The notes: generated from the letters alone by a model not told the origin. DNA of 64,000 bases from Squalus acanthias (GCA_030390025.1 CM059445.1:12028001-12092000), one strand, 5' to 3'; shown: positions 1 to 64,000, counted from the first letter of the stretch. Numbers and translations: made by a program.

Positions 1-611
1 GTGGAGTCACTGTTGTAATGTAGGAAACGCGGCAGCCAATTGGAGCACAGCAAGCTCCCACAAACAGCAATGTGATAACTGACCAGGTCTTCTGTTCTAG
101 TGCTGTTGGTTGAACCCATGTCGGATTGTGTAGTCGTTCACTCTGTGTGGACTGTTGGGATGTAGTAAAACTGCGGAAGAAGGTTAGTGTAAGCCTGAAG
201 AAATTGACTTGTTTCAGACTGTGTGTTTAATTGTGGTTTAACTGGATCTTCAGGAGCCAGTAAGAACATGTTGTGTGACAGGCTGCAACAGTTGGTGCGT
301 AGAGTAGGTTCTTAGACTAATTTTGTGCTGAGATATATACCGGAGAAGTGGTTTGTGTATTCAATATAAATTGTTTGGATCTCAGACTCTCCTTTAAATA
401 AACTCTACAGCAAAGAGGGAAGCAGGCTTGATCCACTGTGGGCAGGGTCGTTGCTGGCGTGGAGGCCATTATCAGCCACTGGCAGGCGCTTCCCAGCAAC
501 AGGTGGAACAGTGGCAGTGGCCTGTGTGACCCGTCTCAGCCACAAAAAGCACGTGGCCCGAAGAGATTATACCAACAGAGAAAAACACCGAGAGAAAGCT
601 AGGGAATAGCT

Positions 612-1540
612 CCAACATAAGGTCAGAAATGGGGATGTTCGCTGATGACTGCACAGTGTTCAGCGCCATTCACAACTCCTCAGATAATGAAGCAGTCCAT
701 GCCCGCATGCAACAAGACCTGGACGACGTTCAGGCTTGGGCTGATAAGTGGCAGGTAACATTCGCGCCACAGAAGTGCCAGGCAATGACTATCTCCAACA
801 AGTGAGCGTCTAACCACCGCCCCATGACATTCAATGGCATTACCATCGCCGAATCCCCCACCATCAGCATCCTGGGGGTCACCATTGACCAGAAATTTAA
901 CTGGACCAGCCACATAAATACTGTGGCTACAAGAGCAGGTCAGAGGCTGGGTATTCTGCGGCGAGTGTCTCACCTCCTGACTCCCCAAAGCCTTTCCATC
1001 ATCTACAAGGCACAAGTCAGGAGTCTAATGGAATACTCTCCACTTGCCTGGATGAGTGCAGCTCCAACAACACTCAAGAAGCTCGACACCATCCAAAATA
1101 AAGCAGCCCGTTTGATTGGCACCCCATCCACCACCTTAAACATTCACTCCCTCCATCACCAACGTACCGTGGCCGCAGTGTGTACCATCTACAAGATGCA
1201 CTGCAGCAACTCGCCAAGGCTTCTTCGGCAGCACCTCCCAAACCCACGACTTCTTCCACCTAGAAGGACAAGGGCAGCAGGCGCATGGGAACACCACCAC
1301 CTCCAAGTTCCCCTCCAAGTCACACACCATCCTGACTAAGAAGTACATCGCCAATCCTTCATCGTCGCTGGGTCAAAATCCTGGAACTCACTACCTAACA
1401 GCACTGTGGGAGCACCTTCACCACACGGACTGCAGCGGTTCAAGAAGGTGGCTCACCACCACCTTCTCAAGGGCAATTGGGGATGGGCAATAAATGCTGG
1501 CCTTGCCAGCGATGCTCACATCCCAGGAACGAATAAAAAA
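612..1540 (+). mobile_element. 3' fragment of a non-LTR retrotransposon (CR1/L2-group family distinct from the main CR1), RT C-terminus and A-rich tail
   Basis: FADD-like motif near 637; ORF 824-1339 (GQRLGILRR...YKAQVRSLMEY); ends GAATAAAAAAA; the same family recurs several times in the window. Confidence 0.85.
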
Positions 1541-1547
1541 ACATAAT

Positions 1548-2731
1548 GGCCCAGAAATTTGACTCGGAGGCTTGCCACGGGGGTAAGGATCCCCTGCGAT
1601 ATCACACTCCGCGCCGGCCGTTGTGTTTCGGGTCCACACGAACTTCAGCTCCTGGGCCTCTCCCTGGTGCCGGCGCGCAGTGTGTGCGTGTCCCAGAGGC
1701 GCAGTTAGTTCGATGCGACCTCTGGGATCACGTGGGCTATGGAGAGCCAATGGCAGCACACCATCTTTCATTCATAGATTTGACAGGAGAACTGTCAAAA
1801 CTATGAATACAAATTGCCTCCAAAAGAACAGCTAAACCTCAAATAAATTTTAAAAAAAACCATCACATTAATAAAATAACTATAGTTAAATAAATTAACC
1901 ACTTTAAACAAAAATTTAAATTTTTGAAAAAATTTAAATTCTTTTTAAAAGTTATAAAAATAAACTTACCTTTCTTTAAAGTCTCTAAAAAAGATAAACC
2001 TGTTGAAAAAAATGTAAAATAATACTTAATTAACTACTTACCTTGTTAAAAGGGGGTCTTAAAAGGGCAACACGGTGGCATAGTGGTTAGCACTGGTGCC
2101 TCACAGCGCCAGAGACCCGGGTTCGAATCTGACCTCGGGTGACTGTCTGTGTGGAGTTTGCACATTCTCCCCGTGTCTGCGTGGGTTTCCTCCGGGTGCT
2201 CCGGTTTCCTCCCACAGTCCAAAAATGTGTGGGTTAGGTTGATTTGGCTATGATAAATTGACCCTTAGTGTTAGGGGGGATGAAATATGTGGGGTTATGG
2301 GGATAGGATGGGATATGTTAGGGGGAATTAAATACGTGGGGTTACGGGGGTAGGGTGGGATATGTGTACTGTGGGGATTAAAGCAGGGACAGGGTACTAG
2401 ATTTGGATGATCAGCCATGATCGTATTGAATGGTAGAGCAGGCTCGACGGGCCGAATGGCCTACTCCTGCTCCTAGATTCTATGTTTCTTACGCCTCCTT
2501 TCTTCATGTGTAAAATCTTCCATACTTACCTTCGCATTGAAACCTGAAAAAAAACCTAAGTGTGCTGCGTACGCGCAGCCTCTAGTGCGCACGCGGTTCA
2601 CTTAGGAACCGCCCCCTTCGCCATACCGGAAGTGCCGGTTTCCCGCAGTGCATGCAGGAAACCGGCACTTCGGGACTGAATACGCGAGAGTTTAGTTCGT
2701 ACTCTCCCGTATTCAGCCGAATTTTTGGGCC
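1548..2731. mobile_element. Non-autonomous DNA transposon, PIF/Harbinger-like, with an HE1 SINE inserted in it
   Basis: Terminal inverted repeats GGCCCAGAAATT / AATTTTTGGGCC; 3-bp target duplication AAT (1545-1547, 2732-2734). Confidence 0.7.
2065..2490 (+). mobile_element. HE1-type V-SINE (tRNA-derived head, CR1/HER1-like 3' tail)
   Basis: A-box TGGCATAGTGG and B-box GGTTCGAATC, V-domain core (GTGGAGTTTGCACATTCTCCCCGTG), tail shared with CR1 (GATCAGCCATGAT...CCTACTCCTGCTCC). Confidence 0.85.
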
Positions 2732-3094
2732 AATATACAGGGCACTGAAAGTGAATGGGCAGTGAAAGGTGTAACAAATGCAGACATCGCCCTCTTGTGG
2801 CTGTGGCAGCTCACTGAGCAGAAGGCAAGCAGCAGCTCAGCTAGGCGGCTCATTCCCCTTTCAGTGGCTGAGAAGGGAAGGACGTTAGCCTAAAGTAGCT
2901 GCTTTGTATTTACTGTCGGGGCCGCTGTGTCATGCAATGCCCAGCTTCTACATACTACGACTACTATTACTATAACAAACAACAGAGCCGAACAATTTAT
3001 GTTTAAGACACAAACCGCTGTTGCGGCATATATCTCAGCACAAAACCTGCTCCACATACCAGCTGTTGCAGCCTGTCACACAACATGTTCTTAA

Positions 3095-3548
3095 AAGAAA
3101 GACTTGCATTTCTATAGCGCCTTTCACGACCACTGGACATCTCAAAGCGCTTTACAGCCAATGAAGTACTTTTTTGAAGTGTAGTCACTGTTGTAATGTG
3201 GGAAACGTGGCAGCCAATTTACACACAGCAAGCTCCCACAAACAGCAATGTGATAATGACCAGATTGTCTGTTTTAGTGATAAATATTGGTCAGGACACC
3301 GGGGAGAACTCCCCTGCTCTTCTTCGAATGAGTGCCATGGGATCTTTTACGTCCACCTGAGAGAGCAGACGGGGCCTCGGTTTAACGTCTCATCCGAAAG
3401 ACAGCACCTCCGACAATGCAGCACTCCCTCAGCACTGCACTGGGAGTGTCAGCCTAGACTTTTGTGCTCAAGTCTCTGAAGTGGGACTTGAACCCACAAC
3501 CTTCTGGCTTAGAGGCAAGTGTGCTACCCACTGAGCCACAGCTGACAC
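3095..3548 (-). mobile_element. SacSINE1-like Deu-SINE (tRNA-derived); other copies near 1-113, 11545-11937, 14685-15357, 18538-18985, 20285-20735, 25640-27232, 27720-27880
   Basis: Minus-strand head TGGCTCAGTGG...GGTTCAAGTCC, conserved body, (TTTC)n tail; about 15 copies in the window. Confidence 0.85.
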
Positions 3549-3599
3549 TGTTGTGGCTTCTGAGGATCAAGTTATACCACAAGTAAACACTCTCAGCCT

Positions 3600-6500
3600 G
3601 AAACAAGTCCATTTCTCCAGCTTACACGGACCAAATCGGCGGCAGCAGCGGAGGAGGCGGCAGCTCCGACAATCTCAACAACAACAAAAACCAAGGAGTG
3701 ACGTCACAGGACAGCAGGTCGGTGATTGGTGGGTGAGTATTAATGTATCTTCTCTCTCACCTAGGACAGTGGCTTAAACTAGGAGCGGCAAGCTATAACG
3801 TACTTTATTAAATGTATAACTTAACCAGTTGAACTAATTAATATAACTACAAATAGTCGTTGAATAAAGACTTTAACTAATTAAAATTAAACAGCGGGAT
3901 CAGCGGCGTTATAAAGAGCCTTCAAACAGAAAAATCAAGGAGTGACATCACAGGGCAGCAGGTAAGTGGTTGGTTGGTGAGTATTACTGTTTTTTTAGTC
4001 TCTAAGCTAGCTAAGAAACTGTAAATTGCGATAACTTTACTTTATTAAATTAGTAACTAAAACTGGATAAACCAATTAAGTAATAAAACTAAAATGATTG
4101 AGAAAAAAATAATTAATTAACTAATCAAATAAATAAAGAAGGTTAGCTAGACATGGCAGGGCAGGTGGTGAGCTGTAACTGCAGCATGTGGGAGTTTGTG
4201 GAGATCAGCGCGATCCCGAGTGTCTGCAGCTCGAGGAACTTCGGCTCAGAGTTGTTGAGCTGGAGTACGAGGTGCAGATATTGCAGGGCATCAGGGAGGG
4301 GGAGAGTTACCTGGACACTTTGTTCCAGGAGGCAGTCACACCCCTTAGTTTCAGTAGCACTTTAGAGTTCGTCAGTGGTCAGGGACAGGAGGTTGTGACT
4401 GCGAGTCAGGAAGGTATGGGGACCCAGGATGTAGTGATGGAGAAGCCTCGACCCTTGTCTCTGACCAACAGGTATGAGGTACTCGCTACCTGTGTGGCTG
4501 GGAACAAGGACTGCAGGATAGATGAGCAAACTGACCATGGCACCATGGTGCAGGAGGCCATTCAAGTGTGGGGAGTGAAAAGGAATGTAGTTGTGGTCGG
4601 GGACAGTATAGTCAGGGGAATAGATACTGTTCTCTGCAGCCGCGATGGTTCTGTTGCCAGGGTTAAGAATATCTCGTCGCGGCTGGAGAAGAACTTGGAG
4701 TAGGAGGAGGAGGGGGAGGATCCAGTTGTCGTGGTCCACATAGGAACCAACGACATAGGTAGAACTAGGAATGAGGTTCTGCTGAGGGAGTTTGAGGAGC
4801 TCGGATCCAAATTAAAAAGCAGAACTTCAAAGGTAATAATCTCTGGATTGTTACCTGAGCCACGCGCAAATTGGCATAGCGACAAACAGATTAGAGGTTT
4901 AAATGCGTGGCTCAAAGAGTGGTGTGGGAGGAAGGGGTTTCAGTTCATGGGGCACTGGCACCAGTACTGGGGAAAGAGGGAGCTGTTCCGTTGGAACAGG
5001 CTCCACTTAAACCGGGCTGGGACCAGTGTCCTGGCGAATCAAATAACTAGGGCAGTAGACAGGGCTTTAAACTAATGAAGGGGGGGTGGGAGGATTCAGG
5101 AAAGAGTCAATTTAAAAGCAGCAAGAGAAATGTCAAGGCTCTAGAGCAGAGTAGAATTTTGGGTAAAAATAAGCAGAGTGGGTCAGGAAGGGACAGAGAG
5201 AGTAACAAAGGTAATAGAGCATCAGTGACTAAGGTGACATCAGGGAAAAATAGAAAAAAGTCAAAGCTAAGGGCACTATATCTGAATGCGCGAAGCATTC
5301 ACAACAAAATAGATGAATTAATAGCGCAGATAGAAATTAATAGGTTTGATCTAATAGCCATTACGGAGAGGTGGTTGCAAAGTGACCAAGGTTGGGAACT
5401 AAATATTCCGGGATACTTAACTTTTAGAAGAGATAGGCAAAATGGAAAAAGTAGAAGTAAAATCAGTTTGGGTGGAGCTAAGAAACAGGACTCAGGAAAT
5501 TAGAGGCACATGTAACAAGGGTAATACAGTAATCATGGGGGACTTTAATCTACATACAGACTGGGCAAACCAAATTTGCAGGAATAGTGTGGAGGACGAA
5601 TTCATGGAATGTGTGCAAGATAGTTTTCTAGATCAGTATGTTGAGGAACCAACTAGGGAACAGGCTATTTTAGATCTAGTATTGTGCAATGAAAAAGGGT
5701 TAATTAATAACCTTGCAGTAAAGGGGCCTTTAGGGAAGAGTGACCATAATATGATAGAATTTTATATTGAGTTTGAAAGTGATTTAGTTAAATCCGAAAC
5801 TATGGTCTTCAATCAGAATAAACTACGTAGGTATGAGGGGCGAGTTGGCTAAGGTAGATTGGGAAACTACATTAAAAGGTATGACGGTAGACAAGCAATG
5901 GCTAGCATTTAAAGAAATTATACATAATTTACAACAAATATGCATTCCTTTAAGGCACAAAAACCCCACAGGAAAAGTGGTCCAACCATGGCTAACAAGA
6001 GAAGTTAAAGATAGCATTAGATTAAAGGAAGAGGTTTATAATGTTGCCAAAAAGAGTAGTAATAATGAGGATTGGGAGGATTTTAGAATTCAGCAAAGGA
6101 GGACCAAGAAATTGATAAGGAAAGAGAAAAAAGGATATGAGAGTAAATTAGCAAGAGACATAAAAACAGATTGTTTTGTAAATAGGAAGAGATTAGTGAA
6201 AGTAAACATGGGCCCATTAGAGGCAGAGACAGGAGAAATTATAATGGGCAATAAAGAAATGGCAGAGACATTAAACAAATACTTTGTATCTGTCTTCACG
6301 GTAGAAGACACAACAAACATTCCAGAAATAATGGGGAACCAATGGTCTCGAGAGAATGAGGAACTTAAAGAAATCAATATAAGTAAAGACATAGTACTGG
6401 AGAAATTAATGAGACTAAGTGGCGACAAATCCCCTGGACCTGACGACCTGCATCCTAGGGTTTTAAAAGAGGTAGCTGTAGAGATAGTGGATGCACTGGT

Positions 6501-8005
6501 ATTAATCTTCCAGAATTCCCTAGATTCTAGAACAGTCCCCAAGGATTGGAAGGTAGCAAACATAACCCCGATATTTAAGAAAGGAGGAAGAGAAAAAATG
6601 GGGAACTATAGGCCCGTTAGCCTGACATCAGTAGTAGGCAAAATGTTAGAATCTATTATTAGGGACGTGGTAACAGGGCACTTAGAAAATCATAATATGA
6701 TTAGGCAGAGTCAACATGGTTTTATGAAAGGGAAATCGTGTTTGAAAAATCCGTTAGAGTTTTTTGAAGATGTATCTAGTAGGATGGATAAGGAGGAACC
6801 AGTGGATGTGGTGTGTTTGAATTTTCAAAAAGCATTCGATAAGGTGCCACATAAGAGGTTCTTACACAAAATTAGGACTCATGGTATTGGGGGTAATATA
6901 TTAGTATGGATTGAGGATTGGTTAATGGACAGAAAACAGAGAGTAGGGACATAAGAACATAAGAAATAGGAGCAGGAGTGGAATAAATGGGACTTTTTCA
7001 GGTTGGTAGGCTGTAACTAGCGGGGTAGCGCAAGGATCAGTGCTTGGGCCTCAGCTATTTACAATCTATATTAATGATTTAGATGAAGGGACTGAGTGTA
7101 ATGTATCCAAGTTTGCTGATGATACAAAGTTAGGTGGGAAAGTAAGCTGCGAGGAGGACGCAAAGAGGCTGCAGAGAGATATAGACAGGTTGACTGAGTG
7201 GGCAAGAACATGGCAAATGGAATACAATGTGGGGAAGTGTGAAGTTATCCACTTTGGTAGGAAAAACAAAAAAGCAGAATTTTTTTGAATGGTGAGAAAC
7301 GGGAAATGTTTGCACTGAGAGGGACCTGGGTGTCCTTGTACATGAATCACAGAAAGTTAACATGCAGGTACAGCAAGCAATTAGGAAAGCAAATGGTATG
7401 TTAACTTTTGTTACAAAGGGATTAGAGTATAAGAGTAAAGAAGTCTTTCTACAATTATACAGGGCATTGGTGAGGCCACACCTGGAGTACTGTGTACAGT
7501 TCTGGTCTCCTTACCTAAGGAAATACATACTTGCCTTAGAGGGAGTGCAGCGAAGGTTCACTAGACTGGTTCCTGGGAGGAGGGGACTGCCCTATGAGGA
7601 GAGATTGAGTAGACGAGGCCTATATTCCCTAGAGTTTAGAAGAATGAGAGGTGATCTAACTGAAACATATAAAATTATTAAGGGGCTTGACAGGGTTAAT
7701 GCCGAGAAAATGTTTCCGGGGTCACAGTCACAGAATAAGGAGTCGGCCATTTAGGTCTGAAATGAGGAGAAATTTCTTCACTCAAAGGGTGGTGAATCTT
7801 TGGAATTCTCTACCCCAGAGGGCTGTGGATGCTCAGTCATTGAGTATATTCAAGACAGAAGTCGATAAATTTTTGGGAACGAAGGGAATTAAGGGATAGT
7901 GCGGGAAGGTGGAGATGAGGTAGAAGATCAGCCATGATCTGGTTGAATGGCAGAGCAGGCTAGAAGGGCCAAATGGCCGACTCCTGCTCCTATTTCTTAT
8001 GTTCT
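3600..8005 (+). mobile_element. Near full-length, disabled CR1 LINE (ORF1 zinc-finger/SGNH esterase; ORF2 endonuclease and RT)
   Basis: ORF1 pieces 4153-5075 (VGDSIVRG, HIGTND); ORF2 pieces 5075-7900 (LYLNARS, GDFN, SDHN, QHGF, FADD) with stops, frameshifts and deletions; TTCTTATGTTCTT tail. Confidence 0.95.
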
Positions 8006-8029
8006 TGCACAGTTTGAATATATCCGAAT

Positions 8030-9720
8030 AGTCCACACACAGTCCTAATTCGCACCAAGTTCCACACACCCGTTACCCCTGAGCTCTCTGACCTACATTG
8101 GCTCTCACACCACCAATGCCTCAAATTTAAAATTCTCATCCTCATGTTCAAATCCCTTCATGGTCTCACCTCCCTCCCTATCTCTGTAACTTCCTTCAGC
8201 CCTACAACCCTCCGAAAACTCTGCATTTTTCCATTGGCGGCCGTGCCTTCAGCTGCCGGGACCGTAGACATTGGAATTCCCTCCCTAAACTTCTCCGCCT
8301 CTCTCTACCTCTCTCTCCTCCTTTAAGACCCTCCTTAAAACCTACCTCTTTGACCAAGCTTTTAGTCACCTGTTTAATATCTCCTTTGGCTCAGTGTCAA
8401 TTCACGTTCCTGTGAAGCACCTTGGGAAGTTTTCCTCTGTTAAAGATGCACGTTGTTGTTAGATAGCACTATTAACGAAGAATAACATCCCAGGGTACTT
8501 TACAGAGACTTAATTATAAAATGGACATTGCGAAAAAGGAGATAGTAGGAGGCGTGAAAAATCCTTGGTCAAAGAGGTGTTTTAAGGATGGTCTTAAAGG
8601 AGGAGAGGGACATGGAGAGGCAGAGAGCTTTAGGAAGGGAATTCCAGAGCATGGAGCCTAAATGGCTGCGGGCATGGCCACCAATGGTGGAACCAAAGGC
8701 CAGAGTCAGCGAAACGCAGAGTTCAGGGGGTTGTGGGGCTGGAGAGCGAGCGGGGGGCGGGGGGGCGAGGCCATGGAGGAATTTGAAAGAGAATTTTAAA
8801 TTGGAGTCATTGGAGGACTGGAAGACAATGTAGGCTGGACAGGGGTGATGGGTGAATGGGACTTGGGTACGGGCAACAGAGTTTGAGATGAGCTGAAATT
8901 CATGGAATGTGGAGGATGGCGGCCGGCCAGGAGAACATTGCAATAGTTGTCTCGGAGGTAACAAGAGTATGGTTCAGCGGAAGACTGGCTGAGGTGAGGG
9001 TGGTGGAGACGGCGATGTTATGGAGATGGAAGTAGGTGGTCTTTGAGATGGAGAGGATATGGGGTAAGAAGTTCCAGTTTGGAATCAGTGGCAAGGGCAT
9101 GGAGTTCGTGGCAGGGGTCAAAGACGATGGTTTCAGTCTTCCTAATGTTTAACTGGAGGAAATTACCACTCATCTCGGACTGGATGAGGAGGACGGTGTG
9201 GGTGACCAGGTCAAAGGCTACAGGAGGAGGAAGGATAGTGCCCCATGGTCAGAGGGGCGATGGATTTACGGAACTTGGTGTGGTCACAGTCACAGAGAAT
9301 TTCATCGGTGACTTTGATTCGGGCCATTTCAGTGCTGTGGGAGGGGTGGAAACTTGATTGGAGAGATTCAAGCATGGGGTTGTGGGAGAGATGGGCACGG
9401 ATTTGGGAGGCGCCAACACAGTCAAGGAGGTTGGAGGGAAAAGGGATGTCGAAGGTGTAGATTGCAAACACAGAGGAGCTGAGGGCGGTTCGGCTCCTTT
9501 TTTGAGGAAGAGGGTGATGACGGCGGGGGTCATCAGGAAGGGCACGAGGGGAGACAGGAGGAAGACGCAGGTTCAGAGCTGAGCCAAGGGGGAGCCTGGA
9601 GGGAAGTTTGGCTGGATGGCTAAGGGGAGGATGGGAGGGTGCGGGGTGGGGGGCAGGGGAAGTAGCAGAAGCAGCCGAGCGAATGTTGTGACAAAAAAGT
9701 CCATGAGCTCCTCGCGCTTG
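8030..9720. mobile_element. Degenerate L2-like LINE relics (plus-strand 3' end about 8030-8450; minus-strand body about 8470-9720)
   Basis: L2-type 3' motifs (TTTAAAATTCTCATCC, CCTTAAAACCTACCTCTTTGACCAAGC) and decayed RT peptide QSSFHPSHSTE. Confidence 0.7.
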
Positions 9721-10489
9721 TGGTTGGTGTTAGTTACAGCGCACTAAATGTTCAGGTGTTGCTCTGAATAACCTGTACAATGATGCGATGGCTCAGCAGA
9801 GTACACTCTCCATTGAAATACATATTTACTTGGTTCCAGTATCTAATTTCTGAGCAGTGGCTGACCCTGGATTGTTGTCTTCATCTTTCATTGAGAGCTG
9901 TAACCACAGTTCAGTTGAATAATGAGATGGCTGTCGTAAGTTTGGATTGCTCAGCTATGTCAACTCCATAACTCAAAAGTTTTTACTTTGAAAAAGTGCA
10001 AATATTTACTTTTAACAGGGGTCTGAATGTTTGACAGATGCCAACTGGGCTTCTGTCTCATCCTGTTCAGCCGCTGATAGATTGCTTTCCAAGTACTGAA
10101 GTTGTTAACAACACACAGAGTAAACATTTACTTTAAGATCTTGTTCATGGATCCATGTGTAACTCAATGCCCCTCCTTCGCCTCCCCTTCCCTGCCTAGC
10201 ACTGAGTGGCACTGGGATCCCACGCAGCATTCTAGTCCAGAATCTTATCTAAAGACTTCACGTTCCCGATCGGTGCCTTGTGACGCTGGTCCTGAGTACA
10301 GCGAATAAATCTTAAAAAGGACAGATAGGAATTGCAGTTTACTAGTCTGACTTCACAGGAACTCACTCACTGAAGCCTCGAACTGTGCTTATTTCGTGGA
10401 AACTCCAGGAATCGATAGATGGGCTTTAACCAGTTTGCACTGGAGCATAAGGTAAGAACTCTGATCTCTGTAGGTTCAGAAAGCTTTAA

Positions 10490-11098
10490 AAAAATTAATT
10501 CGTGGGTATGTGGGCATCACTGGCAAGGCCAGCATTTATTGCCCATCCCTCATTGCCCTTGAGAAGGTGGTGGTGAGCCGCCTTCTTGAACCGCTGCAGT
10601 CCGTGTGGTGAAGGTACTCCCACAGTGCTGTTAGGTAGGGAGTTCCAGGATTTTGACCCAGCGACGATGAAGGAACGGCCGTTATATTTCCAAGTCAGGA
10701 TGGTGTGTGACTTGGAGGGGAATTTGGAGGTGGTGGTGTTCCCACGCGCCTGCTGCCCTTGTCCTTCTAGGTGGAAGAGGTCGCGGGTTTGGAAGGTGCT
10801 GTCGAAGAAGCCTTGGCGAGTTGCTACAGTGCATCTTGTAGATGGTACACACTGCAGCCACGGTACGCCGGTGGTGGAGGGAGTGAATGTTTAAGGTGGT
10901 GGATGGAGTGCCAATCAAGCGGGCTGCTTTGTCCTGGATGGTGTCGAGCTTCTTGAGTGTTGTTGGAGCTGCACTCATCCAGGCAAGTGGAGAGTATTCC
11001 ATCACACTCCTGACTTGTGCCTTGTAGATGGTGGAAAGGCTTTGGGGAGTCAGGAGGTGAGACACTCGCCGCAGAATACCTAGCCTCTGACCTGCTCT
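10490..11098 (-). mobile_element. 3' fragment of the same LINE family as 612-1540; further copies near 17575-18040 (+), 25140-25530 (-), 38965-39238 (-), 53138-53630, 57020-57632 (-)
   Basis: Near-identical peptide SHLLTPQSLSTIYKAQVRSVMEYSPLAW in each copy. Confidence 0.9.
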
Positions 11099-12136
11099 GT
11101 GCTGAGTTACCCGACCTCAGCACCACATTTGGTCACAGATCCCCTGTGATGGAGAGGGGGAACCACACAAAGGTCACCCATTCCTGATCACTGTCCTGTG
11201 ACGCCCGCTGGAGCATGCTTGAGCGCGTATGTTGGGTGAGGACAGGATTGGGCTGGGCTGTGATGCCCCCACAGTGGAATGGCCTGCCAGCACTTACTAT
11301 GACGAGAGTTAGTGCCTTCAGCAAAGGGCAAAGACCGGGGGGATAAAGCACTGCACAATGAAGTGTGTTAGCTTGTTGCTGTGGGACATAACGAACTCTA
11401 TCAGCCCAAGGGCTGCTTTACACCTGCCTGATTTACCGATATACATTTTTCATTTGAAAATATGAGTGGAATAGCATGATTTAACTGCTTATTTTGATTA
11501 AAGGATTTTACCACACCATATTATCAGCCATAAATGTCAAAGGAAAAAAGAAAGAACTTACGCCTTTCACGATGTCCCAGTTAAGTACAGCCAATTAAGT
11601 ACTTTTGAAGTGTAGTCACTGTTGTAAAGTTGGGATCGCAACAACCAATTTGCGCACAGCAATGCGATAATGACCAGATAATCTATTTTTCGTGATGTTG
11701 GTTGAGGGATAAATATTGGCCAGGACACTGGGGATAACTCACCTGCTCTTTTATGTCCACCTGGTCTCGGTTTAATGTCTCCTCCGATAGACGGCACCAC
11801 CGACAGTGCGGCACTCCCTCAGCACTGCACTGGAGTGTCAGCCTAGATTATTGTGCTCAAGTCACTGGGGTGGGACATGAACCCAACAACCTTCTGACTT
11901 GGAGGCGAGAGTGCTGCCCACTGAGCCACTGGCTCACACTTTGAACATCCATAGATCAACACGAGCAATGTGTCTACCAGCAGATGGGGACAAAGTGGGT
12001 CGGTTTGTTGGGTGACGGAGATACTGAATCCACTCTTTCCTCTGACACAGTAACGAGCTACGAGCAAGCATCCGAGCAGTAGCTCCGGCACTCCGTGCAG
12101 GCCCAAGTGTTTCACTGCGCTTCAACACATCCCAAC

Positions 12137-12250
12137 ATGGACAGAAGGAGGGAGAGCCTGGTCCCTGCCAGAGGCACAGAGAAAAGAATGTCTATCTCAA
12201 ACAGAGGAAGAACCTACAGCATTCCTTTACTAAGCAAAGCAAAAATAGAG
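12137..12250 (+). CDS. Tctex-type dynein light chain, first coding exon (MDRRRESLVPARGTEKRMSISNRGRTYSIPLLSKAKIE)
   Basis: Strong Kozak AACATGG; RRxS/KRxS motifs typical of TCTEX1D N-termini; phase-0 donor GAG|GTAAAG fits the phase-0 acceptor at 16160; upstream acceptor ctctttcctctgacacag ends at 12050. Confidence 0.7.
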
Positions 12251-12344
12251 GTAAAGCATGGCACGGCTGGGGCACAGGTATAACATGAGAATGGCACAGG
12301 TGTGGCTGCTCATTTATAAGTTATTCATTTTCCTTTTGTTTTGT

Positions 12345-12868
12345 GTCTCCTTATCTGAGGAAGGATATACTTGCCTTAGAGGCGGTGCAACAAAGGTTCA
12401 CTAGATTGATCCCTGGGATGAGAGGGTTGTCCTATGAGGAGATTGAGTAGATTGGGCCTATACTCTCTGGAGTTTAGAAGAATGAGAGGTGATCTCATTG
12501 AAACATATAAGATTCTGAGGGGGATTGACAGGGTAGATACTGAGAGGTTGTTTCCCCTGGCTGGAGAGTCTAGAACTAGGGGGCATAGTCTCAGGATAAG
12601 GGGTCGGCCATTTCAGTCTGAGATGAGGAGGAATTTCTTCACTCAGAGGGTTGTGAATCTTTGGAATTCTCTGCCCCAAAGGGCTGTGGAGGCTGAGTCG
12701 TTTATATTCAAGGCTGAGATCGATAGATTTTTGGACTCTAGGGGAATCAAGGGATATGGAGATAGGCCTGGAAAATGGAGTTGTGGTCGAAGATTATCCA
12801 TGATCTTATTGAATGGCGGAGCAGGCTCGAGGGGCCGTATGGCCTCCTAATTCTTATGTTCTTATGTT
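12345..12868 (+). mobile_element. CR1 3' fragment; other short 3' fragments near 14840-15060, 15594-15840, 16530-16960, 19196-19725, 34612-34875, 37080-37300
   Basis: [19 protein letters not shown] peptide plus CR1 3' UTR and tail. Confidence 0.9.
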
Positions 12869-13899
12869 CCCTGCCGTTTCCCCACGGCACGCATCTTAAC
12901 CTGCTCCCAGGTTGGTGTTAATCCCCCTCTGGCTACTAAGAGGTTCAGAGGAGCTGTCTCAGGTTGATGTTCCCTCAAATGGTTGCTTGCACCATCCTAA
13001 GTGTGGCAGATACTTAGAATGATAAAGCACAGAAGGAGGCCATTCGGCCCATTGTGCCTGTGCCGGCTTTTTGAAAGAGCTCTCCAATTAGTCCCACTCT
13101 CCCGCTCTATCCCCATAGCCCTGCAAAATTTTCCTTTTCAAATATATATCCCCTTTTGAAAGCTACTATTGAATCTGCTTCCACCACCCTTTCAGGCAGT
13201 GCGTTCCAGATCAGAACATTCGAGTAAAAAAAACTCCTGTTTCTTTTGCCAATTATCTTAATTGTGTCCATTGGCTACCAGCCCTTCTGCCACTGGAAAC
13301 AGTTTCTTCTTATTTAGTCTCGCAAAACCTTTCATAATGTCCCTTTAGAAACTCGAACACTCCCACTTAGGCTCTCTAGTGAGAGACTCTCACACTCCCT
13401 CCTTGAACAGGGTCTGGTTAGAAACTTTATGCTTGACCAGGGACATGCCTCCTTTACTCACTGGCATTGTGCAGCTGCAATTAATTCCTTAACTCCCTCC
13501 AATCTTCTTTTACAGCTTGGAGGGGTGAAAGGGAGAGCCTCGCTGGGGAATGTTTTAAGTGAAGCACATCCTCCCTCCTTTACCTTCAATGGGCTTCTCG
13601 GTGCCAGGAGACTGACAAAGAATCTGAAGGTGACTGAAAAATGCACATTTGATGGTAAAGAATTCCAACTTCGCCGTCGACAGAGGCTTAAACCGAAGAG
13701 TAACTAACCTTTTCTGTTTTTATGTTGGAAGGAAAGAACTGCTTTGAAGATAACTGCAAAGAAACCAGCTGTCACCAAGATCATAAATGAACAGGTCTGT
13801 AATGTTCTCTCTCTCGATGGGAGAGCGGGTAATCCTCTCTCTCTCTCTCCCTCTCTCTCCCCTCTGCAGTGCTGTTACGTTAACCGTTGTCAGGGGAGC

Positions 13900-14253
13900 C
13901 AGGTTTGCCAACTCTGATTGGACATATTCCTGGAGGTTTCATCACATGACCTTCTGCCGCCAACAGCCCCACCCCCAGGCTCTCGCCATTGGTCGCCCAA
14001 CATTTCCCTCCTGGCGCCGCCCCGCCTTCCCGAGCCAATCGGAAAGCAAAAAGACTCTTCATTACCTGATTGGATGATTCTTGACTTTCACTTTTCCCAT
14101 CACCAAATTTTTACAAATGAAATGAAAAAAAAGCACACAATATTTTTTTTAATGCCCCTATATTTTTCTCCCGGGTTTTGCTGGCAGCAGTGTCCTGGAG
14201 ATTAATCTTCAATTCCTGGAGATTCCAGGCCAATCCCGGAGGGTTGGCAGCCA
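13900..14253. mobile_element. hAT/Tip100-like MITE; second copy in opposite orientation at 17217-17468
   Basis: Degenerate terminal inverted repeats CAGG(G/T)TTGCCAAC / GTTGGCA(A/G)CC; shared internal CCTGGAGGTTTCATCACATGACC. Confidence 0.6.
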
Positions 14254-15867
14254 ACGTTCCCGCCAATTTTCTTGTTGGTAAAAAATTTCTTTACTGGGCT
14301 GTTTCCTCTTTTTCTGCTGCCGTTCCCTCCGTCTCTCAGACTCTGAGGTACAAACGGGGCCACAAACTTTTTCCCCTCTCTCGCAACATGATGTAAACAG
14401 CCCATTCAAATTTCCACGCAGGCGCGGTTTTTCCGTTTAAAAGCCGCTGAGCGGCCTGCGCGGGACCTCCAGACCGCCGTGCGGTCGCTCCCGCAGCTTA
14501 ACGGGAACGTTGTTGGCAACCTGCAGGTGGTGGCTCTTCCTCTGGCCGTCTCTCCCTCTCTGGGAGAAGCACCGAGCCGCTAAGTGGGCCTCCTGACGAC
14601 AGCACAGCTGACACCAGGCAATCTGATCGCCGTGTTGAGAAGCGCGGGTGTGAACTCATTTCTGTTTCTCTTTGAAAAGAAAGGAAGAAAGCAAGAACGT
14701 GCATTTCTACAGCGCCTTTCACGACCTCAGGACGTCCCAAAACACTTCACAGCAAATTTTGAAGTGTGGTCACTGTTGTAATGTATGAAACGTGGCAGCC
14801 AATTTGCCCACAGCAAGGTCCTCCAAAAATCCACCAAAATCTGTGGCATTCTCTGCCCCAGAGAGCCCTGGGGGCTGGGTCATTAAATACATTGAAGGTG
14901 GAGATAGACAGATTTTTGCAAGATAAGGGAGTGAAGGGTTATGGGGAGCGGGCAGGGAAGTGGCTTTGAGCCCAAGATCAGCCATGATCTTATTGAATGG
15001 CGGAGCAGGCTCGAGGGGCCAAGTGGCCTCATCCTGCTCCTATTTCTTATGTTCTTATGTCCCACAAACATCATGAGATAATGGCCTGATAATCTATTTT
15101 TGAGGTATTGATTGAGGGATAAATATTGGCCAGGACACTGGGGATGACTCTCCTGTTCGTCTTCAAAATAGTGCCATGGGATCATTTACGTCCACCTGAG
15201 AGGGTTGACAGGGCCTCAGTTTCCCACCAGTGCAGCACTCCCTCAATACGGCACTGGAGTGTCAGCCTAGATTTTGTGCTCAAGTCTCTGGAGTGGGGAC
15301 TTGAACCCACAACCTTCTGACTCAGAGGTGAGAGTGTTACCCACTGAGCCACGGCTAACGCAGGATACAAGGTATAAAAATAGCACACAGATAGGGGACG
15401 TTCTCTGAGGTTGGGGGGCCTGAGTATGTGGAGCTTACTCCGCATCTAACCAGTGCTGTACATCTACCCTGGGACTGCTTAATGTTGACATAGGAAGGAG
15501 AAGGCGGTGCGGGGGCGGGGGGCAAAGTGAAATTATTCAATTGCTCAGCACTACCATCCTTCACTTGGTTGAGCAAAATATAAAAAGCCAATAGGAACAT
15601 TATAGGAACAGGAGTGGGCCATTCAGCCCCTCTAGCCTGTTCCGCCATTCAATTAGATCATGGCTGGTCTTTACCTCAACTCCATTTACCCGCCTTAGCT
15701 CCATAGCCCTTGATAACCTTACCAACAAAAATCTAGCAATCTCAGTCTTGAAAGCTCCAATTCTCCCCCAGCACCCACTGCCTTTTGGTGGCATGAGTTC
15801 CACGATTTGTGCCAACCCTTTGTGTGAAAAAGTGCTCTCTGTTACAATAGAAATGTAACTATTTATG

Positions 15868-16091
15868 GAAAATGCTGGAAATACTCAGCAGGTCAGGCAG
15901 CGTCTGTTGAGCGAGAAACAGAGTCAACATTTCAGATCGATGACCCTTCGTCAGAACTTTCTGACAAAGGTTCATTGACCTGAAACGTTAACTCTGTTTC
16001 TCTCTCTCCACAGATGCTGCCTGACCTGCTGAGTATTTCTAGCATTTTCTGTTTTTATATCAGATTTCCAGCATCCGCAGTATTTTGCTTT
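15868..16091. mobile_element. Palindromic Penelope pseudo-LTR remnant
   Basis: Inverted arms about 15868-15957 and 15959-16049, matching the Penelope terminal sequence at 47966-48070. Confidence 0.8.
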
Positions 16092-16159
16092 GTGACTATT
16101 TACGGAATTGTCTGAATGTAGCGGGAAGTTACCCCCCGAACTTGCTTTCCCATTTCCAG

Positions 16160-16507
16160 GTGCCAGCGTTCAGCTCGAAACCCCCGCAGAAATTCTGCAC
16201 CTTCCCCGTTCAGAGATTCCTGGAGGAGTACTTGCCCGACAAGCTGAGGGGCGTCTCTTACGGCCCAGCCCTCGCTGGCAGGCTGGCGAAAGAAATGAGC
16301 GAGGAAATTAAGGAATTTGCGAAGGGGGCTCTGCCACCCAGGTACAAGCTGGTGTGCATCGTGACGCTGGGCGAGAGGAGAAACGAGGACGCCCTGCTGA
16401 CCAGCCGCGCTCTCTGGGACTCCCACGCCGACACCTTTGTTTCGCACTGTTACGAGAACGGCACCGTGTTCTGTGCGGCCAGCATCTTTGCCGTGTACTG
16501 CGAATGA
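16160..16507 (+). CDS. Tctex-type dynein light chain (DYNLT4/DYNLT5-like), last coding exon with the whole Tctex-1 domain
   Basis: PPRYKLVCIVTLG...SRALWD...DTF...YENGTVFC...AVYCE* is the Tctex-1 family signature; acceptor ttgctttcccatttccag ends at 16159; the first 25 codons of the listed ORF are intronic. Confidence 0.93.
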   Translation: MPAFSSKPPQKFCTFPVQRFLEEYLPDKLRGVSYGPALAGRLAKEMSEEIKEFAKGALPPRYKLVCIVTLGERRNEDALLTSRALWDSHADTFVSHCYENGTVFCAASIFAVYCE

Positions 16508-19500
16508 GCAAAAATGGTTAAATTACGAGCTTGCATAGACCAGGGTTGTATTCCCTTGATTATAGAAGATTAAGGTGTGATCTTAAGGGTAGATAGAGAT
16601 GAACTATTTCCACTGGTATGGGAGGGAGGGGGTGGGAGGTGGGGAGGTGCGGGGGTCGGGGAGGCGGGTGGGAGGGAGTCCCGAACAAGGGGGCATAACC
16701 TTAAAATTAGAGCTTGGGCATTCAGGGGTGATGTCAGGAAGCACTTCTTCAAACAAAGGGTAGTGGAAATCTCCCCCAAAAAAGCTGGGGGTCAATTCAA
16801 AATTTCAAAACTAAGATTGATAGATTTTCGTTAGGCAAAGGGTATGAAGGGTTATGGAGTCAAGGCGGGTCGATGGAGTTAAGATACAGATCAGCCATGA
16901 TCTCATTGAATGGCAGAACAGGCTCGAGGGGCTGAATGGCCTCCTCCTCTTCCGATGTTCCTCAGTTGTTTTCTGAATACGCGCTCATGAATCACTCCTT
17001 CAATATCTCACTTGCTTCATCAAAATGAAAATGAAATGGTGCAAGTGTTCTGACGAGGATGGTGAACCGCAACCCGGGGGGGGGGGGGCGGGGTTGGGTG
17101 GGGGGGCGGAAGGGAGGAGGGAGAGTTTGCTGCTTCTGGTTGCGACCTATCTCATTCCAGGGTTTCTCTCACAATGGCTCAGAAGGCCCATTGTATGATT
17201 TTCCCAAAGCGGAGGGCAGGGTTGTCACTTGCCAACCCTCCAGGATTGCCCTGGAGTCTCCAGGAATTAACCATTAATTTCCGGGTCACTGCTGCAACCA
17301 ACCCTGGGGAGTAATATCACAGGGGGCATCCAAAAAAAAAAACAGTGCGTTATCTTTTCATTTTCTTTGAAGACTTCAAAAACCCGTTTGAGTGGGCGGG
17401 GCATCTGGAGCCGGGAGGTCATGTGATGAAACCTCCAGGAACACGTCCAACCAGAGTTGGCAATCCTAATGGCAGGCAATCAGATTGTGCGGTGCCTCAT
17501 GTTAGAAAGACTGGAAACCGTCTAATGCGGCAAGCCGTATGAAGTCTCACCAAAAGGTTGCAGACGATGTTGCAGGCGAGTGTCTCACCTCCTGACTCCC
17601 CAAAGCCTTTCCACCATCTACAAGGCACAAGTAAGGAGTGTGATGGAATACTCTCCACTTGCCTGGATGAGTGCAGCCCCAACAACACTCAAGAAGCTCG
17701 ACACCATCCAGGACAAAGCAGCCCGCTTGATCGGCACCCCATCCACCACCTTAAACATTCACTCCCTCCACCACCGGCGCACCGTGGCTGCAGTGTGTAC
17801 CATCTACAAGATGCACTGCAGCAACTCACCAAGGCTTCTTCGGCAGCACCTCCCAAACCCGCGATCTCTACCACCTAGAAGGACAAGGGCAGCAGGCGCA
17901 TGGGAAGACCACCACCTCCAAGCACAGACTGCAGCGGTTCAAGAAGACAGCTCACCACCACCTTCTCAAGGGCAATTAGGGATGGGCAATAAATGCTGGC
18001 CTTGCCAGCGACGCCCACATCCCAGGAACGAATAAAAAAATAATTGATGTCATTTTTCTCTGTATTTTGCTGAGTTGTTTCTGCATTAAATTAAATGTTC
18101 TTTTTGATTTTTTTTTTCAATTTAGAAGTGGCATTAAAATAAAATCAAGTTTGATTCTTCCAGACCCATTCCTTTATTTCACATTCCCAGATTCTGAGGC
18201 TTCCGGATAACTGGATGCTTTGCATCGCTGCATCTCTGAACAAGCTCTATCCTGAGCCAGCAGTCATAGCGCTGATGTTTGAAAGTCTGGATGGCTCAGT
18301 TGGTAACTGCAGTGACTGGTGAGTCCCATAGACCAGGAAAGTCCTGGATTCAATTCCCAGTTTTTCCCTGGACTAGGATGGGGGGAAATCATCCAGGGGT
18401 TCTGCTCCAGGGGTTACTATCCAGTAAACCCCTCCCCTGCCTCAGCTGGCAAGTACATGTCCAGATGTTGAATGACAGGATTGGGCTTGATGCTATGTCA
18501 CTGTAGACAAATAGCCTTCCTTAGATAGGTAAAAAAAAAGAAAGACTTGCATTTCTATAGCACCTTTCATGACCTCAGGACGTCGCAAAAGTGCTTTACA
18601 GCCAATGAAGTACTTTTCAAGTGTAGTCACTGTTGTAATGTCGGAAATGCAGCAGCCAATTTGCACACAGCAAGCTCCCACAAACAGCAAGGTGGTAATG
18701 ACCAAATCTGTTTTTGTGATGTTGATTGAGGGATAAATATTTGTGCCAGGACACTAGGGATAACACCCTGCACTTCTTCATAATAGTACCATGGGATATT
18801 TTAACATCCACCTCAGAGAGCGGACGGGGCCTCGGTTTAACATTTTACCTGAAGTACAGCACCTCCAACAGTGCAGCACTCCCCCAGAGTGTCAGCCTAG
18901 ATTTTTGTGTGCAAGTCTCTGGAGTGGGACTTGAACCCACAACCTTCTAACTCAGAGGCGAGAGTGCTGCACACTGGGCCACAGTTGTAGAAAGAAAGTG
19001 GGATAAAGGGATCAGGGCGGACACATGGGATTAGGACAACTGCTCACATGGAAGATAAACACCAGCATGGACTGGTTGGGCCGAATGGCCTATATTTGTG
19101 TTGTCATTTCTAATTCTATGAGCCTCACCATCTTGGCTGACAATTGAAGAACGGCCTGGGATGAGGGACTTGAGGAAGGTTGGTGTTTGTGAAATATAAG
19201 AACATATGAACAGAAGAAGTAAGAGCAGGAGTAGCCTGCTCCACCATTCAATAAGATCATGGCTGATCTTCGACCTCAACTCCACTTTCCCGCCCGATCT
19301 CCATATCCCTTGATTTCCCTGGAGTCTAAAAATCTATCTATCTCAGCCTTGAATATACTCAAAGACTCAGCATTCACAGCCCTCTGGGGCAGAGAATTCC
19401 AAAGCTTCACCACCCTCTGAGTGAAGAAATTCCTCCTCATCTCAGTCTTAAATGGCCGACCCCTTATCCTGAGACTATGCCCCCTAGTTCTAGACACTCC

Positions 19501-20739
19501 AGCCAGGGGGAAACAACCTCTCAGCATCTACCCTGTCAATCCCCCTCAGAATCCTGTATGTTTCAATGAGATCAATAAGAACATAAGAACATAAGAATTA
19601 GGAGCAGGAATAGGCCATACGGTCCTTTGAGCCTGCTCCGCCATTCAATAAGATCATAGATGATCTTCTACCTCAACTCCACTTTCCTGCCCGATCCCTT
19701 GAGTCCCCTACAGTCCAAAAATCCATGAAGGTGTTGCTGCCTTCAGGAAACGAGGGGGAGAAAATAAGGCAGTTATAAGAAAAGTGACACTTTACGACAA
19801 AGCTGTGGGATGACTCGCAAGAACCAGAACAAGCTGGATGAGGTCGTTACTCTCCCAGTTACTACGACACCCATTCTGTGCGGCTTGCTCTCGACAGGGA
19901 CCTACCTAAAATATCGCGAGCATTTTCTTACTTCTTGCTCCGCTCTGAGCCACAGCTCAAGACACAGTCACTGCGTTGTGGGATGGTTTGTTGTGAAAGA
20001 CTCAGCTCTTGCATGACCTCAGGATTGCAGGAGGTCCCCAAACACTAGCCTGAATGAGCAGGATGCACGGTGTGCAAGCCCGGACATGCTGGGATGTGTT
20101 GGCCTGCGACCCTGCATTTCCATTGGCCAAGGCAGATCATTGTCAGCCCATATTTTATGTAGACTGTTCTCACGGCAACAGGTCACACTGGGGTTATCTG
20201 CAGCCAATCAAATACATCTCAAAGCAAACAGCTTTTTGTCAAAATGCCAACAACCTTTGAACACTGTTTTGGTTCATAATAAAAGAAAAAGAATGAGAAA
20301 CTTGGATTTATATAACGCCTTTCATGACCTCAGGACGTCTCAAAGCACTTTACAACCAATGAAGGACTTTTTGTAATGTGGGCTCTGTTGTTCTGTTGGA
20401 AACGCGGCAGCCAATTTGCGCACAGCAAGCTCCAACAAACAGCAATGTGATAATGACCAGATAATCCATTTTAGTGATGTTGCTTGAGGGATAAATATTG
20501 GCCAGGACACCGGGGAGAACTCCCCTGCTCTTCTTCCAATAGTGCTGTGGGATCTTTTACATGCACCCGAGAGGGCAGACGGGGCCTCGGTTTAACGTCT
20601 CATCCGAACGACGGCACCTCCGACAGTGCAGCGCTCCCTCAGCACTGCGTCGATTTTGTGCTGAAGTCGGACTTGAGCCCAAAACCTTTTGACGCGAAGG
20701 TGAGTGTGCTACCCACTGAGCCATGGCTGACAGCTAATA

Positions 20740-21992
20740 ATACACTTGCATTGGAGGCAGTTCAGAGAAGGTTCACGAGGTTGATTCCGGAGATGAAGGG
20801 GTTGTCTTATGAGGAAAGGTTGAGCAGGTTGGGCCTATACTCATTGGAGTTTAGAAGAATGAGAGGGGATCTTATTGAAACATATAGGGGTAAAAATTGG
20901 GTAGCGCCATTTGGGGCGCTATCTTTGCCGGGGCGCTAATTGTAGCACCCCGAAAAAGTTAGCGCCCCCTCGGCCGATTTTCCCAGGTAGCAGCCCGAGA
21001 GGGAGGAGGGGCGCTACTGGAAGCGCCCCGCGTCCCTCTTGGGGCGCTGCGAGCCAATATCGCGGCGCTACGTTCCGCTGCGGTACTGCAGGCCTTCCTC
21101 CCCTTATTAAAGGGGAGGGGCCTGGCGCAGCGTGTCCCGGCGCCCAGCTGGGCCACCAGGGATCGGGAGTGCCGGCAAACGAGCCCGGCACTCAGGAAGA
21201 GTGCTGGGCTCACGGTGAGCAGCCGGCACCCCGCAGGAGGGGCTTCACGGGGGCCGGGGACAGCAACAGGGGCAGGTGCTGGCAGGTGGCCAGCAACAAA
21301 AATGGCCGCCCACCACCTCCCCTTTAACTAGCACCGCCCCAGCCGCAGGTAGGCCCCCCTGACCCCAGCGGACATAGCGTCTGGCGGTAAGTCGGGGGGC
21401 GCCACCCAATATTACAGCCGGGGCGCGAGAGGGGCACTGTGCACGGCGATGACGTCATCGCCGGCGGCGCAGTGCCACACGGCGCTAACGGTTAGCGTCG
21501 CCGTTAACCTGCCACTGAATTTCGTGGTGCCGCGCCCAGGCGCTAGTTGATTTGTGCCCCATTAGTGCCCTCTTAGGGTGCTAACGGGAGGCACAAATCA
21601 ACCGAATTTAGCCCCCATAAGATTCTGAAGGGGCTTGACAGGGTAGACGCTGAGAGGATGTTTCCGCTCATGGGGGAATGTAGAACTAGGGGGCATAATT
21701 TCAGAATAAGGGGGCACCCATTTAAATCAGAAATGAGGAGGAATTTCTTCTCTCAGAGGGTTGTGAATCTTTGGAATTCTCTACCCCAGAGAGCTGTGGA
21801 GGCTGGGTCATTGAATATATTTAAGGTGGAGATAGACAGATTTTTGAATGGTAAGGGAGTCGAGGGTTCTGGGGAGCGGGCAGGGAAGTGGAGTTGAGGC
21901 CAAGATCAGATCAGCCACGATCTTATTAAATGGCGGAGCAGGCTCGAGGGGCCGAATGACCTACTCCTGCTCCTACGTCTTATGTTCTTATG
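20740..21992 (+). mobile_element. CR1 3' fragment interrupted by a Harbinger-like MITE
   Basis: CR1 peptide resumes after 21617; CR1 tail near 21990. Confidence 0.9.
20887..21616. mobile_element. GC-rich PIF/Harbinger-like MITE
   Basis: Termini GGGGTAAAAATTGG / CCGAATTTAGCCCCC; 3-bp target duplication ATA. Confidence 0.8.
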
Positions 21993-22234
21993 TAATAATT
22001 GTCAGTGGGAAGGAAGGGCGGTCAATGGGAAAGAGTGTCACTGACATTAGAAAGCACCAAATAAATGAAAAGGGATCCAGTGAAGTGCTGGCAGGAGCTC
22101 AGGAGACAGCTGATCTGAGCATCAAACCTGGGATAGGAGTAAAAACCGTCGACACTCCAGTGAGGCCTTGTCTGAAAATGTCAGCTCAGTGAGAAAACAG
22201 GCACAAGGACATGAGCCTGATCAGGAACAAACAG

Positions 22235-22836
22235 CTAAAGACTTGAATTAAAAGTTTATTTAATCAGTTCTGACATTGCTGACAAATGGAGTGATTACTT
22301 AGGTAACGAGTTACTGTACAAATGCAAATCGTGGAATTGAGGGATGTATTTGGTAACTTTTCTATTTTTCTCTCGCGCTTTTTCTCGACCGGACGGAGAC
22401 AGCAACAGGTGGACAAGGGAACGACTTCCAGCCATTCCTCGTGCTTTGTCCAGAACTGGCCAGCGAGCCACCCAGGTGATGATCCCTCCGACTTTCCCCG
22501 AGGCCGTGCTTCCCACCACTTGCGGGCCGAGATTGGGAACTCAGTGGTAGGGGGGACGAGAGTCTGTCCGTCCGGCCCTCGGCAGCTCAGAGTCTTACTG
22601 CCCGAATGTACTGTGGCCAGCGAATGAATGCCACCAAATGAGCAGCAATGAGGCACATCTGCGAGTGCCACACATGTTAAGGCAGCAGAAATGACTGTGG
22701 TCCCTTTTACCGTCCACCTGCTGAACCCTGGTGGAGACCATCAGGTCAGAGTGCGCGCGGAGCCAGGGACGTTCTATTATTCAGCTGAGTCACAAGAGAT
22801 GAATGCTGACTCTTCCGCTTGTCTATCTTTGGTGAT
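22235..22836 (-). other. Probable terminal 3'-UTR exon of the Ig-superfamily receptor
   Basis: Acceptor ttcaattctttttgcag before 22836; AATAAA on the minus strand at 22255-22260 followed by GU-rich TGTTTGTT; non-repetitive sequence; would pair with the donor at 28371. Confidence 0.55.
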
Positions 22837-23050
22837 CTGCAAAAAGAATTGAAATAGAACAGGGTTTAGGAAGTGAAAGCAGCTCTTGGCTTTCGCCCAA
22901 CAGAATTAAATGAAACAAGGAACAGAAGAATGTGGCCACGGCCATCTCACTGGACCTGCCTGGGCCATCAGATCTCTCATCTGCACCAACCCCACATGCA
23001 ACTCCTTCCTGCTTAATCAGATATCCCATCCATCCCTTTTCACCTGAGTC

Positions 23051-24200
23051 ATAAGAACATAAGAAATAGGAGCAGGAGTAGGCCATTTGGTCCTTCGAGC
23101 CTGCTCCGTCATTCAATAAGATCATGGCTGATCTTCTACCTCATCTCCACTTTCCTGCACTATCCCCATATCCCTTGATTCCCTTAATATTCAAAAATCT
23201 ATCGATCTCTGTCTTGAATATACTCAATGACTGAGCCTCCACAGCCCTCTAGGGTAGAGAATTCCACCCTCTGAATGAAGAAATTTCTCCTCATCATCTC
23301 AGTCCTAAATGGCTGACCGCTTATTCTGAGACTGTGACCCCTGGTTCTAGACTCCCCAGCCAGGGGAAACTGCATCTACCCTGTCAAGTTCTGTAAGAAT
23401 TTTGTGTGTTTCAAGGAGATCACCTCTCATTCTTCTAAACTCCAGATAATATAGGCCTAGTCTACTAAATCTCTCCTCATAGGACAATCCCCCCAACCCA
23501 GGACTCAGTCTGGCGAACCTTCGTTGCACTCCCTCTATGGCAAGTATATCCTTCCTTAGGTAAGGAGACCAAAACTGTACACAATACTCCAGGTGTGGTC
23601 TCACCAGGGCCCTATATAATTGTTACAATAGCAAAATACTGCGGATGCTGGAAAACTGAAATAACAACAGAAAACGCTGGAAAAACTCAGCAGGCCAGGC
23701 AACATCCGTGGAGAGAGAAACAGAGTTAATGTTTCAGGTCGAAGACCCTTCGTCAGAACTGAGAAAAAAGCAGGAAATGAAACAGATAAAAAAGCAAGTG
23801 GGAGGCTGGGGGAGGGAATAAAAGAACAAACGGGGAGGTCTGTGATAAGTAGAGACATTAAGAGATGCTCAAGGCGAGACGAGATGGTAATAGGACAGGT
23901 TAAGAAACAAAAGATGGCTCAGAAGTGTGAAGTGTGAAATGCTGGCAGAATGAAAGACAGCTGCCGTGGGGGAGAGAGAGAAAAAAAGGGAAAAGGCACA
24001 AACCTTGTAGTAAGACGTCTTTACTCTTATACTCAAATCCTCTTGTAATAAAGGCCAACATACTATTTGCTTTCCTAATTGCTGTACCTGCATGTTAACT
24101 TTCAGTGATTCGTGTACAAGGACTCCCAGATCCCTCTGAACGCCAACATTTCCCAAATCTCTCACCATTTAAAAAATACTCTGCTTTTCTATTTTTCCTA
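23051..24200 (-). mobile_element. CR1 3' fragment with a Penelope terminal fragment (about 23628-24003) inserted
   Basis: RPHLEYCVQFWSP peptide; the insert matches 47966-48330. Confidence 0.85.
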
Positions 24201-24491
24201 CATTCCACAGTCCCTGCATTCGGTGACGGTCCCCAAGTATCAGCTGAGCTCACTTTTAGCTCCAAACCCCAGTGCTCACTCTTGATTCCTGGTTCTCCAC
24301 AAACTCCCCGAGCCCTTCATTATTTTAAGAATCCTTCAGCCTACCCTCTCCGTTAATCTGTCTGCCGCTGGGAATAGGCTTCGTCTCATCTATTCATCAT
24401 ACTTTCATGATCTGAAACCTGATTACCTCCTTCTTGCTGATCTCGGGAATCTTTCCTGTGCCTTCTGTGCGGACACAGTATTCCACCTATG

Positions 24492-24682
24492 GGGCGGTGA
24501 AATTCGACTTGAGCAGGGAGGCAAAGGACAGGCATTATCGCATCTTCCGACCGTCATACGCCTGGTCCGCTATTCGGTTCGATTGACTTCAATGGGGTTG
24601 ACTATCGGGCTGGGCGTATAATGGGCGACGGATGCCATACCGTCCGTTTTGCACTCACACGCCCAAGTCGAATTTCGCCGCC
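24492..24682. mobile_element. Short Harbinger-like MITE; truncated relative near 25017-25115
   Basis: Inverted termini GGCGGTGAAATTCGACTT / AAGTCGAATTTCGCCGCC; ATG on both sides. Confidence 0.6.
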
Positions 24683-25869
24683 ATGGTGTCACCGAAGGTG
24701 CTGGCTCCAACGGGAATACGGTGCCACGGCTGTCAGCTGCGCCGCCACCCCCCCCCCCCCCCCCCCCGCCCCCCACTCCACCCAGTACCTCATCCAAGTG
24801 GCCATTCTTCATGTGTGAACCTGGACAGTGACGGGCTAGTCGACTGTTGAGCCAATTCTGCCCACACCTGATGCCCACCCCACTTTCCAGCAGGAATCAC
24901 TGGATAGTCGTCAGGAGCAAGAACTGTGGCCGATTCCCGCGCCCCCCCCGAACTCCTTAACGCAGTACTGCTGAAGTGAATTGTAGCATATGCCAGCACC
25001 TTCAGTGACCCCCAGTGGGGGTGAAATTCGATTTCTGTGGGGACACAAAACGAATGGCATCGCATCCGCTGCCCATTATACACCCCGCCCGATATTCAGC
25101 CCCATTGAAGTCAATCGTTGTGGTTGAGATGAGCCGTTGGTTGTGGGTCGCTTAACTCTGTCTATAGCATGCTGTTTCCACTGTTTAGCATGTGTGTAGT
25201 CCTGTGTTCACCAGATTGGCACTTCATTTTTAGGTACACCTGATGCTTCTCCTGGCATGCTCTTCCACACTCCTCATTGAACCAGGGTTGGTCCCCTGGC
25301 TTGATGGTAATGGTAGAGTGAGGGTTATGATGGGCCATGAGGTTACAGATTGTGGTGGAATATAATTCTGCTGCTGCTGATGGCCCGCAGCGCCTCGTGG
25401 ATGCCCAGTTTTGAGCTGCTAGATCGGTTCTGAATTTATCCCAGTTAGCACGGTGGTAGTGCCACACAACACGATGGAGGGTGTCCTCAGTGTGAAGACG
25501 GGACTTTGTCTCCACAAGGACTGTGCAGTGGGCAGTGCCACTATCCACTGAGCCAGTAGGGGACCCTGTAGAAGTCACCAAGTACACTAACACTCAGAGC
25601 ATTCCTCTGAAGCTAGTTACGTACTTAACCCATTCCATTAAAAAGAAAAAAGAATATTTATATTGTGCCTTTCACAAACTCAGGACATCCCAAAGCGCTC
25701 ACAGCCAATTAAATGTTTCACCTTTGTAATGTAGGAAACGCAGCACCCAATTTGCGCACAGCAAGCTCCCACAAACAGTAATGTGATAATGACCAGATCA
25801 TCTGGCTTTTAGCAGTGTTGGTTGAGGGATAAATATTATCCAGAGCACTGGGGAGAACTCCCTCGCTCT

Positions 25870-26965
25870 TATGGAATCATAGAAATTTACGGCACAGAAG
25901 GAGTCCATTCGGCCCATCGTGTCTGTGCCGGACGAAAAAGAGCTATCCAGCCTCATCCCACCTTCCAGCTCTTAGTCTGTAGCCCTGTAGGTTACACCAT
26001 TTCAAGTGCATATCCAAATATCTTTTAAATGAGGGTTTCTGTCTCTACCACCCTTTCAGGCAGTGAGTTCCAGACCCCCACCATCCTCTGGGTGAAAACA
26101 TTTCTCCTCAACTCCCCTCTAATCCTTCTATCAATTACTTGAAATCTACGCCCCCTGGTTATTGACCTCTCTGCTCAGGAAAATAGGTCCTTCCTATCCA
26201 CTCTATCTAGCACCCAGAGAATTTTATACACCTCAGTCAAGTCTCCCCTCAGCCTCCTCTGTTCCAAAGAAAACAACCCCAGCCTATCCAATCTTTCCTC
26301 ATAGCTAAAATTCTCCAGTCCTGGCAACATCCTCGTAAATCTCCTCTGTACCCTCTCTGGTGCAATCGCATCTTTCTTGTAATGTGGTGACCAGAACTGC
26401 ACGCAGTACTCTAGCTGCGGCCTAACTAGTGTTTTATACAGTTCAAGCATAACCTCCCTGCTATATTCTATGCCTCGGCTAATAAAGGCAAGTATCCCGT
26501 ATGCCTTCTTAACCACCTCATCTACCTGCCCTGCTACCTTCAGGAATCTGTGGACATGCACTCCAAGGTCCCTCTGATCTTCTGCACTTCTCAGTGTCCT
26601 ACCATTTATAGCGTATTCCCTTGCCTTGTTAGCCCTCCCCAAATGCATCACCTCACACTTCTGCAGATTGAATTCCATTTGCCACTGTTCTGCCCACCTG
26701 ACCAGTCCATTGATATCTTCCTGCAGTCTGCAGCCTTCTTCCTTGATCAACCACACGGCCAATTTTTGTATCATCTGCAAACTTCTTAATCATGCCCCCG
26801 ACCTTGAAGTCTAAATCATTGATTATATACCACAAGAAGCAAGAGACCCAGTACTGAGCCCTGTGGAACCCCACTGGAAACAGCCTACCAGTCACAAAAA
26901 CACCCATCTATCATTACCCTTTGCTTCCATGCCACTGAGCCAATTTTGGATCCAACTTGCCACTT
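25870..26965 (-). mobile_element. CR1 3' fragment inserted in a Deu-SINE
   Basis: ORFs 26175-26907 (FADDTK, RPQLEYCVQFWSP); SINE halves on both sides. Confidence 0.9.
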
Positions 26966-28376
26966 TCCCTTACGATCTTTACTTTTCTGGCCAGTCTGCC
27001 AGCTTCTTCGAAATAGTGCCGTGGGATTTTTTAACATCCACCTGAGAGGACCAATGTCTCAGCTGAAAGACGGCACCTCAGACAGTGCAGCACTCCATCA
27101 GTACTAGCAGCGGAAGTGTCAGCTGGGATTGTGTCAGCCGGGATGTGCTCAAAGTCTCACGGAGTGGGACTATGAACTTACGACCTTCTGACTCAGAAGC
27201 GAGGGTGCGACCCACTGAGCCACGGCTGACACCGAAATTACTTTGTTTCCTCCTTCTCTACCATTCCACATCTAGGAGGACCAGCAGGGACTTGTTGCAA
27301 GGCTCTGCCTCTGTCACTCTGCTGTTGGCCTCCAGGAGGTACACAATGGCAAGTTTGAGCTGACTGCTTCTCCGATTCTGCTTCCCAGAGGCATTACGAT
27401 GGAGCTTAGCGTCTGGGGAATTATCGATCTGCAGCCAGAGTGCTGCCCATCACCACTCACTGCCTCGCACCATTTAATAGCAGCTTTAGAACTTTTATAT
27501 CAAAAAGATCAATGCAAACAGAAAACCTCTCTCCACCACGAGTCCACCTGTAGTCAGAGCACGCTGGTTTCGCCCAATCACTGTCTAATACTGCCGGCAG
27601 CCACCGTAACACAAAGACTGACATGATTTTTCAATTGAAGAAAGTTGAAGGAACTCTTGCCATGACTTATCTTCGACAGAAAGGGTGGGGGTGCTTTGAA
27701 CTGAAATTACTGTCCCTAGATTTTTTACATCCACCCGAGAGGGCAGACGGGGCCTCGGTTTAATGTCTCAGCTGAAAGACGGCACCTCAGACAGTGCAGC
27801 ACTCCCTCAGCACTGCACTGGGAGCGTCAGCCGGGATTATGTGCTCAAAGTCTCCGGAGTGGGGCTACGAACCCACGAGTGCGAGGGTTCGACATGAAAT
27901 AAGTTTCTCCATTTAACACTAAACCAGTATTCTTATTCGGACGGGCCAATGGAGGACTGGGGAAATGTTAAGGGGTACATCAGGGGCACTCTGAATGGGC
28001 ACTGATTATGGGCACTGCTTCCAATCTGCTCATACTGCTCCCGTGTTCCACTCCCTCATAATGACTGTTAATGACCCACAAGTCTCGTCCCCTGTCTCTC
28101 GTAGTCCTCTGGGATAAATACCATCTAACCTTGGGGAACGTCTCTGTTCTGAGCCTTTCCATCCTCTTGAAGACTTCCATCCCATTTATATCAAAGTTGT
28201 TAGACCAACTTAGGTGACTGCTTCTCCATTCCACGGTGGGACTTTCTGTCCGTTGGATAACTGTGCGACCAGCTGCTCACTTTAAAGACTTCAGCTCAGG
28301 AGACTGTGCTTCAACGGTATATACTGCTTGCTGCTTGTTCCTGAGGTGCCCTCATTTCCCCTTGGCTTACCTTGTT

Positions 28377-28439
28377 CTATGCTGTTGTTGTGTTATAGCC
28401 TCTGGCTCTGTAAATGTTTTCGTAAACGGCATCACTCGC
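28377..28439 (-). CDS. Ig-superfamily receptor exon 8, cytoplasmic 3 (ASDAVYENIYRARGYNTTTA*)
   Basis: Branch point CACTAAC and acceptor ttttcatttctctttaag, phase 0; TAG at 28379-28377; donor AAG|GTAAGC 6 nt after the stop. Confidence 0.8.
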   Translation of the reverse strand, partial: ASDAVYENIYRARGYNTTTA

Positions 28440-28712
28440 CTTAAAGAGAAATGAAAAGCAGAGGTTAGTGAGGCGCACTGGTCCGGAGTCTAGCTGGTGC
28501 AGTGTGTTGCTATTTCCTTCAGTAGCAGTCACTAGACCTGGACCCTAGATCACACGGGGGCTGGAGGGCTTCCCCAGTGGCTGCTAAAGATCTATTTTAA
28601 TCGACTTCTCTGTGATAAGGAAGAAAATTCCTTAACATTCAGTTAATGGAGAGGAACACAGAATGGATTCAAGTTTCCCAGAACTTGCAGAGTAAAAGTG
28701 AAGGAAGAACAA

Positions 28713-29858
28713 ATAAGAACATAAGAATTAGGAGCAGGAGTAGGCCCTACGGCCCCTCGAGCCTGCTCCGCCATTCAATAAGATCATGGCTGATCTTCGA
28801 CCTCAACTCCACTTTCCCGTCCAATCTGCATATCCCTTGAGTCCCTTCATCCAAAAATCTATCGATCTCAGCCTTGAATATACTCAACGACTGAACATCC
28901 ACAGCCCTCTGGAGTAGAGAATTCCAAAGAGTCATAATCCTCTGAGTGAAGAAATTTCTCCTTATCTCAGTCCTAAATGGCCAACCCCTTATCCTAAGAC
29001 GATGCGCCCCCTAGTTCTAGAATCTCCAGCCAGGGGAAACACACTCCAGCCGTGGGAAACAGCCTCTCAGCATCTACCCTGTCAGGCCTTCTCAGAATCT
29101 TAGGGGGTAAAAATTGGGTAGCGCCCCCTTTGGGGTGCTACCTTCGCCGGGGCGCTAATTTTAGCGCCCCGAAAAAGTTAGTGCCCCTGCAGCCGATTTT
29201 CTCAGGTAGCGCTGCGAACCAATATCGCGGCACGTTGCGCCGCAGTACTGCAGGCCTTCCTCCCCTTATTAAAGGGGAGGGGCCTGGCGCAGCGCATCCC
29301 GGTGCCCAGCTGGGCCACCAGGAATCGGGAGTGCCGGCAAACGAGCCTGGCACTCAAGAGGAGTGCCGGGCTCACGGAGAGCAGCCGGCACCCCGCAGGG
29401 AGACTTCACGGGGGCCGGGGACAGCAACGGGGGCAGATGCTGGCAGGCGGCCAGCAACAAAAATGGCCGCCCGCCACCTCCCCTTTAACTAGCGCCGCCC
29501 CAGCCGCAGGTAGGCCCCCCCTGACCCCGGTGGACATAGCGTCTGGCGGTAAGTCGGGGGGCGCTACCCAATGTTACAGCCGGGGCCCAGGCGCTAGTTG
29601 ATTTGCACACAGTTAGCGCCCTAGGGCGCTAACGTGAGGCGCAAATCAACCAAATTTAGCCCCCTAGATGTTTCAATGATATCACCTCTCATTCTTCTAA
29701 ACTCTAGAGAATATAGGCCTAGTCTACTCAATCTCTCCTCATAGGACAACCCTCTCATCCCAGGAATCAATCTAGTGAACCTTCGTTGCACCCACTCTAA
29801 GGCAGGTATATCCTTCCTCAGGTAAGAGACCAAAGCTGTACACAGTACTCCAGGTGAG
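28713..29858 (-). mobile_element. CR1 3' fragment interrupted by a Harbinger-like MITE
   Basis: CR1 peptide and tail on the minus strand. Confidence 0.9.
29104..29664. mobile_element. GC-rich PIF/Harbinger-like MITE, internally deleted copy of the 20887-21616 family
   Basis: Same termini; 3-bp target duplication TAG (29101-29103, 29665-29667). Confidence 0.8.
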
Positions 29859-30289
29859 GTTTTTTCTTTCCAGGCTAAAGAAATGGGTCAGATTCCTCTG
29901 GAGAAATACAGCTTGGGTTTCCATGGAGGTTTACATCACGGTATACGGGTAGCACTGAACACAAATCAGACAACCCGCACCCCCCAAAAACGCTACACAA
30001 TCCACACCCCACTCCTGATCATCATCCAGAACCAACCCACCCACACCTCAAGCATCGTCTCCTTTCCACCGACCCCCAACGCGAATAATGCACCCAAGAC
30101 ACACCCTGTTGAATACCATATCCACACTCATACCCACTCCCTGCACACACTCTCCCTGCGGGTGAGCTGGTCCCAGCCTCTTCTGAAGCTGTCTCCAGCT
30201 GCTTGGAGACACCCAGCCACACGCGCCGGGACCTGGCAGCACCGCTGCCCCGTTCCTGCACCCATCAGATTGTGCCTGCTGCGAGTTAC

Positions 30290-30367
30290 CTTTTCCTGGG
30301 CGCTGGGTTCCTCAGGATCGTTTCTTTTCAGAGTGTCATAAACATCAGCGGTGGGATGTGAGGGCAC
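30290..30367 (-). CDS. Ig-superfamily receptor exon 7, cytoplasmic 2 (VPSHPTADVYDTLKRNDPEEPSAQEK)
   Basis: Acceptor cttttctcccttttaag, donor AAG|GTAACT, 78 nt, phase 0/0, contains YxxL. Confidence 0.85.
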
Positions 30368-31654
30368 CTTAAAAGGGAGAAAAGCATAACCACTAGGGAG
30401 TCATTCTGAATCATGGCCTTGACATAGTTACATCAGTGAGCGGGCGTCCCATGGGCACATCTGTAGCTTTCCGGAACGGGCAGGACAGGTACAGGCTGAG
30501 GTGTAACTCCATGTTGTTTCCCTGCCACTCCTTACCCTGTCCCGTCCGTACTTCTCGCCACTTCCTGTTCACCTGAGTAATGGGCTTAATCCCATGGTGC
30601 TGGAGAGAGGGATTGGTCCCTCTCACGGTGGGCAACAGAAGCCCCAAGACTCACTCCCTATCCAAAGGAAAGAAAACAGAGGTTGAGCTGTGTTGAGCGT
30701 CGACCTCCAACGACACCACTGCCCTGACCTCAGGGTTACAGAGGGGTGACCTCAACAATGGAAACATGCGCTGCTACTGGGAATGGGACTGCAGGGCAAC
30801 GGAGCAGACTTGGCTCCCCCAAACAGATCCGCAGATAACTGTACCAGAGACGTACAGACCAGGAGGTTCCGAGGTTCCATCCCCACTTTGTGATGTCTCA
30901 GCTGATCACAGTCCAGGCAGGGAAGCTCTAATAGCCCCAGCACTCCTGAGTTAAGCAGTGGGGAAATACAATTAAAAAATCAGCTCTTGATCGCATTCAA
31001 GTGACTTGTTCTGGAAGATGAGTCTGTGTGGACATCAAGTGATTCCAAGATCATATTTAGCTGTGATTTCCACCGCCCCCCCCGCCCCACTCTCCCCTCC
31101 ACAACAACTTGCATTTATATAGCGCCTTTAATTTAGTAAAATGCCCCAAGGCGTTTCACTGGGACGATTATCAAACAAAATTTGACACCGAGCCACATAA
31201 GGAGAGATTAGGGCAGGTGACCAAAAGCTTGGTCATAGAGGTAGGTTTTAAGGAGGGTCAGAAAGGAGGAGAGAGAGAGGCGGAGAGGTTTAGGAAGGGA
31301 ATTCCAGAGCTTAGGCCGCCAATGGTGGAGTGATGAAAATTTGGGAGGCGCAAGGAGCCAGAATTGGAGGAGTGCAGAGATCTCGGAGGGTTGTAGGGCT
31401 GGAGGAGGTTACAAAGAAAGGGAGGGGCGATGCCATGGAGGAATTTTGAAATCGAGGTGTTGCCGGACCATGGTCAAACAACTTTCCAACGTTTACTGTC
31501 TCGGTTAGCATGTGAAAAATGACCACTCGGTGTGTCAGCTGTGGCTCAGTGGGTAGCACTCTTGCTTCTGAGTCAGAAGGTTGTGGGTTCAGGTCCTGCT
31601 CCAGAAACTTAAGCACAAAAATCTAGGCTGACCCTCCAGTGCAGTGCTAAGGGA

Positions 31655-33325
31655 AAGGAATTTACAGTAGAGGAAGAGGGTAGCATGCCAGAAATCCCAA
31701 GAAACCTAATATTGGGACAGGGACTCAATAAAATTAACGTAAGTAAAATAACTAATGAAGAAAATAATGGCACTAAAGAGTGACAAATCCCCAGGGCCAG
31801 ATGGTTTCCATTTCAGGGTTTTAAAGGAAGCATGCGAGCACATTGCTGATGCCCTAACTATAATCTTCCAAGGTTCTCTTGATTCAGGAACCGTTCCTTT
31901 AGATTTGAAAATTGCGCATGTCACTCCGCTATTTAAGAATGGCGAGAGAAGGAAACCAGGGAATTATGGACCAGTTAGCCTAGTTTTGGGGAAATTGCTA
32001 GAGTCTATAATTTAGGATAGGGTGACTGAACACCTCAAAAATTTTCAGTTGATCAGAGAGAGCCAGCATGGATTTGTGAAAAGTAGGTCATGCCTGACAA
32101 ACCGGATTGAATTTTTTGAAGAGGTGACTAAAGTAGTGGACTGGGGAATGTCTTTGGATGTTATTTATATGGACTTCCAGAAGGCATTTGATAAAGACCC
32201 ACATAAGAGACTGTTATCTAAGGTAGAAGCCCATGGAATTGAGGGCAAATTATTGGCCTGGTTAGGAAATTGGCTGAGCGGCAGGAGACAAGCAATAAGG
32301 GTAAAGGGTAGGCACTCAAATTGGTAGGATGTGACTAGTGGTGTCCCGCAGGGATCTGTGTTGGGGCCTCAACTATTCACAGTATTTATTAACGCTTAGA
32401 TGATGGCATAGAAAGTCATATATCCCAATTTGCCGATGACACAAAGATAGGCAGCATTGTAGACAGTGTAGATGAAAGCATAAAATTACAAATGGATATT
32501 GATAGATTAAGTGAATGGGCAAAACTGTGGCAAATGGATTTCAATGTAAGCAAATGCGAGGTCATCCACTTTAGACCTAAAAAGGATAGAACAGGGTACT
32601 TTCTAAATGGTGAAAAGCTAAAAACAGTGGATGTCCAAAGAGACTTGGGGGTCCAGGTACATAGATCATTAAAATGTCTTGAACAGATACAGAAAATAAT
32701 TGAAAAGGCTAATGGAATGCTGGCCTTTATATCTAGAGGACTAGAGTACAAGGGGTAGAAGTTTTGCTGCAGCTATGCAAAGCCCTGGTTAGACCACACC
32801 TGGAGTACTGTGAGCAGTTCTGGGTACCACACCTTAGGAAGGATATATTGGCCTTGGAGGGAGTGCCAGTTTATCAGAATGATACCCGGACTCCAGGGGT
32901 TAAGTTACGAGGAGAGATTACACAAATTAGGGTTGTATTCCCTGGAATTTAGAAGGTTAAAGGGTGATCTGATCGAAGTTTTCAAGATATTAAGGGGAAC
33001 AGATAGGGTAGATAGAGAGAAACTATTTCCACTGGTTGGGGATTCTAGGACTAGGGGGCATAGTCTAAAAATTAGGGTCAGACCTTTCAGGAGTGAAATT
33101 AGGAAACACTTCTACACACAAAGGGTGGTAGAAGTTTGGAACGCTCTTCTGCAAATGCTAGATCAATTGTTAATTTTAAATTGGAGATTGATAGCTTTTT
33201 GTTAACTTCTGGTATTAAGGGATATGGGGCAAAGGGATATGGAGTTAGGTCACAGATCAGCCATGATCTCATTGAATGGCGGAACAGGCTCGAGAGGCTC
33301 AATGGCCTCCTCCTGTTCCTATGTT
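31655..33325 (+). mobile_element. CR1 RT-3' fragment inserted in a plus-strand Deu-SINE (31531-31650 and 33335-33700)
   Basis: KSPGPDG, QHGF, DFQKAFD peptides with stops; SINE halves flank it. Confidence 0.9.
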
Positions 33326-34059
33326 ACTTTGTTCCTATGCAGTACTGAGGGAGTGCTGCACTGTTGGAGGTGCTGTCTTTTGGTTGAGACATTAAACCGA
33401 GGCCCCGTCTGCTCTCTCAGGTGGATGTAAAAGATCCCATGGCACTGTTTTGAAGAAGAGCAGGGGAGTTCTCCCCGGTGTCCTGGCCAATATTTATCTC
33501 TCAATCAACATCACAAAATCAGATTATCTGGTCATTATCACATCGCTGTTTGTGGGAGCTTGCTGTGCGTAAATTGGCTGCCGCGTTTCCCACATGACAA
33601 CAGTGACTACACTTCAAAAAGTACTTCCTTGGCTGTATAGCGCTTTGGGATGTCTGGTGGTCGTGAAAGGCGCTACAGAAATGCACGTCTTTCTTTTTCC
33701 CTTTCTCAGTTGAGGTACCTCGGTGACCAGCGTTGTGCAACTGTGCCTCAGTGAAAGTCGATGGGTGGGTTGGGGGGCGGGGAACGGGATGAAAACGGAC
33801 GATAAAACCCAGTAAAGCCACATTCTACAGGAGCTGTGTGCGATCACAGAAGAGCAGGTACTTGGTATTAAGGACAATGGACTCAATGCAATCTTCCTCA
33901 TGGAACGCGTCTTCAGCATGGTCGTCCCATGATTGTAGCACAGGGAATCAGAGGGGCAATTAAAGGAATTTCACTGATTGCAGCCAACATCTGGATATCC
34001 ATGGGGCTCCCACTGCGTTCCCTCAATCACATACACACAACTCTCACGTTCATGCTCAC

Positions 34060-34113
34060 CATGTAAACCGGTTCCTCCTCCTGCCGCCCTCTCGCTCTGC
34101 ACTTGCTTACGAT
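34060..34113 (-). CDS. Ig-superfamily receptor exon 6, cytoplasmic 1 (IVSKCRARGRQEEEPVYM)
   Basis: Acceptor ctccctctttcag, donor ATG|GTGAGC, 54 nt, phase 0/0; supplies the basic stop-transfer residues after the TM. Confidence 0.85.
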
Positions 34114-34509
34114 CTGAAAGAGGGAGACCAACGATGACTGACAGATTTGTCCGACCACCGCTTAATTGTAAACAAGAAGGGCGAAAGGCTGGAGCTACCC
34201 AGCAGGTCAGGCAGCATCTGTGGAGCAACAGACGTCGGTCACCGTCGAGGTTGTAGCTCTGGAGGACACCTGAGCAAGGGTCTGAGGACCTCAAGCGTCG
34301 AACGACTGAGTCTGTTTCTCCAGCAGATGCTGCCTGACCTGCTGAGTGTGTCCAGCCTGGCCTGTTTCAGATTTCCAGCACCTGCAGTCATATTACTTTC
34401 TACTCATGGGCTTCCCCGAAAAAGGTGCAGTTATTCCAGAAGCAGGTTGGTAGCAGGCTCTGATCGGGAGCAAGTGGCGCTCTAAAATAAAAGTCAGTGA
34501 GGTACTTAC

Positions 34510-34601
34510 AACACATGTGGCGATGGATGTCACAATGATCAGGAGAAGCCCAGCACCGACACTGAGCACAATGACCAGCAAATTGCGGTTGTCGATTTCA
34601 T
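34510..34601 (-). CDS. Ig-superfamily receptor exon 5, transmembrane (NEIDNRNLLVIVLSVGAGLLLIIVTSIATCV)
   Basis: Acceptor tgtttgtgttgcag (phase 1), donor GTT|GTAAGT (phase 0), uncharged hydrophobic helix. Confidence 0.9.
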
Positions 34602-35448
34602 CTGCAACACAAACAGGAATTTAGGAGAAACCTCTTTACCCAGAGAGTGGTGAGAATGTGGAACTCAGTACCACAGGGAGTGGTTGAGGCGAATAGTATA
34701 GATGCATTTAAAAGGAAGCTAGATCAACACGTGAGGGAGAAAGGAATAGAAGGTGAGGCTGATAGGGTGAGATGAAGAGGGGTGGGAGGAGGCTCGTGCG
34801 GAGCATAAACACCGGCATGGACCAGTTGGGCCGAATGGCCTGTTTCTGTGCTGTACATTCTGTCATTCTATGTATTACAAAGTATTTGTAGTATCTGGTT
34901 CTTTTGCCAATTCTCTTAAATCTCTGTCTTCTGGTTACCGACCCTTCTGCCAGTGGAAACAGTTTCTCCTTATTTACTCCATCAAAACCCACTAGCAATT
35001 TGAACGCCTTCATTAAATCCCCCCTTAACCTTAAGTGTATGTTTGCGCATGCGTTGGATGAGAGCCGCGTTGGGTTCGACTTTGGGATTGTTGGCCCTTC
35101 ATTGTTGAACTGCCTGCCAACACGCACCATGATAACTGATCCTTGGTACCGGAGCGTGTCCAGTGCACATGGAACTGCTACACGGCAACAAAAAAAATCA
35201 GCGCTTTTGGGAAGAAGGGAAGAGAAACATGAAAAGAAAAAAAAAACCAACAAAACAACAAACAAAATCTTGTGTCCAATTCTGGGCACCACACTATGGG
35301 GAAAGAGCAGGGGGAGTGGACCTAATCAGTAGCTCTTTCAGAGAGCCAGCGCAGACATGATGGGCTGAATGGCCTCCTTCTGTGCTGTAGGATTCTACGA
35401 TTCTATGAAAATCTCGAGATGTCTTTGGTACAAAGCTAAGGTACAAAC

Positions 35449-35715
35449 TGGTTATCACAGTGACCACCACCGTGGCCTGTCTCGTTCCCAGCTTGTTCTT
35501 TGCGGAGCAGACGTAGGTCCCCTGGTCGCTGGATGAGATGTTCTCCACCCTGATACTCAGGCGATTCGTTTTCATGGTCAGCAAAGCCTTTCCATTTAGG
35601 AGCCAAGTCATTTCGGCTTTCGGGTTGCTATTGACCATGCATGTCAGCTCGAGCAGGTCACCTGTTATCTTCACAGTATTGTTCCCTGGTTCCACCCTAA
35701 GATGTACAGGGCCAT
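35449..35715 (-). CDS. Ig-superfamily receptor exon 4, C2/I-set Ig domain
   Basis: YGP...LTC...SNP...W...DQGTYVCSAKN pattern; acceptor ttttaacag phase 1; phase-1 donor A|GTTTGT is weak, so the 3' boundary is less certain; 267 nt. Confidence 0.9.
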
Positions 35716-35720
35716 CTGTT

Positions 35721-36045
35721 AAAAGAAAGAAAGACTTGCATTTATATAGCGCCTTTCACAACCTCAGGACATCCCAAAGCACTTTACAGCCAATGAAGTA
35801 CTTTTCAAGTGTAGCCTCTGTTGTAATGCAGGAAACACGGCTGCCAATTTACGCACAGCAAGATCCCACAAACAGCAACGTGATAATGACCAGATAATCT
35901 GTTTTTTTGTCATATTGAGTGAGGGATAAATATTGGCCAGGACACCGGGGATAACTCCCCTGCTCGTCTTTGAATTAGTGCCATAGGATCTTTTACGTCC
36001 ACCTGAGAGGGCAGACAGGGCCTCAGTTTAATGTCTCATCTGAAA
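35721..36045 (-). mobile_element. Deu-SINE (5'-truncated) abutting the exon 4 splice acceptor
   Basis: SINE body and (TTTC)n tail end directly before TAACAG. Confidence 0.85.
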
Positions 36046-36196
36046 GAAAAGAGCATCGTAAAAGACACAAACAAAAAATCATGTTAAACTCCCCCCAGAT
36101 TAAAATTTACCTGAAACGGTAGATAGAAGGAACGTACTCTAGCTTAGTGGGCAGAATCACTGGCCAGCATGGTGCTGACCCAAACAGACCAGAAGG

Positions 36197-36518
36197 TCAC
36201 AGAATCACAGAATCCCCACAGTGCAGATAGAGGCCATTTCGGCCCATCGAGCCTGCACCGACACATATCCCACCCGATCCCCGTAACCCCACGTATTTAA
36301 TCCCCCCTAACACACTAAGGGTCAATTTATCATAGCCAAATCAACCTAACCCGCACATCTTTGGACTGTGGGAGGAAACCGGAGCACCCGGAGGAAACCC
36401 ACGCAGACACGGGGAGAATGTGCAAACTCCACACAGACAGTCGCCCAAGGCCGGATTCGAACCCGGGTCCCTGGCGCTGTGAGGCAACAGTGCTAACCAC
36501 TATGCCACCGTGTTGCCC
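36197..36518 (-). mobile_element. HE1-type V-SINE
   Basis: Reverse complement of the head and V-domain seen at 2065-2350. Confidence 0.85.
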
Positions 36519-37311
36519 CAGACGGTCCTCGTCTGTCTGATGCCTGCCCTGTGCCGAGTTAGCCAATCCCAGCTAGGGCAATGGTAAGGGTGCCGGAATT
36601 GGCCTCAGTGCCCCTTAGCTAGGAAATGGAAAATGGTTCCTCATCACTTTCCAGCAATTGCTGCTGTCACAGCGTATGTATGCGGACATGGGGAGAGGAT
36701 CAGGCTTGGCTATGGTTGGATAGCCTGCTGCTGCTCACTGTCCAGGGCCACTCGTGAAGAATGGCCACTCCGCCCAGATCATAGAATCTTATTAGCGCAG
36801 AAGGAGACCATTCGGCCCGTTGTGCCTGTGCCGGCTCTTTGGTCGAGCTATCCAATTGGTCCCACTCCCCCCTGCTCTCTTTCCCCATAGTCCTGCAAAT
36901 TTCTCCTTTTCAAGTAGATATCCAGTTCCCTTTTGAAAGTTATTACTCAATCTGCTCCCCTGCCCTTTCAGGCAGCGCATTCCAGATCATAACTCGCTGG
37001 GTTAAAAAGAAGCTAGAAAATGCATGGTGCATGTCCAGGTCTAGCCCAGCAAGGAGTCAGCACCTTCAGGGAAGGAGAAAGAACATAAGAACATAAGAAA
37101 TAGGAGCAGGAGTCGGCCATTTGGCCCTTCAAGCCTGCTCCGCCATTCAATAAGATCATGGCTGATCTTCTACCTCAACTCCACTTTCCTGCACTGTCCC
37201 CATATCCCTTGATTCCCTTAATATTCAAAAATCTATCAATCTCTGTCTTGAATATACTCAACAATGACTGAGCCTCCACATCCCTCTGGGGTAGAGAACC
37301 CTCTGGGGTCC

Positions 37312-38900
37312 TCCACACTATTACTGCAAATTTGGTTTGCCCAGTCTGTATGTAGATTGAAGACCCTCATGATTACTGTATTACCCTTGTTACATGCGCC
37401 TCTAATTTCCTGATTTATACTCTGCCCTGCATTACAACTACTGTTTGGGGGTCTATGAACAACTCCCACCAATGTTTTCTGCCCCTTGCTGTTTCTTAGC
37501 TCTACCCAAACTGATTCTACTTCTACTTTTTCCATTTTGCCGATCTCTTCTAAAAGTTAAGTATCCTGGAATATTTTGTTCCCAACCTTGGCCACTTTGC
37601 AACCATGTCTCCGTTATGGCTATTCGATCAAACCTGTTAAATTCTATCTGCGCTATTAATTCATCTATTTTGTTGCGAATGCTTCGTGCATTCAGATACA
37701 GTACTTTTAGCTTTGACTTATTTCTATTTTTCCCTGATGTCACCTTAGTCACTGATGCCTTATTACCTTTGTTACTCTATCTGTTCCTTCCTGACACACT
37801 GCTTATTTTTACCCAAAACTCTATTCTGTTCTAGAGCCTTGACATTTCTCTCACTGCTTTTAAATTTACTCTTTCCTGAATCCTCCCACCCGCCTTCGTT
37901 AGTTTAAAGCCCTGTCTACTGTCCTAGTTATTCGGGTCGCCAGGACACTGGTCCCAGCCCGGTTTATGTGGAGCCCGTCCCAACGGAACAGCTCCCTCTT
38001 TCCGCAGTACTGGTGCCAGTGCCCCATGAACTGAAACCCCTTCCTCCCACACCACTCTTTGAACAACACATTTAAACCTCTAAACTGTTGGTCCCTATGC
38101 CAATTTGTGTGTGGCTCAGGTAACAATCCAGAGATTATTACCTTTGAGGTTCTGCTTTTTAATTTGGATCCGAGCTCCTCAAACTCCCTCAGCAGAACCT
38201 CATTCCTAGTTCTACCTAGGTCTTTGGTTCCTCTGTGGACCACGACAACTGGATCCTCCCCCACCCACTCCAAGTTCTTCTCCAGCCGTGAGGAGATGTC
38301 TTTAACCCTGGCACCGGGCAGGCAACACAACCTTCGGAACTCTCGGTCGCGGCTGCAGAGAACAGTATCTATCCCCCTGACTATACTGTCCCCTACCACA
38401 ACTACATTCCCTTTCACTCCCCCCACTTCAGTGGCCTCCTGCGCTATGGTGCCATGGTCAGCTTGCTCATCCATCCTGCAGGCTTTTCCCTCATCCACAA
38501 AGGCAGCAAGAATCTCATACCTGTTGGACAAGGGCAAAGGCTGAGGCTCCACCAGCACTGCACCTGGGGTCCCCTTACCTGCCCGAGTTGCAGTCACACC
38601 CTCCCGTCCCTGACCACTAACCAGACCTGTACCACTACCTAACCTAAGGGGTGTGACTGCCTCCTGGAGCAAAGTGTCCAGGTAACTCTCCCCATCCCTG
38701 ATGCCCCGCAATGTCTGCACCTCAGACTCCAGCTCAAAAACTCTGAGCTGAAGTTCCTCAAGATGCAGGCACTTACTGCAAACGTTGTTGTCCGGGATCA
38801 CCATGCTCTCCACAAACTCCCACATGCTGCAGTTGCGGCACACCACCTGCACTGCCATCCCTATATGACCTTGTTTTATTTAATTAAATTTATTTAAATT
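37312..38900 (-). mobile_element. CR1 5' portion: open ORF1 (37899-38858, 319 aa) and broken endonuclease
   Basis: CxxC...CxxC zinc finger and SGNH esterase motifs (GDSIVRG, CLPGA, DGLH), followed by LYLNARS endonuclease. Confidence 0.93.
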
Positions 38901-39451
38901 TGTATTCAGGTAACTTAGTTTACAGTGTAGTTTCTTGACTACTTACTTGATCTAGATTAAGTTTTTTTTTATTCGTTTATGGGATGTGGGCGGTGCTTAA
39001 AGGCCAGCATTTATTGCCCATCCCTAATTGCCCTTGAGAAGGTGGTGGTGAGCTGCTTTCTTGAACTGCTGCAGTCCGTGTGGTGAAGGTACTCCCCCAG
39101 TGCTGTTAGGGAGGGAGTTCCAGGATTTTGACCCAGCGAAAATGAAGGATCGGCGATATCCTTCTAAGTCAGTATGGTGTGTGACTTGGAGGGGAACTTG
39201 GAGGTGGTGGTGTTCCCATACGCCTGCTGCCCTTGTCCTAAGTTATGGGTACTGAAATTAAATATCTACCTATAACACAAAGCACTACAAGTAGTGTAGG
39301 CAAGAAGCAACAACTCCTTCCCCCTCTTCTCCGAATTCCCACTCTTTCCAAATTCCCAAATAAAACACACTGTTCAAGTCCACTCTGTTTAATCCCACTC
39401 TGTGCAGGAAAAGTGTTTTGTTGCCAGATGATCTGGCTGTACATTACTTAC

Positions 39452-39748
39452 ATGAAACCTCGAGCTTTTGAGACTTCAATATCTTCACAGATTGGTGAGT
39501 GATCTGGCAAGTAATTGTTTTACCGTGGTCTTTTATCTGTGGTTCAAATGGAACTGTGGACGTAGCATTGAAAGTTCCATCTCTGTTCGTGTCGACAGAT
39601 AACTGAACTCCTTCTCGGAGCTGAGTCCCGTCCTTCAGCCAATCCACTGTAATCTGTTTTGGGTAAAATCCAATCACTCTCAAACTCAGTGTCGTGGACT
39701 TCTTCGCCTCGAGTTGGGGCACTTCCAAAATCTGATAAATTGGTCTAG
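39452..39748 (-). CDS. Ig-superfamily receptor exon 3, C1-set Ig domain
   Basis: GFYP-I-V-W-KDG, NRDGTF and TC-I-H C1-set hallmarks; acceptor ttgttctttaag, donor T|GTAAGT, phase 1/1, 297 nt. Confidence 0.93.
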
Positions 39749-40937
39749 CTTAAAGAACAAATGGGAAAAGTATCATTGAAATACTCTGCCACAACAGGAG
39801 GAATAATGAAGTCAGACTTGTGCTATCGGCTCATATATTTGTAATTAATTACGTACATGGTTTGTATTTAAGTACATTCATACTTCAAAAAAATTGAGAA
39901 CAAATATTTGTTCTTTTGTCACGCCTATCGTTCTCCTCTCTCATCCCATGCTGTGCTGAAGGTATTAACTCATGTCGGACGATAGTACGAAGACTGCCGT
40001 GCCTCACTGGCCCCTCACCCACATAGCCATGTGAAGGCCTAGACTTGCATTTATATAGCGTCTTTAACAGAGTAAAATGTCCCAAGGCGCTTCACAGGAG
40101 CGATTATCAAACAAAATGTTGACACCGAGCCACCGAAGGAGATATTAGGACAGGTGACCAAAAGCTTGGTAAGTTTTAAGGAGGGTCTTAAAGGAGGAGA
40201 GAGAGGTGGAGAGGTTTAGGGAGGGAATTCCAGAGCTTAGGGCCGAGGCAGCTGAAGACACGGCCGCCAATGGTGGAGCGATGAAAATCAGAGATGCGGA
40301 AGAGGCCAGAATTGGAGGAGCGCAGAGATCTCGGAGGTTGTAGGGCTGGAGGAGGTTACAGAGATAGGGAGGGGTAACCAGGAGTCCGCTGCCATTCCCC
40401 CCTCCCAGTCAGAGATTCCAAGGTTCCTATCGTCCCCGTCTCCAGCTGTTAACAACTAACGCAGGACAGGCCAGAGATCGAAGCCTGGACTTTCCAAGTC
40501 TGTATCACTCAGCTACTCACTGTGTAAATTCGCTGAGACATCGGGGAGCCAGGAGCCTGCCCCAGGTTGAAAGGGCAGTCAGCTGACCCACCCCCAGGAG
40601 CCTGATAAGCCTGCTCATAAACCCCTCCGAAAACAAGCAAGAGGCAATCTCGGCAGCGGGACCACTTTTCAAAATCAAATGACGACAAAAGCATCCCCAA
40701 TTCCTGCACGGCAAATGCATCACTCAATCAGCTACTGAGCCACGCAGACTGAGAAGGTGCCAGGTTTTATCCCTGGTCTGTGTCAGGTTAGCGCATCTGA
40801 GCTGCAGTTGGCCTTAGCGCTCTGGGTCAGGAAGGTCAAGTCAAACAAACCTCCCACGCCCGCCCCTGATTGCCCTCCGGTGAGGCCTGCTGCAAAGCGC
40901 GTGTGGACGTTGGGTGAAAACTGGATTGGGCTGAACT

Positions 40938-41372
40938 TTTGAGTCAGAAGGTTGTGGGTTCAAGTCCCCACTCCAGAGACTTGAGCACAAAAATCTAGGC
41001 TGACGCTCCAGTGCGGTGCTGAGGGAGTGCTGCACTGTCAGAGGTGCCGTCTTTCGGATCAGACGTTAAACCGAGGCCCCGTCTGCTCTCTCAGGTGGAA
41101 GTAAAAGATCCCATGGCACTATTTCAAAGAAGAGCAGGGGAGTTCTCCCTGGTGTCCTGGCCAATATTTATTCCTGAATCAACATCACTGAAACAGATTA
41201 TCTGGTCACTATCACATTGCTGTTTGTGGGAGCTTGCTGTGCGCAAATTGGCTGCCGCGTTTCCTACATTGCAGCAGTGACTACACTTCGTAAAGTACTT
41301 AATTGGCTGTAAAGCGCTTTGGGACGTCCGGTGGTCGTGAAAGGAGTTATAGAAATGCAAGTCTTTCTTTTT
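40938..41372 (+). mobile_element. Deu-SINE; further copies 51120-51576 (-), 54596-55030 (+), 58935-59345 (+), 60068-60472 (+)
   Basis: Same consensus as 3095-3548. Confidence 0.85.
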
Positions 41373-41684
41373 TTCCCCCAACTTCAAATAGCCCTTCTTG
41401 GGATCACATGAGTTTCCACGTGGACTCGGTACAGCATCAGACGGTCCATTTACTCACCGAGACATTGGGCAGGAGCCCCGAGGTGTTTCCACTGTGATGA
41501 GCACTTGACCAAGAGCCCAATCTCAGCCCGTGTTCGATGGACACCAGCCATCACTGTCGGACAATCACCAATATCCAATCACTCTAGGGTAAGTGACCCG
41601 CTTTGTTTCCTACGTTGCAAGCCCCTCCCCCCATCCAATTGCACACCCTCTATGGGGACTTGTTTTCAACAGACCAGCACCCAC

Positions 41685-42071
41685 CTTTGAGAAACAGCTG
41701 TGTTACATCAGGCTCAATTGTAACGGCTCCCTTTATAGGGAAAGCTGAGACACAGAAATAGAATCCAGCATCTGTCACTTGCAATTTTTTGATTTGGAGC
41801 TGTGCCGTGAACAAGGAACTCGTAGAACTTGATAAAAAACGATTGCCTAGCAGAAGGATCTTGCCGTTCTTTTGGCCTTCAGATTGTTTGTAATATTGCC
41901 AATTCACAGTATGTAGCTGAGGTAACTCCTTGCGGAAGTTAATTGTGTTCATTTTCGGTTCCAAAGTCGGCTTCAGGCTAGACTCTGCATACTTGCAGGT
42001 GATTGTCACGTCCTTATCCATTAAGCCGTGGACTTGCTTCATACGTATTTTGTTGTTGCTGCTACTTACAC
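41685..42071 (-). CDS. Ig-superfamily receptor exon 2, V-set Ig domain
   Basis: VTITC...RF...AQLQIKKLQVTDAGFYFC V-set pattern; acceptor attgttttccag then (G)VSS, donor AAG|GTGGGT, phase 1/1, 387 nt. Confidence 0.92.
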
Positions 42072-42242
42072 CTGGAAAACAATTTTAAAATACACAAGGG
42101 AATGTCATGGGCATTTCAAAACAAAAATGGATTCGCTCCAATTACCTGTGAAGGGTTAAGAAAACCGCTGGAGAAAGTGTGGACCTAAACGGTCAGGTGA
42201 CCACAATCAGTGACCTCCGCATTGCAGCGCAAGGCACGTCGG

Positions 42243-43232
42243 CCCGCAAGGACCAGTGCTTGGGCCTCAACGACTCACAATCTACGTCAATGATTTGGAT
42301 GAGGGGACCAAATGTGATATATCCAAGTTTGCTGATGATACAAAGCTGGGTGGGAATGTAAGTTGCGAGGAGGCTTCAAGGGGGATACAGACAGGCTCAG
42401 TGAGTGGGTGAGAACATGGCAAATGGAATATAATGTGGAGAAATGTGAAGTTATTCCACTTTGGTAGGAAAAATAGAAAAGCAGAGTATTTTTTAAATGG
42501 CGAGAGATTGGGAAATGTTGGTGTTCAGAGGGACCTGGGTGTCCTTGTACACGAATCACTGTAAGTTAACATGCAGGTACAGCAAGCAATTAGGAAAGCA
42601 AATGGTATGTTGGTCTTTATTACAAGAGGATTTGCGTATAAGAGTAAAGACGTCTTACTGCAATTATATAGGGCCCTGGTGAGACCACACCTGGAGAATT
42701 GTGTGCAGTTTTGGTCTCCTTACCTAAGGAAGGATGTACTTGCCATAGAGGGAGTGCAATGAAGGTTCACCAGACTGATTCATGGGATGGGGGGGATTGT
42801 CCTATGAGGAGAGATTGAGTAGACTAGGCCTATATTCTCTGGAGTTTAGAAGAATGAGAGGTGATCTCATTGAAACATACAAAATTCTTACAGGACTTGA
42901 CAGGATAGATGCAGGGAGGATGTTTCCCCTGGCTGGGGAGTCTAGAACCAGGGGTCACAGTCTCAGAATAAGGGGTCGGCCATTTAGGGCTGAGATGAGG
43001 AGAAGTTTCTTCACTCTTGGGAATTCTCTACCCCAGAGGGCAGTGGAGGCTCAGTCATTGAGTGTATTCAAGACAGAGATCGATAGATTTTTGAATATTA
43101 AGGGAATCGAGGGATATGGGGATAGTGCAGGAAAGTGGAGTTGAGGTCGATGATCAGCCATGATCTTATTGAATGGTGGAGCAGGCTCGAGGGGCCGAAT
43201 GGCCGACTCCTGCTCCTATTGCTTATGTTCTT
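42243..43232 (+). mobile_element. CR1 RT-3' fragment; similar fragments 44957-46180 (-), 49225-50165 (+), 55250-56053 (+), 56763-57728 (-)
   Basis: FADDTK to LIETYKI peptides and CR1 tail. Confidence 0.9.
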
Positions 43233-43700
43233 AACTTGCCATCAAGGTGACGGCGAACTGGCAGCGTTCGCCTGTCATTTCGCCTTTGAAACTGACGGCA
43301 ACTTCAGGATTTAGCGCATGCTCAGCTTAGTACAGAAATCCTGAAGTTGCGGTCTGTCATTCACTGCTCCTCCACAGGCTTCGCTGTGTCACCCTCCGCT
43401 CCCCACCTCACAGAGCCGGCAATCAGTGAAATCTCTCAAATCAGGAAAACTGATGAAAACTTCGGCTCTTCAGCGGTGCGTATGCTGTTAAATACCCCAT
43501 TAAAGGTTAGACCCAAATGGATTAGGTGTAACTGGGGTTTTAACAGTGTATTGACTGCTAAACAAAGGTTATGGGCCTGAAAAACTCATTTTAATTTTGC
43601 GCAGTGTCAAATTTATCCATTTTAATAACGTTTTAATTTTTAAGAAACTTTTTTAAAAAATTGTTAATTTTCTTTTAAAGCTTGTTCATCTTTATTTGAG

Positions 43701-43901
43701 AAGTCGCACAACACCAGGTTATAGTCCAACAGCTTTATTTGAAATCACAAGCTTTCGGAGCGCTGCTCCTTCGTTCACTTCACCTGACGAAGGAGCAGCG
43801 CTCCGAAAGCTTGTGATTTCAAATAAAGCTGTTGGACTATAACCTGGTGTTGTGCGACTTTTCACATTTGTCCACCCCAGTCCAACACCGGCATCTCCAC
43901 A
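43701..43901. mobile_element. Young palindromic Penelope pseudo-LTR insertion
   Basis: Perfect inverted arms 43701-43774 and 43787-43860; 15-bp target duplication TCATCTTTATTTGAG (43686-43700, 43902-43916). Confidence 0.8.
43780..43816 (+). ncRNA. Minimal type-I hammerhead ribozyme motif (Penelope-associated)
   Basis: TCAC-CTGACGA-A-GGAGC-agc-GCTCC-GAAA-GCTT-GTGA: intact CUGANGA/GAAA core, stems I and II, palindromic stem III. Confidence 0.7.
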
Positions 43902-44076
43902 TCATCTTTATTTGAGGTTTGCCTTTCTTTGTTTTTGCTCTCTAACATTTTTTTAAAAGTTAGAATTTTAAGAGCTGACTCACTTCCTGGCTCGCTGCCT
44001 GTGAGAATTCTGCATTCCGATTGGCTGCTCAGACAGTCTGTTGACATCACAGCAGCTCGCGTTAGGGGATCCCCAC

Positions 44077-44304
44077 TGACGTAAGAAAACTACTAGGCAC
44101 TTGGTCTGAGTATTAAACAAGCTTTAATCAACTGTTTTTCAACATGGAGATCTAGTTGTGTCCTTCACTAGTTCCTGTTAAAGAATGTCCTGAGCAAGCT
44201 GGGCCCATGCCCGAGTATTTATACTCTCCCTGGACAGCGCCACCAGCAGGCCGCCCAGTATTATTTCATAAGTCATTTCCACATGAATGACAAGATTCAT
44301 GTCA
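44077..44304 (-). mobile_element. Solo LTR, copy 1
   Basis: TGAC...GTCA termini, TATAAA and ATTAAA on the minus strand, 5-bp target duplication CCCAC. Confidence 0.85.
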
Positions 44305-47046
44305 CCCACTATACTAGGTTGATTGAATTACACGTCGGAAAACCTGAACTCCTTGACACAGAGATCGCGAGATCTTTGTGGGAAGCTTACTTCGGGGCCA
44401 GCCGCGAGCACTTTTGCTTTGCCGCTGACCGCAAATTCCGGGCCATCATCTCATTGGCCTCAGGAATGACCCTACAATCCAATAGCCTGCCCACACTCAT
44501 CGTCTGGACTCACACATGGTCACTTTGCTAAGGTAAGGGACAGATAGCAGTGCCCAGCAGTCAACCCCTGCAGGAGAGCAGGGCAGGAAAATCTGTTAAC
44601 AAAAAAAAAAGTGAACTAAATCGATCACCGGCAATTCTCGACAGCACAGTCTCCAACTACACGCAACTTGTGTTGTTAACGCACTCCTTCTGTGCAGGGC
44701 AGGGAGCTGCCTCAGAGTGCTTTGCAGGGCAGCGAACAAATAGAAGGGAAAAGGGGTAGCTACGGGGGCAAAAACGTGGTTAAAAAGAGGTCTTAAAGAG
44801 GCTTTTGAAGTCAAGGAGGGAGGCAACAAGGAAGAAATGCTCAGCGAGGATAGTGGGAAACATTGTGCCCGAAAGAGTAGCTTCCCATGGGTGGAATGGA
44901 GAGAGTGGGAAACAATGAGTTAACTAGGGTTGGAGGACCAGAAAGTATATGGACAGAAGAACATAAGAAATAGGAGCGGGAGCAGGCCATTCGGCCCCTC
45001 GAGCCTGCTCCGCCATTCAATGAGATCGTGGCTGATCTGATCTTGGCCTCAACTCCACTTTCCCGCCCGATCCCCATAACCCTTGACTCCCCCTATAGTT
45101 CAAAAATCTGATTTTCTCAGCCTTGAATATATTCACTGACTCCGCCTCCACAGCTCACTGGGGTAGAGAATTCCAAAGATTCACAACCCTCTGAGAGAAG
45201 AAATTCCTCCTCATCTCTGTCTTAAATGGGTGACCGCTTATCCTGAAACTATGCCCCCTAGTTCTAGATTCCCCCACGAGGGGAAACATCCTCTCAGCAT
45301 TTACCCTGTCAAGCCCCCTCAGAATCTTATATGTTTCAATAAGATCACCTCTCATTCTTCTAAACTCCAATGAGTATAGGCCCAACCTGCTCAACCTTTC
45401 CTCAGAAGACAACCCTTTCATCTCAGGAATCAACCTAGTGAACCTTTGCTCCAATGCAAGTATATCACTCCTTAAATAAGGTGACCAAAACTGTACGCAG
45501 TACTCCAGGTGTGGTCTCACAGTTGTAGCAAGACTTCCTTACTTTTATATTCCATCCCCCTAGCAATAAAGGCCAACATTCAATTTCCCGCCTAATTACT
45601 TGCTGTACCTGCATGCTAACTTTTTGTGTTTCATGTACGAGGACACCCAGATCTTTCTGTACCGCAGCATTCTGTCGTCTCTCTCCATTTAAATAATATT
45701 TTGCTTTTCTATTCTTCCTACCAAAGTGGATGACCTCACATGTTCCCACATTATACTCCATCTGCCAAATTTTTGCCCATTCACTTAACCTATCTATATC
45801 CCTTTGCAGACTCTTTGCCCTCCTCACAACTTGCTTTCCCACCTATCTTTGTTCATCAGCAAATTAGGCTACAGTACACTCGGTCGCTTCATCCAAGTCA
45901 TTAATATAGATTGTAAATAGTTGAGGCCCCAGTACTGATCCCTGTGGCACCCCACTAGTTACAGTTTACCAACCTGAAAATGACCCATTTATCTCGACTC
46001 TGTTTTCTGTTGGTTAGCCAATCCTCTATCCATTCCAATATATTACCCCCAACCCCGTGGGCTCTTATCTTGTGCAGTGACCTTTTATGCGGCACCTTAT
46101 CGAATGCCTTTTGGAAATCCAAATACACTACATCATCTGGTTCCCCTTGATCCACCCTGCTCGTTACGTCCTCAAAGAACGCTTGCAAATTTGTATTTAT
46201 ACAGCGGGAGGAGATCGTGGAGTTGGGGCGCCTTGAGGCGATGGAGAAATTTGAAGGCGTGGACAAGAATTTTGAAGTGAACTTGCCGATGACGAGAGTG
46301 CCACCTTTACTGTGGGACAGGACATGGACTGCAGGCGAGTCTTAACTCGTGAAGGGTGCAGGCCAGCAAGGAGAGTGTTGGAGAAGTTAAGCCTTGTGGT
46401 AAGGGTTTCCACAGCAGGCAGGGTGAGGTCAGCAGAGGTAGATGATGTTTTGGAGGTAATGGATTGGATATGGGAGCCCGCTCTGACCGCAAAGCCCAGC
46501 AGTACACTAAGGTTCCATACTTTTGAGCTTAACCTTGGATGTCAAGGGTTGAAGCTGGAGGTGAGTAGGTCTTTGCAGGAACTGAAGTGGATAGTTTTTC
46601 TTTCTCCCAACTTTTAGCTGGAGGAAATTAGTCTCCGGCAGGTCTTGGCACTCATTGCATTACCACATCCTTTTTTGCATAAATCATATCACTGCATATA
46701 AATACTAAAGATCACCAAAAGGCGCGAGTGAAATGAGAAGAAAGAATAAAAATAAAAGCAATCAAAATGTGCGAGGCAAAATGCGATCTCCCCTCCCTCA
46801 CAGAGCAGTTGGACAACCAGTTCAACCCAACACACTTCAGTCTTATTCCCAGAGTAAACCCACTCCTTAAACACACAAGGAAAGGATCTGGGGGCTCACT
46901 CAGCCAGTTTAAGATCAGCAACTGTCCATTCTTGGGTATAAATTTCAACCAACATGCTCTCCATGACCCAAACTTCACTGACAACTGACACACTGATGCA
47001 CGAGAGGCAAAGAGTACACAAGAAAGTCAAAATGTAATTTGTGTAC

Positions 47047-47110
47047 CTGCAAAATAAAGGCCAGTGAGAGTCAAGTGCCAAACCAACAAGGAGAGACCTG
47101 GACGATTCAT
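47047..47110 (-). CDS. Ig-superfamily receptor exon 1, signal peptide (MNRPGLSLLVWHLTLTGLYFAG)
   Basis: ATG with A at -3, hydrophobic core, 64 nt ending in phase-1 donor CAG|GTACAC; joins the V exon as FAG-VSS. Confidence 0.8.
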
Positions 47111-47569
47111 GTTGCTTTGCTGATTTCTTCCCTTCTCCAATGCGACTGTGTGTCATGCGCCTCCACAGGAAGAGAGAACATCTGTGATGGTGCAATTTTA
47201 CTGTATTTCTTCCCTTGTGCAATAGGATAGGATTGCGTGAAACAGTGAGACCTTGTTGCTTTATTTCCCACCATCTGTACAGTTTTTAAATGCAGTTGGA
47301 ATGTGTCTCATTTCGGACAGCCGCTGGACTCCGAGCTTTGTTTCGTCCTCCCAAAGCCGACGATGGTGGAACAATGGAGGCCACATATACCTTCACAACC
47401 AGCAGCGATCTCAACAAGGTCTCACTGTATAACACAATCCTATCCTATTGCACAAGGGAAGAAGGACAGTAAAATTGCACCATCACAGAGGTTCTCTCTT
47501 CCTGTGGAGGCGCATTACACACAGTCACTTTGTAGAAGGCAAGAAATCAGCAAAGCAACGTGAATCGTC
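47101..47569. repeat. Inverted repeat, about 158-bp arms (47101-47258, 47412-47569) around a 153-bp spacer
   Basis: Arms align as reverse complements along their length with scattered mismatches; no target duplication seen. Confidence 0.9.
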
Positions 47570-47965
47570 AATGATAGGTGGACAACACCACCACTTAACC
47601 TGGGCAATTTGGGAGATGACAGGCAGTGTCAGTGCCATTCTACAATTGGTATAGGTACACAGATAGTGTTAGACCTTGTTGTAAGCCCAAGAACTGCACT
47701 GACTTAACCGATTCAGACAGCTTAGTCAAGACTGGCCTTTTTTGGTCATGACTGGGGCTATTTTGGTCAAGACTTTGATTGAACTCATGGCCATTGGGTT
47801 AGGTTCCAGCACTCAACTACTAGAGTTACAGGAATCTTCTGTTGGTAAATTTCTAAAAAATCTTTTTTCAATTACATGAGCCTTCATCCAACAGTACGGG
47901 TTATCTACATTGACCCCCATCCCATAGGGATCTGTTTGCAGACACCAGGTCCAATCCTATACAGA

Positions 47966-49058
47966 AATAAAAACAGAAAATGCTGGAGATACTCAGCAGG
48001 TCAGGCAGCATCTGTGAAGAGAGAAACAGAGTTAACGTTTCAGGTCGATGACCTTTTGTCAGAACTGGAAAAAAGCAGGAAATGGAACAGATTTTTAAGC
48101 AAGTTTGGGGCTGGGAAATGGGGGAGGGGATGAAAGAACAAAAGGGAAGGTCTGTGATAGGATAGAAGGCAGGAGAAGTTAAGAGACATTAAGAGATATT
48201 CAAGGCAAAAGGAGATGGTAATGGGACAGGTTAAGAAACAAAGGATGGCTCTAGATGAAGTGTAAATTGCGTTGGCAGAAAGAAAGACAGCTGCCATGTG
48301 GGAGAGAAGAAAAAAAAAGTGTGGAAAAAACAATATATATGATAGGGGCCGGGGTTATGATCTGAAATTGTTGAACTCGATGTTGAGTCCAGAAGGCTGT
48401 AAAGTGCCGAATCGAAAGATGAGGTGCTGTTCCTCGAGCTTGCGCTGAGCTTCCATGGAACAATGCAAGAGGCCGAGGACGGCGAGGTCTGAGTGGGCGT
48501 GGAGCGGTGAATTAAAGTGACAGGCGACCGGAAGCTCGGGGTCCCCCTTACGGACTGAATGGAGGTGTTCCGCAAAGCGGTCACCCAATCTGCGTTTGGT
48601 CTCTCCAATGTAGAGGAGACCGCCTCGTGAGCGGCGAATACAGTATACTAAATTGCAAGAAGTACAAGTAAATCGCTGTTTCACCTGGAAGGGGTGTTTG
48701 GGGCCCTGGACAGTGGGAAGGGGGGAGGTATAAGGGCATGTGTTGCATCTCCTGCGCTTGCACGGGAAGGTGCCGGGCGAAGGGGAAGGGGTGTTGGGGG
48801 TGATAGAGGAGTGGACTAGGGTGTCGCGGAGGGAGCAGTCCCTACGGAATGCTGAAAGGTGAGGTGAGGGGAAGATGCGTTTGGTGGTGGGATCACGCTG
48901 GAGGTGGCGGAAATGGCGGAGGATGATCCGTTGAATGTGGAGGCTGGTGGGGTGAAAGGTGAGGACAAGGGGAACTCTATCGTGGTTCCGGGAGGGAGGG
49001 GCAGGGGTGAGGGCAGAAGTGCGGGAGATAGAACGGATACGGTCAAGGGCCGTGTCAA
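47966..49058 (-). mobile_element. 5'-truncated Penelope-like element with GIY-YIG endonuclease
   Basis: ORF 48355-49098 (NLVYCI...LYIGETKRRLGDRFAEH...GLN); 15-bp target duplication CCAATCCTATACAGA (47951-47965, 49059-49073). Confidence 0.92.
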
Positions 49059-50440
49059 CCAATCCTATACAGATCCAGTTACAGACTCTGGTCCCCATTT
49101 TATAAGGCTCTGGTTAGACACCATCCTCCATTCCATAGGGATCTGGTTACCGACACCAAACCCATCTCTCTGTAGGGCCAGGTTACAGACGTTGAGCCCT
49201 ATCCCATCTGGATCTGGAGTATCAAAAACACAATTTCTAAATTTGCGGATGACACCAAATTGGGGGGATAGTCAATACTGAGGAGGACTGCAACAAATTA
49301 CAGGAGGACATTAATAAACTTGCAGAATGGGCATATAATTGGCAAATGAAGTTCAACACAGACAAATGTGAGGTATTACATTTTGGTAGGAAGAACAGGG
49401 AGGTCACTTATCACTTGGAGGGTGCGAGTCTAGGTGGGGTAGAGGAACAAAGGGATCTCGGAGCACAAATACACAAATCACTAAAAGTTGCGACACAGGT
49501 TAGCAAGGCCATAAAAAAAAGCAAACCAAGCACTAGGGTTTATTTCTAGAGGTATAGAATTGAAAAGTAGGGAAGTTATGCTAAACCTGTATCGAACCTT
49601 GGTTAGACCACACTTAGAGTACTGCATACAGTTCTGGTCACCGTATTATAAAAAGGATATAGAGGCACTGGAGAGGGTGCAGAGAAGATTTACAAGGATG
49701 ATACCAGAAATGTGAGGGTATACCTATCAGGAAAGGATGAACAGGCTGGGTCTCTTTTCTCTTGAAAAAAGAAGGCTGAGGGGTGACCTAATAGAGGTCT
49801 TTAAAATTATGATTTGGTAGAGTGGATACAGAGAGAATGCTTCCATTTGTGGGGAGGAGCATAACTAGAGGCCATCAATATAAGATAGTCACCAAGAAAT
49901 CCAATAGGGAATTCAGAAGAAACTTCTTTACCCAGAGAGTGGTGAGAATGTGGAACTTGCTTACCCAGAGAGCGGTTGAAGCGAATAGTATAGATGCATT
50001 TTAGGGGAAGCTGGACAAGCATATGAGGGAGAAGGGAATAGAGGGTTATGCTGATAGATTTAGATGAGGAAAGACGGGAGGAGGCTCGTGTGGAGCATAA
50101 ACACCGGCATGGACTGGTTGGACTGAATGGCCTGTTTCTGTGCAGTATATCCTATGTAATTCTATGTATACACAGTGAACAGGATACCAGTTACAGCTGA
50201 TGCCACACCCAGCTATGAAGAATGATTAATCTGAAGCTAGGTCAGGATGTGGTTTTCAGTTATAGAAGTACAGGAAGGCTGATGCAACCATTTACCATCA
50301 AATTATCTTTCCCAACAAGGGGAAAAAAATAATGTAGTTCTCATCGGTGGTGAGCAGGGATCAGAGACAATCCACCCGAGGAGTTTACTGATTTAAGATA
50401 GCCCAGTAATCAATGCAATTACACAAAGTTGGTAGCCCAC

Positions 50441-50658
50441 TGACATGAATCTGTCATAAAGACTTATGAAATAATACTGGGCGGCCTGCGGGTGGCGCTG
50501 TCCAGGGAGAGTATAAATACTCGGGCACGGGCCCAGCTTGCGCAGGACATTCTTAACAGGAACTAGTGAAGGACACAACTAGACCTCCATGTTGTAAAAC
50601 AGTTGATTAAAGCTTTGTTTAACGCTTAGACCAAGTGCCTAGTAGTTTTCTTACGTCA
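50441..50658 (+). mobile_element. Solo LTR, copy 2
   Basis: TGAC...GTCA termini, GTATAAATA, ATTAAA, target duplication CCCAC. Confidence 0.85.
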
Positions 50659-50714
50659 CCCACTTTGAATTTCAGTAGCCGAGCGCAAAATTAATATCGA
50701 TTCATAACAAAGAT

Positions 50715-51118
50715 CTGAGTCACACATCATCCCATCAGGATCTAGGATCTACACACTGACCTCATCCAGGCAGAATCTCGGGGTCACTCATTGACTCCAT
50801 CCCATCAGGGGCCTGGTAACTCATGCATTGATCTTATCCCATTGAGATTTATGGTACACACTGACTGACCCCCATCCCATCACAAACTCGGGTGCACACA
50901 CACCCCTCATCCCATCAGAATCCATGTTACCCGCACACAGACACTATTCCATGGGGATCCAGATTGCACACGTTGTTCCAATCTCAATGGAATGGGGTCA
51001 ATGCATGTGTAATCCAAATCCCCATCCAAGTCCAGACTGCACACACATACTGGATCAATCCCAACAGGGTCCTCTTAATTCGTGCTTGGACCCCATTCCA
51101 TGGAGGTTTGGGGTACAT
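50715..51118. repeat. Degenerate tandem array, unit roughly 40 bp (CCCATCCCATCAGGGATCTGGGTTACACAC-like); related units at 47900-47965 and 49060-49220
   Basis: Recurrent CATCCCAT...GATC...ACAC motifs at roughly regular spacing. Confidence 0.55.
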
Positions 51119-51847
51119 ATAAAAGAAAGACTTGCATTTCTATAGCACCTTTCATGACCACCGGACGTCTCAAAGCGCTTTACAGCCAATTAAGTACTTT
51201 TTTTTTCGGAGTGTAGTCACTGTTGTAATGTGGGAAACGCGGCAGCCAATTTACACACAGCAAGCTCCCACAAACAGCAATGTGATAATGACCAGATAAT
51301 CTGTTTTAGTGATGTTGATTGAGGGATAAATATTGGCCAGGACACCGGGGGCGAACTCGCCTGCTCTTCTTCGAAATAGTGCCGTGGGATCTTTTGCCTC
51401 CACCTGAGAGAACCTCGGTTTAACGTCTCATCCGAAAGACGGCACCTCCGACAGTGCGGCACTCCCTCAGCACTGCACTGGGAGTGTCAGCCTGGATTTT
51501 TGTGCTCAAGTCTCTGGAGTGGGGACCTGAACCCACAACCTTCTGACTCAGAGGCGAGAGAGTGCTACCCACTGAGAAACATGCTTGGTGCCCATTCCAT
51601 GAAGGTTCAGGGCATTCATGTTGTTGAATCTTGATGGAATCAGTTTAAAACAATAACAACTTGAATTTATATAGCACCTTTAACGTAGAAAAAATATCCA
51701 AGGCGCTTCACAGAGGCGTAATCTGAGAAAAATGGATGCTGAGACAAAGAAGGAGATATTAGGAAGGGTAATCAAAAGCTTGATCAAAGAGGTGGGTTTA
51801 AAGGAGAAAGGGGAGATGGAGGCAGAGGAGGGGTAGGGGTTTAGGGA

Positions 51848-53073
51848 GAACATAAGAACATAAGAAATAGGAGCAGGAGTAGGCCAATCGGCCCCTCGAG
51901 CCTGCTCCGCCATTCAATAAGATCATGGCTGATCTGATCCTAACCGCCAATCTACTATCTATCACAGAACCATCTCCTGCATCTAACAGAATTGCACACA
52001 CGAATTAGGAGCAGAATCAGGCTACACAGTCCCTGGGCCCGCTCCACTACCCACAGGGCCATGACCGATCCGAACCTAGACTCATGTCCAAATTCCTGCC
52101 CGCTCCCCGTAACCCTTAATGCCCTTTACTTCTAGGAAACTGTCTATTTCTGTTTTAAATTTAATTAATGTTGTAGCTTCTACAGCTTTTTGTGGCAGCA
52201 TATTCCATGGACCTACCACCCTCTGAGTGAAGTAGTTCCTCCTCATCTCAGTTTTGAAAGAGCAGCCCCTTATTCTAAGACTATGTCCCCTAGTTCTCGT
52301 CTCACCCGTCATCGGGAACATCCTCCCCGCATCCACCCGATCCAACCCCTTCACAATCTTATATGTTTCAATAAGATCGCCTCTCATTCTTCTGAACTCC
52401 AATGAGTAGAGTCCCAATCTACCCAACCTCTCCTCATATGACCACCCCCTCATCCCCGGGATTAACCGAGTGAACCTTTTTTGCACTGCCTCGAGAGCAA
52501 GGATGTCTTTCCTTAAGTAAGGACACCAAAACTGTATGCAGTATTCCAGGTGCGGTCTCACCAATACCTTGTACAACTGAAGCAATACCTCCCTATTTTT
52601 ATATTCTATCCCCCTAGCAATGAAAGCCAACATTCCATTTGCCTTCTTAATCACTTGCTGCACCTGCATACTAACCTTTTGAGTTTCGTGCACCAGGACC
52701 CCCAGATCCCTTTGCACTTCAGTACTCTCCAGTTTCTTGCCATTAAGATAATAAATTGCTCTAGGATTTTTCCTGCCAAAGTGCATCACCTCACACTTTC
52801 CAGTGTTGTATTCCATCTGCCAAATCTCTGCCCACTTACTTAGCCTGTCTATGTCCCCTTGCAGGTTTTTTATGTCCTCCTCACTCACTACTTTCCCTCC
52901 CATCTTTGTATCATCTGCAAATTTTGATATGTTACACTTGGTCCCTTCCTCCAAATCGTTAATATAGATTGTGAAGAGTTGGGGACCCAGCACTGACCCC
53001 TGTGGAACACCACTAGTTACTGATTGCCAGTCTGAGAATGAACCATTTATCCCAACTCTTTGCTTTCTGTTAG
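51848..53073 (-). mobile_element. Young CR1 3' fragment with uninterrupted RT C-terminal frame
   Basis: ORF 52082-52993, 303 aa without stops; CR1 tail at 51848. Confidence 0.93.
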
Positions 53074-54148
53074 AGGAGCGTAGGCCTGGTCACCATTAGT
53101 GGGACAAAGGCATGGGGGTATACAAGAGGGCAAAATCCACCATCTAAAAGGCACAAGTCAGGAGTGTGATGGAATACTCTCCACTTGCCTGGATGAGGGC
53201 AGCTCCAACAACACAAGAAGCTCGACACCATCCAGGACAATGCAGCCCGCTTGATTGGCACCCCATCCACCACCTTAAACATTCACTCCCTCCAGCACCG
53301 GCGGACCCGGATTCCCATTGACTTCAGTTTTACTAGGGCCCCTTGATGCCACACTCGGTCAAACGCTGCCTTGATGTCGAGAGCAGTCGCTCTCACCTCA
53401 CCACTGGAATTCAGCTCTTTTGTCCATGTTTGGACCAAGGCTGTAATGAGTTCTAGAGCTCAGTGGTCCTGGCGGAACCCAAACTGAGCATTGGTGAGCA
53501 GATTATTGGTGAGTAAGTGATGCTTGATAGCACTGTCGACGGCACCTTCCATCACTTTGCTGATGATTGAGAGTAGACTGATGGGGCGGTAATTGGCCGG
53601 ATTGGATTTGTCCTGCTTTTTGTGGACATAAGTTATCGAGCCGGGGGAGCTTAGGGAGAAAGGGAGGGTCAAGCCCATGAAGAAATTTAAACATAAGGAT
53701 GAGAATTTTAAATTTGAGGCTCTGGATGATCTGCAGGCAAGTGAGAACAGGACATGGGCAGAGTTTTGGATGTACTGAAATATATGACCAGTGGAAGATG
53801 GGAGACCTGCCAGGAAAGCAGTGTGATAGTCAAATCTGGAGGTCACAAAGGTGTGGATGAGGGTTTCACTGGCAGATGTGCTGATGCAGGGGTGGAGGAG
53901 GGCGACGTTAGGGAGGTGTAAGTAGGCAGTCTTTGTGACGGAGCGTATGTAGGGTCAGGAGATCAGCTCTGGGTCAAATAAGACGGCAAGATTGGTTTGG
54001 TTTGAGACACTAGCCGGGGAGGGGTTATAATCCGTGGCTTGGGTATGGTATTTGTGCGGGGACTGAAGGACGATGGCTTCATTCTTCCCAATGTTTAAGT
54101 AGAGAAAATCACAGCTTAATCAAGACTGAGTTTTGATTGGATGACTTG

Positions 54149-54375
54149 TGACATGAATCTTGTCATTCATGGAAAATGACTTATGAAATAATACTGGGTG
54201 GCCTGCTGGTGGCGCTGTCCAGGTAGAGTACAAATACTCGGGCACGGGCCCAGCTTGCACAGGACATTCTTAACAGGAACTAGAGAAGGACACAACGAGA
54301 TCTCCATGTTGTAAAACAGTTGATTAAAGCTTTGTTTAACGCTTAGACCAAGTGCCTAGTAGTTTTCTTACGTCA
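54149..54375 (+). mobile_element. Solo LTR, copy 3
   Basis: Same family; target duplication ACTTG (54144-54148, 54376-54380). Confidence 0.85.
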
Positions 54376-57300
54376 ACTTGTATTGGCCATTTACTGAGCC
54401 AAGCCAGCCAACCAATAACGAGAAGCCAAATAATGTCACCAGACCAGTGTATACAACCTGAAGCTCAGTGGAGACATCTCACTTCAGAACTGACAAAGGA
54501 ATTAGCAGGTAGACTGCACCCACCCCATGAGGAGTCTCCCTCCGCTTCCTTCAGGTCTCTATTCAGGCCCTGATACTGTTTTCAGGCTGCAGTTAGTGTC
54601 AGCCAGTGGCTCAGTGGGTAGCACTCTCTCGCCTCGGAGTCAGAAGGTTGTGGGTTCAAGTCCCACTCCAGAGACTTGAACACATAAATCTAGGCTGACA
54701 CTCCCAGTGCAGTGCTGAGGGAGTGCTGCACTGTCGGAGGTGCCGTCTTTTGGATGAGATGTTAAACCGAGGCCCCGTCTGCTCTCTCAGGTGGACATAA
54801 AAGATCCTATGGCACTATTTTGAAGAAGAGCAGGGGAGCTCTCCCCGGTGTCCTGGCCAATATTTATCGTTCAATTAACATCACTAAAAACTGATTATCT
54901 GGTCATTATCACATTGCTGTTAGTGGGAGCTTGCTGTGCGCAAATTGGCTCCCACGTTTCCGACATTACAACAGTGACTAGAATTCAAAAAGGTACTTCA
55001 TTGGCTGTAAATGCAAGTCTTTCTAGTTTTTTTGCAGGTGGAGAGTTTCCTGAAACCTAGCCACTTCACACTGACGCTATACTTGCATTGTATCCCTAAG
55101 GATGGATACAAGACAGCAAGGAAGGTAGAAAAGCTTAATTCGAAGCACTATTAACTGACAATACAACTGCTGGACAATGGGATGCAGGTACGTACTGGTA
55201 AAACGGAGGCAGAAAGGGTTTAGAACAGCAACCAGGAAGCACTTCACAAAAAGTGAAGTTGTCCATTTTGGCAGGAAGAATAAAAAAGAAGCATATTATC
55301 TAAATGGTGAGAGACTGCAGAGCTCTGAGATGCAGAGGTATCTGGGTGTCCTAGTGCATGAATCGCAAAAGGTTACTATGCAGGTACAGCAAGTAATTAG
55401 GAAAGCTAATAGAATGTTATTGTTTATTGTGAGGGGAATTGAATACAAAAGTAGGGAGGTTATGCTTCAGTTATACAGGGCATTGGGGAGACCACATCTG
55501 GAGTACTGTGTACAGTATTGGTCTCCTTATTTAAGGAAGGATGTAAATGCGTTGGAAGCAGTTCAAAGAAGGTTTACTAGACTAATACCTGGAATGGGCG
55601 GGTTGTCTTATGAGGAAAGGTTGGACAGGCTAGGCTTGTATCAGCTGGAGTTTAGAAGAATAAGAGGTGACTTGATTGAAACATATAAGATCCTGAGGGG
55701 TCTGGACAGGGTGGATGTGGAGAGGATGTTTCCTCTTGTGGGAGAATCTAGAACTAGGGGTCACTGTTTAAAAATAAGGGGTCGCCCATTTAAGACAGAG
55801 ATGAGGAGAAATTTTTTCTCACAGAGGGTCGTGAGTCTTTGGAACTCTGTTCCTCAGAGGGCGGTGGAAGCAGAGTCTTTGAATATTTTTAAGGCAGAGG
55901 TAGATAGATTCTTGGTAAGCAAGGGGGGGTGAAAGGTTATCGGGGGTAGGGGGGAATGTGGAGTAATCGGATCAGCCATGATCTTATTGAATGGCGGAGC
56001 AGGGCGAGGGGGCCGAGTGGCCTACTCCTGCTCCTAATTCAGATGTTCGTATGTAAGAAAGATGACTTCCTGGGTTGGACCTCTAGGTGGGGTGATGTGG
56101 AAGCAAAAAGTCGGCAATGACTCAATCATGCTATGACTGGGGAGGGGGCATATTTAGGTATCGGTACAAGGATGAGCCAGATATGCCAAATTAATTCCCT
56201 CCTGCGTATTTATCTCAACTGCATTTACATAATTACTCAGATTGGCCCTGAATTTGTGTGGCTTCTCATTTCAACTTTCTAATCTAACTTAATTTGTTTT
56301 CAGCAAGGATGGCTCAATTCATCTGGACAATGCCATCAGCTGCTGCTGTGGTCTATGCTCACAGCTACCCCCATGTGGGCAATGATGGTACAGCAGTTTG
56401 GTTCACATCATCTGAGTCCAACCCGCTCTGGATGCCAGGGAGAATCAATGTTTCAAACAAACTAACGTTGTATGTACTAAGCAAATTTTCAGGGAAATCG
56501 CAGCCCTCAAGAACAAGCTGACTCCTGCATTAAATGGGCACCTTTATTTCAGCAAAGCTGTCACGGTGACTCGTGCAGAGACTGGAAGGATCACAGAGGC
56601 ATTGCCACTATGTCGATCTGAAGTCCGGATTAAGGTAGAATGTGCAACTCGAAGGGACTCCGAACTCCATCTGCCCCATCATCTCCCTCCCTTCGGGATG
56701 ATGTGCACTCCTGTGATCCCAAATAAGTCCATCCTCAATGTCTCCTTCACCTTGAGAAAGGGTAAGAACATAAGAAATAGGAGCAGAAGTAGGCCATTTG
56801 GCCCCTTGAGCCTACTCCTATTTCTTATGTCCCACTTTCCTGCACTATTCCCATATCCCTTGATTCCCTTAATGTCCAAAAATCTATCGATCTCAGTCTT
56901 GAATATACTCAACGACTGAGCATCCACAGCCCTCTGGGGTAGAGAATTCCAAAGATTCACAACCCTCTAAGTGAAGAAATTTCTCCACATCTCAGTCCTA
57001 AATGGTCGACCCCTTATTCTTTTTTTTATTCGTTCATGGGATGTGGTCGTCGCTGGCAAGGCCAGCATTTATTGCCCATCCCTAGTTGCCCTTGAGAAGG
57101 TGGTGGTGAGCCGCCTTCTTGGACCGCTGCAGTCTGTGTGGTGAAGGTGCTCCCACAGTGCTGTTCGGGAGGGAGTTCCAGGATTTTGACCCAGCGACGA
57201 TGAAGGATCGGCGATATACTTCCAAGTCAGGATGGTGTGTGACTTGGAGGGAAATTTGGAGGTGGTGGTGTTCCCATGCGTCTGCTGCCCTTGTCCTTCT

Positions 57301-57942
57301 AGGTGGAAGAGGTTGTGGGTTTGTGAGGTGCTGCTGAAGAAGCCTTGGCGAGTTGCTGCAGTGCATCTTGTAGATGGTACACACTGCAGCCACGGTGCGC
57401 CGGTGGTGGAGGGAGTGAATGTTCAAGGTGGTGGATGGGGTGCCAATCAAGCGGGCTGCTTTGTCCTGGATGGTGTCGAGCTTCTTGAGTGTTGTTGGAG
57501 ATGCACTCATCCAGGCAAGTGGAGAGTATTCCATCACACTCCTGACTCGTGCCTTGTAGATGATGGAAAGGCTTTGGGGAGTCAGGAGGTGGGACACTCG
57601 CCGCAGAATACCCAGCCTCTGACCTGCTCTTGTTCTGAGACTGTGACCCCTGGTTCTAGACTCCCCAGCTAGGGGAAACATCCTCCTAGCATCTACCCTG
57701 TCAAGCTCTTTAAGAATTTTATATGTTCATTGAAGGAGCAACTAAAACCCCTCCCTCCAACAGGCAGACTGTGACAGACTTTAGCCATTATTCTTTGAAG
57801 CCTCATGCTGTAGGTTTCAGTGAGAGGCTTTGACGCAGATATCAACAAAGGGTCACACTGTCAGATTTAGTACAATGCCAATACTTTCCTGCTTTAAAAT
57901 GACCAGTCCAAGTGAATTGTCGCTCAACTTGTCAAACACTAG

Positions 57943-58771
57943 GGGCTGGATTTTACTCACCGAGACAAGTTAGGGGCGGGACTGCTGCCTTCCGGGTTCT
58001 AGTCCCGCCCGCAGCGACGTCTGACGAACAGACGCTATTTTCCCCTGATTGGCCTTGTTAAGCCCGCCCTGTGGGCTTGCCGGCCAATTAAGGGAAAGCC
58101 GATGTCAGATGACGTCAGTTGATGACGCTTCATCTGCCGGTTTTCTTAAAGGCATATGCACCGCACTTGTTTGACAGATGATTTGACAGTGTTTGACAGC
58201 ATTGAGGTGCTGTCAAACACTGACAATCACTGTCCAAAGGTGAGCCCTTGCACTCAAGCTCTCCAATTACTCTCTCCTTATGATAAAACAGATGGCAGCT
58301 GCAACTGAGATTGCAGAAGCGATCTGTCACTTCTCCCGATGAGATGAGGCTACACAAACACTTCACAGCTTGTCACCTGCAGAAACATCTAACCACATTA
58401 AAAATTACTTTCACAACATATCCTTAACTCTGATACTAACCAGTGTCCCATTGCATCCTTCACACCACTTCTGCAGCTGTCATCCAAGCACCAACATAAC
58501 AACAGACCCACAGCACGCCTCACTTACCCTGGCGGGGTTGCCCGACGTCGGGAAGCCTGCAGCAGCAGTCGAAAAATTGGAAAAAGCCTCTTAACTACCT
58601 GTTAACTATCTGTTAACAGGCAGTTAAGTGGCTATAATCCTCTTCCCACCTCGAGGAGTAGGGTCCCTTCGCAAATCGGGGACCCGACTCCCAGGAAGAT
58701 TGGTTGGAGGCGGATTTTCCCAGCAGTCCCGCCTCCAAACCCGCCTCCTCAGGGCTGGTAAACTCCAGCCC
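57943..58771. mobile_element. PIF/Harbinger-like non-autonomous element
   Basis: Termini GGGCTGGATTTTAC / GTAAACTCCAGCCC; flanks AAACAC...GTCT resemble a Harbinger target; the target duplication is not clean. Confidence 0.6.
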
Positions 58772-61194
58772 ACGGTCTCAGCATCAGTTACTCCAACCAC
58801 GGCTAAAACTGGTACAAAAGATCAAAGCACCACGGTTACCCCTTCCCCACTTATTTTCCCCCCCGCACCCCGAAAGCATCGACACTTGCAGTTGGAGTGG
58901 CGCCAGCAGCCCTGCAGTATCTCAACACATATCCTTGTGGGTTCAAGTCCCACTCCAGAGACTTTGAGCACAAACTCCAGGCTGACCCGCCAGTATAGTG
59001 CTGAGAGAGTGCTGCACTGTCGGAGGTGCCGTCTTTCGGATGAACCGAGGCCCCATCTGCTCTCTCAGGTGGACGTAAAAGATCCTATGGCACTATTCGA
59101 AGAGCAGGGGAGTTCTCCCCGGTGTCCTGGCCAATATTTATCCCTCAATCAACATCACTGAAACAGATTATCTGGTCATTATCACATTGCTGTTTGTTGA
59201 AGCTTGCTGTGCACAAATTGGCGGCTGCGCTTCCCACATTACAACAGTGACTCCACTTCAAAAAGTACTTCATTGGCTGTAAAGCGCTTTGGGACGTTTT
59301 TAGATCGTGAAAGGCGCTATAGAAATGCAAGTTCTTTCTTTTTTCTTTATTGACGGTTGAGCTTGAACAGCAGGTTTTGAGCCAGATCCAGTCCTCCTAA
59401 CACATTCCAGCAGATGTCACCATGAAGTTAGAGCTGGAACCTCAGATGATTTCCCCCCTCCCCATCTCTTCCCAAACCTGGGGCAGAAGGAAAAGGCAAC
59501 ACCCCGACTACTGTTAGGGGAGGGATCTGCCGATGGATCTCCAATCAGACCCAGGTTCCTCTTGGTCTTGTTGGCTTACTGCTGCCCTGGGTATTGCATT
59601 GAGCAGCTGCACTGTCACCATACCATTTGATAAACTAGCACCAGGTGTCCTTGAGCAGGGACATCCTCGGCCAATTTTAGTACAAACAGGGCCCACAGCA
59701 CAAGTGGTGCTCGGAACTCAACCCACAAGGACTGGTTCCAAACAAGCCCAAATTCTTGGAACATGAAAGAAAAGACAGAGCAGACCTGGCTGAGTTGGAT
59801 CTAATCCCATGTCTCAACATCTCAAAACTTCTCCATCTACAGATTGCACGATTACTGAATTTACTGTTTATTTTAATCTATTCTTCTCCAAGGCATCTTC
59901 TCCTCGCTATGGAATCGTTCTGAGGCCTTCAGTTCACCTTCACTAAGTCACCCAGGTGTCAACCTTCACACTATTGGCAGCCTATCCAACCAGTGGGGCA
60001 TCAAAGTTAACCCTGAATCATTGTTCAGACAGCGTCCACTTCTCAGGGCCAATAGAAGCCATTACCAGGGACTTGAGCACATAAAGCTAGGCTGACACTC
60101 CAGTGCAGTGCTGAGGGAGTGCCGCACTGTCGGAGGTGCCGTCTTTCAGATGAGACGTTAAACCGAAGCCCCGTCTGCTCTCTCAGGTGGACGTAAAAGA
60201 TCCCTTGGCACTATTTGGAAGAAGAGCAGGGGGAGTTATCCCCGTTGTCCTGGCCAATATTTATCCCTCAATCAACATAACAAAAACAAATGATCTGACC
60301 ATTATCACATTGCTGTTTGTGGGAGCTTGCTGTGCGCAAATTGGCTGCCGCGTTTCCTACATTACAACAGTGATAACATTTCAAAAAGTACTTCATTGGC
60401 TGTAAAGCGTTTTGAGACGTCCGGTGGTCGTGAAAGGCGCGATAGAAATGCAAGTCTTCCTTTCTTTCTTTCAAATATTTTTATTCAAAAACAATAATAC
60501 CTGTACAACTCATCAATTACATAGTAAATCCATTACATAGTAAATCCATTACATTCATCCATCACAGTAAAAAATAAAGCCTTAAAAACAGCCTTATAGT
60601 TAATATAAATGCAATGATTAATTTTACAAATAATCAATAATGTTTACAGTACAAATACCCTTAAACAATACCACACAACTTTTTAGATTTAAAATAATAA
60701 ATCTCAAAGTTAACTCCACATAAAACAAAACCCATTTCAACACCAGTGTACAAACACATAGCACCATCATAATCCAATTAAATGCTACAGTTAACATTTA
60801 TTCCAATAAACCAAGAAAAACCCGTTTTACGCCAGTCCTACTGGCATTGTTCGTTCGATCATTCATTCAATTGTTCGTTCGCCTTTCTTTCTTTCAATGT
60901 CAAATCGGACTGATTTTCCCTCTCATCGACCTCCCCGCTGAGGCCAGTTACAGTATCCCAACTACATTCAGCCATGGTCACCCATCCTGCTCAGTGTCTT
61001 CATCGATGACATTGGATGAAAACTGACTTGAAATTGATGTTCTTGGCATTTCTGCAAAGTGCTCCTTTCCCCCAAAACATTGGTTGGAATCCCAATGTAA
61101 CTTGTTTTAGTCACTTCAAAGCAGTAGTCTTGCTCAGAGGCCCCATAGCGAGTCTGTTCTGGTTCCAAACGAGCCCAAAGTCAATAAATAAACT

Positions 61195-64000
61195 AAAACT
61201 AGAAAATTAAAAAGTAATATAAGGGTTAAGTCATGGCAGTAGAGCTCGGACCTGTGTCATGCTCCTCCTGTAACATGTGGGAAATCAGGGACGCTTCCTG
61301 TGTCCCTGACAACCATGTGTGCGGGAAGTGTGTCCAGCTGCAGCTCATGTGGGACCGCATGACGGCCCTTGAGCTGCGGATGGACTCACTTTGGAGCATC
61401 CACGATTCTGAGAGGGTTGTGGATAGCACATTTAGTGAGTTGGTCACACCGCAGGTTAAGGCCAGCGTAGATAGTACATGGGTGACCAAAAGGCAGAGCA
61501 AGGGCAGGAAGGTAGTGCAGAAATCCCCTGGGGTTGTCTCCCTTAGCAACAGGTTCACCGCCTTAGGTGCTGTTGTCGGGGGGGATGACTCATCGGGGGA
61601 AGGCACCAGCAGCCAGGCTCATGGCACCATGACTGGCTCTGTTGCAAAGAAGGGAGGGAAAAAGAGTGGCAGGGCTATAGTAATAGGGGATTCGATTGTA
61701 AGGGGAATAGATAGGGGTTTCTGTGGTCGCGACCGAGACTCCAGGATGGTATGTTGCCTCCCTGGTGCAAGGGTCAAGGATGTCTCGGCGCGGGTGCAGA
61801 ACATTCTGGAAGGGGAGGGGGAACAGCCAGTTGTCGTGATACATGTTGGTACCAACGACGTAGCTAAAAAAAGGGAAGAGGTCCTACAAGTAGAATTTAG
61901 GGAGTTAGGAGCCAAGCTAAAAAGTAGGACCTCGAAGGTAGTAATCTCTGGATTACTACCAGTGCCACGTGCTAGTAAGAGTACAGAGAACAGGATAGTT
62001 AGGCTAAATACGTGGCTTGAGCAGTGGTGTAAGAGGGAGGGTTTTAAATTTTTGAGGCATTGGAACCAGTTTTGTGGTAGGTGTGACCTATACAAAAGGG
62101 ACGGTCTACACCTGTGCAAAGATGGAACTGATGTTCTCGGGGTAATTTTTGATAAAGCAGTTCGGGAGCATTTAAACTAGTATGGCAGGGGGCTAGAAAC
62201 CTATGTAGTGAAATAGAGGAAAGTGAAAGGCAGACAGAAATAAATGGTAAAAGGGTGAGGAACAAAAAACAAAGGGCCAAACTAATTCATAAAAAATGTG
62301 AGCATAAAAAAAGCCTGAGGGTTTTATACCTTAATGCGAGAAGCATCAGGAACAAGGTAGATGAATTAGCTGTGGAAATAGAGGTTAATAATTATGAACT
62401 AATTGGGATTACGGAAACATGGTTGCAGGGTGAGCAGGGCTGGGAGCTTAACATACAGGGGTATTCAGTATTTAGGAAGGATCGACAAAAAAGAAAGGGA
62501 GGAGGGGTAGCATTGCTGGTAAAAGAGGGGATAAATGCAATTGAAAGGAAGGATATTAACTCAGTTAATACAGAATCTATATGGGTGGAGCTAAGAAATA
62601 GCGAGGGGCGAAAAACATTAATAGGAGTGGTATATAGGCCTCCAAATAGTAAAATAAAGGTTGGGGAGGGCATCACGAGGGAAATTAGAGAAGCGTGCAA
62701 TAAGAGCACAGCTGTCATCATAGGTGACTTTAACTTACATATAGATTGGACTAGCCTAATCAGTAAAAATAATGAGGAGGAGGAATTCCTTGAGTGTTTA
62801 AGGGATGGTTATCTGGATCAATATGTCGAGGAACCAACTCGGGAACAGGCTATATTGGACTGGGTACTGTGCAATGAGAAGGGACTAATTAGTAATCTTG
62901 TTGTACGGGGACCCTTGGGTCAGAGCGATCATAACATGATCGATTTCTCACTCGAAATGGAGAGCGAAGAAATTGACTCAGAGACTAAGGTCCTGAATTT
63001 AAACAAGGGGAATTATGATGCCATTAGACGGGAACTGAGTAGGTCTGATTGGACAACATTCCTGGGAGGACTGGAGGTAGATAAACAATGGCAAGCATTT
63101 AAAGATAGAATGACAAAATTGCAAAAATTGTTTATACCAATCTGGCATAAAAGGAAATCTAAAAAGGTGACTCAACCGTGGATAACAGGGGAAATTAGAG
63201 ACAGCATAAAATCCAAAGATAGGGCGTATAAAATAGCCAAAAAAAGCGCCAGAGTGGAAGATTGGGAACAGTTTAAGATAGAGCAAAGGAGGACAAAGGG
63301 CTTAATCAAGAGGGGCAAAATAGCTTACGAAAGCAAGCTGGCGGAAAATATAAAAACTAACTCCAAAAGCTTTTATAAGTATATCAAGAGGAAAAGACTG
63401 GTGAAAACCAAAGTTGGTCCATTGCAGTCAGATACGGGGGAATATATAACGGGAAATAAGGAAATGGCAGACCAACTAAATGCATACTTTGGGTCAGTCT
63501 TTACGAAGGAAGACACAAAAAACCTCCCTGGGATATCGGGAAAAATAGGGACATTGGCAAAGGAGGAACTGACGCAAATCAATATCTCTAAGGATATGGT
63601 GTTAAGGAAGCTAAAGGGATTGAAGGCGGACAAATCCCCAGGCCTGATAACATGCATCCTAGGGTACTGAAGGAGGTGGCCCTAGAGATAGCGGATGCAC
63701 TAAGTATGATTTTTCAGAATTCATTAGACTCGGGAACAGTGCCCATGGATTGGAGGGTAGCTAACGTTACCCCACTATTCAAAAAGGGGGGTAGGGAAAA
63801 AGCAGGTAATTACAGACCTGTAAGCCTTACATCAGTTGTGGGCAAAATGCTGGAGTCCATCATTAAGGATGAAATAGCGGAGCACTTAGCAAATGGGGAC
63901 AGGATAGGACAGAGTCAACATGGATTTACAAAGGGTAAATCGTGCTTGACTAATCTATTGGAATTTTTTGAGGGAGTAACTGGTAAAATAGATGGGGGAG
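61195..64000 (+). mobile_element. Young CR1 LINE: intact ORF1 (61233-62180, 315 aa), ORF2 endonuclease-RT with one frameshift near 63640, runs off the window
   Basis: Zinc finger and esterase in ORF1; ORF2 frame open from 62171 to about 63640; a 1-nt loss at SPG-PD shifts the frame; QHGF follows. Confidence 0.95.

Follow-up and report, generated by a model that had tools for sequence, protein, structure and literature searches.

An intact eight-exon gene shared by several sharks probably encodes a V-C1-I receptor of the immunoglobulin superfamily with its own tyrosine tail

A stretch of 64,000 nucleotides from Squalus acanthias (GCA_030390025.1 CM059445.1:12028001-12092000), referred to below as the window, carries on its minus strand what is best explained, with a probability of about 0.7, as the intact eight-exon gene of a self-signalling V-C1-I receptor that is shared by several sharks. 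In this explanation, the gene is real and uncharacterised, at least seven other sharks have predicted counterparts of it, and it encodes an immunoglobulin-superfamily membrane protein of type I with a tail of about 64 residues. The pattern of exons and domains is far beyond chance, as it combines three Pfam matches with exon matches in the same order in seven sharks.

The eight exons add up to an open reading frame of 433 codons and a stop (64+387+297+267+92+54+78+63 = 1302 nt). All seven acceptors are AG and all seven donors GT, the intron phases (1-1-1-1-0-0-0) are mutually consistent, and the exon translations, taken one by one, are open. Exon 1 (47110-47047, minus strand, like all those that follow; 64 nt) begins with ATG, encodes the signal peptide in 21 codons plus 1 nt and ends in phase 1 at a GT donor. 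The ATG sits 10 nt inside one arm of a 158-nt inverted repeat. Translations and Pfam assign one immunoglobulin domain to each of the next three exons, i.e., a V-set domain to exon 2 (42071-41685; 387 nt), a C1-set domain to exon 3 (39748-39452; 297 nt) and an I-set, C2-like domain to exon 4 (35715-35449; 267 nt). Exon 5 (34601-34510; 92 nt) encodes a stalk and a transmembrane segment devoid of charged residues, and ends in phase 0. The tail is distributed over three small exons. Exon 6 (34113-34060; 54 nt) holds a juxtamembrane stretch of basic residues and cysteine together with the first conserved tyrosine (EEPVYM), the intron falling after Y+1; exon 7 (30367-30290; 78 nt), translated as VPSHPTADVYDTL..., brings the second conserved tyrosine in a YxxL motif, 7 residues past YMVP; exon 8 (28439-28377; 63 nt) contains ...AVYENIY..., with the third conserved tyrosine (YxN), followed by the TAG stop. 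An earlier note on this DNA had proposed eight joined minus-strand exons encoding an open 433-residue protein with a signal peptide, V, C1 and C2/I domains, an uncharged transmembrane segment and a tyrosine tail, and the coordinates, the 14 canonical splice sites, the matching phases, the translations and the Pfam matches agree with it throughout. The motifs it listed are all present (GFYP, WLKDG and NRDGTF in exon 3; YGP...C..SNP...W in exon 4; YMVP, YDTL and YENI in the tail), as are the juxtamembrane cysteines, found at the end of the transmembrane segment and in SKC. Contig sets presumed to be RNA hold a fraction of 0.23-0.39 of the words from a stretch that is 0.26 exonic.

When the exons are searched singly, their matches fall, in unchanged order, on predicted proteins of seven sharks, with best E-values of 1e-40 for the I-set exon, 3e-35 for the C1 exon, 1e-32 for the V exon and 8e-12 for exon 7. 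These relatives, from Cetorhinus maximus (XP_078387599.1), Heptranchias (XP_067829186.1), Carcharodon, Scyliorhinus, Heterodontus, Mustelus and Pristiophorus, come from five orders; together with the window gene, their alignment (A1) provides the eight sequences counted below. Exons 1-6 match all seven proteins, at identities of 52-76% for exon 1 (over residues 1-21), 38-49% for exon 2, 46-63% for exon 3, 56-70% for exon 4, 52-71% for exon 5 and 50-78% for exon 6 in six of the seven, the Mustelus protein matching exon 6 over its last 5 residues only. Exon 7 matches six of the seven (58-77% identity), while exon 8 matches just two because the C-termini differ, with 70% identity in the case of the Pristiophorus C-terminus. 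The modest identities of the three immunoglobulin exons set the window apart as DNA of a shark species other than these seven. A search with the basking-shark protein retrieved models in six shark species including its own, and Heptranchias was reached through the exon 2 clusters. All these models are computer predictions. They share the exon order, the succession of signal peptide, V, C1, I, transmembrane segment and tail, the long BC loop and the three tail tyrosines, and those of Cetorhinus and Scyliorhinus are also 433 residues long, whereas Pristiophorus differs from the window gene by a duplicated exon 7 and an isoform that lacks the C1 domain. In the collection searched, each species shows a single locus, which gives no hint of an expanded family. 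Searches with the exons, the basking-shark protein and the family profile returned selachian members only, with none from rays, skates, chimaeras or any other group outside sharks, whereas the earlier note had suggested a family of cartilaginous fish. The gene had been supposed undescribed. Searches of the literature found no description of it, but RefSeq and UniRef hold predicted models from seven sharks. Likewise, the homology search by domain that had been recommended yields counterparts in the same order in these seven species, and the gene is therefore not an orphan.

The V domain encoded by exon 2 (Pfam V-set, 1.4e-6) possesses both the B-strand and the F-strand cysteine, i.e., an ordinary B-F pair. 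In Pristiophorus, the V domain is without both cysteines. The BC loop measures 31 residues in the window gene and 30-31 across the family, and the spacing from the B-strand cysteine to the C-strand tryptophan is 30-31 residues in 8/8 sequences. The FG loop is hypervariable, with a mean pairwise identity of 18% compared with 78% for strand F. Among 1.84 billion representatives, exon 2 matches three shark clusters (E 2e-22 to 9e-11) and otherwise multi-immunoglobulin proteins only, over 19-57 query residues, so that this search gave no specific relative of the V domain outside the shark clusters; nor is there a Siglec, nectin or CADM among the 60 best PDB chains. The receptor had also been described as non-rearranging, without a J motif or a recombination signal sequence (RSS), and this view stands. 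The translated V exon contains no FGxG motif, the window holds 0 heptamer-spacer-nonamer matches, and no heptamer abuts the V exon, the sole nearby one lying about 195 nt into the intron.

The second domain scores as a classical C1-set domain, in line with the earlier note. Exon 3 matches Pfam C1-set (PF07654) at 1e-14, scoring 55.1 bits where the cut-off is 21, over profile positions 9-85 of 86, and carries the F-strand motif Cys-x-I-x-His; it also matches C2-set_2 (CD80-like; 8e-8), at 33 bits, below its C1-set score. Classical C1 domains are otherwise nearly confined to immunoglobulins, TCR, MHC and their partners. The PDB matches of exon 3 comprise UrIg2, immunoglobulin C domains, MR1 alpha3, SIRP and CD22 d2, the top one being UrIg2 (1.7e-17 summed over three domains), with SIRP-alpha d3 at 1.4e-12. 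UrIg and UrIg2 are likewise non-rearranging elasmobranch molecules with classical C1 domains; however, UrIg genes are described as having a VJ exon together with numerous C1 domains, whereas the present gene lacks a J motif and combines a single C1 domain with an I-set domain. The canonical B-F disulfide pair of C1-set domains is not present in the window gene, as the B-strand cysteine is replaced by leucine there and in 6/7 relatives (7/8 in all), Heptranchias alone retaining it, while the F-strand cysteine is kept in 8/8. Exon 4 matches Pfam I-set at 2.6e-13 and does not match C1-set. Its PDB matches include DSCAM, CEA, contactin, MAG and CEACAM1, CEA being the best single-domain match at 28.7 bits. 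An I-set domain of the same "SNP..W..NG" kind is found in CEACAM3-type and marsupial ITAM-bearing CEACAMs. CEACAMs are not known to have a C1 domain, and their N domain lacks the disulfide.

Throughout the family, the tail follows the pattern ExxYxx[P/S/C/K]-x7-YxxL, then YxN, in keeping with the consensus EEPxY...ADVY[DE]TL...Y[AE]N. The first tyrosine is present in 8/8 sequences and its spacing from the second is constant; the second tyrosine and the YxN motif are each present in 7/8, the exception both times being the short Mustelus isoform, whose X2 model ends earlier. PMC2832619 defines the ITAM as (D/E)xxYxx(L/I)-x6-8-Yxx(L/I), describes Yxx(L/M/V/I/F) as ITAM-like and endocytic and YxN as a GRB2-like site, and gives the ITIM as [ILVS]xYxx[LV] and the ITSM as TxYxx[VI]. 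Judged by these definitions, the window tail (E-P-V-Y-M-V-P, 7 residues, Y-D-T-L) agrees with an ITAM in its acidic residue, its spacing and its second half. A canonical ITAM is nevertheless absent, since Y+3 of the first half is L or I in 0/8 sequences, and tandem-SH2 kinases may therefore not bind. ITIM and ITSM are absent from the window tail too, where the five tyrosines are preceded at Y-2 by P, D, A, N and R. The junction of exons 6 and 7 splits YMVP in phase 0 as YM|VP. According to a figure legend in PMC2832619, a phase-0 intron splits YxxL in ITAM cassettes, and the window gene, too, has a phase-0 intron within its first YxxL-type motif, at what may be the same position as in classical ITAMs. 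CEACAM3-type and marsupial CEACAM tails resemble the present one in being encoded by several small phase-0 exons with an intron splitting the first YxxL-type motif, and the marsupial ITAM-bearing genes also carry YxN; unlike in ITAM-bearing CEACAMs, the first half-motif lacks L/I at Y+3 in all eight shark sequences.

How the receptor would work, including its ligand, its phosphorylation, its partners and the cells that carry it, is inferred. The V domain, with an FG loop that differs strongly between species and a family-specific BC loop of 30-31 residues, would bind a ligand. Signalling would proceed via the receptor's own tail, as the uncharged transmembrane segment makes a charged adaptor an unlikely partner. 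The first two tyrosines would constitute a degenerate ITAM, interrupted in its first motif by the phase-0 intron, and the third a YxN site of the Grb2-SH2 type. Once phosphorylated by a kinase of Src type, these sites would recruit SH2 proteins, and YxxL could double as an endocytic signal. The activating and immune character suggested by the earlier note may hold, but the tail has no canonical ITAM, ITIM or ITSM.

As regards origin, it is possible, though we hold it only tentatively, that the gene branched off from V-C1 genes of the B7/SIRP type, acquired an I-set domain and an ITAM-type tail cassette through exon shuffling and serves as an immune counter-receptor. SIRP-alpha, B7-H6 (NCR3LG1), CD276 and the lungfish protein LOC122813971 likewise place a classical C1-set domain after a membrane-distal V domain. 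Outside sharks, the family profile matches the lungfish protein best (E 1.4e-40; hhalign gives a probability of 99.2 and E 1.2e-19 across 256 columns), and this protein in turn has matches to CD276, to SIRP-alpha across V-C1-C1 and to B7-H6. Exon 3 aligns with a lungfish C1 domain at 63.9 blastp bits, against 33.5 HMMER bits for the best single PDB domain, on scales that are not strictly comparable, and the first lungfish C1 domain, read by eye, also seems to lack the B-strand cysteine. All immunoglobulin exons are of phase 1-1, so shuffling would keep the frame. However, V-domain similarity to the lungfish protein is limited to the E-F strands, and the lungfish model has the appearance of a fusion of several genes. 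The V-C1-C1 ectodomain of SIRP is not found here, the third domain being I-set (2.6e-13, no C1-set match) instead of a second C1, and the shark gene further differs from SIRP and B7 in having no ITIMs and a V domain that is not B7-like beyond the E-F strands. Because this scenario concerns origin, it is compatible with the reading as a self-signalling receptor.

It appears rather unlikely that the protein is instead an adhesion molecule of the nectin/CADM type, whose immunoglobulin domains would serve cell-cell contact and whose YxxL would be an endocytic sorting signal, not an activating one. Nectins, CADM and Necl also have a three-domain ectodomain of V, C1-like and C2/I order, and are the closest look-alikes of the whole ectodomain: in the predicted Atlas model of the catshark orthologue, the nearest folds are CADM1/3-like and nectin-2/3/4 clusters (TM 0.50-0.55 over 275-294 residues), and the A1 profile aligns with nectin-1 d2-d3 in one stretch. 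RefSeq names the models of 4/7 species "cell adhesion molecule 1/3-like", and the endocytic definition of Yxx(L/M/V/I/F) cited above would suit a sorting role. On the other hand, similarity to nectin or CADM is absent from the V domain, as seen from the 60 best PDB chains, and domain 2 scores as classical C1-set rather than C2-set_2 (55 versus 33 bits). CADMs and nectins end in a PDZ-binding motif and carry a FERM-binding juxtamembrane motif. Neither the PDZ-binding end nor the FERM motif is recognised in the window protein, whose C-terminus is ...GYNTTTA, and the tail has in their place three tyrosine motifs conserved together with the x7 spacing.

Decay of a gene that is intact in look only is very improbable. 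The loss of the C1 B-strand cysteine (7/8) and of both V cysteines in Pristiophorus could mean relaxed constraint, and the ATG lies at the edge of an inverted duplication. Against this stand 433 open codons, 14/14 canonical splice sites, an exon order conserved in seven other sharks of five orders, the good conservation of the F strands, the G strand, the transmembrane segment and the tail motifs, and the fact that the leucine replacement in C1 is itself conserved (7/8).

Least probable of all is a Siglec, i.e., a sialic-acid-binding and mostly inhibitory receptor, in spite of four automatic names ("sialic acid-binding Ig-like lectin 8/12/14"), sialoadhesin, MAG and Siglec-6 clusters among the feature look-alikes, and one-stretch alignments of the A1 profile with CD22 d2-d3 (E 9e-20) and MAG (E 2e-27), which begin only at domain 2. 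CD22 has seven Ig domains, and also bears a YENV Grb2 site. The order of V-type, C1-type and C2-type domains is reported for CD22 d1-d3 and MAG Ig1-3 (MAG having five Ig domains against three here), and Pfam and alignment give the window gene this Siglec order of a V d1, C1/C2 d2 and C2 d3; together with the nectin/CADM likeness, this speaks against the earlier claim that the domain mosaic matches no nameable receptor. However, V-domain similarity is lacking (no Siglec among the 60 best PDB matches), the V domain has an ordinary B-F cysteine pair, and the tail has neither ITIM nor ITSM as defined in PMC2832619. The canonical Siglec sialic-acid site, a conserved strand F arginine according to PMC5150538, is contradicted by the valine that follows the F-strand cysteine in the window gene, arginine being present in 1/8 sequences (Heptranchias). 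The automatic CADM1/3-like and Siglec 8/12/14 names are thus misleading, as neither fits.

Beyond the reading as a self-signalling receptor, one may speculate that an ancient gnathostome line of self-signalling V-C1 receptors, a sister group of the lungfish genes of B7/SIRP type, survives in this gene. In that line, the C1 domain would have been joined to an I-set domain of CEACAM/Siglec type and to an ITAM-derived tail. The line would persist as a single shark gene, whose fast FG loop may track a fast-evolving ligand, either pathogen-derived or polymorphic self.

The receptor gene on the minus strand of the window (28377-47110) is genuine and intact, is conserved among sharks and belongs to an unnamed orthologue group. 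It is composed of eight exons, each of which is open when translated singly: exon 1 (47110-47047, 64 nt), exon 2 (42071-41685, 387 nt), exon 3 (39748-39452, 297 nt), exon 4 (35715-35449, 267 nt), exon 5 (34601-34510, 92 nt), exon 6 (34113-34060, 54 nt), exon 7 (30367-30290, 78 nt) and exon 8 (28439-28377, 63 nt). In the junction table for the minus strand, acceptors are AG in 7/7 cases and donors GT in 7/7, the entry phases of exons 1 to 8 are 0, 1, 1, 1, 1, 0, 0 and 0, and the coding length of 1302 nt corresponds to 433 codons followed by TAG. The exon coordinates, lengths and motifs of the earlier note all proved correct against this table and the minus-strand reading. None of the runs looked up is on record as RNA; in eight contig sets guessed to be RNA, 0.23-0.39 of the words sampled from 39452-42071 occur, a stretch of which 0.26 is exonic; as a sign of receptor expression, this overlap is suggestive at most.

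A 158-nt inverted repeat (arms 47101-47258 and 47412-47569, 92% complementary, 153 nt spacer) has a left arm that ends 10 nt inside the coding sequence, giving a head-to-head duplication of the ATG and the region upstream of it; the duplicated arm carries GTG in place of ATG, and the likeness ends after codon 4. Many fragments of CR1-like LINE ORF1 and ORF2 lie in the introns and flanks, e.g., at 4188-6954 (plus), 37899-38858 (minus), 52082-52993 (minus) and 61233-63670 (plus), and a 319-aa ORF1-like ORF lies in intron 3 in the orientation of the gene. The sole other non-repeat coding candidate seen in the window is an uninterrupted 140-aa ORF of the Tctex-1 family (16085-16507, plus strand; Pfam 3e-20), with Tctex2-type dynein light chains (LC2, DYNLT2B) as its best matches in the PDB; it could be a synteny marker or a retrocopy. 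No further immunoglobulin exon was found in the window when open stretches of at least 45 aa in all six frames were scanned for the motif [DEQNST]x[GAS]xYxC; only exons 2 and 4 and three non-immunoglobulin chance matches were returned.

The domain content was established exon by exon, with each exon as its own query. Pfam assigns exon 2 to the V-set (1.4e-6, 28.9 bits vs. a cut-off of 26), exon 3 to the C1-set (1e-14, 55.1 bits vs. 21, profile positions 9-85 of 86), with the CD80-like C2-set_2 as second-best family (8e-8), and exon 4 to the I-set (2.6e-13); exon 5 returned no Pfam family, and the transmembrane segment contains no charged residue. Among PDB sequences, the C1 exon matches UrIg2 (1.7e-17 summed, best single domain 33.5 bits), Ig constant domains, MR1 alpha3, SIRP-alpha d3 (1.4e-12) and CD22 d2 (5.3e-11), and the I exon matches DSCAM, CEA (best single domain 28.7 bits), contactins, MAG and CEACAM1. 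The V exon has generic PDB matches only (ROBO2, scFv, VNAR; best E 3.7e-6), and Siglec, nectin, CADM, B7 and SIRP chains are absent among the 60 matches listed. Given the Pfam score and PDB matches of exon 3, the earlier description of this domain as a true C1-set holds at the level of sequence; likewise, no J motif was found in the V exon and no RSS in the window, as had been stated.

With the V exon as query, 28 matches at E ≤ 0.001 were obtained among 1.84 billion representatives. Three of them are specific, namely models of 433, 360 and 365 aa (E 2.4e-22, 3.0e-22 and 9.4e-11) from Cetorhinus maximus, Pristiophorus japonicus and Heptranchias perlo, respectively, automatically named "cell adhesion molecule 3-like", "Siglec 8" and "Siglec 14"; the gene is mislabelled in databases. 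The remaining matches cover just 19-57 query residues and fall in 21 proteins of 1,400-6,300 aa with several such stretches and in four of 355-900 aa. With the Cetorhinus protein as query, models from Carcharodon, Scyliorhinus, Heterodontus and Mustelus were also retrieved, together with a 460-aa Pristiophorus isoform; for none of these shark models is more than one contig on record. All seven aligned full-length relatives have V, C1 and I domains, a transmembrane segment and a tail.

Compared singly, the exons of the window match these relatives in identical order, with identities of 52-76% for the signal peptide (exon 1), 38-49% for V (exon 2), 46-63% for C1 (exon 3), 56-70% for I (exon 4) and 52-71% for the transmembrane exon 5. 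Exon 6 shows 50-78% identity in six of the seven, Mustelus matching over 5 residues only, exon 7 shows 58-77% in 6/7, and exon 8 shows 70% to Pristiophorus and 38% to Heterodontus. The V and C1 values are those of the exon-wise comparison, as whole-domain alignment figures were dropped because exon ends had been wrongly placed in distant columns (lengths ranging up to 258). It is this ordered match of every exon that marks the gene as real and conserved, and the window accordingly comes from an eighth shark species. A search with the profile of the seven aligned relatives, scored on the 8000 candidates with the most shared words, brought up no member from rays, skates, chimaeras or carpet sharks. 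Given this scope, the range is best stated as "sharks, as far as found"; the shark lineages in which the gene is conserved include both galeomorphs and squalomorphs. Two Pristiophorus japonicus models, P0036 and P0003, have exon 7 (…VYDTLKRDEPKEPSAPAK) duplicated in tandem, giving a second YDTL. Among the shorter isoform models, Pristiophorus X2 is without the C1 domain, its Pfam entries listing no C1-set, as expected from the skipping of a phase 1-1 exon.

Several ectodomain traits mark the family formed by the window sequence and the seven relatives. The C1 B-strand Cys is replaced by Leu in the window and in six of the relatives, being kept only in Heptranchias, and the F-strand Cys is present in 8/8. 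In the V domain, 30-31 residues separate the B-strand Cys from the C-strand Trp in all eight sequences, far more than in ordinary V domains. Mean pairwise V-domain identity falls from 78% in strand F and 61% in strand G to 34% in the BC loop and 18% in the FG loop, the length of which ranges from 7 to 13, and in Pristiophorus both V-domain Cys are lost, with Ser instead. Four lamniform and carcharhiniform models (P0002, P0032, P0033 and P0035) have an extra Cys in a V-domain insertion (…KQC…/…RC…) and again a Cys directly before DGTF/DGSF in C1, both of which are absent from the other four sequences; the pair could reflect a disulfide between the two domains or one ancestral change that these species share.

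The window tail has five tyrosines, three of them conserved. The first lies in EEPVYM|VP, in which the phase-0 intron between exons 6 and 7 falls after Y+1, the second in ADVYDTL, seven residues past YMVP, and the third in AVYENI. The first tyrosine is present in 8/8 sequences, and the second and the YxN site in 7/8 each, the exception being the short Mustelus isoform. In one study (PMC2832619), the ITAM is defined as (D/E)xxYxx(L/I)x6-8Yxx(L/I), and a conserved GRB2-like YxN motif adjoins the ITAMs of marsupial CEACAMs. Compared with these motifs, the receptor tail looks like an ITAM-type cassette with a degenerate first half, followed by a putative Grb2-type site, and its intron apparently sits where reported for ITAM cassettes. 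A canonical ITAM is ruled out, the Y+3 residue of the first motif being P, P, P, S, S, S, C and K across the eight sequences and L or I in none; so is an ITAM built from YDTL and YENI, which are 18 residues apart. No ITIM or ITSM was found in the tail.

Outside the sharks, the best relative is a lungfish protein (profile E 1.4e-40; hhalign probability 99.2), apparently several tandem gene models fused into one; its matches to CD276, SIRP-alpha and B7-H6 and its first C1 domain, by eye also without the B-strand Cys, hint at a kinship with B7/SIRP-type V-C1 genes. The earlier note had seen a mosaic V-C1-C2 receptor matching none it could name. The V-C1-C2/I layout is real but less odd than claimed: CD22 has a V-type d1, an "unexpectedly" C1-type d2 and a C2-type d3, and Ig2 of MAG is C1-type. 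The shark profile aligns as one continuous stretch with MAG (2.1e-27), CD22 d2-d3 (9e-20) and nectin-1 d2-d3 (8e-15), and a low-confidence Atlas model of the catshark orthologue (pLDDT 0.65) is nearest to CADM1/3-like and nectin-2/3/4 clusters (TM 0.50-0.55). The receptor nonetheless appears not to be a member of the Siglec, nectin or CADM families, its V domain being seemingly unrelated to theirs and its tail different. The strand-F Arg, a Siglec feature, is Val in the window and present in 1/8 sequences. Membership of the Siglec, CADM/nectin, SIRP, UrIg and CEACAM families was rejected, since the receptor lacks at least one defining feature of each; UrIg genes, for instance, differ in having a VJ exon and many C1 domains, according to PMC12227049.

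Altogether, the kind of molecule is well known, i.e., a non-rearranging type I receptor of the immunoglobulin superfamily with tyrosine motifs. No description of this gene was found in the open-access literature, and the supplementary tables of shark MHC/UrIg papers may list it. Its particular traits, as predicted from sequence, are a classical C1 domain without its disulfide, a V domain without a specific relative and an ITAM-derived tail, which make it a moderately interesting target and not a new category. Anyone mining shark genomes for lectins or for adhesion molecules would be misled by the database names Siglec and CADM. In catshark or dogfish, the receptor offers a cheap and well-defined target for profiling expression and for the search for ligands. 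As classical C1-set domains are a hallmark of adaptive immunity in jawed vertebrates, each added C1-bearing gene helps to trace how the toolkit of that system was assembled.
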